A stretch of DNA of 64,000 nt, taken from contig CATNEN010000002.1 in the NCBI GenBank assembly GCA_950097015.1, positions 8,370,001-8,434,000 on the forward strand, given 5' to 3'. How positions within the stretch are numbered: the stretch's first letter is position 1; each line of letters begins with the position of its first letter. Under the pieces are notes generated by a model. It was given only the letters and a program-made list of their open reading frames with translations. It searched no databases and had not been told where the DNA came from. Below are positions 1 to 64,000 of the stretch, piece by piece. Source of the stretch: Macrostomum hystrix (lineage: Eukaryota; Animalia; Platyhelminthes). Position numbers and translations under genes: made by a program.

Positions 1-29
1 CTGAGTAACGATGGATTGAGAGTGTGCTA

Positions 30-600
30 GAGAATAATTGAGTCGCTAGAGAATCATTTGAGTCGCTAGAGAATCATTTGAGTCGCTAGAGAATCATTTG
101 AGTCGCTAGAGAATCATTTGAGTCGCTAGAGAATTATTTTAGTCGCTAGAGAATCATTTGAGTCGCTAGAGAATTATTTGAGTCGCTAGAGAATCATTTG
201 AGTCGCTAGAGAATCATTTGAGTCGCTAGAGAATCATTTGAGTCGCTAGAGAATTATTTTAGTCGCTAGAGAATCATTTGAGTCGCTAGAGAATCATTTG
301 AGTCGCTAGAGAATCATTTGAGTCGCTAGAGAATCATTTGAGTCGCTAGAGAATTATTTTAGTCGCTAGAGAATCATTTGAGTCGCTAGAGAATCATTTG
401 AGCCGCTAGAGAATCATTTGAGTCGCTAGAGAATCATTTGAGTCGCTAGAGAATCATTTGAGTCGCTAGAGAATCATTTGAGTCGCTAGAGAATTATTTT
501 AGTCGCTAGAGAATCATTTGAGTCGCTAGAGAATCATTTGAGTCGCTAGAGAATCATTTGAGCCGCTAGAGAATCATGTAAGTTGCTAGAGATGCGTTTA
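30..600. repeat. 20-bp minisatellite GAGTCGCTAGAGAATCATTT (SMARCC intron)
   Basis: About 27 copies, degenerating to ~690. Confidence 0.95.
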
Positions 601-703
601 GGTCACTAGAGAAGTGTTTTAGTAGTTAAGAGAAATGTGTGAGTCGTTAGAAAATCGTTTGTCGTTAGAGAAGTGTTTGAGTCGTTAGACACGAATCGCT
701 CAC

Positions 704-1018
704 CTGGTAGTTGATGAGGCCCCATTGCTCCAGGAAGGCGTGCACCCGCAGGATGCCGCAGACGTCGCCGTGAAGATTTCTTCTACAGGCGGTGAAGGTC
801 AGGTACTCCTGGGGATTCAGCCGATATGTATCGATCATGAAGTTGCGATAGGCCATGTAGGCCTCCGGTGTTTTGCTCGGCTTGCCCTTCTTGAAGAACT
901 CGGGCAGGCCGCGCTCTTCTAACGCGTGAATAGCGTTGTAATCGAACCAGGTGGCGTAGGACGGCACGATGATGGCGTGAGCCTGCTCCGTCACGGTCAC
1001 ATCGCCGCCGGCGGCAGT
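704..1018 (-). CDS. SMARCC2: SMARCC exon 4, SWIRM domain
   Basis: Acceptor tttcag at 1019, donor gtgag at 703; 105 codons. Confidence 0.95.
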
Positions 1019-4000
1019 CTGAAATGTTTTTTTAACTTTTGATTAAAAATCCAAAAGCGGTAGAACTACAGGCGCCGTACTAACTCTCAGAAATGAAATA
1101 TTGCAGGTAAAATATCACACAATGAACAACAGCGCTCACCTGGCCGCCATCATCATCGCCGTCTTCGCCTTTGCCACCGACGCCGCCGTCAGCACCGACA
1201 GTGGCCGCCGTGGCATCGGCATCGTCGTCGTCGTTCTTGCCACCAGCGGGTCCGTTGCCGCCGCGACTCTCAGTCTCCATGGACTCCAAGGCTGAAGCAG
1301 CCAGGTTGGCCGAAGAGGCATCGCGGCGCGCCTTCTTGCCGCCGGCGCCGTATGTCGTCAGATTGGCGGCGGAGGATTTCCGACCGCTGCCAGCGGCGGA
1401 AGCGGCCGCAGCGGCGACTCCGAAGCGCGAATTGGACGACGGCGTAGAAGCAGCGACCGCGTGCCCGGAGGCAGCCGCCGTTGTCGATGACGCTGAATTA
1501 GGCGACGGTGAGCGCTTGCGCTTCTGCAGCTTTTTCTCGCGCTTGAGCTCGACAAACTCGGCCACCGAGTAGTACCGGGGCGGAGACACTGGCTTGCGAC
1601 CGGTGCGCCTGGCGAACTCCTGGTACTCGACAAGAAAGTCTTCTTCGGGCGGGAATTCACACTGCTCATCCAGCGTCAGCAGGTAGGCCGCGTCCAGCTC
1701 CCATGGGCCATCTGGGGTGCAGCGGCTCACCTGGAATGGAGATTAGGCGAATAAAAGTTTAACAGAAAACTCAAAGATCCTTCTCAATATTGAGATCCCC
1801 AATGCGTGAGAAATCCTCACTCACCTCAACGTCCAGCTCGGCTGCGCTGGTATAGAACACATCGTAGCTGGACACTGTGCCCTTCCAGTGCACCACGGAG
1901 TGCTTGCCCTCCTTGAAGGCTGGCGTGACCTTGTCCTCGAGCAGCTGCTGCGCGGCCGCCGCAGGGTCGGCAGCGGCGGGCCCGTAGATGAGGTGGGTGC
2001 AGGTCTCCTCGCTGTCGGCAAGCTCCAGGCCGTGCCGCTGGCAGATGTCCAGCAGGCGGCTGCGCGTGTCCTCGGGCAGGTCGGCCTTGACGTGAACCCG
2101 GGGCAAGGACCAGAGCTTCGACTCCAGCAGCTCCTTGCGCATCAGCAGCAGCATCTCCAGGTTCTTGTCAAGCCAGGAAGCCTTGTGAAAGTCCAGCCTG
2201 CGCCAGCCCTGCTCGCCTTTGAAGCGGAAGACGGTCAGAAACATCTGGCACAGGGCGCCGCCGGGCTGGAAGTCCAGAAACAGCCGGCCGGGCAGCCGGG
2301 TCGGGTAGGGCGGCGACTTGGCCTGCCGGCGGACCTGCTCCTCCTGCGGGATGATATGGGATTTGTATAAGATGAGGTTCTTACAGATTTTAGACATCCT
2401 AAAGTGAGAATCCTATACAGTTTGGGATGAGAAACTCATACAGTTTGGGATGAGAAACTCACACAGTTTGGGATGAGAATCTCATACAGTTTGGGATGAG
2501 AAACTCACACAGTTTGGGATGAGAATCTCATACAGTTTGGGATGAGAATCTCGTACAGTTGAGGATGAGAATCAAAAAGTTTTGGGTGAGAATCTCACAC
2601 AGTTTGGGATGAGAATCTCACACAGTTTGGGATGAGAAACTCACACAGTTTGGGATGAGAATCTCACACAGTTTGGGATGAGAATCTCACACAGTTTGGG
2701 ATGAGAATCTCACACAGTTTGGGATGAGAATCTCACACAGTTTGGAATGAGAATCTCACACAGTTTGGAATGAGAATCTCGTACAGTTTGGGATGAGAAT
2801 CTCACACAGTTTGGGATGAGAATCTCATACAGTTTGGGATGAGAATCTCGTACAGTTGAGGATGAGAATCAAAAAGTTTTGGGATGAGAAACTCACACAG
2901 TTTGGGATGAGAAACTCACACAGTTTGGGATGAGAAACTCACACAGTTTGGGATGAGAAACTCACACAGTTTGGGATGAGAATCTCACACAGTTTGGGAT
3001 GAGAATCTCACACAGTTTGGGATGAGAATCTCGTACAGTTTGGGATGAGAATCTCACGCAGTTTGGGATGAGAATCTCACACAGTTTGGGATGAGAATCT
3101 CACACAGTTTGGGATGAGAATCTCACACAGTTTGGGATGAGAATCTCACACAGTTTGGGATGAGAATCTCACACAGTTTGGGATGAGAATCTCACACAGT
3201 TTGGAATGAGAATCTCACACAGTTTGGAATGAGAATCTCGTACAGTTTGGGATGAGAATCTCACACAGTTTGGGATGAGAATCTCGTACAGTTTGGGATG
3301 AGAATCTCGTACAGTTTGGGATGAGAATCTCGTACAGTTTGGGATGAGAATCTCACACAGTTTGGGATGAGAATCTCGTACAGTTTGGGATGAGAATCTC
3401 ACACAGTTTGGGATGAGAATCTCACACAGTTTGGGATGAGAATCTCACACAGTTTGGGATGAGAATCTCGTACAGTTTGGGATGAGAATCTCACACAGTT
3501 TGGGATGAGAATCTCACACAGTTTGGGATGAGAATCTCACACAGTTTGGGATGAGAATCTCACACAGTTTGGAATGAGAATCTCACACAGTTTGGAATGA
3601 GAATCTCGTACAGTTTGGGATGAGAATCTCACACAGTTTGGGATGAGAATCTCATACAGTTTGGGATGAGAATCTCGTACAGTTGAGGATGAGAATCAAA
3701 AAGTTTTGGGATGAGAAACTCACACAGTTTGGGATGAGAAACTCACACAGTTTGGGATGAGAAACTCACACAGTTTGGGATGAGAAACTCACACAGTTTG
3801 GGATGAGAATCTCACACAGTTTGGGATGAGAATCTCACACAGTTTGGGATGAGAATCTCGTACAGTTTGGGATGAGAATCTCACGCAGTTTGGGATGAGA
3901 ATCTCACACAGTTTGGGATGAGAATCTCACAGTTTGTGATGAGAATCTCACACAGTTTGGGATGAGAATCTCGTACAGTTTGGGATGAGAATCTCACACA

Positions 4001-4605
4001 GTTTGGGATGAGAATCTCACACAGTTTGGGATGAGAATCTCATACAGTTTGGGATGAGAATCTCACACAGTTTGGGATGAGAATCTCACAGTTTGTGATG
4101 AGAATCTCACACAGTTTGGGATGAGAATCTCACACAGTTTGGGATGAGAATCTCATACAGTTTGGGAGGAGATGCTCACACAGTTTGGGATGAGAATCTC
4201 ACACAGTTTGGGATGAGAATCTCGTACAGTTTGGGATGAGAATCTCACGCAGTTTGGGATGAGAATCTCATACAGTTTGGGATGAGAATCTCACACAGTA
4301 TGGGATGAGAATCTCATACAGTTTGGGATGAGAATCTCATACAGTTTGGGATGAGAATCTCATACAGTTTGGGATGAGAATCAAAAAGTTTTGGGTGAGA
4401 ATCTCATAGTAACTTCACCCACCTGAAAGCAGAGCAGTTGGTAGCAGATGGAGGCCAGACTCTTGTTAGTAGGCGGTTCTGTCTGCATGAGCTTCTTGTG
4501 ATTTCGGGTCAGCCAGGTGCGCACGGTGTCAAACTCGGCAATGACCTCCGGGTGCTCGAAGAACCGCTGACTGGGGGCGGTGTCCTTCTTGCGCTGCAGG
4601 CTCAT
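704..4605 (-). CDS. SMARCC2: SWI/SNF complex subunit SMARCC (BAF155/BAF170, moira), 5' part; gene continues beyond window start
   Basis: Exons 4423-4605 ([16 protein letters not shown]), 1825-2343, 1140-1730 and 704-1018; all introns GT-AG and phase 0. The SWIRM segment [21 protein letters not shown]...[49 protein letters not shown] is near-identical to SMARCC1/2. The N-terminal region ([19 protein letters not shown]) also matches. SMARCC1 versus SMARCC2 cannot be resolved (single invertebrate gene expected). Confidence 0.95.
1140..1730 (-). CDS. SMARCC2: SMARCC exon 3 (end of chromo-like region, KRKRSPSP, low-complexity linker)
   Basis: Acceptor ttccag at 1731, donor gtgag at 1139; 197 codons. 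Confidence 0.88.
1825..2343 (-). CDS. SMARCC2: SMARCC exon 2 (N-terminal MarR/BRCT/chromo module)
   Basis: Acceptor ccgcag at 2344, donor gtgag at 1824; 173 codons. Confidence 0.9.
2403..4405. repeat. 23-bp minisatellite ACAGTTTGGGATGAGAATCTCAC filling SMARCC intron 1
   Basis: About 87 copies with variant units. Confidence 0.97.
4423..4605 (-). CDS. SMARCC2: SMARCC first coding exon
   Basis: ATG at 4605; [28 protein letters not shown] aligns to the SMARCC N-terminus; donor gtgggt at 4422; an acceptor (tttccag) lies at 4629 just upstream of the ATG. Confidence 0.9.
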
Positions 4606-7489
4606 GACTTCTCTGGACTGGAGTCGAGCTGGAAATAATTTTATTTTTATACAGTTTTTTAACAATATAGGTTTGTTACAATTTTAACAATAAGTTTATT
4701 TCTTGTGTTTAAAAAAAGTCAAATTTAATAATTTATATTTATAATTGCCACGTAGGTAATTGTAATTGGCGCTACAATAAATCGACTTCTCCAAATACTT
4801 TAGATATGAGAATATAGTTAAATGATATTCATTAAAAAATATAGGAATACAGAAACAGGGTTTATCACTTTATTTATTCCTCTGTGCTTGTCACTTGGCC
4901 TGAGTGATCTCTCTCAGGCTTATACTGGAAACAGTCTTCACTGAGCATTTCATGGATTAGAGGGTCACAGCCTAAAATAACTTAACTCAACACGTAATGT
5001 TTCCAAACTTAATGCTTAACTGTATCTTTATTAGCTTCTTGCCATACTGGCATGTTGCTCATTCACACAGAATTACAATTGCTTATATATACATTAAAGA
5101 AGTTTGTTAAAGTAAAGTAATTTCACATAATTTATAATACTTTAGAAACAAAAATGTACAATTTGCTAATTTTGCACATTTAATAGTTAGCACAAATTTC
5201 ACAAATTCTGCATAAATATATATTTCTTTGTTTAGTTTTTTTCACTTAAATATACAAATATATTCATTGTATTTTTTGCTAGAATACAAGGTTTTTAAGC
5301 ACAAAAGTCATATTTTTTTGTTTTTTTGGTACCTGGAAAACTTTTGAGACCTACATCCAGGAGTACACCACATACATGGGAACAATGAGGCTTTTAGAAA
5401 CATTATCGTTTTTGTCATTACTTCAGTTAATTTGGAAACTGACTAATTGACTGATAACCACTAACATCACCATAAAAACTGTTGAAATTGTTATTTACAC
5501 AAAAAAACACAAAATACAGTGAGTACTGAGTGTTAGAAGCATTGAGTGTTTGATAGAGATGGTCTGAAATTTTTATTTAGATCAAATAGATTTTTACAAA
5601 ACTTAGAACTTTTTAGTCAAATTTCAGTGCATGAAGATTTTTGGAAGTTGGAACTTGAAATTTATAATGATTTTTTTTGAAGCTTGGTTTTATTGAATTG
5701 GCTTTAAAGGATATGAATGTCTGAATAACATCAGAACATAGAATTTTTGTATAAAATTAAATTTAGTTAAAGTATAAGGCTTAAAATATAGAGTTCAAAA
5801 CACAGTAATAGACTTAGTGATCATTATAATGTGAAGGGTATGTCAATGTAAAAAATACTACTAGAATTATACTCATGCAATACTCATATTATATATATTA
5901 TATTATATACTCATGCAATACTATACTATATACTCATTGTAGTTGTATTAAATGAGTTACTAAAATTAAGTTGATGTTTCAGTAGGTTCTTCAAGCTTCA
6001 AGTTGATTGCTTTGTATGACTAACCTCAATGGCAAATCATGGGAATCATGGGGCTATGCTACATGTGATAGGGTAGGCTTTCTGTTTTTCACAAGAGTGT
6101 GATACAGTGTAATTTGAAAAGCAATAAACTTTTTATAAATACCTATAAAAATACTAAAGACTATAAATTTTGATTAATTCTGCAGAAATAACCAAAATTA
6201 GTTGCTTTAATGATTCTGTTTGTTTTACAATGAAGTTGAAGGATAAAACAATTAATACACAGGAGTAGGCCTAAAGCAGAAAATTAACTTTTTTATTGGT
6301 GTCAAACTAGTTGGTGGCATGTAACCAACAAGCTACTAAGATATGCTACCATCATCACCTTGTACTTTGCTGATCCTTCTCATCTAACAGTGTATATCGA
6401 ACAGCATTGAATGAAATGTGCCTATGCTATATTTCTAGGACATTTTAATGTAAGTCAAAATCTGATTTTTAATGCACAAACTAACGAACATGTCTGAAAG
6501 GGCTTCAAGAATACATTTAAAGCTGAAAGAATCAAACAATACCAAGTGTTCAGCAAGGTGGTATTGCTCCTATATATATAAATTATAAGAAACTAGCTAG
6601 GGCATAGCTGCTAGGTCAGGCCATCGCCATGTACTAGAACCAGATCTAATCCAGAGACTAGAGAGGTAATATTAATTGAGTAAAAATGCAACATTGCATA
6701 GAGCGGTACTAAATTAGGATTTGGATGGTTTAAACATAGTAATTTGGTCGATTTGACATTATCTTTTGAATCGGCAACATAACTAAACGTGCAAGACAAC
6801 AAACATTTCACGTACTAAGTTACTTACGTCGAAAAAACTGCTTATTATTCGTCCTTTAAATGTAGAAATTTTTAAACAAGCTACCTACTGATTTGTGATG
6901 CTTGTAATTATTTTCTCTAAATTTTTTTGTAATAAATAAGTAAAATTGTTTAGTATCTTTTTTATTTATGCAAGTTTTGTTAAGCTTTGGTTTGCGTTAT
7001 TTAAAGCATATCTCGCAAAGTGGTTGTGTTTTGTGTTAGGTGAATAGTGTAATGCTGCTTAAACTCACAGCATAACTGCAGCGATTCTAATATTTAATAC
7101 TGGCGTGAGCGCTTTCGAGTATTGTTGTTAGGAAACTTTTTCATTTGACAATAGCCAAATAGGGCTTCTCAGCTTTGCTTCTATAGTCTGCTTTATGCCT
7201 TGCAGGCGCACCCTGCACGCACTCATCATTGTGTCGAAAAAATTACGCGCAAGTTTTCAGCCTGAACTATCGAGTAGAACATAAAAAATTACATTGCTTA
7301 TTATAAAGTTTACAAGGTATTCGCTGGCAGTTTTGTACCTCAGTCGATTATGAATTTAACAACAAGCCAAAGTCCCATATCTGTCCTTGTAATTCATATT
7401 TGTAATTATCTGGCATTTAGCTGAATGAAATTGTTCCATCGGTGAGCGTCGGAGCAAACTAATTACTTCTACTGATGCTTTTATTCATG

Positions 7490-7678
7490 TTTACTCATGA
7501 GTACACACGCGCACAGATACCTTACGCAGACACAAGTTCAGAAATTTTCACGACAACCCGCCAAGCATTCTCTCTGCGGCTGCGCTCCAAACGAAAGTGG
7601 CCTCGCCGCGGAATCGACTTCAGGGACTTTGGTGCGAGAGGCAAATATGTTATACCGCTCTGCCACTCTGCCCACTCC
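7490..7678 (-). mobile_element. SINE family A copy, internally deleted
   Basis: Reverse-complement match to 30601-30870. Confidence 0.75.
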
Positions 7679-8343
7679 TGTATTCAAGTCTACATCCTCT
7701 GCTTGCGGTGGATGGATGTCACAGGGGACTAGAAACACTGTCAATCAATCAATCAATCAATCAAACTCAACTCTATATGTCTAACTTTAATTGTGAATAC
7801 GCCAAGTTTTGGAGAAAGGTCCTGCATAGCAATGCGAGTGTGTATATTTACAGTCAGTCTGCATACTCGGTGAGTAGCCAGGTAAAACAAAAAACACAAA
7901 GACTTGCTGCGGCAACTGAGGATACTGAGCTGGGTGAGGCGTGTGGGATCACCTGCGAGATGAGGTAGCTAATAATGATTGGTCAGCAAAAACTGAAGGC
8001 AATTGTACTTTTGTTAGCTTGTAAGCTAAACTGAAGATGATGAGTAAAAAGCAGAAAACAGTATGGCAAACTCATTCTGAAGTTTGAGCATGATTTTCGT
8101 GTTCGAATTCTAAGATTGAGTTGACAAACTCAAACCAGATCACTAAGGATTGCTGGCAGCTCAAATAGGACAATAAACGCGATTGAATTTAAACAAAAGA
8201 AAGATTTTAAGCTCGTCTTGGATTTACAGTTGATTGCAAGGTTGGAGAAAATGCGTCACACAAACAATTTGCATACATTGAAATTGGGACACAATGAGCA
8301 ATGGCTTCTAAAATGCTGATTGATTACATAACTGTTGCTGGTG

Positions 8344-9165
8344 TCAATCCTGGCGGAAGGAGGATCCGCGCTGGAAGATGCGGATGAGCGATCGTCTGGG
8401 ACCGGAGGTGGGACCGGAGGTGGGACCGGAAGTGGAATTCGACCTGCCAGTCAGGTTAGCTTGCTGCTGCCTGCGAGAGTCGCTGCGCAGCTCGGCGATC
8501 TCGCGAAAGGCGCTGGTCTTACTGTGGTCGACCTCCGTGTAGTTCAGCTGAGCTGAGAACAGCGCCAGGACGGGAGCGGCGGCTATTGAATGGTCCAGCT
8601 TGGCGTAGTGCAGGCCGCTGGCGCCAACGGCTGCCGACACGGGAGCCGAGCGGCACGGGTTCGGCTGGGCAACGGCAGCCGCCGCCAGCTGCGGCTCCTC
8701 GCCAAGGTCGGCCAGCGGGGTCGCCAGAGACAACGGCAGGTTCACATAGCAACCACTCGACGAGGAGGACAAAGAGACGACGCGCTGCCTGCTGACGTAC
8801 TCGAAGCCATGTCGGGGCTTGCGCATTCGAACCTCGGAGGCGGCGGTGGCAGCCGCAGCCGCAGTCCAGCTGTTGCAGGCGGAGCAGCTGCTGCAGTCGC
8901 ACGAGCTGCACATTCCGTCATCAACGGTGTCAACTTCGTCGCCGCCTCTGTCGCCGTTATAGCCCGCAGCGGCTTCGCAGCAGCCGCACGCGCTGCCAGC
9001 AGAGCCGACGACAAGGTCGCCGAGAGCGACTCCGGCCCCGTGGCACAGGTCCGAGCTGGAACGGACCAGCCGGCCGGGGTTCGAGTCAGCGGCAGCAGCG
9101 AGGCTAGTCGGGTCCAGGCTGGGCCGGCTGGGCCGCCGTTGCTGCCGCTCCGATTGGTGCGAGCT
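8344..9165 (-). CDS. DOK7: DOK7-like terminal exon
   Basis: Acceptor ctctcag at 9166; frame of ORF 8344..8913; YVNLP, HYAKLDH and NYTEVDH motifs; TGA at 8344. Confidence 0.72.
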   Translation of the reverse strand, partial: SSHQSERQQRRPSRPSLDPTSLAAAADSNPGRLVRSSSDLCHGAGVALGDLVVGSAGSACGCCEAAAGYNGDRGGDEVDTVDDGMCSSCDCSSCSACNSWTAAAAATAASEVRMRKPRHGFEYVSRQRVVSLSSSSSGCYVNLPLSLATPLADLGEEPQLAAAAVAQPNPCRSAPVSAAVGASGLHYAKLDHSIAAAPVLALFSAQLNYTEVDHSKTSAFREIAELRSDSRRQQQANLTGRSNSTSGPTSGPTSGPRRSLIRIFQRGSSFRQD

Positions 9166-12100
9166 CTGAGAGGATTCGACATGACAAGATTGAAAGGCTG
9201 CTCAACAGTAGGATTTCAGGGGGATTTCAAATACCCACACTTCTGAAATTTTTGAATCTTTGAAAGCATTGAAAGTTAGTTCATCGTGAAGGTTAGAAAA
9301 TTTCGATCCCAATGGCGCACTTTCACGAAAATCAGTCATTCAGTTTGGGAGCCATTTGTGCAGTAGGCAGTGGGCTGTTGAAATACACCGTGGACATTTT
9401 CCAGGGAGAAAAATAGCGTAGTCTTGCTACTGCTAACGGGTTGGAGCGAAGAGCTCAGGATAAGATTGGGGTGTCGGATTGGATGCCGCCTTGAATCATG
9501 AGTTTTTTACAACTTCGTATTTTCTTCCGAATTGAATTTCTAGCCACCCACCTGCCGCCTACGCCAGGTAAAACTGCGTGAAATGCCAGCCAGGAGGCTT
9601 CGCGACTCTGGTGAAGGCGCGGCACATTGCGGAGTCAGAGTGGCGGCCTTGATCTTTTTAGGAAAGGCTAGCTGCTGCTGCTGCTGCTGCTGCTGGATTG
9701 CCAAATCGCTCTGTGGTGCGCTGCCTCCAGCCATAGGCAAGTTGCAGTATTCTCTGCTCGCTGAGATGGTCGGCTGTCGCCGCTGTGGTAGGACGAGCAT
9801 ATTGTAGTACGAGGCCGGCGTTCCGCCCTCGTAGCCGCTGTCGGCAGTCAACACCGACCTCGGCTGCTGCAGCATAGGCTGCAGCCGCTTCGCCTCATCC
9901 GGCTGACTGTCCAGTTGGACATTGGGAACTTCAGCTCTGTCGTCAGCATCGGTTGCTTGACGATGACAGACGCAGCCGCACGGACCAGATGGCCTGCCAG
10001 CCCGGCAGTTGTGTTGACAGCGGCGTCTGTGAGGCTCGCGCCGCTCCTCCTGCTCGACATCGTCATCGTGACGATGCCGCGAAGACACCGAATGTTGCCG
10101 TTGACAGGCGGCGCGCGGCTTTGGGATGTCGATGCTGCTGCTGGCGGCTGGCCGGTGATTACCATCGTCGGTGGCTGCGGCGGCATTGGCGCATGGAGCG
10201 CGGGCAGCGGCTGCGCTCGAAGCGTCGAGTTCGCCTACTTAAAGTAGCAGGGTGCAATAATATTCATATAAATTTCATTGCCTTGGGGAGCTGCTAAAGC
10301 CTAAGCACTCAAGCCTTCTCTTCGCGACTCAGCCACAAAAAAACATAATATAGCAATTTAGAAGTAGCAGGATCAATCGACACAACGAAGTCCAAGAGCT
10401 ATCAACTGTTCCCGCTTAAGAAAGACAGAAACAGCTTAGCAATACCGAGCTTAATGTAGCAAATCGGTTTTCCATCGTGCAAACATTTTCGCAACTCACT
10501 GTTAACTAGCGACGGCATAGGCTTTTTCAGGCAGGCGGCTTTCATATCGGCGTAGAGCTCGTGTCGCCGGTCGCACTGGAAGTACTGCATGCCGCGCACT
10601 GCAATGGTTCAGTTGCAAATGGGCATATTTTTAATGCTAATCATGGGCACTGAGAGTGCATTAACTCTTTTACTAATGCTTGCTTGCCACTTGGGATCAA
10701 CGGAAGGCCATTGGAACCGAGCAAAGGAAATGGTAAATCACTTGCAATAATAACTTGCAGCCCAAGCGGCTAACGGCGCTTCACAAAAACCAATTGACAT
10801 GGGTCAACAAGCTCTTTAGGAGTACAACTGAACTCATGGGCCAGACAGGCCAGGAAGCGGAGAATCAGAAATGTCAGGACAGGACACTAATGGACAGACG
10901 GGCTTTAATAGCGACACTAAGGGACAGACAGGTCAGGACAGTAAGGGACAGACAGGTCAGGACAGTGAGGGACAGACAGGTCAGGACAGTAAGGGACAGA
11001 CAGGTCAGGACAGTAAGGGACAGACAGGCCAGGACACTAAGAAACGGACAGATCAGGACAGTGTGGGACAGACAGACAGGTCAGGACAGTGAGGGACAGA
11101 CAGGTCAGGACAGTGAGGGACAGACAGGTCAGGACAGTGAGGGACAGACAGGTCAGGACAGTGAGGGACAGACAGGCCAGGACACTAACAGACAGGTCAG
11201 GACAGTGAGGGACAGACAGGTCAGGACAGTGAGGGACAGACAGGTCAGGACAGTGAGGGACAGACAGGTCAGGACAGTGAGGGACAGACAGGTCAGGACA
11301 GTGAGGGACAGACAGGTCAGGACAGTGAGGGACAGACAGGCCAGGACACTAACAGACAGGTCAGGACAGTGAGGGACAGACAGGTCAGGACAGTGAGGGA
11401 CAGACAGGTCAGGACAGTGAGGGACAGACAGGTCAGGACAGTGAGGGACAGACAGGTCAGGACAGTGAGGGACAGACAGGTCAGGACACTAACAGACAGG
11501 CCAGGACACTAACAGACAGGTCAGGACACTAACAGACAGGTCAGGACACTAACAGACAGGTCAGGACACTAACAGACAGGTCAGGACACTAACAGACAGG
11601 TCAGGACACTAATAGACAGGCCGGGACAGAGCACAGACGGCTAGGTTCAGAGCTTACAAATCAGGCTAAATAAGAAGGCCGGTAACTTACGGCTGCCGCA
11701 GCCGACATCGCCTTCGAACACGAAGCAGTGAAGGGCCTCGTTGACCATGTAGCGCTTGACAGACTGCAGCGGCCACACGGCCAGGCCGCGGTGCATATCC
11801 GCCGGCTCCGAGTAAAAGCAAAGGCGCGACGGCTGCACGTGGAGGCGACCCTCGCCGCTGACGGCGCCAGAGGAGCCGCCGAAACCGGCGCCGCTGTCAC
11901 TGCTGGGCGGTGAGAGCTGCTGCTGAATTGGCTTACCGATTGACTCGCACTTGATGAACTTGGCCCTGTAGCTGGCGTCTGGGAAAGTTAGCAAGGTATC
12001 GAGAAATGGACATTGTGAAATCACCGGAAGGGACATAGTCGGATCAGGGAAGGGAAATAGTGGGATCAGGGAAGGGACAGTGGGATCAGGGGAAGGGACA

Positions 12101-14306
12101 GTGGGATCAGGGGAAGGGACATAGTGGGATCAGGGAAGGGACAGTGGGATCAGGGGAAGGGACAGTGGGATCAGGGGAAGGGACATAGTGGGATCAGGGG
12201 AAGGGACATAGTGGGATCAGGGGAAGGGACATAGTGGGATCAGGGGAAGGGACGAAATGAGATCACAGGAAGAGACATTGTAGGACTGGATAGAGAAGCA
12301 TTTTAGGATCAGGGAAGACAGCCAGACAGGAGCATAAATAAATAACAGTGTAAATACCCTAGCCCTTACCTGGCACACCTTCCCTGATCTTCTGAACCCA
12401 GAAGGTGAAATCAGTGTAGCTGATAAATCCCAGCAAGATGAGCCTGTCCTCACAAGTGAGCACAATGGTTGCCATGACAGGGGACTTGTCTGAGTAAGAC
12501 ACTACTGTGTCCAGGCCATAGATAGTTTCTGATGGCACCTGAGCTGACAGATCGATCGACTTCTTATAATCGGCGGCCTCTTTATAAAGGAACAACCTTA
12601 ATGTGGCTGCTGCAATATAGAAAAAATGCAAGGCAATAGACTAAGCACAAAAATGCTAAACTATTGGCTTACTTTCAAACAGATAAAGCCAAGACAATTT
12701 ATTGGCACTCACCACCAAAGGCTGTCCTGGCAATCACACAAAAGCGTTGTTTCCACTAAAAATGAATGACAGATTGTTAATTATAGCTACACATTTATAC
12801 TCAACATAGCCTAATTTATGGCTAGTGGTATCAAAGAGATTGTGCAGTACAGCAATCTTTTAGACAATTATTACCAATTGAAGTGAAGATCACCTTAGGC
12901 CCACTTTAAAAGTTTAATACATCTGCCCTACTTTTTTATTTTCAGGCTGTGTACACTTCACTGTACCTAGAGATTAAGGGCAAAAATTACTTGACAAAAC
13001 CCCAAGCCATCTTTCCACAGCTACACCCCAAATAAATGTGGCCTTGCCACAGAATTGAGCTCAGGAACCTTCATGCCAGGGACAAACACATTAACTGCTT
13101 TGCCACTGACCCGGAAGACACTAACTTAGTGTCCATTATTACTGCCATACACAGTATTAAAAAACTATAGGTTGCAAACTTACAAAGTGGTGTGTGGGGC
13201 ACACTCAATCAGTTTTTAGGATACACAATAATTTTCTGTTTGGCCCATAGGTACCTCTATAACAAAAATCATACCAGATTTCACTGCTTACTTTTCTATT
13301 ATATTTAGCAAGTATCAATACTAGGCCCTAACAATAGTGGTTGACGGTCATTTCGTCTGCTGCCTTTTCGTCTGCCGCCTTTTCGTCTGCCAATATACAA
13401 TATAGTTGTTTCGTCTGCCAATATATAAATTGGAATAACTAACTATGTCATCAAGCTTCACATGGAAGTGTAATGTAAATGTCTTATTAATTATAATTTA
13501 TTATAATGCTAGGATTATAGCTAATATGTTGCATATAAATACACAAAGCCAGAAGCAAATATCTCCAACCGTTTAGTTTCATTCCAACTTTCTTTTTTTT
13601 CGTGTATGTAAACTCGTATGCAATTTATTCACGGTTTCGTAGAAAATGAAGAAAAACAAAATGTATCAATATAAATAAGAAAACATACTTAAAACTTGCT
13701 TATACTAATTTATTTTAATTCCCTACATAAAAAATACTAAATAAGTGAACCAAAATAAACATAAATAAAAAAGTCGTTTTGTCTGCTAAAATTCTTTGGC
13801 AGACGAAAAGGCGGCAGATGAAATGACCGCAGACCACAATAGTAATACCCTAACTAGTGCAGTCTCTTGTAGTTTTTTATTTGTAGCCTAATTTTGGAAC
13901 ATAAACATTATTCCCTAAAATTTACTTAAAAATGATGGCCTTCCTAAAATGGATAATATATTGCTCAACAGTTTTTATTACTTTTAAGCATTATGGCCAA
14001 AACATAATTATTTAAGTGTATACAGTATATGCCTATATGGGAAATTATGTTATAAAAAAGCAAGAACTTTCAATGGTGATTATCTACCAAAATAGCTACT
14101 TCAATTAAAAACCTTCATCCAAACAAATTCCTCAGTCTAGATCTAGATAGCTGCAACAATACAACTATGACAATGAATCATTATGAATGTTAAAATTAAG
14201 TTAGCTAGACATAGAATAATTTGTGCAATGTTATACATACCTTTTTGCAACTTAATACCTTTATCTTTCCAGAAACAATAACTGAGGCGCAATTAGTATG
14301 TGGCAT
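8344..14306 (-). CDS. DOK7: DOK7-like docking protein (PH + IRS-type PTB + long tyrosine-motif tail), ~746 aa
   Basis: Exons 14241-14306 (MPHTNCASVIVSGKIKVLSCKK), 12713-12755 (WKQRFCVIARTAFG), 12370-12609, 11691-11978, 10500-10598, 9552-10234 and 8344-9165 sum to 2241 nt in one frame. The PH segment (LFLYKE..IYGLD..TIVLTC..ILLGF..W..KIR) and PTB segment (GRLHV..WPLQSVKRY..FVFEG..CG) align best to DOK7 as I recall it. Confidence 0.8.
9552..10234 (-). CDS. DOK7: DOK7-like exon 6, disordered tail
   Basis: Frame of ORF 9540..10088; DSGYEG, YYNML and EYCNLP motifs; donor gtgggt at 9551. Confidence 0.7.
10500..10598 (-). CDS. DOK7: DOK7-like exon 5, end of PTB domain
   Basis: cattgcag|..GMQYFQCDRRHELYADMKAAC..|gtgagt. 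Confidence 0.75.
10875..11625. repeat. 24-bp (GGACAGACAGGTCAGGACAGTGAG) grading into 20-bp (GGACACTAACAGACAGGTCA) minisatellite
   Basis: Direct tandem copies in a DOK7-like intron. Confidence 0.95.
11691..11978 (-). CDS. DOK7: DOK7-like exon 4, PTB domain
   Basis: Acceptor tttcccag, donor gtaag; WPLQSVKRY..FVFEG motif. Confidence 0.85.
12037..12252. repeat. G-rich minisatellite GGGAAGGGACA(TA)GTGGGATCAG(G)
   Basis: About 9 copies. Confidence 0.9.
12370..12609 (-). CDS. DOK7: DOK7-like exon 3, PH domain
   Basis: Acceptor tattgcag, donor gtaag; phase 1 to phase 1. Confidence 0.85.
12713..12755 (-). CDS. DOK7: DOK7-like exon 2, 43 bp (not in ORF track)
   Basis: tttttag|TGG AAA CAA CGC...GGT G|gtgagt; resembles DOK7 WKSRWLVL. 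Confidence 0.8.
13339..13835. mobile_element. MITE / non-autonomous DNA transposon in DOK7-like intron 1
   Basis: TIRs GGTTGACGGTCATTTCGTCTGC.GCCTTTTCGTCTGCC and the inverse GGTCTGCGGTCATTTCATCTGCCGCCTTTTCGTCTGCC; 8-bp TSD ACAATAGT at 13331-13338 and 13836-13843; AT-rich non-coding interior. Confidence 0.85.
14241..14306 (-). CDS. DOK7: DOK7-like exon 1 (not in ORF track)
   Basis: ATG at 14306, ends KK|gtatgt, like DOK7 ..GQVKLRDGKK|. Confidence 0.75.
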
Positions 14307-15901
14307 TTTAGAGCCTTATCTTGAGCTAAAGGTCTAGCTAGGCCTTTACTTTAATTGACAAAACAAAGGTCAATAGCATGTGAGCCCAACACCGAAAAAT
14401 TTCCAATGCTTGCACTTTTCTTGCACTGGGCTGTTCGATGCTAGCATTACTAGAATTTTAGCAACAATAGGCCTAGCTTCAGATATAGACTAATAAAGGA
14501 AATCGAGCATTGCTAATGTACTTAGGTAGCACTAGCATTTGTCCCTTTCTGTGTCTGGTTCGCAACTCCAAACTATAAATCTGTTATTGTTGAGGTACAG
14601 AATTACTAACACATTTAAGTCACAAAGTCTCAAGAATTCCCTTAACAAGTTTTAAGATAAAAAACGTTAAATACCATTAATATTTGTATGACCTATTATT
14701 GAAGTTTTGTGAGATTTTCACACACTTGACTGCAGTTGCAACGTTTGCATAATGTAGTTCTTTCTTGGAACTTCCTGACGGACTAACACTATTCAAAAAG
14801 TGACATTATCTTTAATAAAGGCTTATAAAAAACTTTAATAAAGGCTTATTGAACAATAAATTGTTCAGATTGAACTTTTACAAGTTAAATCTTCGACAGT
14901 CACGTTGGATGCAAAAAATATTTTATCCCTAAAATTCCCTTTCGCGGGTTTGCAGCGCACGTTGCAGCAATCTAGAACTACCACTGGGGATTTCCAAAGC
15001 ACGCACTTGAAACTCAAGAGCATGGGCCATTTTTTGCGCATCTTCTGAAACAAGAATCAAGCCTCCAGTACAAGCCTTCAGCGCTAGTGTATTTCGTGCA
15101 CCCCTAATTCACGAATTTGCACTGCGCCTCAGTGGCGGTGTAATAAAATGAATGTCCTAGCTGGTGAGGTATTTAAAGCTAGCGACTATTAACTATTCAC
15201 CTACCAATCGTTTCAATAGCAGCAGGGAAATCTGGAATTAAATAGCGTTAGAGACTGGTAGCGAGCGAAGTGGAATAGATAATTAAGTGTGTCGCAGTGT
15301 GTCGTCCTCCGGCCCGGCGAAACTCCCAATGAAAAAGAATAACACAGTATGAACGCGAAGACTCGAATAATTTGATTAGGAGTGAGTTAATTGGCTGTGA
15401 CTAAGATTCCAGATACGAATAGGAATTACTTTGAATATCGTTTACTTGACTTAAAAGTTATACTGACAGAATAGATGTTCACACGGAAATAAATTATAGC
15501 GCGCTCACAGTGAGAAGCAAGTCTGGTCTAACAATTTGGATATAACAATTTTTACTTAACTGGCCTACATCCGCGCCCTACTCTTCCCAAGAGGCTCCGG
15601 TTGTCTCTGCTTTCAGCGCTGCCCCGACAGATCCTATCGGTTGGCACTCCTTCTGCCTGACGGCGGAGTCTCCGAAGAGAGCAAGTACTGACTTCGACAA
15701 CAAGCGCCTATCTAGACCACCCTTGTCAGCGGCGCACTCTCAAGACGCGTAGCGCCGAAAGCTACCTAACTGAACAAGCGGAGTGTGGTCGGGCGGGGAG
15801 GGACAAAACAAGTGGACTAGTTGCACGTGCTTCTCACAGTGTGAGGCGAATTGCGAAGAAAAGATAATTTGGACTACAAAAACACGCTTCGTTATATAGA
15901 G

Positions 15902-16281
15902 TCATTTTAACCCCAAATTAGGTCGATCGGCGAGGTGGATGCCTGGCTGTAGCTTGAGCCAAGGCGACAAATCGCAGTAGACTTGCGACCGCCGTTCTGA
16001 GCCCCGGGGTAGCTTCTTGCCGAGGGTAGACAGGTAGTGAGGCCAGGTCGCTCGCTGATTGGCCGGGACCGTAGCCCAGGGGTAGCGCTCGCCGGGTGGT
16101 GGGCGTCCGTTCCCCCAGCTGGTCCGGCCCGGCTTGGCGTGGGTGAACTCTTAGCAAAAACACGTCTAAAAATAAGTACTGAATAATAACACGGGCAAAC
16201 AAGCTGCAGACACTACAGCGGCCTTGCCAGGCCTTTAAAATTTATCAGCATGTCACCTGAATTTGCCTGCATCATCTCCAT
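15902..16281 (-). CDS. Candidate small two-exon ORF (~90 aa), unknown product
   Basis: 16257-16281 (MEMMQANS, phase-1 gtgaca donor) plus GC-rich 15902-16149 (EFTHAKPGRTSWGNGRPPPGERYPW..NLGLK*); splice sites are weak. Confidence 0.3.
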
Positions 16282-16893
16282 CTTCGGTGGTCATCTATCT
16301 TTATTTAGACGGACTGCTGGACCTTCAAGGACTACACAGGTGGAACTAGGCCACTTTCATGGACACCCTGACGTGTATTTTTCCAATTTCATCGGCCAAG
16401 CCTCTAAATGTTATGCGAAGCTCGACCACAGGACACCCTCGCCTAGTCTGTCAACCAACCAGTCACCACCTAAACGCCGTTAGCATTCGGGCGCTGCCTA
16501 AAAAATTTCAGCAAAAACCCCACTTGGTAAAACGGGCGGCAAAATGGCTTGGTAGTCCAACTGTTAAAGTGCTTTTAGTAATATTACTCTTGATAATTCT
16601 GAAATTTTTCGTCTCGTCTGGTCTCGTCTCGTCGCGAATTTTCCGAAAACTTGCAGAAGACCAATATTTTTTCTCGGCATTGGAAGCCCGATATTATTTT
16701 AACGTAATGAATTTGCGTACGTAAGTCATAAATAATTTTGCCTACGAAGTTATATTTAAAGAATAAGTAGTAACAATTATTCGTTATAGGAACGGCCAAG
16801 CACTTTTTTAACATGTTTAAATAGAATCAATCTACTTTAGTGTTCGACAGTAAAATAAATTCATTCCACGGCAACATCACAGCAAACAATGAT

Positions 16894-18042
16894 TTATTGA
16901 TTCCTTTCTTTTCGCCTAAAATGCAGTATGCAACACCGAATTGAAGTTATCGTCAGAGCGCACAACGAGAGTACAATCGCTACAGGAATAATAATATGCG
17001 CAATGTCCTGAGGTTGTGGGGTTTGCGTGCTGACCACCTCAGTGCAGTTGGTTCCGGTGTAGCCAGATAGACACTTGCAATTGTAAGTCAGAGTTTCCTG
17101 GCGTTCCGGATCGCCAGATATGATGCACTGGCCTCCGTTCTGACAGGGCCGAGATCCACAGGGGTCAGTGCTCTGGCAGAGTTTTCCGAGAAACCCAGAA
17201 GCGCAGTAACAATAGAAGCTATCCAAGCCTGGTCGGTCGGAGCATACGCCTCCGTTGAGGCAAGGCGGCCCAGCATCGAGATTTTTGCAGGTGTCCCACT
17301 CTTTTTGACAAACTCTTCCCTCGTATCCTCGAGTACAGTTGCACCGATCAAACAGGTCCCATTGCGGAAAAATGCACGTGCCATTTCTTCGGCACGGACA
17401 ATCCTGCTGCCGACATCCGGGACCAGTGTTCGGCAAGTCCCTCACATCGATGGGCTTCACAAATTCCGTTTTATTCAGAAGCTCGGATTCGGCATGCAAC
17501 GGTATTTTGACGACTTGGTTCAGACTCGCATTAGCAATGCAGCCTCGATAATTAAGGCCGATACTAAACTTCGTATTTCTATTCCACGGAAATCGGGCAG
17601 TGAAGTTGCTTGGCAATCGCTCGACGAATTGACCGTCCACGACGAGCTGCCCACCGGCCTCAGTCTGCAGTTTCAGGTGATGCCACTCTCCGTCGTTGAT
17701 AATGGGTTCCTTCGTGTATATAGCTTTTTTTATTGTCTCATTGTTCACCGTCCAACTCAAAGTAAGACTAAGCGTCGCATTCGACCCCGAAAAGTCAATT
17801 TCAATTTCATCGTAATTATCGTTCTCCAGAAAAGCCAGAGCATACGTGGTGCGGTATGAGGTGCGAAACTCAATCTCGAATTCCTTCAAAAACTGCTCCG
17901 ACGCGTTCGGCGCTCGCACCAGTTCGTACCTTGCGAAGTTTGTAGATTTGAAAGTGGCCACCTCTGCTTGGACTGCCACCGCCGCTAGAATGAGCATCTG
18001 CAGCAGTGGCATGAACCCGCTGATGTCAACTTGGCTTGCCAT
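16894..18042 (-). CDS. Intronless type I membrane protein: signal peptide, laminin-G domain, three EGF-like repeats, TM helix, 7-aa basic tail
   Basis: Signal-like MPLLQMLILAAVAVQA; LamG motifs (IEFRT..LAFLE..INDGEWHHLKL..LVVDG..YRGCI); three 6-Cys EGF repeats (PPCLNGGVC..CYCASGFLGKLC, PCQNGGQC..CKCLSGYTGTNC); TM IAHIIIPVAIVLSLCALTITSI. First ATG at 18042, alternative at 18012. Confidence 0.88.
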   Translation of the reverse strand: MASQVDISGFMPLLQMLILAAVAVQAEVATFKSTNFARYELVRAPNASEQFLKEFEIEFRTSYRTTYALAFLENDNYDEIEIDFSGSNATLSLTLSWTVNNETIKKAIYTKEPIINDGEWHHLKLQTEAGGQLVVDGQFVERLPSNFTARFPWNRNTKFSIGLNYRGCIANASLNQVVKIPLHAESELLNKTEFVKPIDVRDLPNTGPGCRQQDCPCRRNGTCIFPQWDLFDRCNCTRGYEGRVCQKEWDTCKNLDAGPPCLNGGVCSDRPGLDSFYCYCASGFLGKLCQSTDPCGSRPCQNGGQCIISGDPERQETLTYNCKCLSGYTGTNCTEVVSTQTPQPQDIAHIIIPVAIVLSLCALTITSIRCCILHFRRKERNQ

Positions 18043-18165
18043 AGCGCACTCGCTTGCAAATTCTCGCACCGCTACGATTTCAGAGCCGAGTAGGACACAA
18101 GTTAGGTAGTGGTATTCATGCAGTATAGCCTTTCAACGGTTGGACCAAAAGCCCTTGTCGTCTCA

Positions 18166-18172
18166 CTTTATA
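18166..18172 (-). promoter_or_regulatory. Possible TATA box of the LamG-EGF gene
   Basis: TATAAAG on the minus strand about 125 bp upstream of the ATG; motif only. Confidence 0.25.
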
Positions 18173-19375
18173 TTTAAGGTCGGTGATTTCTGTGATAAGA
18201 GGCAGGCCGATATTGAGTTGAAATCCTGGCGTTCTATATTAGGTATGGCTTAATCTCACCAATATGTGTCGTGCTATCTCATGTATAACTTTTGCGAGTT
18301 CAAAAACGCTTGCGAACACTAAGCTTTATATTTTGGGGCGCATGACTGGAATTCTGGTTAAAGCAGACACTGCGAACTTTGCAAAGCCCTTTTATTCAGC
18401 TTATCATGTTTGGAAAGAGCACTTAAAATATTTATTTGAGATATGACATCAGCTAATTAGAGCAGAGTTCAGTGCCGACTAGTGGACTTTAGGATTATTA
18501 TTTTATTTTATTATTGTCCAATGCGCACGGCAATATTCGGAGCAGACAAGTAGTCAGTTTAGCCGATTACTGATCTATGAATTTTAAAGTTTAAAATAAA
18601 TTAGAGTGGACTATTTGAACGAATTTTTTATTTCAGTTGGCGTGGAATTTTAAGGAGAACTTTCGGAAAGCTTATTGTGTGCAGCTTATGGCTCGCGGCC
18701 TGCAGGGTGCACTGCAAGCCGCCCGAGTAGAATATACGTGCTGGCGTGGCGTGATTGGCTGGTGGGTGCGCCCACCCCAGTGTTGCTGCCAAATATAACT
18801 GCTTGCGAGCCAATATGCCTCTGCACGTGCTATGTGCGTGCTACTTAAAAAACCCGCGTCTTACAGGGGTTTGCCTGAAAGACGATTTAATGGTGAAAAA
18901 ATATTTTGCTTTTGTGAATAAATGAGGTTAACTGAATACAATGCAATATTGGGACGAAGATTGAGATTGAGGAGAGAAGATTGACGGAATAATATTGTGC
19001 TGATATATGTCGCTTTGTTTCGATCTTTCATTAAGTACATTCTGTATATCCATCAAGGACCTTAAATACTGAAGGTTGTAATAAAATACGTGACTGATTT
19101 GTTTATCGTTTGATTAATGCTTAATTATCTAGATCGATTGAGACACGCAAGAGCTCCTCTGCACACGCGCTCGCGTAACAGACTGTAGGGGCTGTATAGG
19201 CGCGAATCTGGGGGCTGAGACCCTGCGCCTGCAAGGCAGCCACAATGCTGTCAGACAGCGTCGCAGCTCGCCCTTGGCCTCTGCGCTTCCGCTCCGTCGG
19301 CTGGTGCAGCAGGACCAGGGCCAAAAGGACTTGGTCGCCGCGGCCATGACTTTGCAGGCTCAGCAGCATTTTTTC

Positions 19376-19545
19376 GGCGCCGGCGCAGGGTGACACTCAG
19401 GTCTGGAACGGCGGCGCAGGGTGACACTCAGGTCTGGAACGGCGGCGCAGGGTGACACTCAGGTCTGGAACGCCGGCGAAGGGTGACACTCAGGTCTGGA
19501 ACGCCGGCGCAGGGTGACACTCATGTCTGGAACGTCGGCGCGGGC
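19376..19545. repeat. 31-bp tandem repeat CGGCGCAGGGTGACACTCAGGTCTGGAACGG
   Basis: About 5 copies. Confidence 0.9.
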
Positions 19546-19687
19546 CATCAGGTCTCTGGACGGCAACCTCTCGGGGTAGTGCACGCTTAAGGCGTTGCGC
19601 AGCAGGGACCTGTAGAGCGTGTCAAGGGCTCGCTTTAATTAAAGTTCATTTCAGGTTTGATTTCATTTTTGTGTGCAGCTTATGCAA

Positions 19688-19810
19688 TTAACAGCTGGGG
19701 GAACTGTAGCAATGCAGTTGAAAGTCTTGCTAAAGGACACAAATTGTTCCAGTGGAGTCGGGAATCGAACCCCCGACCTCAAGTCATGAGTCCGATAGTG
19801 CACGTTTAAC
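19688..19810 (-). mobile_element. SINE family B, truncated (head + CORE)
   Basis: GGTCGGGGGTTCGATTCCCGACTCCACTGGAACAATTTGTGTCCTTTAGCAAGAC on the minus strand. Confidence 0.8.
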
Positions 19811-20056
19811 CTTAAGTAAGTAAGAGGAATATGCAGACTTTGACTGCAAGAATTGTTGTGTGATGAGCGATTTTGTCTAAGTTCAAAGCATGCTGAGCAG
19901 ATGTACTCAAGCTACGAATATTTTTCTCAGAAATTGAGCTCCTTTCTTTATTCATCAAGCCGGCGATCATTAGCTTAGAACCGTAAAAACTACCGTAAAA
20001 ACAACAACAAAACAAACAACAAGGAAAAATCGCGAACGCAACAATCAGGGCCAGCG

Positions 20057-20632
20057 TCAGATGGCGCACCGAAGAGCCAGCAACCGAACAAAATCCGGCC
20101 CGTTGGCGGTGTCGGGCGCCCGGCGCTCAAAATTCAGTCCGCGTATATACGAGTCCTCGCTGAGCCCCGCCTGAACGGTCCCTGCAGAGTCAGCAGCAAG
20201 GCGTCCTGAACAGGTTGGGGGCTGTAGCTCTTGGCCTGGATCACATGGCCCGCCACTTGCAGTCGCCGTTGGCGCAGGATTTTGGATGGGCGTTGCAGCT
20301 GCGCCATCTCGTTCAGGGCCTCGGTCCGACGCATCGCTCGGCCGCTCCAGCGTGGCTGTCAGCGTCCACGTCTCAGCGTTTTTCAGCAGGAAAATCTCGA
20401 CCACCGCCTACCACGGTCTCGAGCCCTCTGGCGTTCGGGCAGCGAACTTCCGACAGCGCGCAAGCGTGGTCGTCTGCTAGTCTGTGGCTCTGCACGGCAG
20501 AGACGCTGGAATGTCGGCTGACATGGTCAGCACCTCTGTCTTCAGCATGTTGACGACTAGGCCGACGCTTGACGCCACCTCGACTAGCCTGTCAATCTGG
20601 CGCTGGGAGCCTTCAACTGATGACGACGGGAG
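20057..20632 (-). mobile_element. Decayed 3' fragment of an RTE-like LINE reverse transcriptase
   Basis: QRQIDRLVEVASSVGLVVNMLKTEVL, LLKNAETWTLTATLE and ILRQRRLQVAGHV..GPFRRG across frameshifts. Confidence 0.8.
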
Positions 20633-20659
20633 GTGTGTGTGTGTGTGTGTTGTCCCGGA

Positions 20660-22400
20660 TCCCTCGCTAGGCATACGGGGGGTGCGCCGGCGCACCCGAC
20701 GCCTCAATGGCGGTGGAAGCAGCGCGGAGGTGTTTCATCAACTTCAGACGCGCAAACTGGGACCTGTTCACCAGCACTCCGGAAAATCTATCGAGGACAC
20801 CTTCAGCAACATATCCGCCCACGTTAGAGAATTAGCCCTGCTCCAGCTGGCCCTTAAAGCCTTCAAGGTTGCCATATCGGAGGGCCGTTTCAAACAGCAA
20901 TTTTCTAGTCCCTGCCCGATAGAAATTCGTAATGGGATTGAGGAACAAGACCGTCTTCGGGCTCAGGATGCCTCCAACCCGCGTATCGCAGCGCTGCAGG
21001 CTGAGATTAACATCGGTCGTGAGAACGAGAGGCGGGAGCGCTGGAATGAGTTCCTGGACAGCAACGGACAGCAATCAGCCCCGACAAACAAACTCTGGGC
21101 CATTATCAAGTCGCTGGGCGGTCACACTAGAGCCGCCAAAAACATCAGCATCAAATTCCAATCCAAAGCGGCCTCCTGCGAACGCTCGGCAGCGAACCCA
21201 CTATACTGTCAGTTCACCCGACCTCGTGCCCACTGCTCCAACCGCCGGATGCGGGTGGTGCGGCAAAATCTTGCTAAGCTGACTCGTGACAGCTCCGCGG
21301 TTCCTTTTAGCTTACCCGACATCGAGCGCGCCATCAAACTCTCCAGACCCGCTAATGCCATCGGACCAGACGGTCTTAGTCCGCTGGTCGTCAAACACTT
21401 CGGTCCGAAGGCCCGACTTGCGCTGCTCATTATCATCAACCGCTTTATCCAGCGTAATGAGATCCCGGCGGAAGAAGTCAATCATCTGCCCCCTCCAGAA
21501 GGACGGCAAACCTCAGGACAAAATTGCCGAAAAATGCTGCTTGGCACACTGCTCGAACACCTGAAGCTACCCCCATGGCAGCACGGCTTCAGGCCGAACC
21601 ACTCGACTGTCACAGTCCTCTGCCTCCTGGTCGAACAGATCTGCTCGGGTTTTTGCCACAGTAAGCAAAACCGCTTACTCCTGGCAGAACAGGGGTCACT
21701 GCCATTGACTTGCGTATGGCTTTTGACACGGTTGACCATTGCTTTCTGATCGACGACATTAGCGAGTCAAGCCTTCCTAACATCTTCAAAGCCTGGGTCG
21801 CTTACTAAATTCTGGGCAGCTCCATCAGCCCAATTCATTTCGCATTCTATCTCAAGGACGCCCCGGTCTCCTCGGACCCGGATACCACTCTGATTGGCTA
21901 TGCCGACGACCTGACTTGCCGCTTTCTCGTCCCCTAGCTGTTTCGACATCAAGAACCGGCACCATCAACACCAGCACAGATCCAGCACAGATCCAGCACG
22001 ATCCAGCACAGATCCAGCACAGATCCAGCACAGATCCAGCACAGATCCAGCACAGATCCAGCACAGATCCAGCACGATCGAGCACAGATCCAGCACAGAT
22101 CGAGCACGATCGAGCACAGATCCAGTACAGATCCAGCACGATCCAGCACAGATCCAGCACAGATCCAGCACAGATCCAGCTCAGATCCAGCTCAGACTGC
22201 AGACGATGGAGGAGCAGTCGGTTGCTGGGGCCGAGCGCCTTGCCGCCGGGTGTCCTTTAGTGTCCTCCGAACACCCAGCAGCACAACGCCCTCTATGGAA
22301 ACTGGTCTGGTGCACAAATCCTCTTCACCTGGCAACTGCGTGTCCGCCGGCAGTGCGAATGAAGGGGGGGCAGCGGCGACGCGGGTGTGTTCACGATTAC
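20660..22400 (+). mobile_element. Decayed I/Jockey-group LINE reverse transcriptase fragment
   Basis: WNEFL..KLWAIIKSL, FSLPDIERAIK..AIGPDGL, QHGFRPNHST, and the GYADDL motif (TAT GCC GAC GAC at 21899-21910); stops, deletions and an inserted 11-bp minisatellite. Confidence 0.8.
21974..22197. repeat. 11-bp minisatellite GATCCAGCACA inside the LINE fragment
   Basis: About 20 copies. Confidence 0.92.
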
Positions 22401-23490
22401 GGCGAAAAAGTTGCGTAAAAGCTGCGCGCCTCTTGAAAAACCGTCAAAGGAGCCCCCATGCAATGCCCCCGGAACAATGAGGCATTAGAATAAACCCTCA
22501 GAGTTATAATTAATTCAATGGTCTGAAATGCAGGAGTGCCATGAGTGCCAGTTGGCAGTATATCTGATATGCGTGCATGTTCATGCACAAGACAAATAAG
22601 CCAAGTCTCAATCATAATATCTTATCCAATCAGAGGCGAGCAGGGGCTGCCAGCAGACCGCGAATCATTCTTGGTCATTTCTGACTAAAAGTACATTTTA
22701 GTGAATAAATATGTATATTTGATATTGATTCAAACAGGCATCGGTCAAACAAAACATTTCTGGGAAAGGCGCCAATTTAAAATCGGACTGCTTCGTGGCT
22801 AATATATTATCCAAGTTATCTTAAATAACTAGGAAAAAAATATAAATATTTCCAGAATCCACAGTAAAAAACTTTTTTCATATATATTCGTCCACTTTTT
22901 AAGACATGTTACTGCATCGGATATTACGGTCACTGATTTGCTTCACCACACTGATCCTTTGGCTGTTAATAGAGTTCATATCCTACCTTATAAAACTTAG
23001 GAAACACTAGTAACTGCTTCAGTTTTACAAGACCAAGTGCATCGGTACCAATTCGAGTATTCAAAACAAGTTTCTATGCAAAACTTTTTTTTCATTTAAA
23101 AAATACAGTAAAGCATTTACTGCGTTATAAAAGCAATGCGTCTCGGCGCTGCTCGTGCTGAAACTATGTCTAGAATAATTTTCTTTTTCACTGTCCAATA
23201 TCAACTTTCGACAATTCTACAAAAAATACAGACCATTTAACACAAGAATGATTGATAAAAAAATTCAAGGAAAGATTTTTACAACAAAATAATTGCATGT
23301 TTTTCACAAGACAAAGTGTCAAAACAAGAGTTTCATGCAAAAATTATAAAATATTTTTGTTAAAGTTAATCGCTTACTATTGAAGAACGAACTCAAATTC
23401 AAGTGATATTGTTTAAACAAACTCTGCGATTGGTTTTCGCAGGTAGAAATGAAGGCTCACTAACTATTAACGGGAGTGCAAATTAAAGAG

Positions 23491-23577
23491 TTACGTGGTC
23501 GCCAGGTACTCTGTCAGATAGCTTGCCATTGTTGTACCACCGGTGGTGTTTTCTGTCGTGCGGGTCCGCTGGCTTTC
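23491..23577 (-). CDS. HVCN1: Probable terminal exon of the Hv channel gene
   Basis: ttttgcag|ESQRTRTTENTTGGTTMASYLTEYLATT*; phase 0 fits the upstream donor. Confidence 0.55.
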   Translation of the reverse strand, partial: ESQRTRTTENTTGGTTMASYLTEYLATT

Positions 23578-26500
23578 CTGCAAAATGTGAATTTTGTTTT
23601 GAGAAATAGAAAGCAAATATAAACTAGAGTTATCTATGTGCATTCCATGGAATAAACAAATGATTAATCGAGTGCAGACTTCATTTAATTTATACATGTC
23701 CTGTTTCTACTGCTGAAAGTAATATTGAATGAACTCCAGTACTATGAAATATATAACTGCCCTAATATATTCTTTGGACTTTCTCTGCGTCCTTTGTATA
23801 GTACAATAATAATTTATAATTGATTACATCTGCCCCAATTGGGCCAGATGTGCAGCCGACAGCACAGCCGCAGCTATTGCGCGGCGCATCTTAAGGCTGC
23901 GTACAGCTGTTCAGTCCACGGACTGGGGGGACGTCACACCCACCTTCATTATCCCAGCTAATGCTGGTACCCATTTAAGAGCTGGGTGAACTGAAGCAAT
24001 GCAGAGTTAAGTGTCTCTTTCTAAAGGGCACAAATTGTTCCAGTGTAGTCGGGAATCGAACCCCCGACCTTCAAGTCGTGAGTCCGACGCCCTAACCACT
24101 AGGCTACAACCTCTTGTATAGTACAGTTTTTGACACATCATCTCCTTAGCTCACTAATCAAATTTTCTTATAACTTCTAGAAGTTACTGCAAAGCATTTA
24201 TTATAGGACGAGGAATAAAATTAAGGAAGAAGGTTGTTAAACAAAATATTAGTGAAGTTAATACCAAAAAGTGCGTGTTAATTGGTCAATAGGCAGACAT
24301 AGAAGCCAAATCAACTACACCCATTTGCTGAATGACCGGTATTTTTTTGATAGCTGAATGGGAGTTAATCTATTCCATTATTACTCTTTTAATGGAGAAA
24401 TAGTGAAAATGTACCAAGTGAAAGGTTGCTATTCATTCCATTAAATACAGAACCAAAGTGTACAGGCAGGCAATCGTATACATCCTGCAGGTTGTAACTA
24501 CGAAACACGTATTCATGTACGTTAGCGAGAAGGAAACTGGTGGAAATCTGCAGATAAATCAGAGATAGTGAAGTGCATCAACAACATCAGCGGCTCCAAT
24601 GCAAATGGGAGAGTGATTTTCCAAGCGAAAAGTAAAAACTAAATAAATAAATAGTGAAGGAGAGAAGCGACATCCATCTGACCAACTGACCAACCGGGTG
24701 AGGTCGGGCGAGAGCCCGGGTCGTCAACAAAACCTGTAGTTGTACTCCTTGGCAATTTCGGGAAGTGAATGGATACTTTTTCAGTCATTTATTCGGAAGT
24801 TTTTTAGATCGCTAATTGATCAAGTGTTAATTAGCTGGGCAATTAGTAGGTAATCGTTCTTTTAATTAGCAAGCTCAGCAAAATAAGACTGCATTGCGAA
24901 AAGGCTTTTTAACAGATGCGTGGTCTTAGACGCCTTAGTGGCCGTTTAAGATGCTCATAAGAAACTTGATTGGTGTCGAAACTCGACTGCTCACCTGCAG
25001 CTCCCACGGATCCTCCTCTTCGTCGCTGTCGGATCCTGTGGTGGTGTACTGCCCGCTGTCGACGCGCAAATCCTGTAGTCGAATCTCCGCGATAGGCAGA
25101 CCGCCTCCGAGGCCGCAACGTCCAGCGTCGGGCTCGTCGGCGTCCGCTTCGAAATCGTCTGGATTGGGATTGTCGCGCTCAACGCGACCTTCAAAGTTCT
25201 CTAAGCCACCGTCGCCGCCGTTGCGAGCGGCCGCGTCTTCCGCCTCCTGCGACTCTTCTTCAACGTAGAGCTGGCGCTGCAGAATCGAGTTCCGCTTGCC
25301 CTGGCGATGCGGCGGCTGCGGCTGCTGGCTGTCGGTGGGCATCGACGCCGGTCGGCCGTTTAACATCGGCGCTGACTCGGGCGAGGATGGCGTCGAGTTT
25401 TCGATGATCTTATCAATCGAAGTGCCGGCTGCGCCTGAAGTTGCCGCTGTTGCCGCGGCGTCCTCGACGATGGTGTCCAGAGCGGAGGACTGACGAGAAG
25501 TGCTGGGCGGCGTGCCCAGATTGTTGGTGAGGGCACTCAGCGAGCGGCGGTGCTGTGCCCCGGCGATGCCACCGAAGATGCCGGCGGACATGGCAGCCAT
25601 GGACTTCAGAGCGTTGTTGGACTGGCGCTTGCTGATGTTCACGACTGCGGTGTCATGAAGGCGGGTGAAAATGTCAGTGAAAATGATTTGTACTAGTTAA
25701 ACTTGATGGCGCTGAAAAACTGTTCGGCTGTCATTAATAAAGTCTGATCGGTGCTAAATAGTTCTAAGAATAGCCTAATCTGTAGGCGAAATCTCATTGC
25801 AGTAGAGGCATCTAGAACAAGCAGCGAGAGTTGAAGAAACCTGCGAAGATATTCGCTGTGAGCAGTCTGGGGATTGCTGTGCGCGACAACTCAACTTGCC
25901 CACCCGCAGGCGTCTGGCTAACACAGTGGCAAAAGTGCAGTCAGCCAGAGAAGCTCCTGTTACATAGCGGCAAGCCAGTGTCCAACACAATTATCCTGGG
26001 GCCTCGGGCTAGAACGGAGGCAGACTCAACACGCAGGAAAAATTGGGACAAAAGCGGGACTTGACGGACAGGCAGCTCTCTCCGACAGGAAGCTGTGGCC
26101 TCTCCTCGGATTTCTCCTCTGCGGCGCACCCACTTGAATTTCGCGCTCTTCCCTGCAGACATGGCAACTGCTGAGCCACCAAGGACTCCTGTAACTGCTG
26201 GCACTTAAAATCCATTTATCATTTTCTTGACAGTCCGGGGGGGGACAGTCCGGAAGGGACTTCTGGCCAGGGCTGAAGCAGGGCTGGTTCAAACTGTCTG
26301 CCAGTCAGCAGGGGCCCGAATCCGGCTGCCCGGTGTCTATGGGGCAGCTCTGGTGCGCGTGCACTTTTACTGCTACCTATTAAGTTGTTACTGAGTAGAA
26401 AGGAAGGTGTAGGCGAGGCTGTAGGAATCCCCGAGCGGTACAGTATTGCGCGCAGTGTCTGTCTAGAAAGGCCTGCTCTCGTACAGGTTGGCAAACGATC

Positions 26501-29500
26501 GCTTTGTTTGAACAATCGAGCTACGAAAAGAAACCTTCAGACTGACAATATGGGGCCTTGCTCAAACTCCAGACTGACAATATGGGGCCTTGCTCAAACT
26601 CCAGACTGACAATATGGGGCCTTGCTCAAACTCCAGGCTGACAATATGGGGCCTTGCTCAAACTCCAGACTGACAATATGGGGCCTTGCTCAAACTTCAG
26701 ACTGACAATATGGGGCCTTGCTCAAACTCCAGACTGACAATATGGGGCCTTGCTCAAACTCCAGACTGACAATATGGGGCCTTGCTCAAACTTCAGACTG
26801 ACAATATGGGGCCTTGCTCAAACTTCAGACTGACAATATGGGGCCTTGCTCAAACTCCAGACTGACAATATGGGGCCTTGCTCAAACTTCAGACTGACAA
26901 TATGGGGCCTTGCTCAAACTCCAGACTGACAATATGGAGCCTTGCTCAAACTCCAGACTGACAATATGGGGCCTTGCTCAAACTCCAGACTGACAATATG
27001 GGGCCTTGCTCAAACTCCAGACTGACAATATGGGGCCTTGCTCAAACTCCAGACTGACAATATGGGGCCTTGCTCAAACTCCAGACGACATTTTTCTACA
27101 CCCAGCAATCGACAAGTAATGCGTTTTGCAAGTAATGCAAGAACTAATGAAACAATCTAGAATCTTTTAAAAAGTCCATGAATTTTAATTCAGTTACGGT
27201 CGTGTCGCACGACTCACACAGGACTTACATCGTGGCTTGCAGTTCGCAATTTGTTCCTCGCCTGCACCGAGCTCTCGACAGAGCTCCTCCAGGAACAGGA
27301 TGTGCTTCTGAAGAGTTTTTCAAGAAGTTGCGGTTAAAACCAATGAGATAATGAAAAAAAATTAGCAAATATGTGACAGTAGACCCGCAGCCAGAGAGGA
27401 GGCAATTCTGCTCATTGCGCTGACTCCTGAGCACACAGGGGTGTGTACATCTGCCCTGAATTTCCCATGACGGGGCACATTTTTTGCATTGCCATTTTCT
27501 AAAATTTTACTTCGAGGCATGGGGTTGTTGGAAAATGAGCCCTCTATTGCCACGGGGCAATTAATTCTATGCAATGGCTGACGAGTGCCTGAAGGCCATT
27601 GCCTCGAAGTGAAATTTTAGGCAATGGCCATAGACAAAACTGCAAGCACGCGTATTACGCGTCAGGACAGGTGAATTGACAAAAAATCGTTTAAAATGTC
27701 GAAAAATGCCGCGCGAGCGCGAATTATTTCCAAAACCGCTTCGTTTTTTGGCAGGCCAAATCATTCGCACTAATCGTTTGATTTTGGGCTGAAAGTATTG
27801 ATTCATGATTCATATGATTCATCGCTGGCAGCGTCAAAACTGACTCCCGTGTTCCTATTTAGCCACAATTTTTCTGCTCTCCGCTCGCCAGCTCGCCCTG
27901 AGGCCACGGGAGGGCATTAGCTTAGCTGCACTCGTCCTCTAGCTCACTCATCAGCTGCCCCGGCCTCATCATCCGGCTGGATATATGCATTGCAGAGGCC
28001 CGGAGGGGAGGGCAGCTAATTACCTAACTCCAGCAGCCTGTTGCTGTTTGCTGCTGCGATTTCACATTCTCCGCGATGTGTTTGCCAATGCATTTTGCAT
28101 CGCCCGTCCAACCCCACCGCTGTCACTCTCGCTTTGGCTCTGTTTCGCTCTCCCTGACCTCACTGCATGAGTCCCTAATTAGTTCCTGATTTCTCAACTA
28201 TTTCGCCTTCTTAACCTACCGATGTTGCTAAGCATGTGGCATTCAGAGGCTACAGCCCATAGACAACACATTCAGAGGCTACAGCCCATAGACAACACAT
28301 TCAGAGGCTACAGCCCATAGACAACACATTCAGAGGCTACAGCCCATAGACAACACATTCAGAGGCTACAGCCCATAGACAACACATTCAGAGGCTACAG
28401 ACCATAGACGCCAGAATTCTAAGGCCAGATACACACAGCAAATTCAGACCCACCTCCTGCAAGTCGCGCTCAGTCTCGAGCGAGTCGCACTTCATCTCGG
28501 ACATTCGTCTGGCGCGCTTCTGCAGCTGAATACGGAACTCGCCCCGCTGTTTCTCGTGCATCATCAGGCCTGAAACGAGCAGTGAGGAGTTGGAGGCTCT
28601 TTTGGGTCGAATTGTTATTCTGAGAAATATATCTGATCCTGTACAACTAAGCTTTTTGACATTCTCATTAGCAGCGGTTGAATCCATGGCAGTTTTAAGT
28701 GATTTTTCACTACACGCGCTCATCTTCCGCATCCATCCAGAACGGCAATTTGATCTCCAGACTGGTAAATCCAGAATCAATAATGGCCACGGCTGCTGCA
28801 TCGAGCAGCAAAGTCTTTCTGCTTCATCGAAATCTGACGACTCATCTCGAGGCTGGGAGGGTGGCGGGTAGGGACGAGTGAGGGATGCCTGACTGGGCGG
28901 AACTTGGCGGCGCACAGCTGCAGCGTCTAGCAAATTGACGTTGTGGGTAGAGTCAGGAATTCTCGGCAACTCAACCGTGGCAAACGATGAGACCGCTGCC
29001 CGCGCGCGTGCGGCCTGAGAATGTCAATAACGAGCTGCCACAGCTGACTGGGCCGCACTGGGCCCGGGACGGAAGTGCCCGCATTTGGCGTCTTCACCGT
29101 TCATTTGCCAAGTGTGGCGCAGCCTCCGCTCCCCTCTCTGTCTCTCCCGCTCTGTTCTCAACTCGCTTCTGCCCTTTTAAAATCCCTTCCACGCCAACTT
29201 ATCTACCTGAAATGTCACGCTTAATTTGCCTTCTATCCATCAAAGCCCATTTTCTTCTTTATCTCAATCCCTGCACTGCGGGTTGACACAGAAATTAGTA
29301 CAAATGGCAGTTCAGGGCTTTCAGAACTTGCAGAATTTCCCAGACTAGCCCTGCCACTCGCTTACAATGGCTTACGGTGCTAATGGTGAATTAATTTTAA
29401 AGTGCATTTCAGCTCGATGCTTTATGTTGATTGGCTCAAGCGGTCTAACTAACTCCCTTCACTACTGGGAATGCAATTACAGAAACTACAAGATTCTTTT

Positions 29501-32500
29501 CTGGGATTCAATCTTCCCAGTTAGGGATTCTGTCTTCCTAGTTTGGGATTCTGTCTTCCTAGTTTGGGATTCTGTCTTTCCAGTTTGGGATTCTGTCTTT
29601 CCAGTTTGGGATTCTGTCTTTCCAGTTTGGGATTCTGTCTTCCCAGTTTGGGATTCTGTCTTTCCAGTTTGGGATTCTGTCTTTCCAGTTTGGGATTCTG
29701 GCTTTCCAGTTTGGGGTTCTGTCTTCCTAGTTTGGGATTCTATCTTCCCGGTTAGGGATTTAATTCTTGAAGGTTCGAACGACATTGTGGCGCGCGATTT
29801 TTCACGCATATTTAAACAAGGGAAATGTGACCCGATGGGAGTTGGCTAAAATAGCTCGGATTGATTTCTTGCTCAGAGATTTGTGTCCGCCAAATGTATA
29901 TAGGGCACCTGTTAGGGCGTAGGGCAAATATAAAACTGACAGAGTCGTGAGGATGTGGGATTTAGAGGCCTGAGGATTTTTTGTTGATTGACACAGTCGC
30001 AATGGCAGGCGCCACAATAACTTTGCCGATCAATTGCTGAAGTCATGCTATTTGTTTCGTGACTAGGCAGTAAGAAACTTGCAAAACTAAACTTTTACAT
30101 AACATCTCAGGGTGCTTTGATGAAGCCCACCCAATGCTAGAACAGACGAAGCTGAGAACACTGCATTCTGGGCAAAAAAGCTATGTGGATTTTCACACTC
30201 AAAATTTGTTAATCTGTTGCAGTGGACATTTCTGCGAAATGAAATTCCTGATCAGGTTTTCCAGGACCTCTTAGATGCACTTGTGAGCAGAAATGCTTTC
30301 TGTGATTCTATTGATGGCTTTTTGTTCTCCACGCGTGCTCAAATTCGAAATGCACAAAAAAATTCTAAACCCTTTTTCCTGAACGGAATCACGCCTCGAG
30401 TAACTTTTCAAAGACGCTTTGCGAAATGTACGTTTGAGAACAGACTGGCCCTTCCATGGCATAAATCGACGGTTGTAAAAGATGTTTTTGCTTTTTGTTC
30501 TGAGTTGCCTCGTTCAGGCGCAGAAAGAAATTGTCTGAGAGGAGTACATGCACTACTGATGTTAGCGCATATCTTTTTAACGGCTTTAGTGTCAAGCACT
30601 AGGGTGAGTGGCAGAGGGGTTTACGCGTTTGCCTCTCGCACCAAGGTCCCTGAGCTCGATTCGGCGGCGAGACCACATTCATTTGGGGCGCAGCTGCGAA
30701 GAGAAGGCTTGGGGGCTTGTCGTGCAATTCACGCCCTTGACGGCCAACCTCAAGGGAGTGTACAGTGAGAGTGTACACTGCCTGACGATGAGAAAGTCAG
30801 AGCAGATGTACACACCAGTTTCAGTGTGTGCCTGCTTACGGTATCTGTGTGCGTGTGTGCTCAGGAGTCAGCGAAATGAGCAGAATTGCCTCCTGGCTGG
30901 CTGCAGGTTTGTGTCACCATGTGATATGCCACTGCTCGCAGCCCTCTTGCAGTTATGTCTATTATTAATGAGTTCTTATAGTGTTATTATAGTGTTATTA
31001 TAGTGTTATTATAGTGTCAAGCATTTAGCGACGTGGCCTCAAGACATCGTATTGAAGGACATTGCTTACCGTTAATGACCCGAACGATTCGCCACAGCAG
31101 AAACAGCACCATGACAGACACTTCCGTTGACTCCAGCTTCACGAAGACAATGTCCGCCACGAACGAGATCATGATGACGACCGCATCGACGATCTGAAAT
31201 CAATAAACATGACCACGGTGTTCAATAGAGGCTGTTTTGATGCAATTTCGACAAACACAGCTCAGAAAACAAATGAGACCCGGTGGCGTGGAAGGAAGTA
31301 CAGTATTTTCTAAAATAGATGCGGTCACTGTCTATGGTTTTTAGCAGGGCGGTGGTTTGAAGCTGGAGCGGTAACGCACCAAGGTCCCGAGCTCGAATTT
31401 CGGCGAATTCGGAGGTCGCTTATTGGTCAGTGAAATAGCCCTTGACTAGCTGTGCGAAATAAATAGTGTGTGTGTCCACAGCCTGTAAATATTATTGTTA
31501 TTATTAAAGACAGGTTTTAGGTACGTATGCAGCATTTTAGATTTGTATTTTGAATCGTCAAAGCACGAGTCTGCAAGTGCTTCCCAAAGAAGTACGCGTC
31601 ATTGTGGGTTCCTGCGCTGTCCATGCGGAATGAATATTTCAGCAACCCACGGGCTGCTGGCCGTCTGTAATTTCAGACTGCACCGAAGCTGCCGACTGCA
31701 CGGTGCACCGTGGAGCCGCACCGCTGCGCCAGCTGACTTTCTAATAATTGATTGATTCATCTCACGGCATCTCCTGCCAGTCCCGGGAGACCTAGCCAAT
31801 GGGAATCGTGCTCATGATTTAATGGAAGAGAGATATGATTATCTATAGCTGGGCTCAGCCTCTGTAGTTTGTGATGGGTCTCGCTCGATTCGCAGTAGTT
31901 TACAGTTTAATAGAAGAGAGATATGATTATCTATAGCTGGGCTCAGCCTCTGTAGTTTGTGATGGGTCTCGCTCGATTCGCAGTAGTTTACAATTTAATA
32001 GAAGAGAGATATGATTATCTATAGCTGGGCTCAGCCTCTGTAGTTTGTGATGGGTCTCGCTCGATTCGCAGTAGTTTACAATTTAATAGAAGAGAGATAT
32101 GATTATCTATAGCTGGGCTCAGCCTCTGTAGTTTGTGATGGGTCTCGCTCGATTCGCAGTAGTTTACATTATATTTGTAATGATTTATTATTAACAATCA
32201 TTGGATTATTAAATTACTTTTCATTAAAATACACCTCTAATTACGAGTATTTAGAGCAGTTTTACGGAAAGCAATCGACTCAACGATTTGAGAGTACTTA
32301 AAAATTCTTTCTTTTACGACGAAATTCAGTTGCTATCTCATTGTGTCAATCATAAACAAATTTTTTTAGCTATCTAGAATAACTATAGGTGGGATTTAAC
32401 ACACTCCTGGAATGTACCGAAGAATTCAAAAGCACTAAAATATGGACAAAACAAAATCAGAACCAGTTGGATTGTCTCAGACAGGTTACAGTTCTGATCT

Positions 32501-35500
32501 TGCCATCGCTCCGAGGGCACGCGAGACAAGTCGGGGTCGGGCTGTAAACTTGCTAATTATGCCCTACTGTCCGGGGGACTTCACCTGGCTGGAGAGTGGC
32601 AAAGGCTGGCAGTCACAGGGGGTGGGCGGACTGTGCCAAGCCTGTAATAACCTGCGACAATTTCGCATTGTTACCTGGTGATTCCCTGCGTGCCTCGAAA
32701 TCTCTATAGCAATTTTAAGACCGACAGGTGGGAAGCTCCGATAGGTAATTTTTGTGGCTATTTTAGCGAGCGATGAGGTCACAGCGTCGCTGTAATTGCA
32801 TCATTTCTACGTAAAACATTCGGTCAGAAATTTTGTAACTCATAAGTTACAAAGATCTGCAATAGCACAATAACCTGCGAGTTAGAGTCTCTTTCAGTTC
32901 GGGTGAGTACAGCTAGACTACCGCCAAATCATTTGGTGACACTAGACCTGCAGCCAGCGAGGAGGCAATTCTGCCCATTCCACTGACCACGAGCACACAC
33001 GCACACAGATACCGTACACAGGCACACGCTCACACAGGTGTGTACATCTGCCTGACTTTCTGCTTAGTGTAAGCAAAGTGTAAGCAAAGGATAATTATAT
33101 GTACTTTGACTTCAGTGCCTTCAGGTGGCGCGACTTACCTCGAACTTCTCCCGCACAAAGTTGCGGCCCAGACAGACAATCTTGAGCGCCACCTCCAGCA
33201 CGAACAGGCCGAGGATGCCAATGCTGACGAAGTGCAGCACGGCAGAGACGTCGTGCAGCAGCTTGGCGTGGCTAAACTCCTGCTGGAAGTTGGCGAACAC
33301 CGACGTCGACTGGGTCCGATTGGCGCCACCGGCAGCCGCTGCGACAGTGACGGAGGCAGCAGCCGCAGCGTGTCGTCGCAACCGCGGTGGCGGCGGTATC
33401 GACGGCGGCCTCGGCGAAGCTGCTGAAGCGGCGTCCGAGCTCCCCCCGGAGGCGGTCACGTTGCAGGTAATGCTGGTGTTCTGGCTGAGTGCCAGCAGCA
33501 CGTCCACCATGCTGGCGGCGAGGCGCTCGGCAAACTGCGGCGACGAAGTCAGCTCGGGGCTGAAGGTCGGCAGGAGGAGGCCGCGCTCGCTCAGCCGACT
33601 GGCGAAGGTGCGATTCACGAACCCCGCCGTCTTGAGGAAGGCCTCCTCCAGTTCCTGCTTCTCGCCTGGTTTGTGCAGGTTTGAGCAGGTTTGAGCAGGT
33701 TTGAGCAGGTTTGAGCAGGTTTGAGCAGGTTTGAGCAGGTTTGTGCAGGTTTGAGCAGGCAGAGGTGCTCTCAGTGGTAAACTTGAAACCCCCGGAGTCC
33801 CCGTCAGAATCCTTGGGTGCCTGGTCTTTGTTCCATTTCTTCTTATTTTCAGTTCTTACAAAGAGTCGATTATCCAGGGTCCTAACACTGATCCCCAACA
33901 GTGCCGATTGTAAAACCAACTTGAAACAGCCATAAATCACCGGATAAAAGGCCTTTAGATCATTATCCGTCGAGGCTGATCCGCTGTTTTCCGATATTTC
34001 TCACTAAGCTCATATTAAACTCTCAGACCGATTTTCATCTGAGCCCGACTCTGAAATCCCTTCAGTCTCAACCAAAGTCCCGATGAAATCACACACCAGT
34101 CGACCCCGCAGGTTGCATTGTGCTTTCCACAGAACTGTGCTTTGCTCTGCCGCGGCTCAGATAGCTGAGCAGATAAGTCTATCGCAACTCAAGCTGGTCT
34201 AGATTAGCAAATTACCTGCTCACCGCTCTCAGGCTTAGAGTTAATCTGCCCCAATGTTGAATTTCTGACTCAAACTGGTTCGCTGATGACGCAAAGTACT
34301 CAAATCTTGACTTCTTGTCTTTGGTCGTGGCTTCTTTAATTTTTATTCTGACAGATTTTTGTGTTGAAAACCGTACCGTGACGAGAGACCTCTCAGATAA
34401 TCTATATTTAGATGTGCTCATGATTTCGTGTCAAAATGTATGCTCTAACTCATCTCTTACCTTACTGAAAGGGAAAGCAGCTTGAAAAAACTAAAAAAAC
34501 TCATCTCTCCCCTGTCCTCTCTCTCACCTGTCTGATATCTCCCCAGTCTCATCTCTCCCCAGTCTAATCTCTCCCCAGTCTAATCTCTCCCCAGTCTCAT
34601 CTCTCTCCAGTCTAATCTCTCCCCAGTCTCATCTCACCCTCCCTCATCTCTCTCCCGTTTCATCTCTCCACTGTCTCATCTCTCTCCTGTTTCATCTCTC
34701 CACTGTCTCATCTCTCTCCTGTCTCATCTCTCCCCAGTCTCATCTCTCTCCCCACTCTCATCTCTCTCATGTCTTATCTCTCCCCAGTCTCATCTCTCTC
34801 CTGTCTCATCTCTCCACTGTCTTATCTTTCCCCAGTCTCATCTCTCCCCAGTCTCATCTCTCCCCAGTCTCATCTCTCCACTGTCTTATCTCTCCCCAGT
34901 CTCATCTCTCTCCTGTCTCATCTCTCCACTGTCTTATCTCTCCCCAGTCTCATCTCTCCCCAGTCTCATCTCTCCCCAGTCTCATCTCTCCACTTTCTTA
35001 TCTCTCCCCAGTCTCATCTCTCTCCTGTCTCATCTCTCCACTGTCTTATCTCTCCCCAGTCTCATCTCTCCCCAGTCCCATCTCTCCCCAGTCTCATCTC
35101 TCCCCAGTCTCATCTCTCACCTGTCTGATCTCTCCCCTGTCTCATCTCTCCCCAGTCTCATCTCTCCCCAGTCTCATCTCTCCCCAGTCTCATCTCTCCC
35201 CAGTCTCATCTTTCCGCAGTCTCATCTCTTCCCTGCCTCATCCCATTGCATCGACTCAGCCATGAGGAGCCAATCTCGAGCTCGGCTAACCACCTGTTAG
35301 AAGCACACTGTACTCACGACATACTCACTGGTAATTGCCTTGATCTCCAGGATGATCTCCGCAATGACGATCACAGCATCGATGAGCACGAAGGCGCACA
35401 GGATGATCTGCACAACGTTGGACCGGATGGCGTACAGCAGCCGCTCCTTCCACCTGAAAGGGCGACCGCGAATTGAGGGGCGGCGACCACGCATCAGGAT

Positions 35501-38500
35501 CCCGCTGCTGGCGTCTCCTCCGCCTCCGGCCGCCGCCGCTGCCGCCGCCACGCCATCCGATCGAGGCGTCGACGGAAGCGTCGGCGACAGGAGGCTGAGC
35601 AGCGACGATGAAGCTGACGATGACGACTGGGCAGCGGCGGCGGCGCAAGTCAGCGGCCTGCTGGCCGGCAACCTGCTGCCACCGCCGAAGCCTCGATCGT
35701 CGTCGTCGCAGTCGTCTTGCTCGTCACCGGAGGACCGGTGCCGGTAGCGGCTTCGCGCCAGCCGAGGCAGCTTGGCTTTTGCCCTGGTCCTAGGACTGCT
35801 GCTGCAAGTCTAACTGGCCTTCTGCTCTATTCCAGTGTGGCGCACTGATTTATTGGCAGTTTTGTCATGTTGCTCTTGTGCTAGTCTGCTTCTGCTTGCA
35901 AGAACTGCTCCGCCAACGGCCAGTCGGACTCAGCTTAACCGATATTAGCTTCCTAATGTCCTCCCTTTTCAGCTGCTAACAACAGGATGCTGCAGCAATG
36001 ACAACCCGTGCGGATACTCTTGCCCAAGAACTCTGATTGGCCAGCAGGGAGTCGATGGCCTTTAGGAGGGCCATCAGCTCAACTGAGCTGTTGATCAGAC
36101 CATGGGCAAAGGGGGCTGCGGATACAGTTTCAGCTGTTGCTGATGTGCTTGAAGATATATTTTAATTTTGCCAACAATCGCTTTGTTCTCAATTAAAGAG
36201 ATCGATACAATCCAAGCTCAAATCTCTGCTGAGCTGCTTCTAGCTACTGCAAGTAGGTTGCTGTTCAACACGAAAATGCTTTGTTTTCGATGTGCAGTGA
36301 GCTAAAATTAGATGCTCGCAACAGGCGGACAGGCCGGATATTCCCCAGTGACTTCCTAGTTCAGCCTCTAAAAAACTAATTACAAGTGGATTTTGAGCAG
36401 TCCAGCTGATTTGGGGCTTAGGCTGCTGCGAGCACTGCTCTGACAGGTCGCATCTTCATCAACTGGTCTCAAAGGGTGTTAGGACGGGACTTTGGCTGCA
36501 GCACTCGGTACAACATTAGGGATCTGGCGCGCTCCCGAGACGGTGGAAGTACTCAAGATGAGTTCTCAGATGCTAGTCCCTTGACACTGTTTGAGTAATA
36601 GAACAACAGTGCTCATGCAGCTGAATATTCTGGACCGGTGAAGCCACAGGGCAATGGCAGGAGACAACAGGAATACACGGAGAGGCCAGCTTCCTGTCTC
36701 ATTGATTTTGCCACGCGCCTCGGCTATCCTTTGTTCCTCGGGTCCCATAGGAACTAAAATATACGCGTATCCTTTGTGAGCCTTGTGAGAGGGACAAGCA
36801 GAAAATTCCTTCTTTCGAGTCTTTCGAGTACAGGTATCTAGCTTTTATCACACTGAAAAAAGAACTAGAAACTGCTCGGCAAGCTCAGTATATCAGCTAA
36901 ACTGCTACTGAGTCGGTTCTTAAGAATTCCTGCCTCGATTATAAGGTTCTTACTTCGATTCTCATGCTGCAGCTTCGATTCTAGTTCTCCAGCTTCGATT
37001 CTAAAACTCCAGCTTCGATTCTAAAACTCCAGCTTCGATTCTAAAACTCCAGCTTCGATTCTAAAACTCCAGCTTCGATTCTAAAACTCCAGCTTCGATT
37101 CTAAAACTCCAGCTTCGATTCTAAAACTCCAGCTTCAGTTCTAAAACTCCAGATTCAGTTCTAAAACTCCAGCTTCGATTCTAAAACTCCAGCTTCGATT
37201 CTAAAACTCCAGCTTCGATTCTAAAACTCCAGCTTCGATTCTAAACCTCCAGCTTCGATTCTTAAACTCCAGCTTCAGTTCTAAAACTCCAGCTTCAGTT
37301 CTAAAACTCCAGCTTCAGTTCTAAAACTCCAGCTTCAGTTCTAAAACTCCAGCTTCGATTCTAAAACTCCAGCTTCGATTCTAAAACTCCAGCTTCGATT
37401 CTAAAACTCCAGCTTCGATTCTAAAACTCCAGCTTCGATTCTAGTTCTCCAGCTTCGATTCTTAAACTCCAGCTTCGATTCTAAAATTCAGCTTCAGTTC
37501 TAAAACTCCAGCATCAGTTCTAAAACTCCAGCTTCGATTTTAAAACTCCTGCAGCTTCGATTCTAAAATCCAGCTTCATTTCTAAAACTCCAGCTTCGAT
37601 TCCAAAACTCCAGCTTCGATTCCAAAACTCCAGCTTAGAATCCAGCTTAGAATCCTGCCATGGTTATATCTGCGTCCATTTTTTAGCTTCTTTTCCGTCT
37701 ACTGTCTAAGAATTAGTTTTTCTCATCACAACGCAGAGTTAATGCATATTTCATTCGCTTCTCTCCCATCCTACTGTTAGTAGCGTGCTCCAACCAGCCA
37801 GTTTTTTCTTGGCAAAATTGAGGGAAAAGCTGAAAAAGGCTTAATCGGCCGACTGGGACTTCTCAATGAGGCCAAGCGGGGTTTGTCAACCGATGCCTCC
37901 GCTGCATATTGATCAGGGAATCCCTTGCTGGGAGAGAGGGACTTCAAAGTGGATTTTTTGTTTCAAAAGGATCCGCTTGCGTTTTCCACTTGAGGAAAGG
38001 AAAACAGGCACACACACACAAGATGCTTCTGGTGCCATTCTGCTAAGTTAGTTACCAATGACCCGGCCCAGCTGAGAATCGACTGCCTGAACTTTCAGCC
38101 TTCGGCAAGCGGGGGGCGGCGCTCAGTGCGCTTCCATCGAGTTGATCGATTTACTTTTCTTTGAAGAAGCCTCTCTTACTGCGCAGGCTTTGCTCAAATG
38201 CCACGTTAGTGTGTGTTTTGACGCCTTTATTTTTAGCCTGATTGGCAGCCTTTTCTCGGTGACAGACCTGGTCTGGTCTGTTATGTCTGGTTCGATGTTT
38301 GTGAGACGGGCCAATCGCTTCTGTTTGGACGCTAGTTAAGAGTGCAGACTTGTTCCTCTGCAGCCGATAATGCATGGGTCTGCAGTGGTAGCTATTGCAC
38401 CTATCAGCCTAACGGTTACAGCTTCGCACTTCTAACAGAGTGGTCGGGAGTTCGAATTTCAAGCCAAGTGAACCAAGTATTTTAGCAAGCATTAGCTAGG

Positions 38501-38746
38501 GTAATTGGCGTGGGTGTGACGGCCTCCCAGTCTGGCCTAAGTAGGATAGGTGAACATTGTTACGAGTATCTCGTATCTTCTAGCTCCTATCTGAACCAAT
38601 CAAAATGAAACGACACTCACGACTTTTTCCGTCGCTTTGTGTTCACCGAGCCGATCTCGCTCTGCAGGATGGCCAGGTCGATGTTGTCCTTCTGCAGCTG
38701 CTTGATGAACTTCTTGTTGTTCATCCAGCCGAACTGGTAGGAATAC
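23491..38746 (-). CDS. HVCN1: Hv1-type voltage-gated proton channel, shared (constant) exons
   Basis: Exons 38621-38746, 35329-35801 (S1), 33139-33665 (loop + S2), 31070-31193 (S3-S4), 28454-28569 and 27229-27307 (coiled coil), 24995-25644 and 23491-23577, all phase-consistent. S1 FVLIDAVIVIAEIILE (Asp), S2 LHFVSIGILGLFVLEVALK, S3 IVDAVVIMISFVAD, S4 LLWRIVRVING. No pore domain. Confidence 0.88.
23806..24113 (-). mobile_element. tRNA-derived CORE-type SINE (family B), full length
   Basis: A/B-box head GAGGTTGTAGCCTAGTGGTT..GGTTCGATTCCC, CORE-like body, AT-rich tail, 12-bp TSD TTGTATAGTACA at 23794-23805 and 24114-24125. Confidence 0.9.
24995..25644 (-). CDS. HVCN1: Hv channel exon, long disordered and acidic C-terminal tail
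   Basis: Frame of ORF 24935..25642; acceptor caccgcag, donor gtgagc. Confidence 0.75.
26538..27085. repeat. 32-bp minisatellite CAGACTGACAATATGGGGCCTTGCTCAAACTC
   Basis: About 17 near-identical copies. Confidence 0.96.
27229..27307 (-). CDS. HVCN1: Hv channel exon, end of coiled coil (not in ORF track)
   Basis: ctcttcag|KHILFLEELCRELGAGEEQIANCKPR|gtaagt; phases fit both neighbours. Confidence 0.75.
28240..28406. repeat. 29-bp minisatellite CATTCAGAGGCTACAGCCCATAGACAACA
   Basis: About 5.5 copies. Confidence 0.93.
28454..28569 (-). CDS. HVCN1: Hv channel exon, start of C-terminal coiled coil
   Basis: gtttcag|GLMMHEKQRGEFRIQLQKRARRMSEMKCDSLETERDLQE|gtgggt. Confidence 0.8.
29505..29757. repeat. 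21-bp minisatellite GGGATTCTGTCTTTCCAGTTT
   Basis: About 12 copies. Confidence 0.93.
30601..30922 (+). mobile_element. tRNA-derived SINE family A, near full length
   Basis: Head GGGTGAGTGGCAGAG..GCCTCTCGCACCAAGGTCCCTGAGCTCGATTC; body shared with several other copies in the window. Confidence 0.8.
31070..31193 (-). CDS. HVCN1: Hv channel exon S3-S4 (not in ORF track)
   Basis: atttcag|IVDAVVIMISFVADIVFVKLESTEVSVMVLFLLWRIVRVING|gtaagc. Confidence 0.92.
31818..32168. repeat. 88-bp tandem repeat, 4 copies
   Basis: AGATATGATT recurs at 31831, 31919, 32007 and 32095. Confidence 0.93.
32935..33062 (-). mobile_element. SINE family A 3' fragment (similar fragment at 27374-27460)
   Basis: GAGGAGGCAATTCTGC..GAGCACAC..GTGTGTACATCTGC matches 30800-30920 reversed. 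Confidence 0.7.
33139..33665 (-). CDS. HVCN1: Hv channel exon with extended S1-S2 loop and S2
   Basis: Ends ..LKIVCLGRNFVREKFE|gtaagt (human FFHHKFE). The acceptor at 33666 abuts a 10-bp repeat, so the exact start is less certain. Confidence 0.85.
33666..33757. repeat. 10-bp repeat GTTTGAGCAG
   Basis: About 9 copies directly at an Hv acceptor site. Confidence 0.9.
34500..35245. repeat. CT-rich ~16-bp minisatellite GTCTCATCTCTCCCCA
   Basis: Degenerate tandem array. Confidence 0.92.
35329..35801 (-). CDS. HVCN1: Hv channel exon with S0-S1 (selectivity Asp codon at 35378-35380)
   Basis: RSNVVQIILCAFVLIDAVIVIAEIILEIK versus human [29 protein letters not shown]. Confidence 0.9.
36975..37655. 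repeat. 20-bp minisatellite CAGCTTCGATTCTAAAACTC
   Basis: About 33 copies. Confidence 0.95.
38395..38560 (+). mobile_element. Diverged tRNA-derived SINE related to family B
   Basis: B-box-like GAGTTCGAATTTC and 3' motif GGGTGTGACGGCCTCCCAGTC. Confidence 0.4.
38621..38746 (-). CDS. HVCN1: Hv channel first shared exon (phase 2 to phase 2)
   Basis: cctacacag|xYSYQFGWMNNKKFIKQLQKDNIDLAILQSEIGSVNTKRRKKS|gtgagt; internal ATG at 38724. Confidence 0.7.
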
Positions 38747-39412
38747 CTGTGTAGGATAATTGAATTGAATGCGTGATAAGTTAGACATTGTGTGTTGATA
38801 AAATATATCTTCGGTGCATTTTAGCATTAAAAAAACACGTCGAGTTCAAAAGTAAGTTCAGCGCAAAGGTTAACCCAATAATTGCCAAGAATAATGCCAG
38901 GAGGAAATCTGTCTGTTTATTTGCTTTCCACAGCTTGCACCTCGGAACCACAAGTAAGCTCAGCTCAGGGCTAGATGCGGCTGAAGCTTTGCCTCGAGCG
39001 ACCCCGAGAAGCGGCCGGGGGCGGAGCGAACAGCTGCAGGACGTCCCAACCAAGGATTCAGGGAGCAGCGAGGGGGGTAGGGAGTGGGAAATTTGTTGAG
39101 GTCGCCGATCTGGAAGGGATTTCGGGAGCAATTAACCATGACCTCGGATTCGGCTGGCGCAGATTCATCCTTCAAAGCATTGCGGAGGATGAATCCGCAC
39201 CGATTGTTTTGCAGATTGCCCTTTGGCGAGTGATGAAGTGTCGCTGGCCTTCAATGATGCCCGATCTTTGACTTTGGCCTACAGTTAGCACTGGCGTCGA
39301 GTATCGGGGCTTCCCCCAGCCCTCCGGCTGCCTCATGAGTGAAGTTCAGGCTATGATTTGCATAGCCATGATTGATGTGTTTGGGAGCGCAGCCTGCTGA
39401 CACATAGATCCA

Positions 39413-40816
39413 TGTATCTATCCATCTGTCTATCCATCTGTCTATCCATCTGTCTATCCATCTGTCTATCCATCTGTCTATCCATCTGTCTATCCATCTG
39501 TCTATCCATCTGTCTATCCATCTGTCTATCCATCTGTCTATCCATCTATCTATCCATCTGTCTATCCATCTGTCTATCCATCTGTCTATCCATCTGTCTA
39601 TCCATCTGTCTATCCATCTGTCTATCCATCTGTCTATCCATCTGTCTATCCATCTGTCTATCCATCTGTCTATCCATCTGTCTATCCATCTGTCTATCCA
39701 TCTGTCTATCCATCTGTCTATCCGTCTGTCTATCCATCTGTCTATCCATCTGTCTATCCATCTGTCTATCCATCTGTCTATCCATCTGTCTATCCGTCTG
39801 TCTATCCATCTGTCTATCCATCTGTCTATCCATCTGTCTATCCATCTGTCTATCCATCTGTCTATCCATCTGTCTATCCATCTGTCTATCCATCTGTCTA
39901 TCCATCTGTCTATCCATCTGTCTATCCATCTGTCTATCCATCTGTCTATCCATCTGTCTATCCATCTGTCTATCCATCTGTCTATCCATCTGTCTATCCA
40001 TCTGTCTATCCATCTGTCTATCCATCTGTCTATCCATCTGTCTATCCATCTGTCTATCCATCTGTCTATCCATCTGTCTATCCGTCTGTCTATCCATCTG
40101 TCTATCCATCTGTCTATCCATCTGTCTATCCATCTGTCTATCCATCTGTCTATCCATCTGTCTATCCATCTGTCTATCCATCTGTCTATCCATCTGTCTA
40201 TCCATCTGTCTATCCATCTATCTATCCATCTATCTATCCATCTGTCTATCCATCTGTCTATCCATCTGTCTATCCATCTGTCTATCTGTCTATCTATCCA
40301 TCTGTCTATCTGTCTGTCTATCCATCTGTCTATCCATCTATCTATCCATCTGTCTATCCATCTATCTATCCATCTGTCTATCCATCTGTCTATCCATCTG
40401 TCTATCCATCTGTCTATCCATCTGTCTATCCATCTATCTATCCATCTGTCTATCCATCTGTCTATCCATCTGTCTATCCATCTGTCTATCCGTCTGTCTA
40501 TCCATCTGTCTATCCATCTGTCTATCCATCTGTCTATCCATCTGTCTATCCATCTGTCTATCCATCTGTCTATCCATCTGTCTATCCATCTATCTATCCA
40601 TCTGTCTATCCATCTGTCTATCCATCTGTCTATCCATCTGTCTATCCGTCTGTCTATCCATCTGTCTATCCATCTGTCTATCCATCTATCTATCCATCTG
40701 TCTATCCATCTGTCTATCCATCTGTCTATCCATCTATCTATCCATCTGTCTATCCATCTGTCTATCCATCTGTCTATCCATCTGTCTATTCATCTGTCTA
40801 TCCATCTGTCTATCCA
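39413..40816. repeat. 12-bp GATA/GACA-type repeat TCTATCCATCTG
   Basis: About 117 copies. Confidence 0.97.
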
Positions 40817-42884
40817 TGAGAGGTGAGTTTAGGACTTCAATTCAGCTTTTCTTAAAATATCTCATGCCACACAGAATGCATTTTCTAAACAAGCTAGGTA
40901 AGAAAGATGAAGAAGACATTTCTGTTGGCTTGAGGAAAGACTGGTCCGTGTTATTTGTCCACATGAGTGATCAAAATAAGCCTCATTCGTCTCGCTACAT
41001 ATTGAGCACTGGGCATTAGACTGGTCTTTAAGTGCAAAAGAAACTTTATCGCTCTTCAGTCTTGACAGAGAATGGGTTGCAGGCTCAGCAAACGCCAGTC
41101 TGCTTCAAGCTAAACTTAATTCGAAAGTGTTTTAATAGGCATGAAAAATGTGAAAGCACTTTTCAGATTTCTACGGGAGTAGTAGAAAACTCTCATTTTT
41201 CTTGGGGTTTTTAAAAGCCTAATTATCACAAAAGCGGCAGACTTGTTAAGACTTCCGAGCTAAATGTTCACAAAGTTCTGCAATACGCAAAATTAATCTT
41301 CGGGGAACGTCGCAGGCGATCGAAAAGGATGAGGTGAAGGCAGCACTTTACAATGGCGGAAAATATAAAGTGCTTTTATTGCGCCTTCAGTTATTCTTTG
41401 CTCGGCTTCATTGCCAGCACTGACGAGAGCGCACGCGGCCGCCCCGGGGCCACTAGAAAAGTTGCAACAACTGAAAACGCTGCCGCAAAAATACATGCGG
41501 TAGTGGAAAATGCACTCTCCGATCGCCTTCTCTCTTGTGCTTTTCATCCCCAAATTATGGGGAGGCTGATCCCACCGCGGCCACCAAGTGACGCTGGTTA
41601 CCGTCGGCGGACATCTGCTGCGCTGTCTTTTCAACATGCAGGCAGCGTGGTGATCGGCATAAAGCTGAGCCTTTGTTAGTTCATTCACCAATTTTGAATT
41701 GGTACAGGCGGGTGGAGAGACGAACCGGACTGCACATTGAGGAATTCCTGCGTCTGCGTGTTGTAGAAGCTCGTTTTGTCACCTCGAATCTGCGCCAATT
41801 TTTTGTTCTGGACCTTGGACCCGGGTTTCCAACACAGAATCTCTACCTGTTTTACCAAGACGATCGGACCTACCGCTTTGTTAAACTTACCGAAGAAAAC
41901 TATTCGTGATATCGATAGGCGGCACTGATAGCCAGCAAGGTACGAGTAGGAGGCGAACAGTGAGTTCGGATGAGGCTGCATGCAGCTATAACTGTTGGGT
42001 TGCCGAAATTTAAAGTTCAATGTTTGTTTACTGACATTTCCCATATCCTTTCGAAGCTATAATTGCTGGCGATTGGTTGATTACGTCGAATTTCGGCCTG
42101 TCTTTACCTGGCCATGGCTAGATTAAAACTAGACATCTGCACGCAACGAGAGGTAACGTTTAGGAGATGTGCCTGGCGTACTTGACAAAGTTTTCTTGTT
42201 TTTTAGCATTGCTTTCCTCTCCTTACGAGGATCTGTAAGTGCTTCTACTAAAACTAAAATTTACTTTCAGAACTACCTGTCTAAAGACGAGTTAGAGAAC
42301 TAAACCCGACGTGACCATTTTGTGTGTCTCCTGAAGCAAGTGCGCCGTACACCGTACACCTTGCATAGCCCTATTAAGATAAGCAAGGCTAGTCTAGTTG
42401 CTATGGAAGATCATCTGTCTGCTGAATATGTGAGTTTAGACTTGGCTTTCCTAAGCGGCTGCAGTTATGCAGTTTTTGGGTTTGAAACGCTGCATAAAAA
42501 TGACATCCTGGAAAATTATAGCCTGAAAAAACCTGGTAATTGGCGACCGCCACCACTTCTCCGTGTAAACTTTACAGATGAAGAAATTCGAACTTCTGCC
42601 GTCCATAATTTGGTTCTATCGTGGAATTCCGCAGTGGGCTGGAGAGGACGAGAATGAACAAATCAAGTGCTGAATATGCTCGCTTACGAGTTTATGCTGC
42701 TGACCACGGGAATAGGAGAAAGCTATCTGTAATGACTCAGCAACTAGGCCGCGTTTAGAGTGCGAGAAAGAACGTGAGTCAGACTGCGATATTAAATATC
42801 TATTTGGATGTACGCACAATCGATGGGCACTAGGCGTACAACGTGCAAGCACAAGGTGTGAGAGACAAAGAACGATGGAAGTAG

Positions 42885-43370
42885 AATGGGTGCTAGTGCA
42901 CTAGTGGAATGGGTGCTAGTGCACTAGTAGAATGGGTGCTAGTGCCCTAGTAGAAATGGGTGCTAGTGCACTAGTAGAAATGGGTGCTAGTGCACTAGTA
43001 GAAATGGGTGCTAGTGCACTAGTAGAAATGGGTGCTAGTGCACTAGTAGAAATGGGTGCTAGTGCACTAGTAGAAATGGGTGCTAGTGCACTAGTAGAAA
43101 TGGGTGCTAGTGCACTAGTAGAAATGGGTGCTAGTGCACTAGTAGAAATGGGTGCTAGTGCCCTAGTAGAAATGGGTGCTAGTGCACTAGTAGAAATGGG
43201 TGCTAGTGCACTAGTAGAATGGGCGCTAGTGCACTAGTAGAAATGGGTGCTAGTGCATTAGTAGAATGAGTGCTAGTGCACTATAAGAATGAGTGCTAGT
43301 GCACTAGTAGAATGGGTGCTAGTGCACTAGTAGAATGGGTGCTAGTGCACTATAAGAATGAGTGCTAGGT
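42885..43370. repeat. 24-bp minisatellite GGGTGCTAGTGCACTAGTAGAAAT with internal palindrome
   Basis: About 20 copies. Confidence 0.95.
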
Positions 43371-45324
43371 GCTAGGTGCCTCTCTCAATCTTTTACATTT
43401 TACATTTTACATTTCTACATTTCTCCACCTAGCTTTATATACGTCGTTTTCCGTAAAATGCACGAATGTTTCGCATGTTTATTTAACCAAAGTACTTCCT
43501 GTTTTGCAAACTTGTACTGCTGTTAGAAAACGATTTTAGAAAATGTTTTACAAATACACGGGCAGCGGATTCTGATACGGCTCACGGATAAGAGGGTGGG
43601 GACCCTTCGCTGCCCAAGTCGGCAATATCAGGGGCCACAGTACATTGTGGATCGGTCTTTTTGATCTGCTTTAACCTGGGCCCGTAAAAATACTTGCTGA
43701 GCACCAGAGATTTTGTTTATCTGACTGGAACTGACGCAGGCGCGCAGAACGCAGTCTTGGAGGCCCTCCAACTCGTCCCCGCTGGTAAAATAGGTTGTTT
43801 TTGTTTCAATAAGCTCCGCATTCCTACTGTCTGCAGTATCGCGCTGGAGGCAGAAAGTTCAAATCGAGCCAGCCCAATCGTGATGCCGAACTGATTAGCA
43901 TCCCCAGTTTCTGGGATAAACAAAAGTAGAGTTTCCCGCAGTTTATTGCACCAACCAGCGGAGATTGTCCCAAGAGCCCCAACGCCTGGAGCGCGTCGCG
44001 AACTTTGGGAACTTTTCCGAAAGGAGACGAAGGTGAAACCAGTCCTTGGACCGGATTAGACGGTTGGCATAAAATGACGCGCTTTCAATCAATCTGTGAT
44101 TTCTTTTGAGATAAAATTGGCAAAACAGCTGGGTTTTGATGTCGCCTGGCACACATCAATCATCAGTTCAGAGGGTTTAATTGGGGGTTAGTCGCGAGGT
44201 GACCGTCAACTGACCCCTGAACGCAGCAGACGTCCGAGAATGCCTAGCAGAACGCAACTAGGATCTGGGATGCATGCTGGTGGAGTTCCAAAACTGAGTT
44301 GGGTGGACGACGTGCGCAGAATGACAGAATTAATTTGAGGCGCACAGTTCAGCGCCTGAGTCCGCTCATGTCTGTCTCACCACTCTCTGTCTTTAATTAA
44401 TGTGCCCCCAGTGAGTCCAGACCGAGCGGCTTCAGCTCCGTGCGAACGGCGAAGTTCTGCGGCTACTGCTGAATAAACAGGAAAGGACTCGGCCGAACCG
44501 CTTTGAGCAGAGAAGGAAAGAAGAAAATGGAGAGGAAGGCAGCCTGAGCCCGGAGTGGACTTTGAGCGATGAGGACACCAGCGGAGACCAGCAGAGGAGT
44601 CGCAACTCGAGTTTGATGTATTCTTTCGCTGCCAGCTGCGACGAACTTATCCCGGCCTCTCAGCCAGTCGCTCTTCTTCAATCTCGTTTCAATTCCAAGT
44701 GCGGTTCGCCGAGATGGGGAGGAGCGGTGGTCGCTGCCTGCCTTCCATCCTCCGAGCATTCCACTTCGCTGCCTTCAGTTAACCCTGGCTATTTCCCTCT
44801 CTTTCTTGGAGCGTTTTCAGAGACCCGACGCCTTGGAATATTCCTTGTAACAAACAGCACGCTGGTGTTGGGTTTACTTATCTAATTTAAGAAGGCCTCG
44901 TTTCTAAACTAAATGTCTACAAGATAGACTTTGTAGTTTCCCAACAGACTATTTAATTTAGTCTACAACATATGATTATTTAACCAAAGTACTTCGTGTG
45001 CTGTAACTTGTATTGCTGTTAACAAACTGTCAATCTGTCTTAACGAAGCTACGTACTATTGATTTTGTTCCACTATTGGCGCATGCGTGCGTGCGTTCGA
45101 TACTGTACGCTAATGTTTGAGAACACTAATTGCTTTGTCTTCAGTCTCATTCATTAACCGCGGATAAAATTATCCTGACGGTACTCAAGGCCTACTGCGA
45201 CTATTCTAGCATAAGATTGCGCCCAAAGTTTTGTCTCCGGACCGATGGATTCTCGTACATGAGAAACAGCGGCAGAAGGCTCGATGCCTTCCCCCAAGCA
45301 GCATCCTATCAACACGCTGCTCAC

Positions 45325-45593
45325 CCGTTTCGCGCCCTTCTCGACAGTCGACGTCCGTCACCGGCAGCGCCATCTGAGGCGCCGTCCTTACCCGAGACGG
45401 AAGCTTCCGAAGCGGCGGAGGCGGCTGCGACGGTGGACGCGATGCCGTCAGCGGCAATGATAGCGGCCGCGGCGGCCTCCGCCTCCTCCTGGTCCTGGTC
45501 GGTCTCCACAAGGAATACGGCCGCGTTTCTTCGCGCTCGAAACCTGCTCGGCGACGGTGGCGCATTTTTTTCGGCGCTGCGCTGCTTGTCCAT
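45325..45593 (-). CDS. Candidate alternative first exon A of the Hv gene
   Basis: MDKQRSAEK..GRRLSRRARNG, phase-2 donor gtgagc; in-frame stop 16 codons upstream. Confidence 0.6.
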
Positions 45594-47149
45594 TGTGCCC
45601 GAGTGGGGGGAATTTTTCCAACAGGCGCTGCGCCAAGTTCAAGAAACTTCCCAATCGACGCGCATTCGATGCTTTAGCCGTTAGGAAGGCCTGGCCAGGA
45701 TTGGACGGGGCCCAGCGGAGCGATGGATTGGTCCCACATGCTCCCCCTCCGGTGAATAGTTGCTGTAGCGAATTCCTGCCATTCCACTGGTCCCTCCTCA
45801 TCCATGTTTCTGGGTGCCGGCCGGAAATTCCTTTGCCATCCGTGGTCAGAAAGACAGGCAAGCATGAGACTTAGGGGACAAGCGGCCTGGTTTGGGAAAA
45901 CTAAATTCCTAAAAATGGACTTTTTATCGACAATTTCGATCATTCCCACAAAAATGTTGCCAAATCTTCCCGAAAGTGCCAAAATGGACCTCGCAAATCC
46001 TGATGGCTCCCAGCAAAGATCCAGTTATAATCCCCTTGCCAGTAGTGATGGCGGCTCAGGATTGCATTCCTTAGTGGCATTGCATTAGTTGCACACTTTA
46101 ATTGACCATAACAAATGACAGTATCTAAGCTTATGGAAGGACTAACAGCGCGGGTCCTTTGACCCCTGCTGCGCAATCAGACACTTGGCTAAGAACATGC
46201 GCATCGACAGCCTCTTATACAGCCGGACGCTTGGCTGAGGCAGCTGAGGAATTGTTATTTTAAAGTGCAACTTGTTATTTCGCCGTCCGTCTTTTCGCAG
46301 TCCAACATCTTTAATTTAGCCCGTCGTGTTTCCGCGCTAGACATGGCGACGAAAGCCGAGAACCCTTGTGCAAACACTCGGTTACATTGCTGGGTTCGCG
46401 AATTTGGGTGCTTAGCACCCCAACTAGTCCTGACCAGGGACAACTAAATAAAGGAATATTTAGTGGTCCCTAGTCCTGATCCGGTCAGAACCCGCTTATT
46501 GCCGGCTAGTAGTATCGACTATAACTTCTGGGAGACAGTCATGCGCTGAACACACTACTCTCAGAGTTCCTGCAGAACAGTAGTATAACATTCTATTTTG
46601 TCTAGTTTTGCGGTCTAAAATGTACTTCTGATAGCCTTTAATAAGATTTCCGTGAGTTCAAACAACATGTTTCGATTTTAGCTGCAAATTTTTTTTTAAT
46701 TACTAAATTGTCTCTCGCTAGATGCAGGTCGACTGCCACCAAATTATGTTCCAGTGCCCACAGTTCTCACGCGAATATTAATTGCAGTATTGTTCTGTTA
46801 GCATTATGGGAATCAGCAAAATAATGTTGATGGAAATTATTCACAGCCAATCACAAAAAGAGCACTTTAAAATTAATTTTTTGCTGGGTTTTTCATTCCA
46901 AAATAATAAATTCCGTCCCTCTCCTTAGCCACAGCGTCTCAAAACAATTTGAGCTGGGGATAATCTTCCCGGATCCCTAATATTCATAGAGCAGATTCAC
47001 AGTCGAGTCTGCATAGCGGCATGTCGCCCAGCAGACTTAACGCTTGAGGCAGATGGTTTTCAAAGCCTTTTTAACCAACCACAGGGCGACTTCGGGTTAG
47101 CGCCTCCGAGATGCGGAATTACCTACGAAAGGATTTTTTCTTTGTCCAA

Positions 47150-48092
47150 GATCCTGTCTTATCACTCCCCTGTCTCATCTCTCCCCTATCGAATCACTCC
47201 CCTGTCTCATCTCTCCCCTATCGAATCACTCCCCTGTCTCAACTCTCCCACGTCTCATCTCTCCCATGTCTCATCTCTCCCCTGTCTCAACTCTCCCATG
47301 TCTCATCTCTCCCATGTCTCATCTCTCCCTGTCTCAACTCTCCCCTGTCTCAAGTCTCACATGTCTCATCTCTCCCCTGTCTCAACTCTCCCCTGTCTCA
47401 TGTCTCCCCTGTCTCATGTCTCCCCTGTCTCAACTCTCCCCTGTCTCATCTCTCCCGTCTCATCACTCCCATGTCTCATCTCTCCCATGTCTCATCTCTC
47501 CCATGTCTCATCTCTCTCCTGTCTCATCTCTCCCCTGTCTCAACTCTCCCATGTCTCAACTCTCCCCTGTCTCAACTCTCCCCTGTCTCATCTCTCCCGT
47601 CTCATCTCTCCCATGTCTCATCTCTCCCATGTCTAATCTCTCCCCTGTCTCAACTCTCCCATGTCTCATCTCTCCCATGTCTCATCTCTCCCCTGTTTAT
47701 CTCTCCCTTTTCTCATCTCTCCCCTGTCTCATATCTCCTCTGTCTCTTCCTTTCTCCCCTGTCTCATCTCTCCCCTGTCTCAACTCTCCCCTGTCTCATC
47801 TCTCCCCTGTCTCATCTCTCCCCTGTCTCATCTCTCCGATGTCTCAACTCTCCCCTGTCTCATCTCTCCCCTGTCTCATCTCTCCCATGTCTCATCTCTC
47901 CCCTGTCTCAACTCTCCCCTGTCTCATCTCTCCCGTCTCATCTCTCCCCTGTTTATCTCTCCCTTTTCTCATCTCTCCTCTGTCTCATATCTCCCCTGTC
48001 TCATCTCTCCCTTTTCTCATCTCTCCCCTGTCTCATCTCTCCCCTGTCTCATATCTCCTCTGTCTCTTCCTTTCTCCCCTGTCTAATCTCTA
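47150..48092. repeat. CT-rich ~16-bp minisatellite CTGTCTCATCTCTCCC
   Basis: Degenerate tandem array. Confidence 0.93.
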
Positions 48093-48639
48093 GCTTTAAT
48101 AATTAACCTGTCAATCTAGACTCATATATATTTTTCGTCTGCAAGTAAGTTACCATCCATTAGCACCAGAATTTAGACTTTTAAAAGAGTGACTAACTAT
48201 AAGTACTCGTACAAGTGCTGCAAGATTAAATCACCTTTTAAGCTGCTAATACTGAGCAGGTGAGGCGCTGTGCAGTCTAGACACTCTTTATTGGTAATTT
48301 TCTTGCGAATTTTGAAGTGCAACTAATCATGTCTTTGCTTGATATTTCAGACCAATTAATTTTCCAGAGACAAGAAACGTCATAATAGAAATTGGTGAGC
48401 TAGAAACGTAATATTTTTCCGGACGAACTACATTTTCGGAGCCTGAATTTTACAGAAAGAGACTTGCAGTAAAAATATGTGTTAATCTATGAATCGATTT
48501 ATAAAAGTCAGGGCATCACTGTTACTAGGACTTGGTATTTACCATCTAGCCCCTACATGAGTTCTAGGTTTATTTATCATCAATCTAAACTAATTCAGTT
48601 TTTCTCAATCTACATGCGTTCTTGGTCTGTTTGTCCCAA

Positions 48640-48980
48640 TTTACACGAGGTGTTTTTCAGTTTGTCACAGTCTACACGAGGTCTTTGTCAGTTTGTCACA
48701 ATCTTCACGAGGTCTTTGTAAGTTTGTCACAATCTACATGAGGTCTTTGTCAGTTTGTTAAAGTCTACCTGAGGTCTTTGTCAGTTTGTTACAGTCTACC
48801 TGAGGTCTTTGTCAGTTTGTTACAGTCTACCTGAGGTCTTTGTCAGTTTGTCACAATCTACACGAGGTCTTTGTCAGTTTGTCACAATCTACATGAGGCC
48901 TTTGTCAGTTTTTTACAGTCTACATGAGGTCCTTGTCAGTTTGTCACAATCTACATGAGGTCTTTGTCAGTTTGTCATAG
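48640..48980. repeat. 31-bp minisatellite GAGGTCTTTGTCAGTTTGTCACAATCTACAT
   Basis: About 10 copies. Confidence 0.9.
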
Positions 48981-49112
48981 AGATTTTAACCAATTCATGG
49001 GCTAGGTAACCCAGACACTTCAGTGACCCCAGTATTTGTCGTGTCGGGCTTACGACAAAGATTGTACAGCCCCCCCTAGCAACCAATCTAAACCATCGCA
49101 AGAGGGCCTCAC

Positions 49113-49327
49113 TTTCTATTTCGAGTCTCCACAGCCACCGCCTCCTGCCCGCTGGAGTCGCCGGGCACCGCATAGTCCAGGTAGAGACTCCACAGCGACG
49201 CGGAGACGTCGTCAAAGAAGCTGCTATCGGCCGCAGTCGATGCGGACTCGCAAGGTGAGCCACCGCTGCCTCCCGACAGGCTGTGGTTCGAGCCCGACTT
49301 GCCGATTCGACTCTTGCAGGTTGGCAT
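49113..49327 (-). CDS. Candidate alternative first exon B of the Hv gene
   Basis: MPTCKSRIG..AVETRNRK, phase-2 donor gtgagg; strong acceptor at 49438 upstream suggests a non-coding leader exon or trans-splicing. Confidence 0.55.
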
Positions 49328-49995
49328 GAGGGGCCCCGACCCTCGACCTCTGCGGCTGTTTGAGGGCCTCGCTCGGACGCACTCCGGGAAATGAGAGCCG
49401 AGCCCGCGGAGACGGCTTGATGTATGAGGGGATAACACTGGCAAAGCCCGGAGAGGAAATAAGGGGAGAAATCAAAGACGTGGCGACCGTTATACGGGAG
49501 GCCGGGAAAGTGTTTGCGCCGCCTATGAGGGACGGGGAGTGAGGATGGATATGCCGAGAAAGATTGCGCGAGGATTTTATCCCATCTTCTGTGCGTTGGT
49601 CGGCTGTGGATCGCAGAAGGCGATAGAGTGAATGGGAAAATGGGAGTTAGCTTTGGGACTCAGCGCGCCAACCGAAGAAGCTAATGCTAGAGGAAGAGAA
49701 ACGAGATACTGTACACTCTTTGCGTCATGTGCCGCAGACAGCTGCGACTCTGTCCACTGCAGCACCGCGGCAGCTCGGCAGCTCGACCCAAAGCCGGTCC
49801 CCGTCCCATCTCTCTCTGCCATGATTTGTCACTCATTCGTTCCATTTTCGCAGTTGTCTTGGATGACGGATCTGCGGTCAGTTTGCTTGTCTGCGCACAT
49901 TAATGGCAGGCCCGTTATTCTCGTGGGCGGGGACATTGTTGTTAACACCGACTGGCAGGGCAGCTTGGACAAATGTCGCAGTACTACAGTTCGTA

Positions 49996-50300
49996 GAGGT
50001 TGTAGCCTAGTGGTTAGGGCGTCGGACTTACGACTTGAAGGTCGGGGGTTCGATTCCCGACTGCACTGGAACAATTTGTGCCCTTTAGCAAGACACTTAA
50101 CTCTGCATTGCTTCAGTTCACCCAGCTCTTAAATGGGTACCAGCATCAGCTGGGATAACTGAAGGTGGGTGTGGCGCCCCCCCAGTCCGTGGACTGAACA
50201 GCTGTACGCAGCATTCAGATGCGCCGCGCATTAGCTGCGGCTGTGCTGTCGGCTGCAGATCTGACCCAATTGGGGCAGTAATCAATAATTAATTATTATT
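49996..50300 (+). mobile_element. SINE family B, full length
   Basis: High identity to 23806-24113 in the opposite orientation. Confidence 0.88.
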
Positions 50301-51499
50301 AACTATTATTACAGTCCTCAAGTAAGGAAAACATTAGCACCTAATGTGCTTATTATAACCCTAATAAGCAGAATCCTCTACTTTGAGCAGCGATTGGTGC
50401 GTTTTTCTGTCAAGGCATCAGTAGAGACCCATTTCACAGCTAGTTGAACTGGAGCTCAAAGGAGTGAAGTGTTTAGTGTAATTGCTTGTGTGTGTGGGCA
50501 AATGGTCTGTTTCTCCACTGACCACTGTTTTAAACCTTTGCAAACTCTTTGAAAGTCTAATCCGTATGATTAATCCCATTCAAACCAAGGCTTTGCACCA
50601 AAATCCAGAGTGGTCGAATGTTTTTGACTGAGTTAAAGCTAAAAATGTACTTTAGCCTAGGGTATAGGCAATATCCGATTAGGATTAATCAAAAACCTCA
50701 GACCGCGAGTGCTCGAAATTATATTCGCAAAAAAACTCGCGTGGAGATTTCGCATGCCTCAGTGAGAGAGGCCCCTATAGTAGATTACCTTGATGGTCTA
50801 TAATGCTTCCCAAAATCTGCTGCTACCGCCCACGCGCACAACAAGATGACAAAAAACCCGAATAGCTGCCCGTGCAGTGTTCTACTCAAATTTGAGCAGA
50901 AAAACTCACGCTCCGTGCTAGCCTTGCCATTCCTCTCAGCGGATGCAGGAACTCACAGTGGAAAATAGAGGGAGCTCGAGGAGAGTGAGAGAGACGGAGA
51001 GGTCGAAGGCGGGCGTGGGTTGCTGGCGCAGACCTGGGGGCATTATTCTATTTGATTAGTTGCAGCTCTGATTGACTGCCGGGGCAAGTCGGGTCGCCCG
51101 CTACGCTGAGACTGGCTGGTTGGGCACATTGAGCAGGCTGAAGGAGATGTTGATGGAGACAGCGGGCTAGTCAGCAGGGTCGGCTTCACACTGGAGTGCC
51201 CCCAGCAGGAGCGAACCAACGGAGCGTAGGTCGGAACAACGCGCCAATTCTGGGACCGCAGCAAAACGGCTCTCATTATAGTCAAGATCAATGCTGATGG
51301 CCCACCCCTGCTTGCTGCTGCTCTTCTGGTGGAAAACATAAAATTGCATTTCTGTGTTTCCCATTTTTTGGACAACTGGAACGCATCCAGATGTCTTGTT
51401 GGACTGTCTATCGGGATTGATTGAAGTCGATCAGCAGTTTGCAAACGTCTAGCAATGAACTTCCATAATGGACTTCAAAGCTGCTATAGAAAGATAAGA

Positions 51500-51720
51500 T
51501 AGAACTGAAAACTAGCCAAGTTGGACCAGGTTACAGCCAGTCCATGGACTGGGGAGGCTGTCGCACTAACCCGAATTTCTACAACAGTCAATGCGGCTAC
51601 CCATTCCACTGCTGGGTCTATCGTTGAAAATCGCTTCAGTGGAGTAATGAATGGAACCCATGACCTTCAATTCGCGAGTCCGAAGATCTAACCATCAGGC
51701 CTTGATCAGCTGACATACAA
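51500..51720 (-). mobile_element. Diverged SINE related to family B
   Basis: Head GGCCTGATGGTTAGATCTTCGGACTCGCGAATTGAAGGTC and 3' motif CCTCCCCAGTCCATGGACTG. Confidence 0.55.
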
Positions 51721-52479
51721 GCTCTCAGTAAAAAGTAATGAGAAATGTGAGTAATTATTGAGGTGCATATATCCAAAGCTTTTTTGGAAGCTTGAAAAAA
51801 AGCACAAAGAGACTGAGAATACAGAGTCAGTTGGACAATCGCCCTAGTCGATGACAAGATAAAGAGATATTGACGGATCAATGTCAAGGCGAAAGGGCCA
51901 AGGACAAGGCAGTCAGGAATGCAGCCCTCGGGCAGGCCGGGATCAGCTGACAAAACTTTATGAAAAAAACTCGATGATGTTAAGAAGAGGTGCCGGCCCT
52001 AACGATGCCGCTCTGACATTCGGAGGGGGAATTTCGGCTCAATTTTCAGCGTCAGACCCGCAGTCACGGCCTAGGTTATTACGCATTTCGCATTCTCTAT
52101 ACAGCCAAAAAGCCTTGCTAACCCGAGTTCCATAACTTGTACAGCAGTGCGACATAGTGCACTGGCTTGTGAAATGTTGATGCCCTTTTTTAATCAACTC
52201 TCGCATCTTTTCATTCCCAGCAGCAGCAGCTCCGGGTAATTAAAATCGGCTTCTTCGCAGACAAAGAAATCTGACAATTTTCAAGCAAGGAGAAAATTGT
52301 CCGCAAGAACGCAGTGTCGACTATTTTTCTTTCAATGCTCGCAGCACCACCTCTTAAACCAAATTTAGCCATTTTGTTTGACTCAGCTTTGCCTTTTGGA
52401 AAATAAATAAATTATACAGGCTATGAAGTTTGGATAAAGAGAATCAGGGAAAAAAGAACACTTGATTTACGTGTTCAAG

Positions 52480-55060
52480 GATCAGAGATTTGAGGATCAG
52501 AGATTTGAGGATCAGAGATTTGAGGATCAGTGAATTGAGGATCAGAGATTTGAGGATCAGTGAACTGAGGATCAGTGAATTGAGGATCAGTGAACTGAGG
52601 ATCAGTGAATTGAGGATCAGTGAATTGAGGATCAGTGAATTGAGGATCAGTGAATTGAGGATCAGTGAATTGAGGATCAGTGAATTGAGGATCAGTGAAT
52701 TGAGGATCAGTGAACTGAGGATCAGTGAATTGAGGATCAGTGAATTGAGGATCAGTGAATTGAGGATCAGTGAATTGAGGATCAGTGAATTGAGGATCAG
52801 TGAATTGAGGATCAGTGAATTGAGGATCAGAGATTTGAGGATCAGAGATTTGAGGATCAGTGAATTGAGGATCAGTGAATTGAGGATCAGAGATTTGAGG
52901 ATCAGTGAATTGAGCATCAGTGAATTGAGGATCAGAGATTTTAGGATCAGAGATTTGAGGATCAGTGAATTGAGGATCCATGAATTGAGGATCAGTGAAT
53001 TGAGGATCAGTGAATTGAGCATCAGTGAATTGAGGATCAGTGAATTGAGCATCAGTGAATTGAGGATCAGTGAATTGAGGATCAGTGAATTGAGGATCAG
53101 TGAATTGAGGATCAGTGAATTGAGGATCAGTGAATTGAGGATCAGTGAATTGAGGATCAGTGAACTGAGGATCAGTGAATTGAGGATCAGTGAATTGAGG
53201 ATCAGTGATTTGAGGATCAGTGAATTGAGGATCAGTGAATTGAGGATCAGTAAATTGAGGATCAGTGAATTGAGGATCAGTGAATTGAGGATCAGTGAAT
53301 TGAGGATCAGTGAATTGAGGATCAGTGATTTGAGGATCAGTGAATTGAGGATCAGTGAATTGAGGATCAGTGAATTGAGGATCAGTGAATTGAGGATCAG
53401 TGATTTGAGGATCAGTGAATTGAGGATCAGTAAATTGAGGATCAGTGAATTGAGGATCAGTGAATTGAGGATCAGAGATTTGAGGATCAGAGATTTGAGG
53501 ATCAGTGAATTGAGGATCAGTGAATTGAGGATCAGTGAATTGAGGATCAGTGAACTGAGGATCAGTGAATTGAGGATCAGTGAATTGAGGATCAGTGAAT
53601 TGAGGATCAGTGAATTGAGCATCAGTGAATTGAGGATCAGAGATTTGAGGATCAGAGATTTGAGGATCAGTGAATTGAGGATCCATGAATTGAGGATCAG
53701 TGAATTGAGGATCATTGAATTGAGGATCAGTGAATTGAGGATCAGTGAATTGAGGATCAGTGAATTGAGGATCAGTGAACTGAGGATCAGTGAATTGAGG
53801 ATCAGTGAATTGAGGATCAGTGAATTGAGGATCAGTGAATTGAGGATCAGTGAATTGAGGATCAGTGAATTGAGGATCAGTGAATTGAGGATCAGTGAAT
53901 TGAGGATCAGTGAACTGAGGATCAGTGAATTGAGGATCAGTGAATTGAGGATCAGAGATTTGAGGATCAGAGATTTGAGGATCAGTGAATTGAGGATCAG
54001 TGAATTGAGGATCAGTGAATTGAGGATCAGTGAATTGAGGATCAGTGAACTGAGGATCAGTGAATTGAGGATCAGTGAATTGAGGATCAGTGAATTGAGG
54101 ATCAGTGAATTGAGCATCAGTGAATTGAGGATCAGAGATTTGAGGATCAGAGATTTGAGGATCAGTGAATTGAGGATCCATGAATTGAGGATCAGTGAAT
54201 TGAGGATCAGTGAATTGAGGATCAGTGAATTGAGGATCAGTGAATTGAGGATCAGTGAATTGAGGATCAGTGAACTGAGGATCAGTGAATTGAGGATCAG
54301 TGAATTGAGGATCAGTGAATTGAGGATCAGTGAATTGAGGATCAGTGAATTGAGGATCAGTGAATTGAGGATCAGTGAATTGAGGATCAGAGATTTGAGG
54401 ATCAGAGATTTGAGGATCAGTGAATTGAGGATCAGTGAATTGAGGATCAGAGATTTGAGGATCAGTGAATTGAGCATCAGTGAATTGAGGATCAGAGATT
54501 TGAGGATCAGAGATTTGAGGATCAGTGAATTGAGGATCCATGAATTGAGGATCAGTGAATTGAGGATCAGTGAATTGAGGATCAGTGAATTGAGGATCAG
54601 TGAACTGAGGATCAGTGAATTGAGGATCAGTGAATTGAGGATCAGTGAATTGAGGATCAGAGATTTGAGGATCAGTGAATTGAGCATCAGTGAATTGAGG
54701 ATCAGAGATTTGAGGATCAGAGATTTGAGGATCAGTGAATTGAGGATCCATGAATTGAGGATCAGTGAATTGAGGATCAGTGAATTGAGGATCAGTGAAT
54801 TGAGGATCAGTGAATTGAGGATCAGTGAATTGAGGATCAGTGAACTGAGGATCAGTGAATTGAGGATCAGTGAATTGAGGATCAGTGAATTGAGGATCAG
54901 AGATTTGAGGATCAGAGATTTGAGGATCAGTGAATTGAGGATCAGTGAATTGAGGATCAGTGAATTGAGGATCAGTGAATTGAGGATCAGTGAATTGAGG
55001 ATCAGTGATTTGAGGATCAGTGAATTGAGGATCAGTGAATTGAGGATCAGTGAATTGAGG
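52480..55060. repeat. 15-bp minisatellite GAGGATCAGTGAATT
   Basis: About 170 copies with recurring variant cassettes. Confidence 0.97.
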
Positions 55061-55154
55061 ATTTTATAATCCCACATGCAGGTTCGCATGCAAATCTAAA
55101 AAATACTGCTGGTTCAGGCTGGTCCCAGATCCCAAACAGATTTCAAATCCTCAC

Positions 55155-55420
55155 TCGTCCAGCAGAGCCTTCTCGCGCGAATGACTGTGACACGAGTCCA
55201 CCGACTCCGCCCGGTCTCGGCAGTCGACTTCTCCCGCGCCACCGGCGGAGCCGCGGGAGCCGCCGGAGCCGCCGCCAACTGAGGATTGGCCGCTGTCAAC
55301 GCTGGGTTGCCTAGCAACGGCTTGCGCGACCTGGGCTGCCCATTCGCAGTCGGCCCAGTCGCCGCTGCTGCCGTAGCTGCTGCCTCGCAGCAAGTGCTTC
55401 GCTGCCAGCACCTTCGCCAT
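55155..55420 (-). CDS. Candidate alternative first exon C of the Hv gene
   Basis: MAKVLAAKHLL..RQPSVDS..EKALLDE, phase-2 donor gtgagg; in-frame stop shortly upstream. Confidence 0.6.
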
Positions 55421-56459
55421 TGACTCGGATTTATCTTGGCTTAGCTCAGCTCACACAGGCTGTTATATGGGAACAGTTCGACCTGCTCCGGATCCCCTTG
55501 GCCCCTTCTGATTGGCTGTCGCGTTAGCAACTCGCAAATAAATAAACTGTGGCATGTTCGGCTTATTGAGTGCATAAATATGTGATTGCAATCAGGCCGC
55601 ACCAGCTGCACACAATTCTTCCAAATGATTTCCTTTAAGCACCAAAACTGGCTACAGAAGCCACGAGAGGCTCCTCTGTGAAGGAAGCGACACACACTCA
55701 CACGCACTCGCACGAACTCATATTCTCAGTCGGAGCTGCTCGGTCTCAGAGGGCAGGTTCCGACTCTTGTGAGCTGGGAGTTCTCAGTCGCACACAAGCA
55801 GCAAATATTTCGCGTCATTCGATTCGAAAATATGCGCGGAGGGAAATCTGGCACGACTGAGACCGAGAAAGAGGAAGACAGGGAAGGGATTTCTCCTCTC
55901 GGCGGCCGCTGGAGTGGTCCAGCTTCCTTGGCTGGTTAGGGGCACTCAACAACGAAAAATTAAAGGTTCCCAGAGTCTTCTCTGAGCTCGAACTCTCCCC
56001 GGGAGACGGCGAGGGGCGAATTTTTCATACTCAAGTCGAGCCGCAGCTTATAGGCTTGAGAATTTTCTCCAAATCATGGGAGAGCGTGCAATCACCGAGT
56101 CACAGAGCGCTGCGGGGAACCGGGATCGTCAAGTGAGCCTCATCACCATCATGCTGCCCCGAAACTTCAAGAAAATAAGGAAAATGAGGAGTCGGGAAAA
56201 ATTGTCCCCCGGATCACTGGACTCGGATAATTAGCAGGGCGCGTTTGACCCCATGTGACCCACGACCGCAATGTGAACTGCACCCTGCCTCTCGCACCAA
56301 GGTCCCTAAAGCTCGAAAACGCGGCAAAGCAACGTTCATTTGGAGGCTGACAATAAAAATGTCGCAGCAGATGTGCATCCATTTATGAGTGTGGGCCTAC
56401 TTTGTACTGTACGCTCGTATCAGTCTTCGTGTGTGCTCAGGAGACAGCAAAATGGGTAT

Positions 56460-56650
56460 GGGTACGGATACTTTATGCAGGCACACTCACACTGTACATC
56501 TGCCCATGACTTTCTCATCGTCAGGCAGTGTACACTCTCACTGTGCCTTGGAGGTTGGCCCTCAAGGGTGTAAATTGTTCGACAAGCCCCCAAATGAATG
56601 TGGCCTCGCCGCGGAATCGAGCTCATGGACTTTGCTGCCACTCACCTCCT
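56460..56650 (-). mobile_element. SINE family A copy; plus-strand fragments nearby at ~56284-56335 and ~56420-56445
   Basis: Reverse-complement match to the 30601-30850 body. Confidence 0.7.
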
Positions 56651-58089
56651 GCCAGCGCCCATAGCCTTGTGGAAAATGTTTATCTTGTCATATTTAAATA
56701 TTTTCATTGCAGGCCAATTTTTCTGTGATAATTCCTGTTATTTCTACTGATAGTAGACGAATTCGCGTTTAAATTTGTCTCGCTGAATTAGAAACTACGC
56801 GCGGTGATAAATTCAGGCCACAAAAGACAAGAACAGGCTCAGGGTGGGGCAGGGTTGGTCCCAGAAGGCTCGCATGTCGCCAGTGTCATCAATCACTGAC
56901 TGATTGGGAGGCTAAGTAAGGTCGGAGGCTCATCTTTGTGAGGGGGGGCTTGTTTCCAGTGTCGCCAGAATGAGAAAGAAAGAAGCCTGGGTCGTTGCCA
57001 AGCCAAGCTCACCTTTGCTTTGAGCAGCTTTTATCTTCTTTACTTATCTTTGTTCGAGCAGTTTCGATCGCATTCTCATCCCAACAAAAGATGGAATTAG
57101 GTCAATGGCCTGGGGATAAAGAATGGAACACGGGGGGGGTACAGCGCCCCCGTTTGAGCTGAGCTTCCGTTTGCTTCCTTGCCAGCTTCCGGTGCCAGGC
57201 ATTGGTATCGGCTAAGAGTGCACGCAGCATGATGGGCGATAGGGCGAGAAGGCGAGAGCGGGTTGGCGGGACCCTAACGGGAAGCCCGGATGTGTCGCCA
57301 AGAAGCGGCTTTGATGTTTGATGATGTTCTGAGCTTTATACAAACACGGCGACAACAGCGCCGACAATGCTGCCCGCTCGACCAGAAGCTGTGCGGTCAC
57401 GATGAGTTCATCCTCGCCCGTTTAAGACGCTTTTTGTGTGTCTGAGGATTAACACCAGGCGGGCAGTCTGCAGGACCCTGGGCCACTGGCCACAGATTAT
57501 TTCTAGGATTCTAGAATTTCATCATTTTGGTAAACTGGCGCTTCTCACATGTTTCTGTGTTTACTCTCCCAGTTCTCCCAGTTCTTCCTGTTTGCTGTCA
57601 CGATTTTTTGCTTTAAAGTTTGAATTTCTATGTTCAAAGGCTAGTCCAATGATCAATCAAGTATGCTACAGTAAGAAAATGCATCGTCATCTATATATAG
57701 CATCTATATTATGAGCCAAGATGCTATGTATAGATGTCCATGACAAAATTCATGAATGGATTGAGACAGTGGTTTAGGTATTCCAACATAAATAAATAGG
57801 TTTTGGCCATAGAAATAACAAAAAGTTATTCATGATAAACAAATTCATTAATTTAAGACGAATCTCAACGTTGGTCAGGGCCAATTTCCAAGAATTTCGC
57901 CTAGAAAAGTAAGCATAAACTTGGAGTTAATGAGCTGATGTTTCAGCTAGTAATGAGGAGATCAGGATAATTGTCCCCTTAGCAATAACACCGGATTCCA
58001 AATAGTTGGACATTCGATGTAGCTTTTGCTAGCGCGTAAGAGATTATAACAAAATCCCAATATTTTTATCCCACAATGGGGATCCCACA

Positions 58090-58472
58090 GTGTCAGACAG
58101 TATAGTGTCAGACAGGATAGTGTCAGACAGGATAGTGTCAGATTAGATAGTGTCAGATTAGATAGTGTCAGATTAGATAGTGTCAGATTAGATAGTGTCA
58201 GATTAGATAGTGTCAGATTAGATAGTGTCAGATTAGATAGTGTCAGATTAGATAGTGTCAGATTAGATAGTGTCAGATTAGATAGTGTCAGATTAGATAG
58301 TGTCAGATTAGATAGTGTCAGATTAGATAGTGTCAGATTAGATAGTGTCAGATTAGATAGTGTCAGATTAGATAGTGGCAGATTAGATAGTGGCAGATTA
58401 GATAGTGGCAGATTAGATAGTGTCAGATTAGATAGTGGCAGATTAGATAGTGTCAGATTAGATAGTGTCAGA
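58090..58472. repeat. 15-bp minisatellite GTGTCAGATTAGATA
   Basis: About 25 copies. Confidence 0.95.
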
Positions 58473-58903
58473 CTGGAAAATGTTAGTGAGTAGTGAGTGA
58501 GTGATTGAGCACAATGAAAGTCCCTGATCCAAAGAAAGTGCTCGCAATGTTCGGCCCCTTTTGAATGCTTTGATTCCCAAAATCAATCAATAGTTCATCG
58601 CCTTCAAGTGCCAGGCAGTAGGGATCCTTTGGAATTTCAGTGATTTCTCTGACTTCTCGCTTCGCTGCTTCTCATTCAGGATCCGTGTTGGGATGTTAAT
58701 CCCCCCGATTTCTCTAGCCGAAAGACCCGATGGCACGATGGTGGGTGACAAATGGAATAAGTCCGAGTGCAGTCAATCCCATCAAAATCGGGAATCAGGC
58801 ATTTCCGCAGATTTCCTCAGCCCCACCACTTGGCTTGTCCCATTCGCCCGGTTTCCGCGGCTTCTGGCATCTGGAGTGAGGGGGCGGGGATAAAGTGCCC
58901 CAC

Positions 58904-59004
58904 TTCAGGTTGGAATTGAGCGCGCTCTCTCTAATTCGTCTCACTTCTTCCTGCACTTTTGCCAAGTCGCTTGCGCCGTCTCTTGAGCGTGGGCCATGGC
59001 TCAT
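58904..59004 (-). CDS. Candidate alternative first exon D of the Hv gene
   Basis: MSHGPRSRDGASDLAKVQEEVRRIRESALNSNLK, phase-2 donor gtgggg (weaker). Confidence 0.45.
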
Positions 59005-59049
59005 AGCACCGGGCGTCAAAGGATGCCCCCTTCCCAAGGAGGCTGGTCT

Positions 59050-60700
59050 TCCCTTGTCTCTCTCGCGTCTCACCTTGTCTCTCTCGCGTCTCACCTTGTC
59101 TCTCTCCCGTCTCACCTTGTCTCTCTCCCGTCTCACCTTGTCTCTCTCCCGTCTCACCTTGTCTCTCTCCCGTCTCACCTTGTCTCTCTCCCGTCTCACC
59201 TTATCTCTCTCCAGTCTCACCTTGTGTCTCTCCCGTCTCACATAGTCTCTCTCCAGTCTCACCTTGTCTCTCTCCCGTCTCACATAGTCTCTCTCCCGTC
59301 TCACCTTGTCTCTCTCCCGTCTCACCTTATCTCTCTCCAGTCTCACCTTGTGTCTCTCCCGTCTCACATAGTCTCTCTCCAGTCTCACCTTGTCTCTCTC
59401 GCGTCTCACCTTGTGTCTCTCCCGTCTCACCTTGTGTCTCTCCCGTCTCACCTTGTGTCTCTCCCTTCTCACCTTGTGTCTCTCTTCTCTCACATTGTCT
59501 CTCTCCCCTCTCACATTGTCTCTCTCCCCTCTCACCTTGTGTCTCTCCCTTCTCACCTTGTGTCTCTCCCGTCTCACCTTGTGTCTCTCCCTTCTCACCT
59601 TGTGTCTCTCTTCTCTCACATTGTCTCTCTCCCCTCTCACATTGTCTCTCTCCCCTCTCACCTTGTGTCTCTCTTCTCAAACATTGTCTCTCTCCCCTCT
59701 CACATTGTCTCTCTCCCCTCTCACATTGTCTCTCTCCCCTCTCACCTTGTGTCTCTCTTCTCTCACATTGTCTCTTTCCCCTCTCACATTGTCTCTCTCG
59801 CGTCTCACCTTGTCTCTCTCGCGTCTCACCTTGTCTCTCTCCCGTCTCACCTTGTCTCTCTCCCGTCTCACCTTGTGTCTCTCCCCTCTCACATTGTCTC
59901 TCTCCCGTCTCACCTTGTGTCTCTCTTCTCTCACATTGTCTCTCTCCCGTCTCACCTTGTGTCTCTCTTCTCTCACATTGTCTCTCTCCACTCTCACATT
60001 GTCTCTCTCCCGTCTCACCTTGTCTCTCTCCCGTCTCACCTTGTGTCTCTCTTCTCTCACATTGTCTCTCTCCCGTCTCACCTTGTGTCTCTCTTCTCTC
60101 ACATTGTCTCTCTCCCCTCTCACATTGTCTCTCTCCCGTCTCACCTTGTCTCTCTCCCGTCTCACCTTGTGTCTCTCCCCTCTCACATTGTCTCTCTCCC
60201 GTCTCACCTTGTGTCTCTCTTCTCTCACATTGCCTCTCTCCCCTCTCACATTGTCTCTCTCCCGTCTCACCTTGTCTCTCTCATCTCTCACCTTGTCTCT
60301 CTCATCTCTCACACTGTCTCACCTTGTCTCTCTCATCTCTCACACGGTCTCACCTTGTCTCTCACTTTGTCTCTCTCATCTCTCACCCTGTCTCTCTCAT
60401 CTCTTACACTGTGTCACCTTGTCTCTCACTTTGTCTCTCTCATCTCTCCCATTGTCTCTCTCCCCTCTCACCTTGTCTCTCTCACCTCTCACCTTGTCTC
60501 AACTTGTCTCTCACGTTGTCTCTCTCCCCTCTCACATTGCCTCTCTCCACTCTGGCATAATCTCTCTCCCCTTTCACATTGCCTCTCTCCACTCTGGCAT
60601 AATCTCTCTCCCTGTCACTTTGTCTCTATCGCGTCTCACATTATCTCTCCTTTATGACCTTTGTCTCTCTTCCCTCTCACATCGTCCCTCTCCCCTATTA
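59050..60700. repeat. CT-rich 21-bp minisatellite GTCTCACCTTGTCTCTCTCCC
   Basis: Degenerate tandem array. Confidence 0.95.
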
Positions 60701-61537
60701 CCTTTCTCTCAAAGTTTCTCCTACTTCAAACGTAAATAAGTATCTCATGTACCCGCTGGTGACTAATTTGGTTGCAAAAGGGGCGCAAATTCCAGGCAGA
60801 AAACGAAGGTAAACAGCAGTGCACTGGAACTCATGTGCAATTCCAGGCCAAAACAAAAAAATGCCATTAGCCGCAGACTTGTTTTCTTCACTAAAACAAA
60901 ACGAGCTCACTCCAGCCGCTCTTCCTCAAGTTTAGAAAAAATCAACTCAAGCAAGATGCGATTTTGACTCCCTACTGGAGCTCATTTACTGCTTATCTGG
61001 CGCCTCAGAAAGCAGCCTCGCCTGACTTGGCTAGAAGGGTGCGCTCAGATCGGTTTGAGAATAAGTTGTAATTAACTGCAGGGATCTACGATTCATTAGG
61101 GCCAGGTTTACAACCGGCTTTCCTGTTTTGTTGTTCCCGCAAGAAAGCGGGCACTGCATTCTTGGCTGCGCTGATTGATTAACCAGCGACAATTTAACAC
61201 TAGCGGCACAGGTGCTCTGTTGCTAAGGGCTGGTTTAGAGGAAGCTGTCGGACCTGCTCCCGCCGCCTCTTCTCCTGTTCCGGCCTCAAAATGGATGGCC
61301 TGATGATCAGCGAAGCCTGCCCTGGTTTAATTGGTCTCTGCCACTTGAGGCTGAGATAGGCTCTCGTGTTGAGTCTATATTTGTGTCTCCGGGTTTGCTT
61401 TGCCCCATCGTTAAAATTAGTGCGCACTCGAATCTCTGGCATGTACTTGTGTATATTTATCAGCAGATGTCATCCCAAGCAGGATTAGCCTCGAGTTTCA
61501 GGTTTCAAAGGCGTTCAAAAATCGGTGGCAAACTCAC

Positions 61538-61659
61538 TCATCGAGCAGTCCGGACGTGGTGGACGCCGTTCCGGTCATCATCATCTCGCCAGAGTCATCG
61601 CTGTCAACGCTGCCCTGCTTTCTGACAACGTCGCGAATCAGACTCTGCATCGCCGACAT
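61538..61659 (-). CDS. Candidate alternative first exon E of the Hv gene (not in ORF track)
   Basis: MSAMQSLIRDVVRKQGSVDSDDSGEMMMTGTASTTSGLLDE, phase-2 donor gtgagt; in-frame stop 14 codons upstream. Confidence 0.6.
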
Positions 61660-62693
61660 CCTTGAGCTCTGTTTATCAAATGCAGCACTGCCAGGACTTC
61701 ACTGTCAGAGGAACTCCGGATGCTGTGCAGTTTTCGTGGTGGCAGTGCGGTAGCTTTCTTTCACTTGCCAGAATAGAATCCCTAGTGGACTCGTTAAAAA
61801 CTTAGGAGATGGCCGCCTTGACGGCTTGAGAGAAGGCTGGGAGACCCGGGATTGGAAGGGGTTAGACTGACTGGGTGAATTCACTGTCGATTGGAAGCCG
61901 CGACTGTTTGGCGAGTGTTACCATGCGGACCTGGCAACTCAGGGCAGCTGTGCCTGCTAGCCAATGAGCGCTGGCTAAGGATGAAGCACTTTGTGAGAAT
62001 GGCTGAGTGCTTTCATGAGCTCCATGCGCCACTCGAGATGGCACTGACCAAATATGGGAAAAATAAACAAGCATTCGACGGCGCTGCACGCTGCCAGCCC
62101 GACAAGATTTGCTGCGGCGCGAATGAGGGGAATTGAATTTGCAGTCTCAGCTCGCAAGACACAATCGGACAATCAAGAAGTTCTTTTCTAAAGGCATGAG
62201 TAAAAGTCTGCGAGCACAGCAATTGCTTGCTCTGTATGCGCGACATCAGCCGTATGACAAATAGCGCTATTGTGATAACAAGAAATAATGCATTTTTCAG
62301 TAGGTAAAGTAGGTCATTGGTTTAGGCAATTGGTCTGAGAGGTGTTGCAAGCCCTGGGCCTCGAGCACCATTGATCAGAGCTCTTCTGCAATCAGCTAAG
62401 AGCTAGTACTTGTGTAAACCAAAGTTCGAGAAAAAAAACTTATTGAAATAGGCATAAGCCAAGCAAAACTCAAATATAAGTAGCTTTTTCGCATACATTC
62501 TGTTAGTTCGAAAATAGTGCATAAATTACTGTTCTATTAATAGGACATTGTCTTGTAAGTAAAATATATATTGCGAGCCAGGGGGAGGAGGGTCGATTAT
62601 TTAAGAATATCATTATGGGTTGTCCGACATATTATCTGCATACGGTATGAGTATACATATCTCGTGCGCAAATACAAACTCAAAGGCAGGAAG

Positions 62694-62760
62694 GTGAGTG
62701 CATGGTAGAGTTGTCTATAACGCGTTTGCCTCTCGCACCAAGGTCCCTGAGCTCGATTTT
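62694..62760 (+). mobile_element. SINE family A head fragment (also ~31355-31410 and diverged ~13030-13110)
   Basis: ACGCGTTTGCCTCTCGCACCAAGGTCCCTGAGCTCGATT identical to 30624-30661. Confidence 0.75.
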
Positions 62761-62769
62761 TTGGCTCCA

Positions 62770-63125
62770 AGGGTGTTGTAGCCTAGTGGTTAGTAGGGCA
62801 CTCACGACTTTGCATCGGACTCACGCGACTTGAAGGTCGGGGGGTTCGATTCCCGACTCCGCTCTGTAGAAAAAATTTTGTACTTAAACTCTGCTTAAAG
62901 CTTCAAGCAATTCCTGACCAGTCTTTTAACATCAATCTCTATTGCTCAGTTTACCGGCCAGCTGTTAAAGCGAGTACCAGTGTAATCTGGGGGTATTTAT
63001 CAGGGTATGGTGCCCCTAAGTCCATGAACTGAACAGCCGCACGCAGCCTTCAGATGCTGCGTGACAGCTGCGGCTGTGCTATCAGTAGCACGTCTAAGCA
63101 ATCGTGGCATGTATAATAATACAAA
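62770..63125 (+). mobile_element. SINE family B, diverged copy
   Basis: Same head (GGGTGTTGTAGCCTAGTGGTTAG..GGTTCGATTCCCGAC), CORE remnant and 3' domain. Confidence 0.75.
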
Positions 63126-63719
63126 ATAACATTATTACACATGAGAATTTGCACTGACTTTGTACCTTCCTGAAATTTCACGAAGTAACGAGCACAGACA
63201 TAATAAAAAGATGACCTAATTGATTAGAAAAAAATCAATTGATCAGAGACAAGTAAATCTGAATTTATTCAAAACAAATTATTTTGTAATTTTTTGCTAG
63301 ATGTCATTGAATAATTATGTATTTGTTTATTTATTACTAAAAATTAGCATTTTAAATGTCGATTTACGTCCCTGTTCGAAACTTAAGGAAAAAGATCTAA
63401 ATATTCAGCTACTCTTATCTCGATCTTGCAAGTCAGTTGTAAGTATTATTTAGTCGGAAGACATATTGTTGTTTAGATATTAGGCAATTTTTATGCTAGG
63501 TTCTCAAGCCTTGTCTTTACTATAGTGCATATAGGAGAACAGGTCGCAGACATCATTGACATTAATATTAAGTAAAAAAATATATTTGTATATTACCATT
63601 CCTTGTTCTAACTTATTTTAGATTTGATAAAGAATATTTACGATCCAATCCCAATTTGCTTGGTATTTACCAACAGCGCATTTTGTCAATAAGGGTTCAC
63701 AATCCTTCATTTAAATTAC

Positions 63720-63998
63720 CTCCAGGCCGTTCCTCGCCAAGGTCTCTGCAACCCAGAGGACTATAATGCTGCACATGTTGGCAGGCCTGGCACCTCCTGG
63801 GCCGCCTCCTCCAGCTCCACCGGCAGGGCCTGGCCCTCCTGCACCTCCGATTCCTCCTGCAGGTCTTCCTCCTCCACCACCAGCCGCTCCTCCGCCTACT
63901 GCATTGCCGGGAGCCACAAATGTGACCCTTGCAAGGGCCCCATTCGGAATTCTGTTCTTGTTTAGATGAAACTGCGGGGTGTGACCGGTAGTTGCCAC
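63720..63998 (-). CDS. Internal coding exon of an unidentified gene with a Gly-rich insert
   Basis: ag|VATTGHTPQFHLNKNRIPNGALARVTFVAPG(Gly-rich)NMCSIIVLWVAETLARNGLE|gtaatt; GC-rich island in AT-rich DNA; family not recognised. Confidence 0.55.
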
Positions 63999-64000
63999 CT

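What the first reader, a model, noticed from the sequence alone, without database searches (positions are those of the whole stretch)
31070..31193. Hv-type proton channel with only two S4 arginines (LLWRIVRVING)
Seen: S4 reads VLFLLWRIVRVING. The first gating Arg of the Hv signature RxWRxxR (human R205) is Leu (CTG at 31098-31100). Other hallmarks are intact: S1 Asp (D112 equivalent, 35378-35380), the E119, H140, F150, E153, K157, D174, D185, W207 and N214 equivalents. Established: the S1 Asp confers proton selectivity and S4 arginines carry gating charge. I recall a two-Arg LPWRxxR motif in the molluscan Hv3 family associated with proton leak (from memory, should be checked). Inference: a weakly voltage-dependent, shifted or leak-type proton channel with a Leu rather than Pro variant, possibly a separate lineage.
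Basis: partly seen in the sequence, partly recalled or inferred. Interest (0 to 1): 0.78.

Follow-up and report, generated by a model that had tools for sequence, protein, structure and literature searches.

The report
Flatworm proton channel lacking first arginine

Summary
Observation confirmed. The minus-strand exon at 31070-31193 encodes S3-S4 of an Hv-type voltage sensor. Leu (CTG, 31098-31100) sits where human Hv1 has R205. The S1 Asp, E119, H140, F150, E153, K157, D174, D185, W207, R208, R211 and N214 equivalents are present.

It is not an assembly error or a pseudogene. A DNA contig and spliced RNA-type contigs carry the exon unchanged. Three old paralogues in the genome all read LLWRIVR, with synonymous Leu codons (dN/dS 0.05-0.11).

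It is also not a new lineage. LLWRxxR is the commonest S4 motif of a spiralian group that includes cestodes, trematodes, an annelid, a nemertean, a brachiopod and a bryozoan. Its members have a long S1-S2 loop and a long C-terminal tail. In a tree built without the motif columns, this group is sister to the molluscan Hv3 (xPWRxxR, AcHv3) group, and together they form one R1-less clade (support 100/90).

The same genome also has a canonical RLWRVVR Hv1 on another contig.

Function is inferred, not shown: a proton-selective channel with reduced gating charge.

Verdict: new member of a known kind, moderate interest. It is a natural "R1 lost, no proline" test case for the AcHv3 leak.

The parts
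35329..35453 (-). Exon encoding the end of the N-terminus and S1, with the selectivity-filter Asp
   Evidence: Acceptor TTTCAG|G and donor A|GTGAGT. Aligns to S1 of human Hv1 and 3WKV. Conserved in all three paralogues.
35378..35380 (-). GAT codon, the Asp equivalent to human D112 (proton selectivity filter)
   Evidence: The alignment places query residue 25 against D112 of 5OQK.
33139..33665 (-). Exon encoding an extracellular S1-S2 loop of about 130 residues (four N-x-S/T sequons) and S2 (H140, F150, E153, K157 equivalents)
   Evidence: Exon limits, matched exactly by spliced contigs (records 9, 20 and 21). The join is confirmed by M. lignano proteins P0001 and P0002. The first sequon keeps N-x-S/T in all paralogues and in M. 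lignano.
31070..31193 (-). Exon encoding S3, a short S3-S4 loop and S4 (motif LLWRIVR, then VIN)
31098..31100 (-). CTG codon, Leu at the position of the first gating arginine (human R205)
   Evidence: The paralogues use CTA at the same site. No variant was reported in any run.
28454..28569 (-). Exon encoding the helix that continues S4 into the cytoplasm (start of the predicted coiled coil)
   Evidence: A spliced contig joins it to the S4 exon. It is 87-95% identical in the paralogues and identical in register to P0002.
27229..27307 (-). Exon encoding the rest of the coiled-coil region and the conserved C-K-P motif
   Evidence: Conserved block in the paralogues and consensus splice sites. Not checked against reads.
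24935..25644 (-). Last coding exon: a cytoplasmic tail of about 235 residues, then the stop codon
   Evidence: Open frame in phase with the previous exon. Its first third is conserved in the paralogues. No Pfam domain. Limits are inferred and not checked against reads.

Best explanation
The exon belongs to an expressed, intact, multi-exon gene of a Macrostomum-type flatworm. [quoted passage not shown]

Shown: the protein has S1-S4 with no pore domain. It has an extracellular S1-S2 loop of about 130 residues with glycosylation sequons, an S4 that reads L-L-W-R-x-x-R, and about 300 cytoplasmic residues after S4. This branch is a spiralian clade. Its proline-free subgroup (this gene, other flatworms, a nemertean, a brachiopod) is sister to the molluscan Hv3 subgroup, which has Pro before the Trp. 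The gene coexists with a canonical RLWRVVR Hv1 in the same genome.

Inferred: the post-S4 helix that starts those 300 residues is a coiled coil. Asp in S1, the Trp, R2, R3, the charge-transfer centre (F150, E153, D174) and D185 and N214 are all kept, so the protein most likely still conducts protons selectively through its voltage sensor, as a coiled-coil dimer. With only two arginines per S4 it should move at most about two thirds of the usual gating charge. That predicts a shallower conductance-voltage curve. In the resting state a neutral Leu, not Arg, would sit at the hydrophobic gasket. Whether this gives the closed-state leak seen in AcHv3, or only shallower and shifted gating, cannot be told from sequence. 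One of the two Zn-binding histidines (H193) is absent, so weaker Zn2+ block is expected.
For: Anatomy and hallmarks.
Expression and splicing: spliced contigs in two runs join the S2, S3-S4 and post-S4 exons exactly at the predicted limits with no differences.
Selection: three paralogues with dS above 1 and dN/dS 0.05-0.11; the Leu codon varies synonymously (CTG, CTA, CTA).
Family: a profile search of 1.84 billion proteins gave 493 hits. The top hits are flatworm 'voltage-gated hydrogen channel 1' proteins with LLWR or LIWR motifs, then annelid, nemertean, brachiopod and bryozoan ones.
Tree: built with the two motif columns removed. R1-less proteins lie on one side of a branch (100/90). The flatworm clade has 100/99, the proline-free group 98/87, and the proline group containing AcHv3 has 93/86.
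Rooting: the canonical side includes sponge, cnidarian, echinoderm, hemichordate and vertebrate proteins, so the root lies there.
Group features: loop median 135 residues and tail median 232, against 10 and 66 in canonical Hv.
Canonical paralogue in the same genome.
Function of the nearest characterised relative: AcHv3 is proton selective, leaky and weakly voltage dependent (PMC10911540). R205H shuttles protons in closed hHv1, which places R1 at the thin barrier (PMC6754559).
Against: No member of the proline-free group has been recorded electrically. AcHv3's behaviour may be due to its proline, which this protein lacks. The S2 alignment to human Hv1 is statistically weak on its own. The tree uses the M. 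lignano orthologue P0001 as a stand-in for the window's gene, has only 144 columns, and its bootstrap had not fully settled. TMEM266 and VSP sequences could not be retrieved, so they are not in the tree. The long tail and loop are of unknown function. Subcellular location is unknown; AcHv3 carries retention motifs.
Confidence: 0.75

Rival explanations
1. It gates much like a canonical Hv1. Loss of R1 only lowers the slope and shifts the threshold, with no closed-state leak. On this view the AcHv3 leak is caused by the helix-breaking proline, which this protein lacks.
For: The residue before Trp is Leu, the usual residue in canonical RLWRxxR (77 of 82 canonical representatives). A Leu at R1 keeps the gasket region hydrophobic. 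The AcHv3 authors could not separate the effect of R1 loss from that of the proline (PMC10911540).
Against: AcHv3, the only R1-less channel recorded, is leaky and has a slope of about 60 mV per e-fold. Strong conservation of a non-basic R1 across phyla, beside a canonical paralogue in the same genome, suggests a distinct functional niche rather than a neutral variant.
Confidence: 0.3
2. It no longer conducts protons. Like vertebrate TMEM266 (HVRP1), it is a voltage sensor that signals through its long cytoplasmic tail.
For: It has a long tail after the coiled coil with no recognisable domain, as described for hTMEM266. The review's supplement lists the Lingula member of the same group (P0020) under the title 'transmembrane protein C15orf27 homolog'.
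Against: hTMEM266 has Val at the S1 filter, Met at D185, three S4 arginines and Asp at N214 (PMC6392501). This protein has Asp, Asp, two arginines and Asn. Its large-loop relative AcHv3 does conduct protons.
Confidence: 0.1
3. The Leu is an assembly or sequencing error, or the locus is a decaying pseudogene copy.
For: None was found. The only odd S4 is in the public M. lignano model P0001, which reads LLCAHCR and looks garbled.
Against: An independent short-read contig and spliced transcript-type contigs carry the exon with no differences. Three paralogues and M. lignano P0002 have the same motif. dN/dS is 0.05-0.11. All exons are open and in phase.
Confidence: 0.01

Closest known systems
AcHv3 of Aplysia californica and the molluscan Hv3 ('unconventional') proton channels (Chaves et al. 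2023, PMC10911540; review PMC10377628)
   Same: R1 is replaced by Leu. The S1 Asp, Trp, R2 and R3 are kept. [quoted passage not shown] Both lie in one R1-less clade.
   Different: Leu, not Pro, precedes the Trp (LLWR against LPWR). The gene falls in the sister, proline-free group. The loop is about 130 residues against 299, and the tail about 300 against 535. A C-K/R-P motif after the coiled coil occurs in 12 of 22 proline-free representatives and in none of 39 proline-type ones. It has not been recorded electrically.
Flatworm proteins annotated 'voltage-gated hydrogen channel 1' (Hymenolepis, Rodentolepis, Spirometra, Sparganum, Clonorchis, Fasciola; M. lignano A0A1I8HS36 and A0A1I8F401)
   Same: Closest relatives (E 1e-47 to 1e-35). 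They share the L-L/I-W-R-x-x-R motif, the S1 Asp and long loops and tails. The flatworm clade has support 100/99. The M. lignano S4 motif is identical.
   Different: These are automatic annotations. I found no publication that comments on their missing R1. The review describes only two Schistosoma channels with long S3-S4 loops, and lists a Macrostomum accession without comment.
Canonical Hv1 (HVCN1), for example human Hv1 (PDB 5OQK) and the RLWRVVR gene of this same genome (contig C1)
   Same: A four-helix voltage sensor without a pore domain, with D112, E119, H140, F150, E153, K157, D174, D185, W207, R208, R211 and N214. The intron sits at the same place just after the Asn codon.
   Different: R205 is Leu. 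H193 is absent. The S1-S2 loop is about 130 residues against about 10-16, and there are about 300 residues after S4 against about 60.
TMEM266 / HVRP1 (C15orf27)
   Same: An Hv-related voltage sensor with a coiled coil and a long disordered tail.
   Different: TMEM266 lacks the S1 Asp (V111) and D185 (M185), keeps three S4 arginines, has Asp at the N214 position and does not conduct protons (PMC6392501). This protein differs at all four residue positions, and its conduction is untested.

Membership tests
Hv (voltage-gated proton channel) family | Four transmembrane helices S1-S4 with no S5-S6 pore domain | tested here: met
   The exons encode S1, S2 and S3-S4, then a cytoplasmic helix and tail. 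Full-length relatives match Pfam Ion_trans only over the S2-S4 part.
Hv (voltage-gated proton channel) family | Acidic selectivity-filter residue in mid-S1 (human D112) | tested here: met
   Asp at 35378-35380 aligns with D112. It is kept in all three paralogues.
Hv (voltage-gated proton channel) family | S4 signature RxWRxxR | tested here: not met
   S4 reads LLWRIVR: Trp, R2 and R3 are present and R1 is Leu. This is the same departure as in AcHv3, which is accepted as an Hv.
Hv (voltage-gated proton channel) family | Charge-transfer centre and counter-charges (F150, E153, D174, D185, E119) | tested here: met
   The S2 residues rest on an ungapped register, and the match is weak.
Hv (voltage-gated proton channel) family | Proton-selective, voltage- and pH-gradient-dependent current | not testable with these tools
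   Needs electrophysiology.
Molluscan Hv3 (xPWRxxR) group | Non-basic residue at R1 | tested here: met
   Leu.
Molluscan Hv3 (xPWRxxR) group | Proline directly before the S4 Trp | tested here: not met
   Leu in the window, in both paralogues and in M. lignano.
Molluscan Hv3 (xPWRxxR) group | Very large S1-S2 loop and large intracellular domain | tested here: met
   A loop of about 130 residues and about 300 residues after S4. The group medians are similar.
Molluscan Hv3 (xPWRxxR) group | Falls inside the proline-type clade in a tree | tested here: not met
   It falls in the sister proline-free group (98/87). The two groups together form the R1-less clade (100/90).
TMEM266 / HVRP1 | Non-polar residues at the D112 and D185 positions, three S4 arginines, Asp at the N214 position (PMC6392501) | tested here: not met
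   This protein has Asp, Asp, two arginines and Asn.
TMEM266 / HVRP1 | Groups with TMEM266 in a tree | not tested
   No TMEM266 sequence could be retrieved. The word search with the Lingula relative found only itself.
Voltage-sensing phosphatase (VSP) | Cytoplasmic PTEN-like phosphatase domain after S4 | tested here: not met
   The 235-residue tail has no Pfam match. The S1 Asp and S4 Trp are present, and the review says Ci-VSP has neither (PMC10377628).

The most novel reading that the evidence does not exclude
The proline-free R1-less channels of flatworms and other spiralians may be a functionally distinct class. They could be proton conductances that stay partly open at rest, or that have a very shallow voltage dependence. 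Such channels would work beside the canonical Hv1 of the same animal. Their behaviour would show that loss of R1 alone, without the proline, is enough for the AcHv3-type leak.
Probability: 0.25. Interest if true: 0.6.

Novelty: new member of a known kind. Interest (0 to 1): 0.4.

Why it matters
The only R1-less proton channel recorded so far, AcHv3, differs from canonical channels in two ways at once: R1 is lost and a proline precedes the Trp. Its authors could not say which change causes the proton leak and the weak voltage dependence.

The flatworm channel is a natural version with only the first change. It is conserved under strong purifying selection, and the same genome holds a canonical Hv1 that can serve as an internal control. 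Recording it, together with a Leu-to-Arg variant, would test directly how much R1 contributes to gating charge and to sealing the closed pore.

The tree also gives a simple history: one loss of R1 early in Spiralia, with the proline gained later on the line leading to the molluscan channels. This agrees with the sketch in the 2023 review, extends it to Platyhelminthes, and shows that the large-loop forms outside molluscs also lack R1.

Macrostomum is a laboratory model with transgenesis and RNAi (my own knowledge, not checked here). If so, a role in the animal could be tested.

Tried and rejected
Pfam scans of the single exons found nothing useful because the pieces are too short.

The word-index protein search with the exon-B open frame returned only two M. 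lignano proteins. The same search with the Lingula relative returned only itself. It is too insensitive for this family, so TMEM266 and VSP could not be brought into the tree. I did not use the third search.

My first motif classification mislabelled two canonical proteins as R1-less. I corrected this before the final tree.

A first alignment with exon fragments as rows misplaced the S1 exon, so I dropped it in favour of P0001 plus P0002.

Assembly error and pseudogene were rejected.

An RNA fold of the S4 codons gave z = -0.5, so nothing suggests an RNA element.

A tRNA-like stretch at 23807-24118 was not called by ARAGORN.

Exons were searched one by one by reference, and the public M. lignano proteins stood in for the joined protein.

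Full report
**1. What is at the coordinates**

On the minus strand, 31193..31070 is an exon with an AG acceptor and a GTAAG donor. It translates to 41 residues that end in the motif LFLLWRIVRVIN.

phmmer against all PDB chains finds only two matches: human Hv1 (5OQK, E 5e-4) and the mouse Hv1 chimera (3WKV). Both align end to end with S3-S4.

With the 5OQK chain offset of 79, the exon supplies D174, D185, W207, R208, R211 and N214. Leu faces R205. No basic residue lies further out in S4 that could replace R1. The residues after N214 keep the K221 and R223 positions.

**2. The gene**

Comparison with two paralogous loci and reading of the splice sites give these minus-strand exons:
- 35453..35329: S1
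- 33665..33139: S1-S2 loop and S2
- 31193..31070: S3-S4
- 28569..28454: post-S4 helix
- 27307..27229: rest of the coiled-coil region
- 25644..24935: tail and stop codon

All exons are in phase. That makes about 560 residues, plus whatever the 5' exons add. I did not re-examine them.

S1 aligns with human S1, with V109, D112 (window 35378-35380), E119 and K125 conserved and Glu at D123. S2 lines up without gaps with human residues 136-171, which gives H140, F150, E153, K157 and E171. The phmmer match for that piece alone is weak (E 1.3), so this part rests on direct reading.

The S3-S4 loop is short and has no histidine at the H193 position.

The S1-S2 loop is about 130 residues long and has four N-x-S/T sequons. 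The first sequon is kept in all paralogues and in M. lignano, which fits an extracellular, glycosylated loop. About 300 residues follow S4. The last 235 have no Pfam domain.

**3. Is it real and in use?**

Contigs of public runs were laid on 28300-33800.
- A DNA-run contig covers 30988-31854 with no differences.
- A 2212-nt contig of run X2 lies on 28454-28568, 31069-31193 and 33139-33665 in direct succession, with no differences.
- A contig of run X3 joins 31082-31193 to 33139-33324.

Those are the predicted exon limits, so the mRNA exists and carries the Leu codon. No variant was listed inside the exon in any run. These are assembled contigs, so rare variants cannot be excluded. The DNA run may also be the sample the assembly came from.

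**4. Conservation within the genome**

The 220-Mb assembly holds three copies of the S3-S4 exon and of the S1 exon, on contigs C2 (this window), C29 and C38. All three read LFLLWRIVRVIN.

At the DNA level the exon differs at many third codon positions. The R1-position Leu is CTG, CTA and CTA in the three copies.

Over 195 aligned codons of S1, S2, S3-S4 and the coiled coil, dS is 1.1-1.6 and dN/dS is 0.05-0.11. These are old paralogues under strong purifying selection.

The C29 copy is nearly identical in the core to two UniRef proteins of Macrostomum lignano named 'Voltage-gated hydrogen channel 1'. This identifies the organism as a congener of M. lignano and shows that the paralogues predate that species split. 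One of the two public models (P0001) has a garbled S4, LLCAHCR. The other (P0002) has the same LLWRIVR motif.

**5. The wider family**

A profile of the two M. lignano proteins was run against 1.84 billion representative proteins. It gave 493 hits at E below 1e-3.

Among the best 150 representatives:

| S4 type | Representatives | Median S1-S2 loop | Median tail after S4 |
|---|---|---|---|
| Canonical RxWRxxR | 82 | 10 residues | 66 residues |
| Non-basic R1, then Pro (LP 30, VP 8) | 39 | 130 | 214 |
| Non-basic R1, no Pro (LL 13, LI 4, others 5) | 22 | 135 | 232 |

The source names of the closest hits are:
- cestodes: Hymenolepis, Rodentolepis, Spirometra, Sparganum, Hydatigera
- trematodes: Clonorchis, Fasciola
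- a monogenean: Cichlidogyrus
- an annelid: Owenia
- a nemertean: Tubulanus
- a brachiopod: Lingula
- a bryozoan: Bugula

The 980-residue Aplysia protein P0059 is of the proline type and has a 294-residue loop. By length and loop size it is AcHv3 (PMC10911540).

**6. Tree**

The tree used 96 representatives that hold both S1 and S2-S4. The R1 column and the column next to it were removed. It was built with IQ-TREE under LG+C20.
- All R1-less proteins lie on one side of a branch, with support 100/90.
- Inside that side, the flatworm proteins form a clade (100/99). M. lignano P0001 stands in there for the window's gene.
- The flatworm clade joins the nemertean, the brachiopod and one unnamed protein (98/87).
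- This proline-free group is sister to the proline group that holds AcHv3 (93/86).
- One bivalve protein (Dreissena) has lost the proline secondarily.

The canonical side contains sponge, cnidarian, echinoderm, hemichordate, turtle and bivalve proteins. The root must therefore lie there, and the R1-less set is a clade whose named members are all spiralians.

Caveats: the alignment has only 144 columns, the bootstrap had not fully settled, and TMEM266 and VSP are absent.

**7. A canonical channel in the same genome**

A profile of twelve canonical cores was searched against the genome. It found the three R1-less loci and one much stronger match on contig C1 (E 1e-23).

That match is a single exon encoding S1-S4. 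It has an S1 Asp, a short S1-S2 loop and an S4 that reads LRLWRVVRIVNS. Its best local matches are all canonical proteins. Its donor site sits right after the Asn codon, the same place as in the window's gene.

So this animal has one canonical Hv1 and three R1-less channels, much as Aplysia has AcHv1 and AcHv2 beside AcHv3.

**8. What is known**

AcHv3 lacks R1 (L429) and has P430. It is proton selective. It shows a large proton-selective leak and a slope of about 60 mV per e-fold, against 4-6 mV for AcHv1 and AcHv2. The authors could not separate the effect of the lost arginine from that of the proline (PMC10911540).

The 2023 review (PMC10377628) describes 'unconventional' channels with large loops and tails. 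It says that in Annelida, Bryozoa and Nemertea such channels lack the S4 proline. For Platyhelminthes it mentions only two Schistosoma channels with long S3-S4 loops. Its supplement lists a Macrostomum accession without comment. The machine-read sequences in that supplement are unreliable at highlighted residues, so I did not use them.

A 2012 paper lists HVCN1 homologues in the M. lignano transcriptome (PMC3447372). I found no paper that records any proline-free member.

**9. How it most likely works**

Shown: the anatomy, expression, selection and family placement described above.

Inferred from established Hv1 knowledge:
- The S1 Asp with R2 and R3 forms the proton selectivity filter, and the S4 arginines carry the gating charge.
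- R1 lies at the thin hydrophobic barrier in the closed channel, since R205H shuttles protons at negative voltage (PMC6754559).
- A channel with Leu there should still be proton selective.
- It should move at most about two thirds of the normal charge.
- It should have a different resting-state energy.

Leak is possible but not predicted with confidence, because Leu keeps the barrier hydrophobic and the helix-breaking proline is absent. Weaker Zn2+ block is expected from the missing H193. The post-S4 helix probably forms the dimer coiled coil, by position and homology; I did not test this.

**10. Rivals**

- Near-canonical gating without leak: 0.3.
- A non-conducting TMEM266-like sensor: 0.1. 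It is contradicted by the hallmark residues that hTMEM266 lacks (PMC6392501).
- Artefact or pseudogene: refuted.

**11. Verdict**

The motif is the norm of a catalogued but functionally unstudied spiralian group, not a new lineage. I rate it a new member of a known kind, with moderate interest as a clean natural experiment on R1.

Noticed in passing
G000:C1:21502355-21502597 (+); locus L011:1357-1749: A canonical Hv1 gene in the same genome. S1-S4 lie in one exon, the S1-S2 loop is short, S1 has Asp, and S4 reads LRLWRVVRIVNS. The donor site sits right after the Asn codon, as in the window's gene.
   Followed up: partly
window 30600-30900 and 32930-33050: Intronic stretches with read-contig depth around a million against about 80 for the flanks, and with many variant joints. 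This is a very high-copy interspersed repeat. Copies also lie near 27373-27437, in an intron.
   Followed up: no
window 34769-35128 (+) and L011:179-1357: A minisatellite that reads in frame as serine, proline and leucine-rich repeats (SHLSPVSSLP-like). It lies in the intron between the S1 and S2 exons and also just upstream of the canonical Hv1 exon on contig C1. It creates long spurious open frames.
   Followed up: no
window 39351-41019: A long 12-nt-unit (tetrapeptide) tandem repeat. It reads as (MDRQ)n on one strand and as a CLSI-type repeat on the other, and gives false ORFs of up to 535 residues.
   Followed up: no
window 23807-24118 (-): A block about 82% identical to a stretch at the C29 paralogue, but out of order there. 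It starts with a tRNA-like sequence, so it may be a tRNA-derived SINE. ARAGORN did not call a tRNA.
   Followed up: partly
public protein P0001 (M. lignano A0A1I8F401): Its S4 reads LLCAHCRVING where the sister model P0002 and all three loci here read LLWRIVRVING. This is probably a local frame error in that assembly or gene model.
   Followed up: partly
proline-free group, 30-130 residues after the S4 Trp (window exon 27229-27307): A C-K/R-P motif after the coiled coil is present in 12 of 22 proline-free representatives and in none of 39 proline-type or 82 canonical ones. It could serve as a marker of this group.
   Followed up: partly
P0013 (Cichlidogyrus, a monogenean) and P0026 (unnamed): Two relatives depart further from the motif. 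One appears to lack the S4 Trp (LFLRVLR). The other has Gln at the R2 position (LLWQIVR).
   Followed up: no

Follow-up and report, generated by a model that had tools for sequence, protein, structure and literature searches.

Candidate alternative first coding exons in an Hv3-like proton-channel gene of the flatworm Macrostomum hystrix

Can a single proton-channel gene carry several interchangeable beginnings? The question is raised by the minus strand of a 64,000-nucleotide stretch of the Macrostomum hystrix genome (contig CATNEN010000002.1, positions 8,370,001 to 8,434,000), referred to here as the window. A first-pass annotation had proposed that five islands in this stretch (A to E) serve as alternative first exons of one voltage-gated proton channel (Hv). 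The analysis presented here favours a reduced version of that proposal. Judged from homology and shared motifs, the gene very likely has two, and probably three or four, alternative coding start exons in its first intron, fewer than the five or six first suggested. The reading as a whole, in which E together with C, B and A would act as interchangeable first exons of one Hv gene, is given a probability of roughly 0.55. The coordinates of all features are collected in Table 1.

Table 1. Exons, candidate exons and promoter-like motifs of the Hv locus, in positions of the window.
Feature	Position	Strand	Description
Island E, putative first coding exon	61538..61659	-	122 nt, 40 codons + 2 nt; second Met at 61650
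Two CCAATC boxes, candidate promoter elements	61850..61894	-	~190-235 nt upstream of E's ATG
Island D, ORF not counted as exon	58904..59004	-	101 nt
CCAATC box upstream of C	55515-55510	-	motif match
TATA-containing 13-mer TCCCATATAACAG	55472-55460	-	40-52 nt upstream of C's ATG
Island C, candidate alternative first coding exon	55155..55420	-	266 nt, 88 codons + 2 nt
TATA-containing 13-mer TCCCGTATAACGG	49487..49499	-	160-172 nt upstream of B's ATG
Island B, candidate alternative first coding exon	49113..49327	-	215 nt, 71 codons + 2 nt
Two CCAATC boxes upstream of A	45699..45731	-	106-138 nt from A's ATG
Island A, possible alternative first coding exon	45325..45593	-	269 nt, 89 codons + 2 nt
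Constant exon 2	38621..38746	-	126 nt, phase 2 at both ends, encodes YSYQFGWMNNKKFIKQLQKDNIDLAILQSEIGSVNTKRRKK
Constant exon 3	35339..35470	-	S1 helix, Asp in VLIDAV; tblastn with P0002, P0004, P0009, P0005
Constant exon 4	33139..33618	-	long S1-S2 loop, S2, start of S3; 5' boundary approximate
Constant exon 5	31070..31193	-	S3-S4, LLWRIVRVIN
Constant exons 6-8	28579-28454, 27310-27230, 25642-~24995	-	cytoplasmic C-terminal part; tblastn, neodermatan homologues

The channel gene and its first junction

By homology, one flatworm Hv3-like voltage-gated proton-channel gene occupies about 25,000 to 61,659 on the minus strand. Exons 2 to 8 were found by tblastn to be collinear with flatworm homologues that bear the name voltage-gated hydrogen channel 1 and contain PF00520. 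When exon 5 was compared with the Protein Data Bank, the only matches were Hv1 chains (5OQK, E = 5e-4; 3WKV, E = 0.016). The encoded protein contains a four-helix voltage-sensor domain homologous to Hv1 and lacks a pore domain. S1 reads VLIDAVIVIAEIILE and contains the selectivity-filter Asp, which was lined up with human S1 (VLDALLVLAELILDL) by eye and not by computed alignment. The signature RxWRxxR, with its three arginines, is absent from S4, which has two arginines and Leu in the first position; a two-arginine S4 was common to all flatworm homologues examined. This S4 fits the Hv3-like type rather than canonical Hv1 (PMC10377628). The same family and architecture are found in the channels of Schistosoma, Fasciola and cestodes and in Aplysia Hv3, namely an N-terminal exon, the exon-2 motif, a long S1-S2 loop, an S4 with LWRxxR and a large C-terminal domain (PMC10377628). 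In the Macrostomum gene, the acceptor of exon 3 could be placed only to within 35470-~35590.

Exon 2 is the point at which all candidate beginnings would meet. Its first base, at 38746, completes a codon that is followed by YSYQFGWMNNKK, and the exon ends at 38621 with the donor GT at 38620. The motif that it encodes was matched in all flatworm Hv homologues. In Schistosoma bovis (AG|A) and Echinococcus granulosus (GG|G) the first intron lies at the identical position and in the same phase, one base ahead of the YxY codons, and the genomic ORFs P0021, P0049 and P0050 agree. To judge from position and phase, exons 1 and 2 of flatworm Hv genes meet at an orthologous, conserved junction, represented in the window by the phase-2 acceptor at 38746. 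A sixth N-terminus had been proposed to start at an internal ATG within exon 2 (38724); that form is left without support because the corresponding Met is conserved in no homologue.

The homologues also point to the exon that originally preceded this junction. An HMM of neodermatan Hv N-termini was compared with 1,921 six-frame pieces of the window, and island E was the sole outlier (E = 0.07; next 2.3). This profile match, at about 0.07, is marginal. Island E ends at a phase-2 GTGAGT donor, carries the motif SVDS and terminates in LLDE. An E-like exon directly adjoins exon 2 in all neodermatan proteins examined, and the SVDS-type motif takes the form KTVDSNN in trematodes, with looser variants (SVVSDES) in cestodes. 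In the codon test described below, the claimed frame of E merely ties with an antisense frame. Taken together, island E is supported as the ancestral, conserved first coding exon. In S. bovis and E. granulosus a single E-type first exon was detected, and no comparable additional first exon was found within the first intron of either species.

The islands measured against chance

The basic description of the islands was borne out. All five lie on the minus strand, open with ATG, keep an open frame and end at a phase-2 GT donor (length mod 3 = 2), in agreement with the phase of the acceptor at 38746. In-frame stops precede the ATG by 16 codons in A, 11 in C and 14 in E. The label GC-rich suits A, B and C (0.62-0.69) and is less apt for D (0.53) and E (0.58). 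The donors read GTGAG in A (GTGAGC), B, C and E, and GTGGGG in D.

How often would such a pattern arise by accident? Between 38747 and 64000, phase-2 ORFs of at least 100 nt running from ATG to GT[AG]AG number four on the minus strand and three on the plus strand. Every phase-2 GTGAG donor necessarily contains an in-frame TGA, and any ORF ending in G-TGA-G therefore resembles such a donor. By itself, the combination of ORF and donor is not above chance. The same GC-rich islands contain long, overlapping ORFs and high third-position GC in several frames, and their coding scores (0.02-0.12) lie below those of the conserved exons (0.10-0.48). Each of these observations favours an alternative in which E alone is a real exon and A to D are GC-rich intronic islands with accidental ORFs and donors. 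Under that alternative the islands would be old promoters, enhancers or starts of non-coding RNA, and C might be a decayed duplicate of E.

Other evidence weighs against this alternative, beginning with codon usage. The six-frame codon test ranked the true frame best for 10 of 10 known exons, each left out in turn, and it ranked the claimed frame best for A, B and C. With composition corrected for, the pieces that contain A, C and E come 22nd, 24th and 27th of 754. When phase 2, a consensus donor and a coding score above zero are all required, the only candidates left in 38.7-64 kb are A, B, C and E. The islands are unique within the window and are not repeats.

Islands C and E are linked by shared motifs. 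SVDS occurs four times in 91,442 amino acids of six-frame pieces, twice in C, once in E and once antisense to exon 5. In both C and E a terminal LLDE lies exactly at the donor, with synonymous differences between them (CTG/CTC, GAC/GAT). The second SVDS of C is encoded by different codons, and the two islands share an identical 14-nt block in the same frame. The retention of two SVDS motifs and of LLDE at the donor, partly through different codons, argues against accidental ORFs. C is probably a paralogue of E that serves as an alternative first coding exon, the two being diverged copies. Beyond C and E, no pair of islands was significantly alike when 15 comparisons were allowed for (B-C, p = 0.02; C-E, p = 0.03).

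For island B the evidence comes from the congener M. lignano. B is the top match in the window to an M. lignano N-terminal peptide (rank 1 of 1,921 with phmmer, E = 0.37; blastp, E = 0.05), and shuffle tests of this pair gave z values of 3.7-4.7 and p of ~0.001. The match vanishes under composition-based statistics, which again favours the view that E is the only real exon, whereas its rank as the best window-wide match to the M. lignano N-terminal exon speaks against that view. In M. lignano model P0002 this peptide is joined to the homologue of exon 2; P0002 and P0007 were both produced automatically, and one or both are merged models. The similarity to M. lignano, together with a promoter-like 13-mer that B has in common with C, lends weak support to B, which is probably a further alternative first coding exon.

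Island A had no homologue found. Its intrinsic signals, codon usage and CCAAT boxes, are consistent with A possibly being an alternative first coding exon. Island D was rejected as a first exon on its weak GTGGGG donor, its negative composition-corrected codon score (-0.06) and the lack of a promoter-like motif. Its frame is free of stops for 110 codons upstream because it is held open from a 21-bp tandem repeat (59052-60710). D is probably a chance ORF outside the array.

Overall, homology, shared motifs and codon usage raise E, C and B, and more weakly A, above chance, but not D. That E alone is real is unlikely.

Exon choice and the routes by which it may arise

In the favoured model, E would be spliced over a 22.8-kb intron to the conserved exon 2. 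Islands C, B and A lie inside that intron, and each would replace E by splicing directly to 38746. A, B, C and E are in tandem on one strand, each opening with ATG and ending at a donor in the phase of the shared acceptor. All candidate exons are upstream of exon 2, which itself precedes S1, so that in the gene model the body is shared and the N-terminus differs. The predicted outcome is three to four isoforms differing solely in a cytoplasmic N-terminus of 40-90 residues, probably disordered, which would sit immediately before the conserved exon-2 motif. If mouse and human Hv1 are a guide, the choice of head would adjust gating, phosphorylation or localisation.

Transcription of the islands and their mutually exclusive use are predicted, and the choice among them is inferred to run through separate promoters, for which the TATA-containing 13-mer at B and C and the CCAAT boxes at A, C and E are candidate signals. 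The window contains just two copies of the degenerate 13-mer TCCCRTATAACRG, one upstream of B and one upstream of C. Of its 22 minus-strand CCAATC sites, 5 lie no more than 400 nt ahead of A, C or E. Both motifs were picked out post hoc. The TATAA-containing 13-mer common to B and C is a further point against E being the only real exon. The fullest form of the model would be a true variable/constant array of four promoter-driven, mutually exclusive first exons supplying cell-type-specific heads for gating or targeting. On the present signals that form is possible, though doubtful.

Other arrangements would use the islands differently. For instance, they could be joined in a chain, or serve as cassette exons, within one transcript beginning at E or further upstream, each lengthening a single N-terminus. 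In-frame phase-2 acceptor candidates are present upstream of B (e.g., 49415, 49355, 49349) and of A, where the candidate noted in the first-pass annotation was confirmed (AG ending at 45628, exon start at 45627). The frame of B is open upstream, with the nearest in-frame stop 49 codons from its ATG, and M. lignano model P0007 has other in-frame coding sequence ahead of the B-like peptide. These candidate acceptors have weak pyrimidine tracts, however. Island C has its stop 11 codons upstream, poor acceptors only and a TATA motif shortly before its ATG, and in neodermatan proteins nothing separates the E-like exon from exon 2. C and E share their phase and the terminal LLDE, as interchangeable copies should. 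A chain of this kind is quite improbable.

Alternative 5' ends could also be real and yet be set by spliced-leader trans-splicing on a long primary transcript rather than by promoters. Trans-splicing affects 38.8% of M. lignano genes, and multi-gene precursors make up ~7% of the assembled transcripts of that species (PMC5730564). In the M. hystrix gene, the ATGs of A, B, C and E are preceded by AG acceptors, and those at -9 in E and at -3 and -24 in C are in frame with a leader AUG. At the best acceptor of A, on the other hand, a leader AUG would open another frame (34 nt to the ATG), and the TATA and CCAAT motifs that precede the islands suit ordinary promoters. Trans-splicing as the source of the different ends is likewise given a low probability.

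Finally, some islands could be first exons of separate nested genes on the same strand, splicing to unseen exons instead of 38746. The intron holds other GC-rich or coding-like pieces that such genes might use (58590-58772 and 46145-46315 on the minus strand; 57105-57497; 44627-44777). Against this stand the Hv N-terminal motifs common to C and E, the M. lignano B-like exon modelled as joined to Hv exon 2, and the agreement of all four donors (A, B, C and E) with the phase of 38746. A search for Pfam domains found none in any island. Nested genes are a highly improbable source of the islands.

Relation to known systems and meaning for the Hv family

Hv channels usually come from a single gene that yields few isoforms, and in mammals the N-terminus is an established site of control over gating. 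To our knowledge, no Hv gene has been reported with a variable/constant first-exon array. The earlier statement that no Hv gene is like this one was nonetheless too strong, because mouse Hvcn1 already has alternative 5' exons. These exons give rise to three N-terminal isoforms (mHv1.1, 1.2 and 1.3) that differ in voltage dependence and kinetics (PMC10616795). The short human HVCN1 isoform is described as having enhanced activation (Hondares et al., 2014, as cited in PMC10377628). The mammalian genes resemble the Macrostomum model in that one Hv gene uses alternative 5' exons that alter just the cytoplasmic N-terminus. In the mammalian variants 4-42 residues are gained or lost on a shared N-terminus, whereas in Macrostomum entire heads of 40-90 residues, for the most part unrelated, would be exchanged over 23 kb, an arrangement predicted from genomic sequence. 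The Macrostomum gene would extend the N-terminal isoform diversity established for Hv1 in mouse and human. Its closer relatives differ from the model in another way, since one E-type first exon is detectable in the two neodermatan loci examined.

More distant parallels can be drawn. The clustered protocadherins and UGT1A have many clearly paralogous large first exons, each encoding a folded domain and each with its own proven promoter. The Macrostomum locus shares with them tandem same-strand first exons, one shared acceptor and matching phase, and C and E appear to be diverged copies. It differs in having three or four small exons, in A and B being unrelated in sequence to C and E, and in promoters and junctions that are predicted. 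Shaker and other voltage-gated channels, of a different family, likewise combine a constant voltage-sensor core with interchangeable cytoplasmic N-termini that set gating. The N-termini of Drosophila Shaker are inactivation balls that act on a pore, and Hv is without a separate pore domain.

The practical value of these observations is modest until transcripts are demonstrated. The [ST]-V-D-S motif followed by acidic residues, together with the exon-2 motif, provides conserved candidates for regulation. If the model is true, the isoforms would be natural chimeras for probing how the N-terminus communicates with the voltage sensor, and duplication of first exons would be a route to isoform diversity in the small Hv family.

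An Hv gene with a conserved first junction

The S3-S4 exon (...LLWRIVRVIN) was found to match, among all solved structures, Hv1 chains only (5OQK, E=5e-4). The exon-3 ORF, used in a word search, retrieved the Macrostomum lignano protein fragment P0002. Full library and profile searches from P0002 led to a flatworm family named voltage-gated hydrogen channel 1, with members from Fasciola, Clonorchis, Schistosoma, many cestodes and one monogenean, and with an annelid relative. PF00520 was present in most of the homologues found. The UniProt name of P0002, 'CaATP_NAI domain', was not reproduced by a Pfam search, and no protein of M. hystrix was found in the protein collections searched, including transcript-derived fragments. 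Exons were searched individually, and tblastn with the flatworm homologues placed eight of them between 38746 and about 24995. The S1-S2 loop encoded by exon 4 is very long, abounds in Ser, Ala and Pro, and has several N-x-S/T sites (NRT, NTS, NVT, NRT); such a loop is typical of the Hv3-like branch (PMC10377628). Further downstream on this strand, the Hv gene is followed by exons of a SWIRM-domain gene (SWIRM, SWIRM-assoc_2; E=7e-19 and 6e-23) and by a laminin-G-domain exon.

Exon 2, the first shared exon, opens at its acceptor with one codon-completing base followed by YSYQFGWMNNKK, which confirmed the phase-2 acceptor of the first-pass annotation. The exon is 126 nt long and in phase 2 at either end, and could thus be skipped without a frameshift. 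In all homologues a short N-terminal segment is followed by R/G-[YF]-x-Y-x-x-[GDSP]-W...F.KQL.KDNID; the exon-2 motif YxYxxGW..F.KQL.KDNID..L...E is conserved across flatworms and has no Pfam family. In Schistosoma bovis and Echinococcus granulosus, exon 1 ends with two codon bases (AG/GTAAGA and GG/GTATGT) and exon 2 begins with one base and the corresponding codons (FEY and YNY). Exon-2 limits are identical in the genomic ORFs of trematodes and cestodes. By this comparison of position, phase and exon limits, acceptor 38746 is the orthologous, ancient exon-1/exon-2 junction. The proposal of a sixth N-terminus from an ATG at 38724 was abandoned as unsupported, since the homologues have A, I, L or S in place of this Met. 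Intron 2 of the S. bovis Hv locus contains a short open piece (L002:21784-21888; ...NKMKSVLSHSFKDLEDKY) that lies about 300 bp beyond exon 2 and repeats the first six residues of the S. bovis Hv protein (MKSVLS); it may represent an incomplete copy of exon 1.

Coordinates of the features in the window
Feature	Position	Strand	Details
Island A	45593-45325	-	269 nt; donor GTGAGC; closest in-frame stop 16 codons upstream
Island B	49327-49113	-	215 nt; donor GTGAGG; closest in-frame stop 49 codons upstream
Island C	55420-55155	-	266 nt; donor GTGAGG; closest in-frame stop 11 codons upstream
Island D	59004-58904	-	101 nt; donor GTGGGG; no in-frame stop within 110 codons upstream
Island E	61659-61538	-	122 nt; donor GTGAGT; closest in-frame stop 14 codons upstream
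Exon 2	38746-38621	-	acceptor at 38746
Exon 4	33139-33618		S1-S2 loop
S3-S4 exon	31193-31070
Minisatellite	39408-40817		unit 12 bp
Minisatellite	42880-43368		unit 24 bp
Minisatellite	47153-48091		unit 16 bp
Minisatellite	48595-48977		unit 31 bp
Minisatellite	52478-55062		unit 15 bp
Minisatellite	58089-58472		unit 15 bp
Minisatellite	59052-60710		unit 21/42 bp
Repeated element, ~300 bp	49995-50300		copies 23805-24114, 19685-19795, 62812-63083
Open piece	58590-58772	-	rank 21/754
Open piece	46145-46315	-	rank 28/754
SWIRM-domain exons	704-856, 1825-2397	-
Laminin-G-domain exon	17446-18042	-

The island array and island E

Five minus-strand islands (A-E) had been proposed as alternative first exons, and their layout was confirmed by reading: all five start with ATG, stay open and end at a phase-2 donor (length mod 3 = 2 in 5/5). 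This pattern by itself is not beyond chance. Between 38747 and 64000, the minus strand has four ORFs of at least 100 nt that run from a first ATG to GT[AG]AG in phase 2, and the plus strand has three. A phase-2 GTGAG donor necessarily contains an in-frame TGA, so that any ORF ending in G-TGA-G looks like one. Long ORFs are present in several frames of the GC-rich islands as well, and other evidence was therefore needed. GC3 was dropped as a coding test because many frames of these islands reach high values, and it was replaced by a six-frame codon-usage test and a composition-corrected score. The codon-usage test picked the true frame in 10/10 known exons, each left out in turn. Only A, B, C and E were left when the 25 kb preceding exon 2 was filtered for consensus donors, phase 2 and positive coding scores. 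A Pfam search of all islands and exon pieces gave nothing useful, and a sigma-70 promoter scan was set aside as irrelevant to a eukaryote.

Long minisatellite arrays of up to 172 copies take up most of the 23-kb first intron and give rise to very long spurious ORFs on either strand. Copies of the ~300-bp element are up to 94% identical, and tRNA-T-arm-like strings (GFDSR) in its translations suggest a tRNA-derived SINE. Two open pieces have coding-like composition-corrected scores and lack a phase-2 ATG-to-donor structure.

Island E was singled out by an HMM built from the N-termini of neodermatans (parasitic flatworms), with exon 2 excluded and all filters off, and run against every stop-to-stop six-frame piece of the window (1,921 pieces, 91,442 aa). 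E was the sole outlier (E=0.076 in one build and 0.067 in another; runners-up 3.3 and 2.3), its match spanning M..MQSLIRDVVRKQGSVDSDDSGE, which corresponds to KTVDSNNPSEAED in trematodes and PSVVSDESRETDD in cestodes. Taken alone the match is marginal, but its strand is right, it sits upstream at an ATG, and its consensus donor keeps the conserved phase. Together these features make E, with high confidence, the ancestral first coding exon, as which intron 1 would measure 22.8 kb, versus 1.1-3.1 kb for the remaining introns.

Evidence for the other islands

Under one rival reading, only E is real. A search of intron 1 in S. bovis (11.2 kb) and E. granulosus (1.5 kb) detected no extra E-type first exon. 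On the other side stand motifs that C has in common with E. The full set of six-frame pieces has four SVDS strings: two in C (the second with different codons), one in E and one antisense to exon 5. There are likewise four LLDE strings, of which two form the very ends of C and E, flush with the donor and with synonymous differences only (CTG CTG GAC GA vs CTG CTC GAT GA). C and E have a common 14-nt block (CAGCGTTGACAGCG) in the same frame. Similarity between island pairs was of no clear significance, the best values (B-C, p=0.02; C-E, p=0.03; 15 comparisons) being lost after multiple-test correction. Judged by its motifs and upstream stop, C is probably an alternative first exon that was copied from E and has since diverged, although it may instead be a decayed pseudo-exon.

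Island B was compared with M. lignano. In P0002, 50 N-terminal residues are joined to the exon-2 homologue (...RERCG/YQYRWLHNKNFIKQLQKDNIDL). The same 48-residue peptide, 90% identical, is modelled as the head of this Hv fragment (A0A1I8ITQ1) and as the C-terminal tail of P0007 (A0A1I8INT8), a PIPK-domain protein; with one peptide in two gene contexts, at least one automatic model must be merged. Perhaps neighbouring genes were merged from a multi-gene precursor transcript, of which M. lignano has many (PMC5730564). The contig of origin of P0002 was not found, and tblastn detected no PIPK gene in the window. From its Met onward, the peptide aligns with B end to end, locally and globally (z = 3.7-4.7, shuffling p = 0.0005-0.002). 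By the shuffle test it did not align with A, C or D (A appears collinear by eye, not significantly), and E reached p ~0.006 in global mode only (local p 0.5-0.6). Against all six-frame pieces, B ranked top in phmmer (E=0.37) and in blastp without composition adjustment (E=0.05), but the match was lost under composition-based statistics. An exact 13-mer, TCCCRTATAACRG, noticed post hoc (estimated p ~0.02-0.03), lies upstream of the B and C ATGs on the correct strand, its only two copies in the window. On balance, the evidence leans towards B as an alternative first exon.

For island A, whose sequence is unique in the window, a homologue was looked for and none was found. Its claimed frame was the best of six in the codon-usage test, its piece ranked 22/754 by composition-corrected score, and an in-frame stop lies upstream. 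This intrinsic support makes A a tentative first exon, at slightly less than even odds. Another rival reading takes the islands as chained or cassette exons: upstream of A there is a candidate in-frame phase-2 acceptor (AG ending 45628), whereas between the upstream stop and the ATG of C the acceptors are all poor. Island D was rejected from the proposed array and is very unlikely to be a real first exon, given its weak donor, a frame that runs open out of the 21-bp tandem repeat at 59052-60710, a negative coding score and the lack of any motif.

Choice of first exon and comparison with other Hv genes

The best reading of the sequence is that two to four mutually exclusive coding first exons would be spliced to 38746. 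The chosen exon (E, C, B or A) would join this acceptor directly, and each would place a different, probably disordered, head before the conserved exon-2 motif. Candidate promoter elements include a TATAA motif 40-52 nt upstream of C with a CCAAT box at -95, and two CCAATC boxes upstream of A; of the 22 CCAATC sites on the minus strand of the window, five lie at most 400 nt ahead of A, C or E, as noticed post hoc. Choice might instead be made by leader trans-splicing rather than by promoters. AG acceptors occur 9 nt upstream of the ATG of E (61668) and 3 and 24 nt upstream of that of C (55423, 55444); at these candidate trans-splice sites, the terminal AUG of a leader would be in frame. Some islands could also be parts of nested genes.

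Mutually exclusive first exons would resemble mouse Hvcn1, in which three N-terminal isoforms arise via alternative 5' exons and gating differs with N-terminal length (PMC10616795); here the likeness is one of gene model only. A short isoform of human Hv is also known, as cited in PMC10377628. N-terminal isoform diversity of Hv was thus already known, and the first-pass statement that no such Hv gene was known went too far. What differs from mouse and human Hv, and would be new if true, is the number and size of the heads swapped in an Hv3-like flatworm channel, together with the duplication of its first exon.
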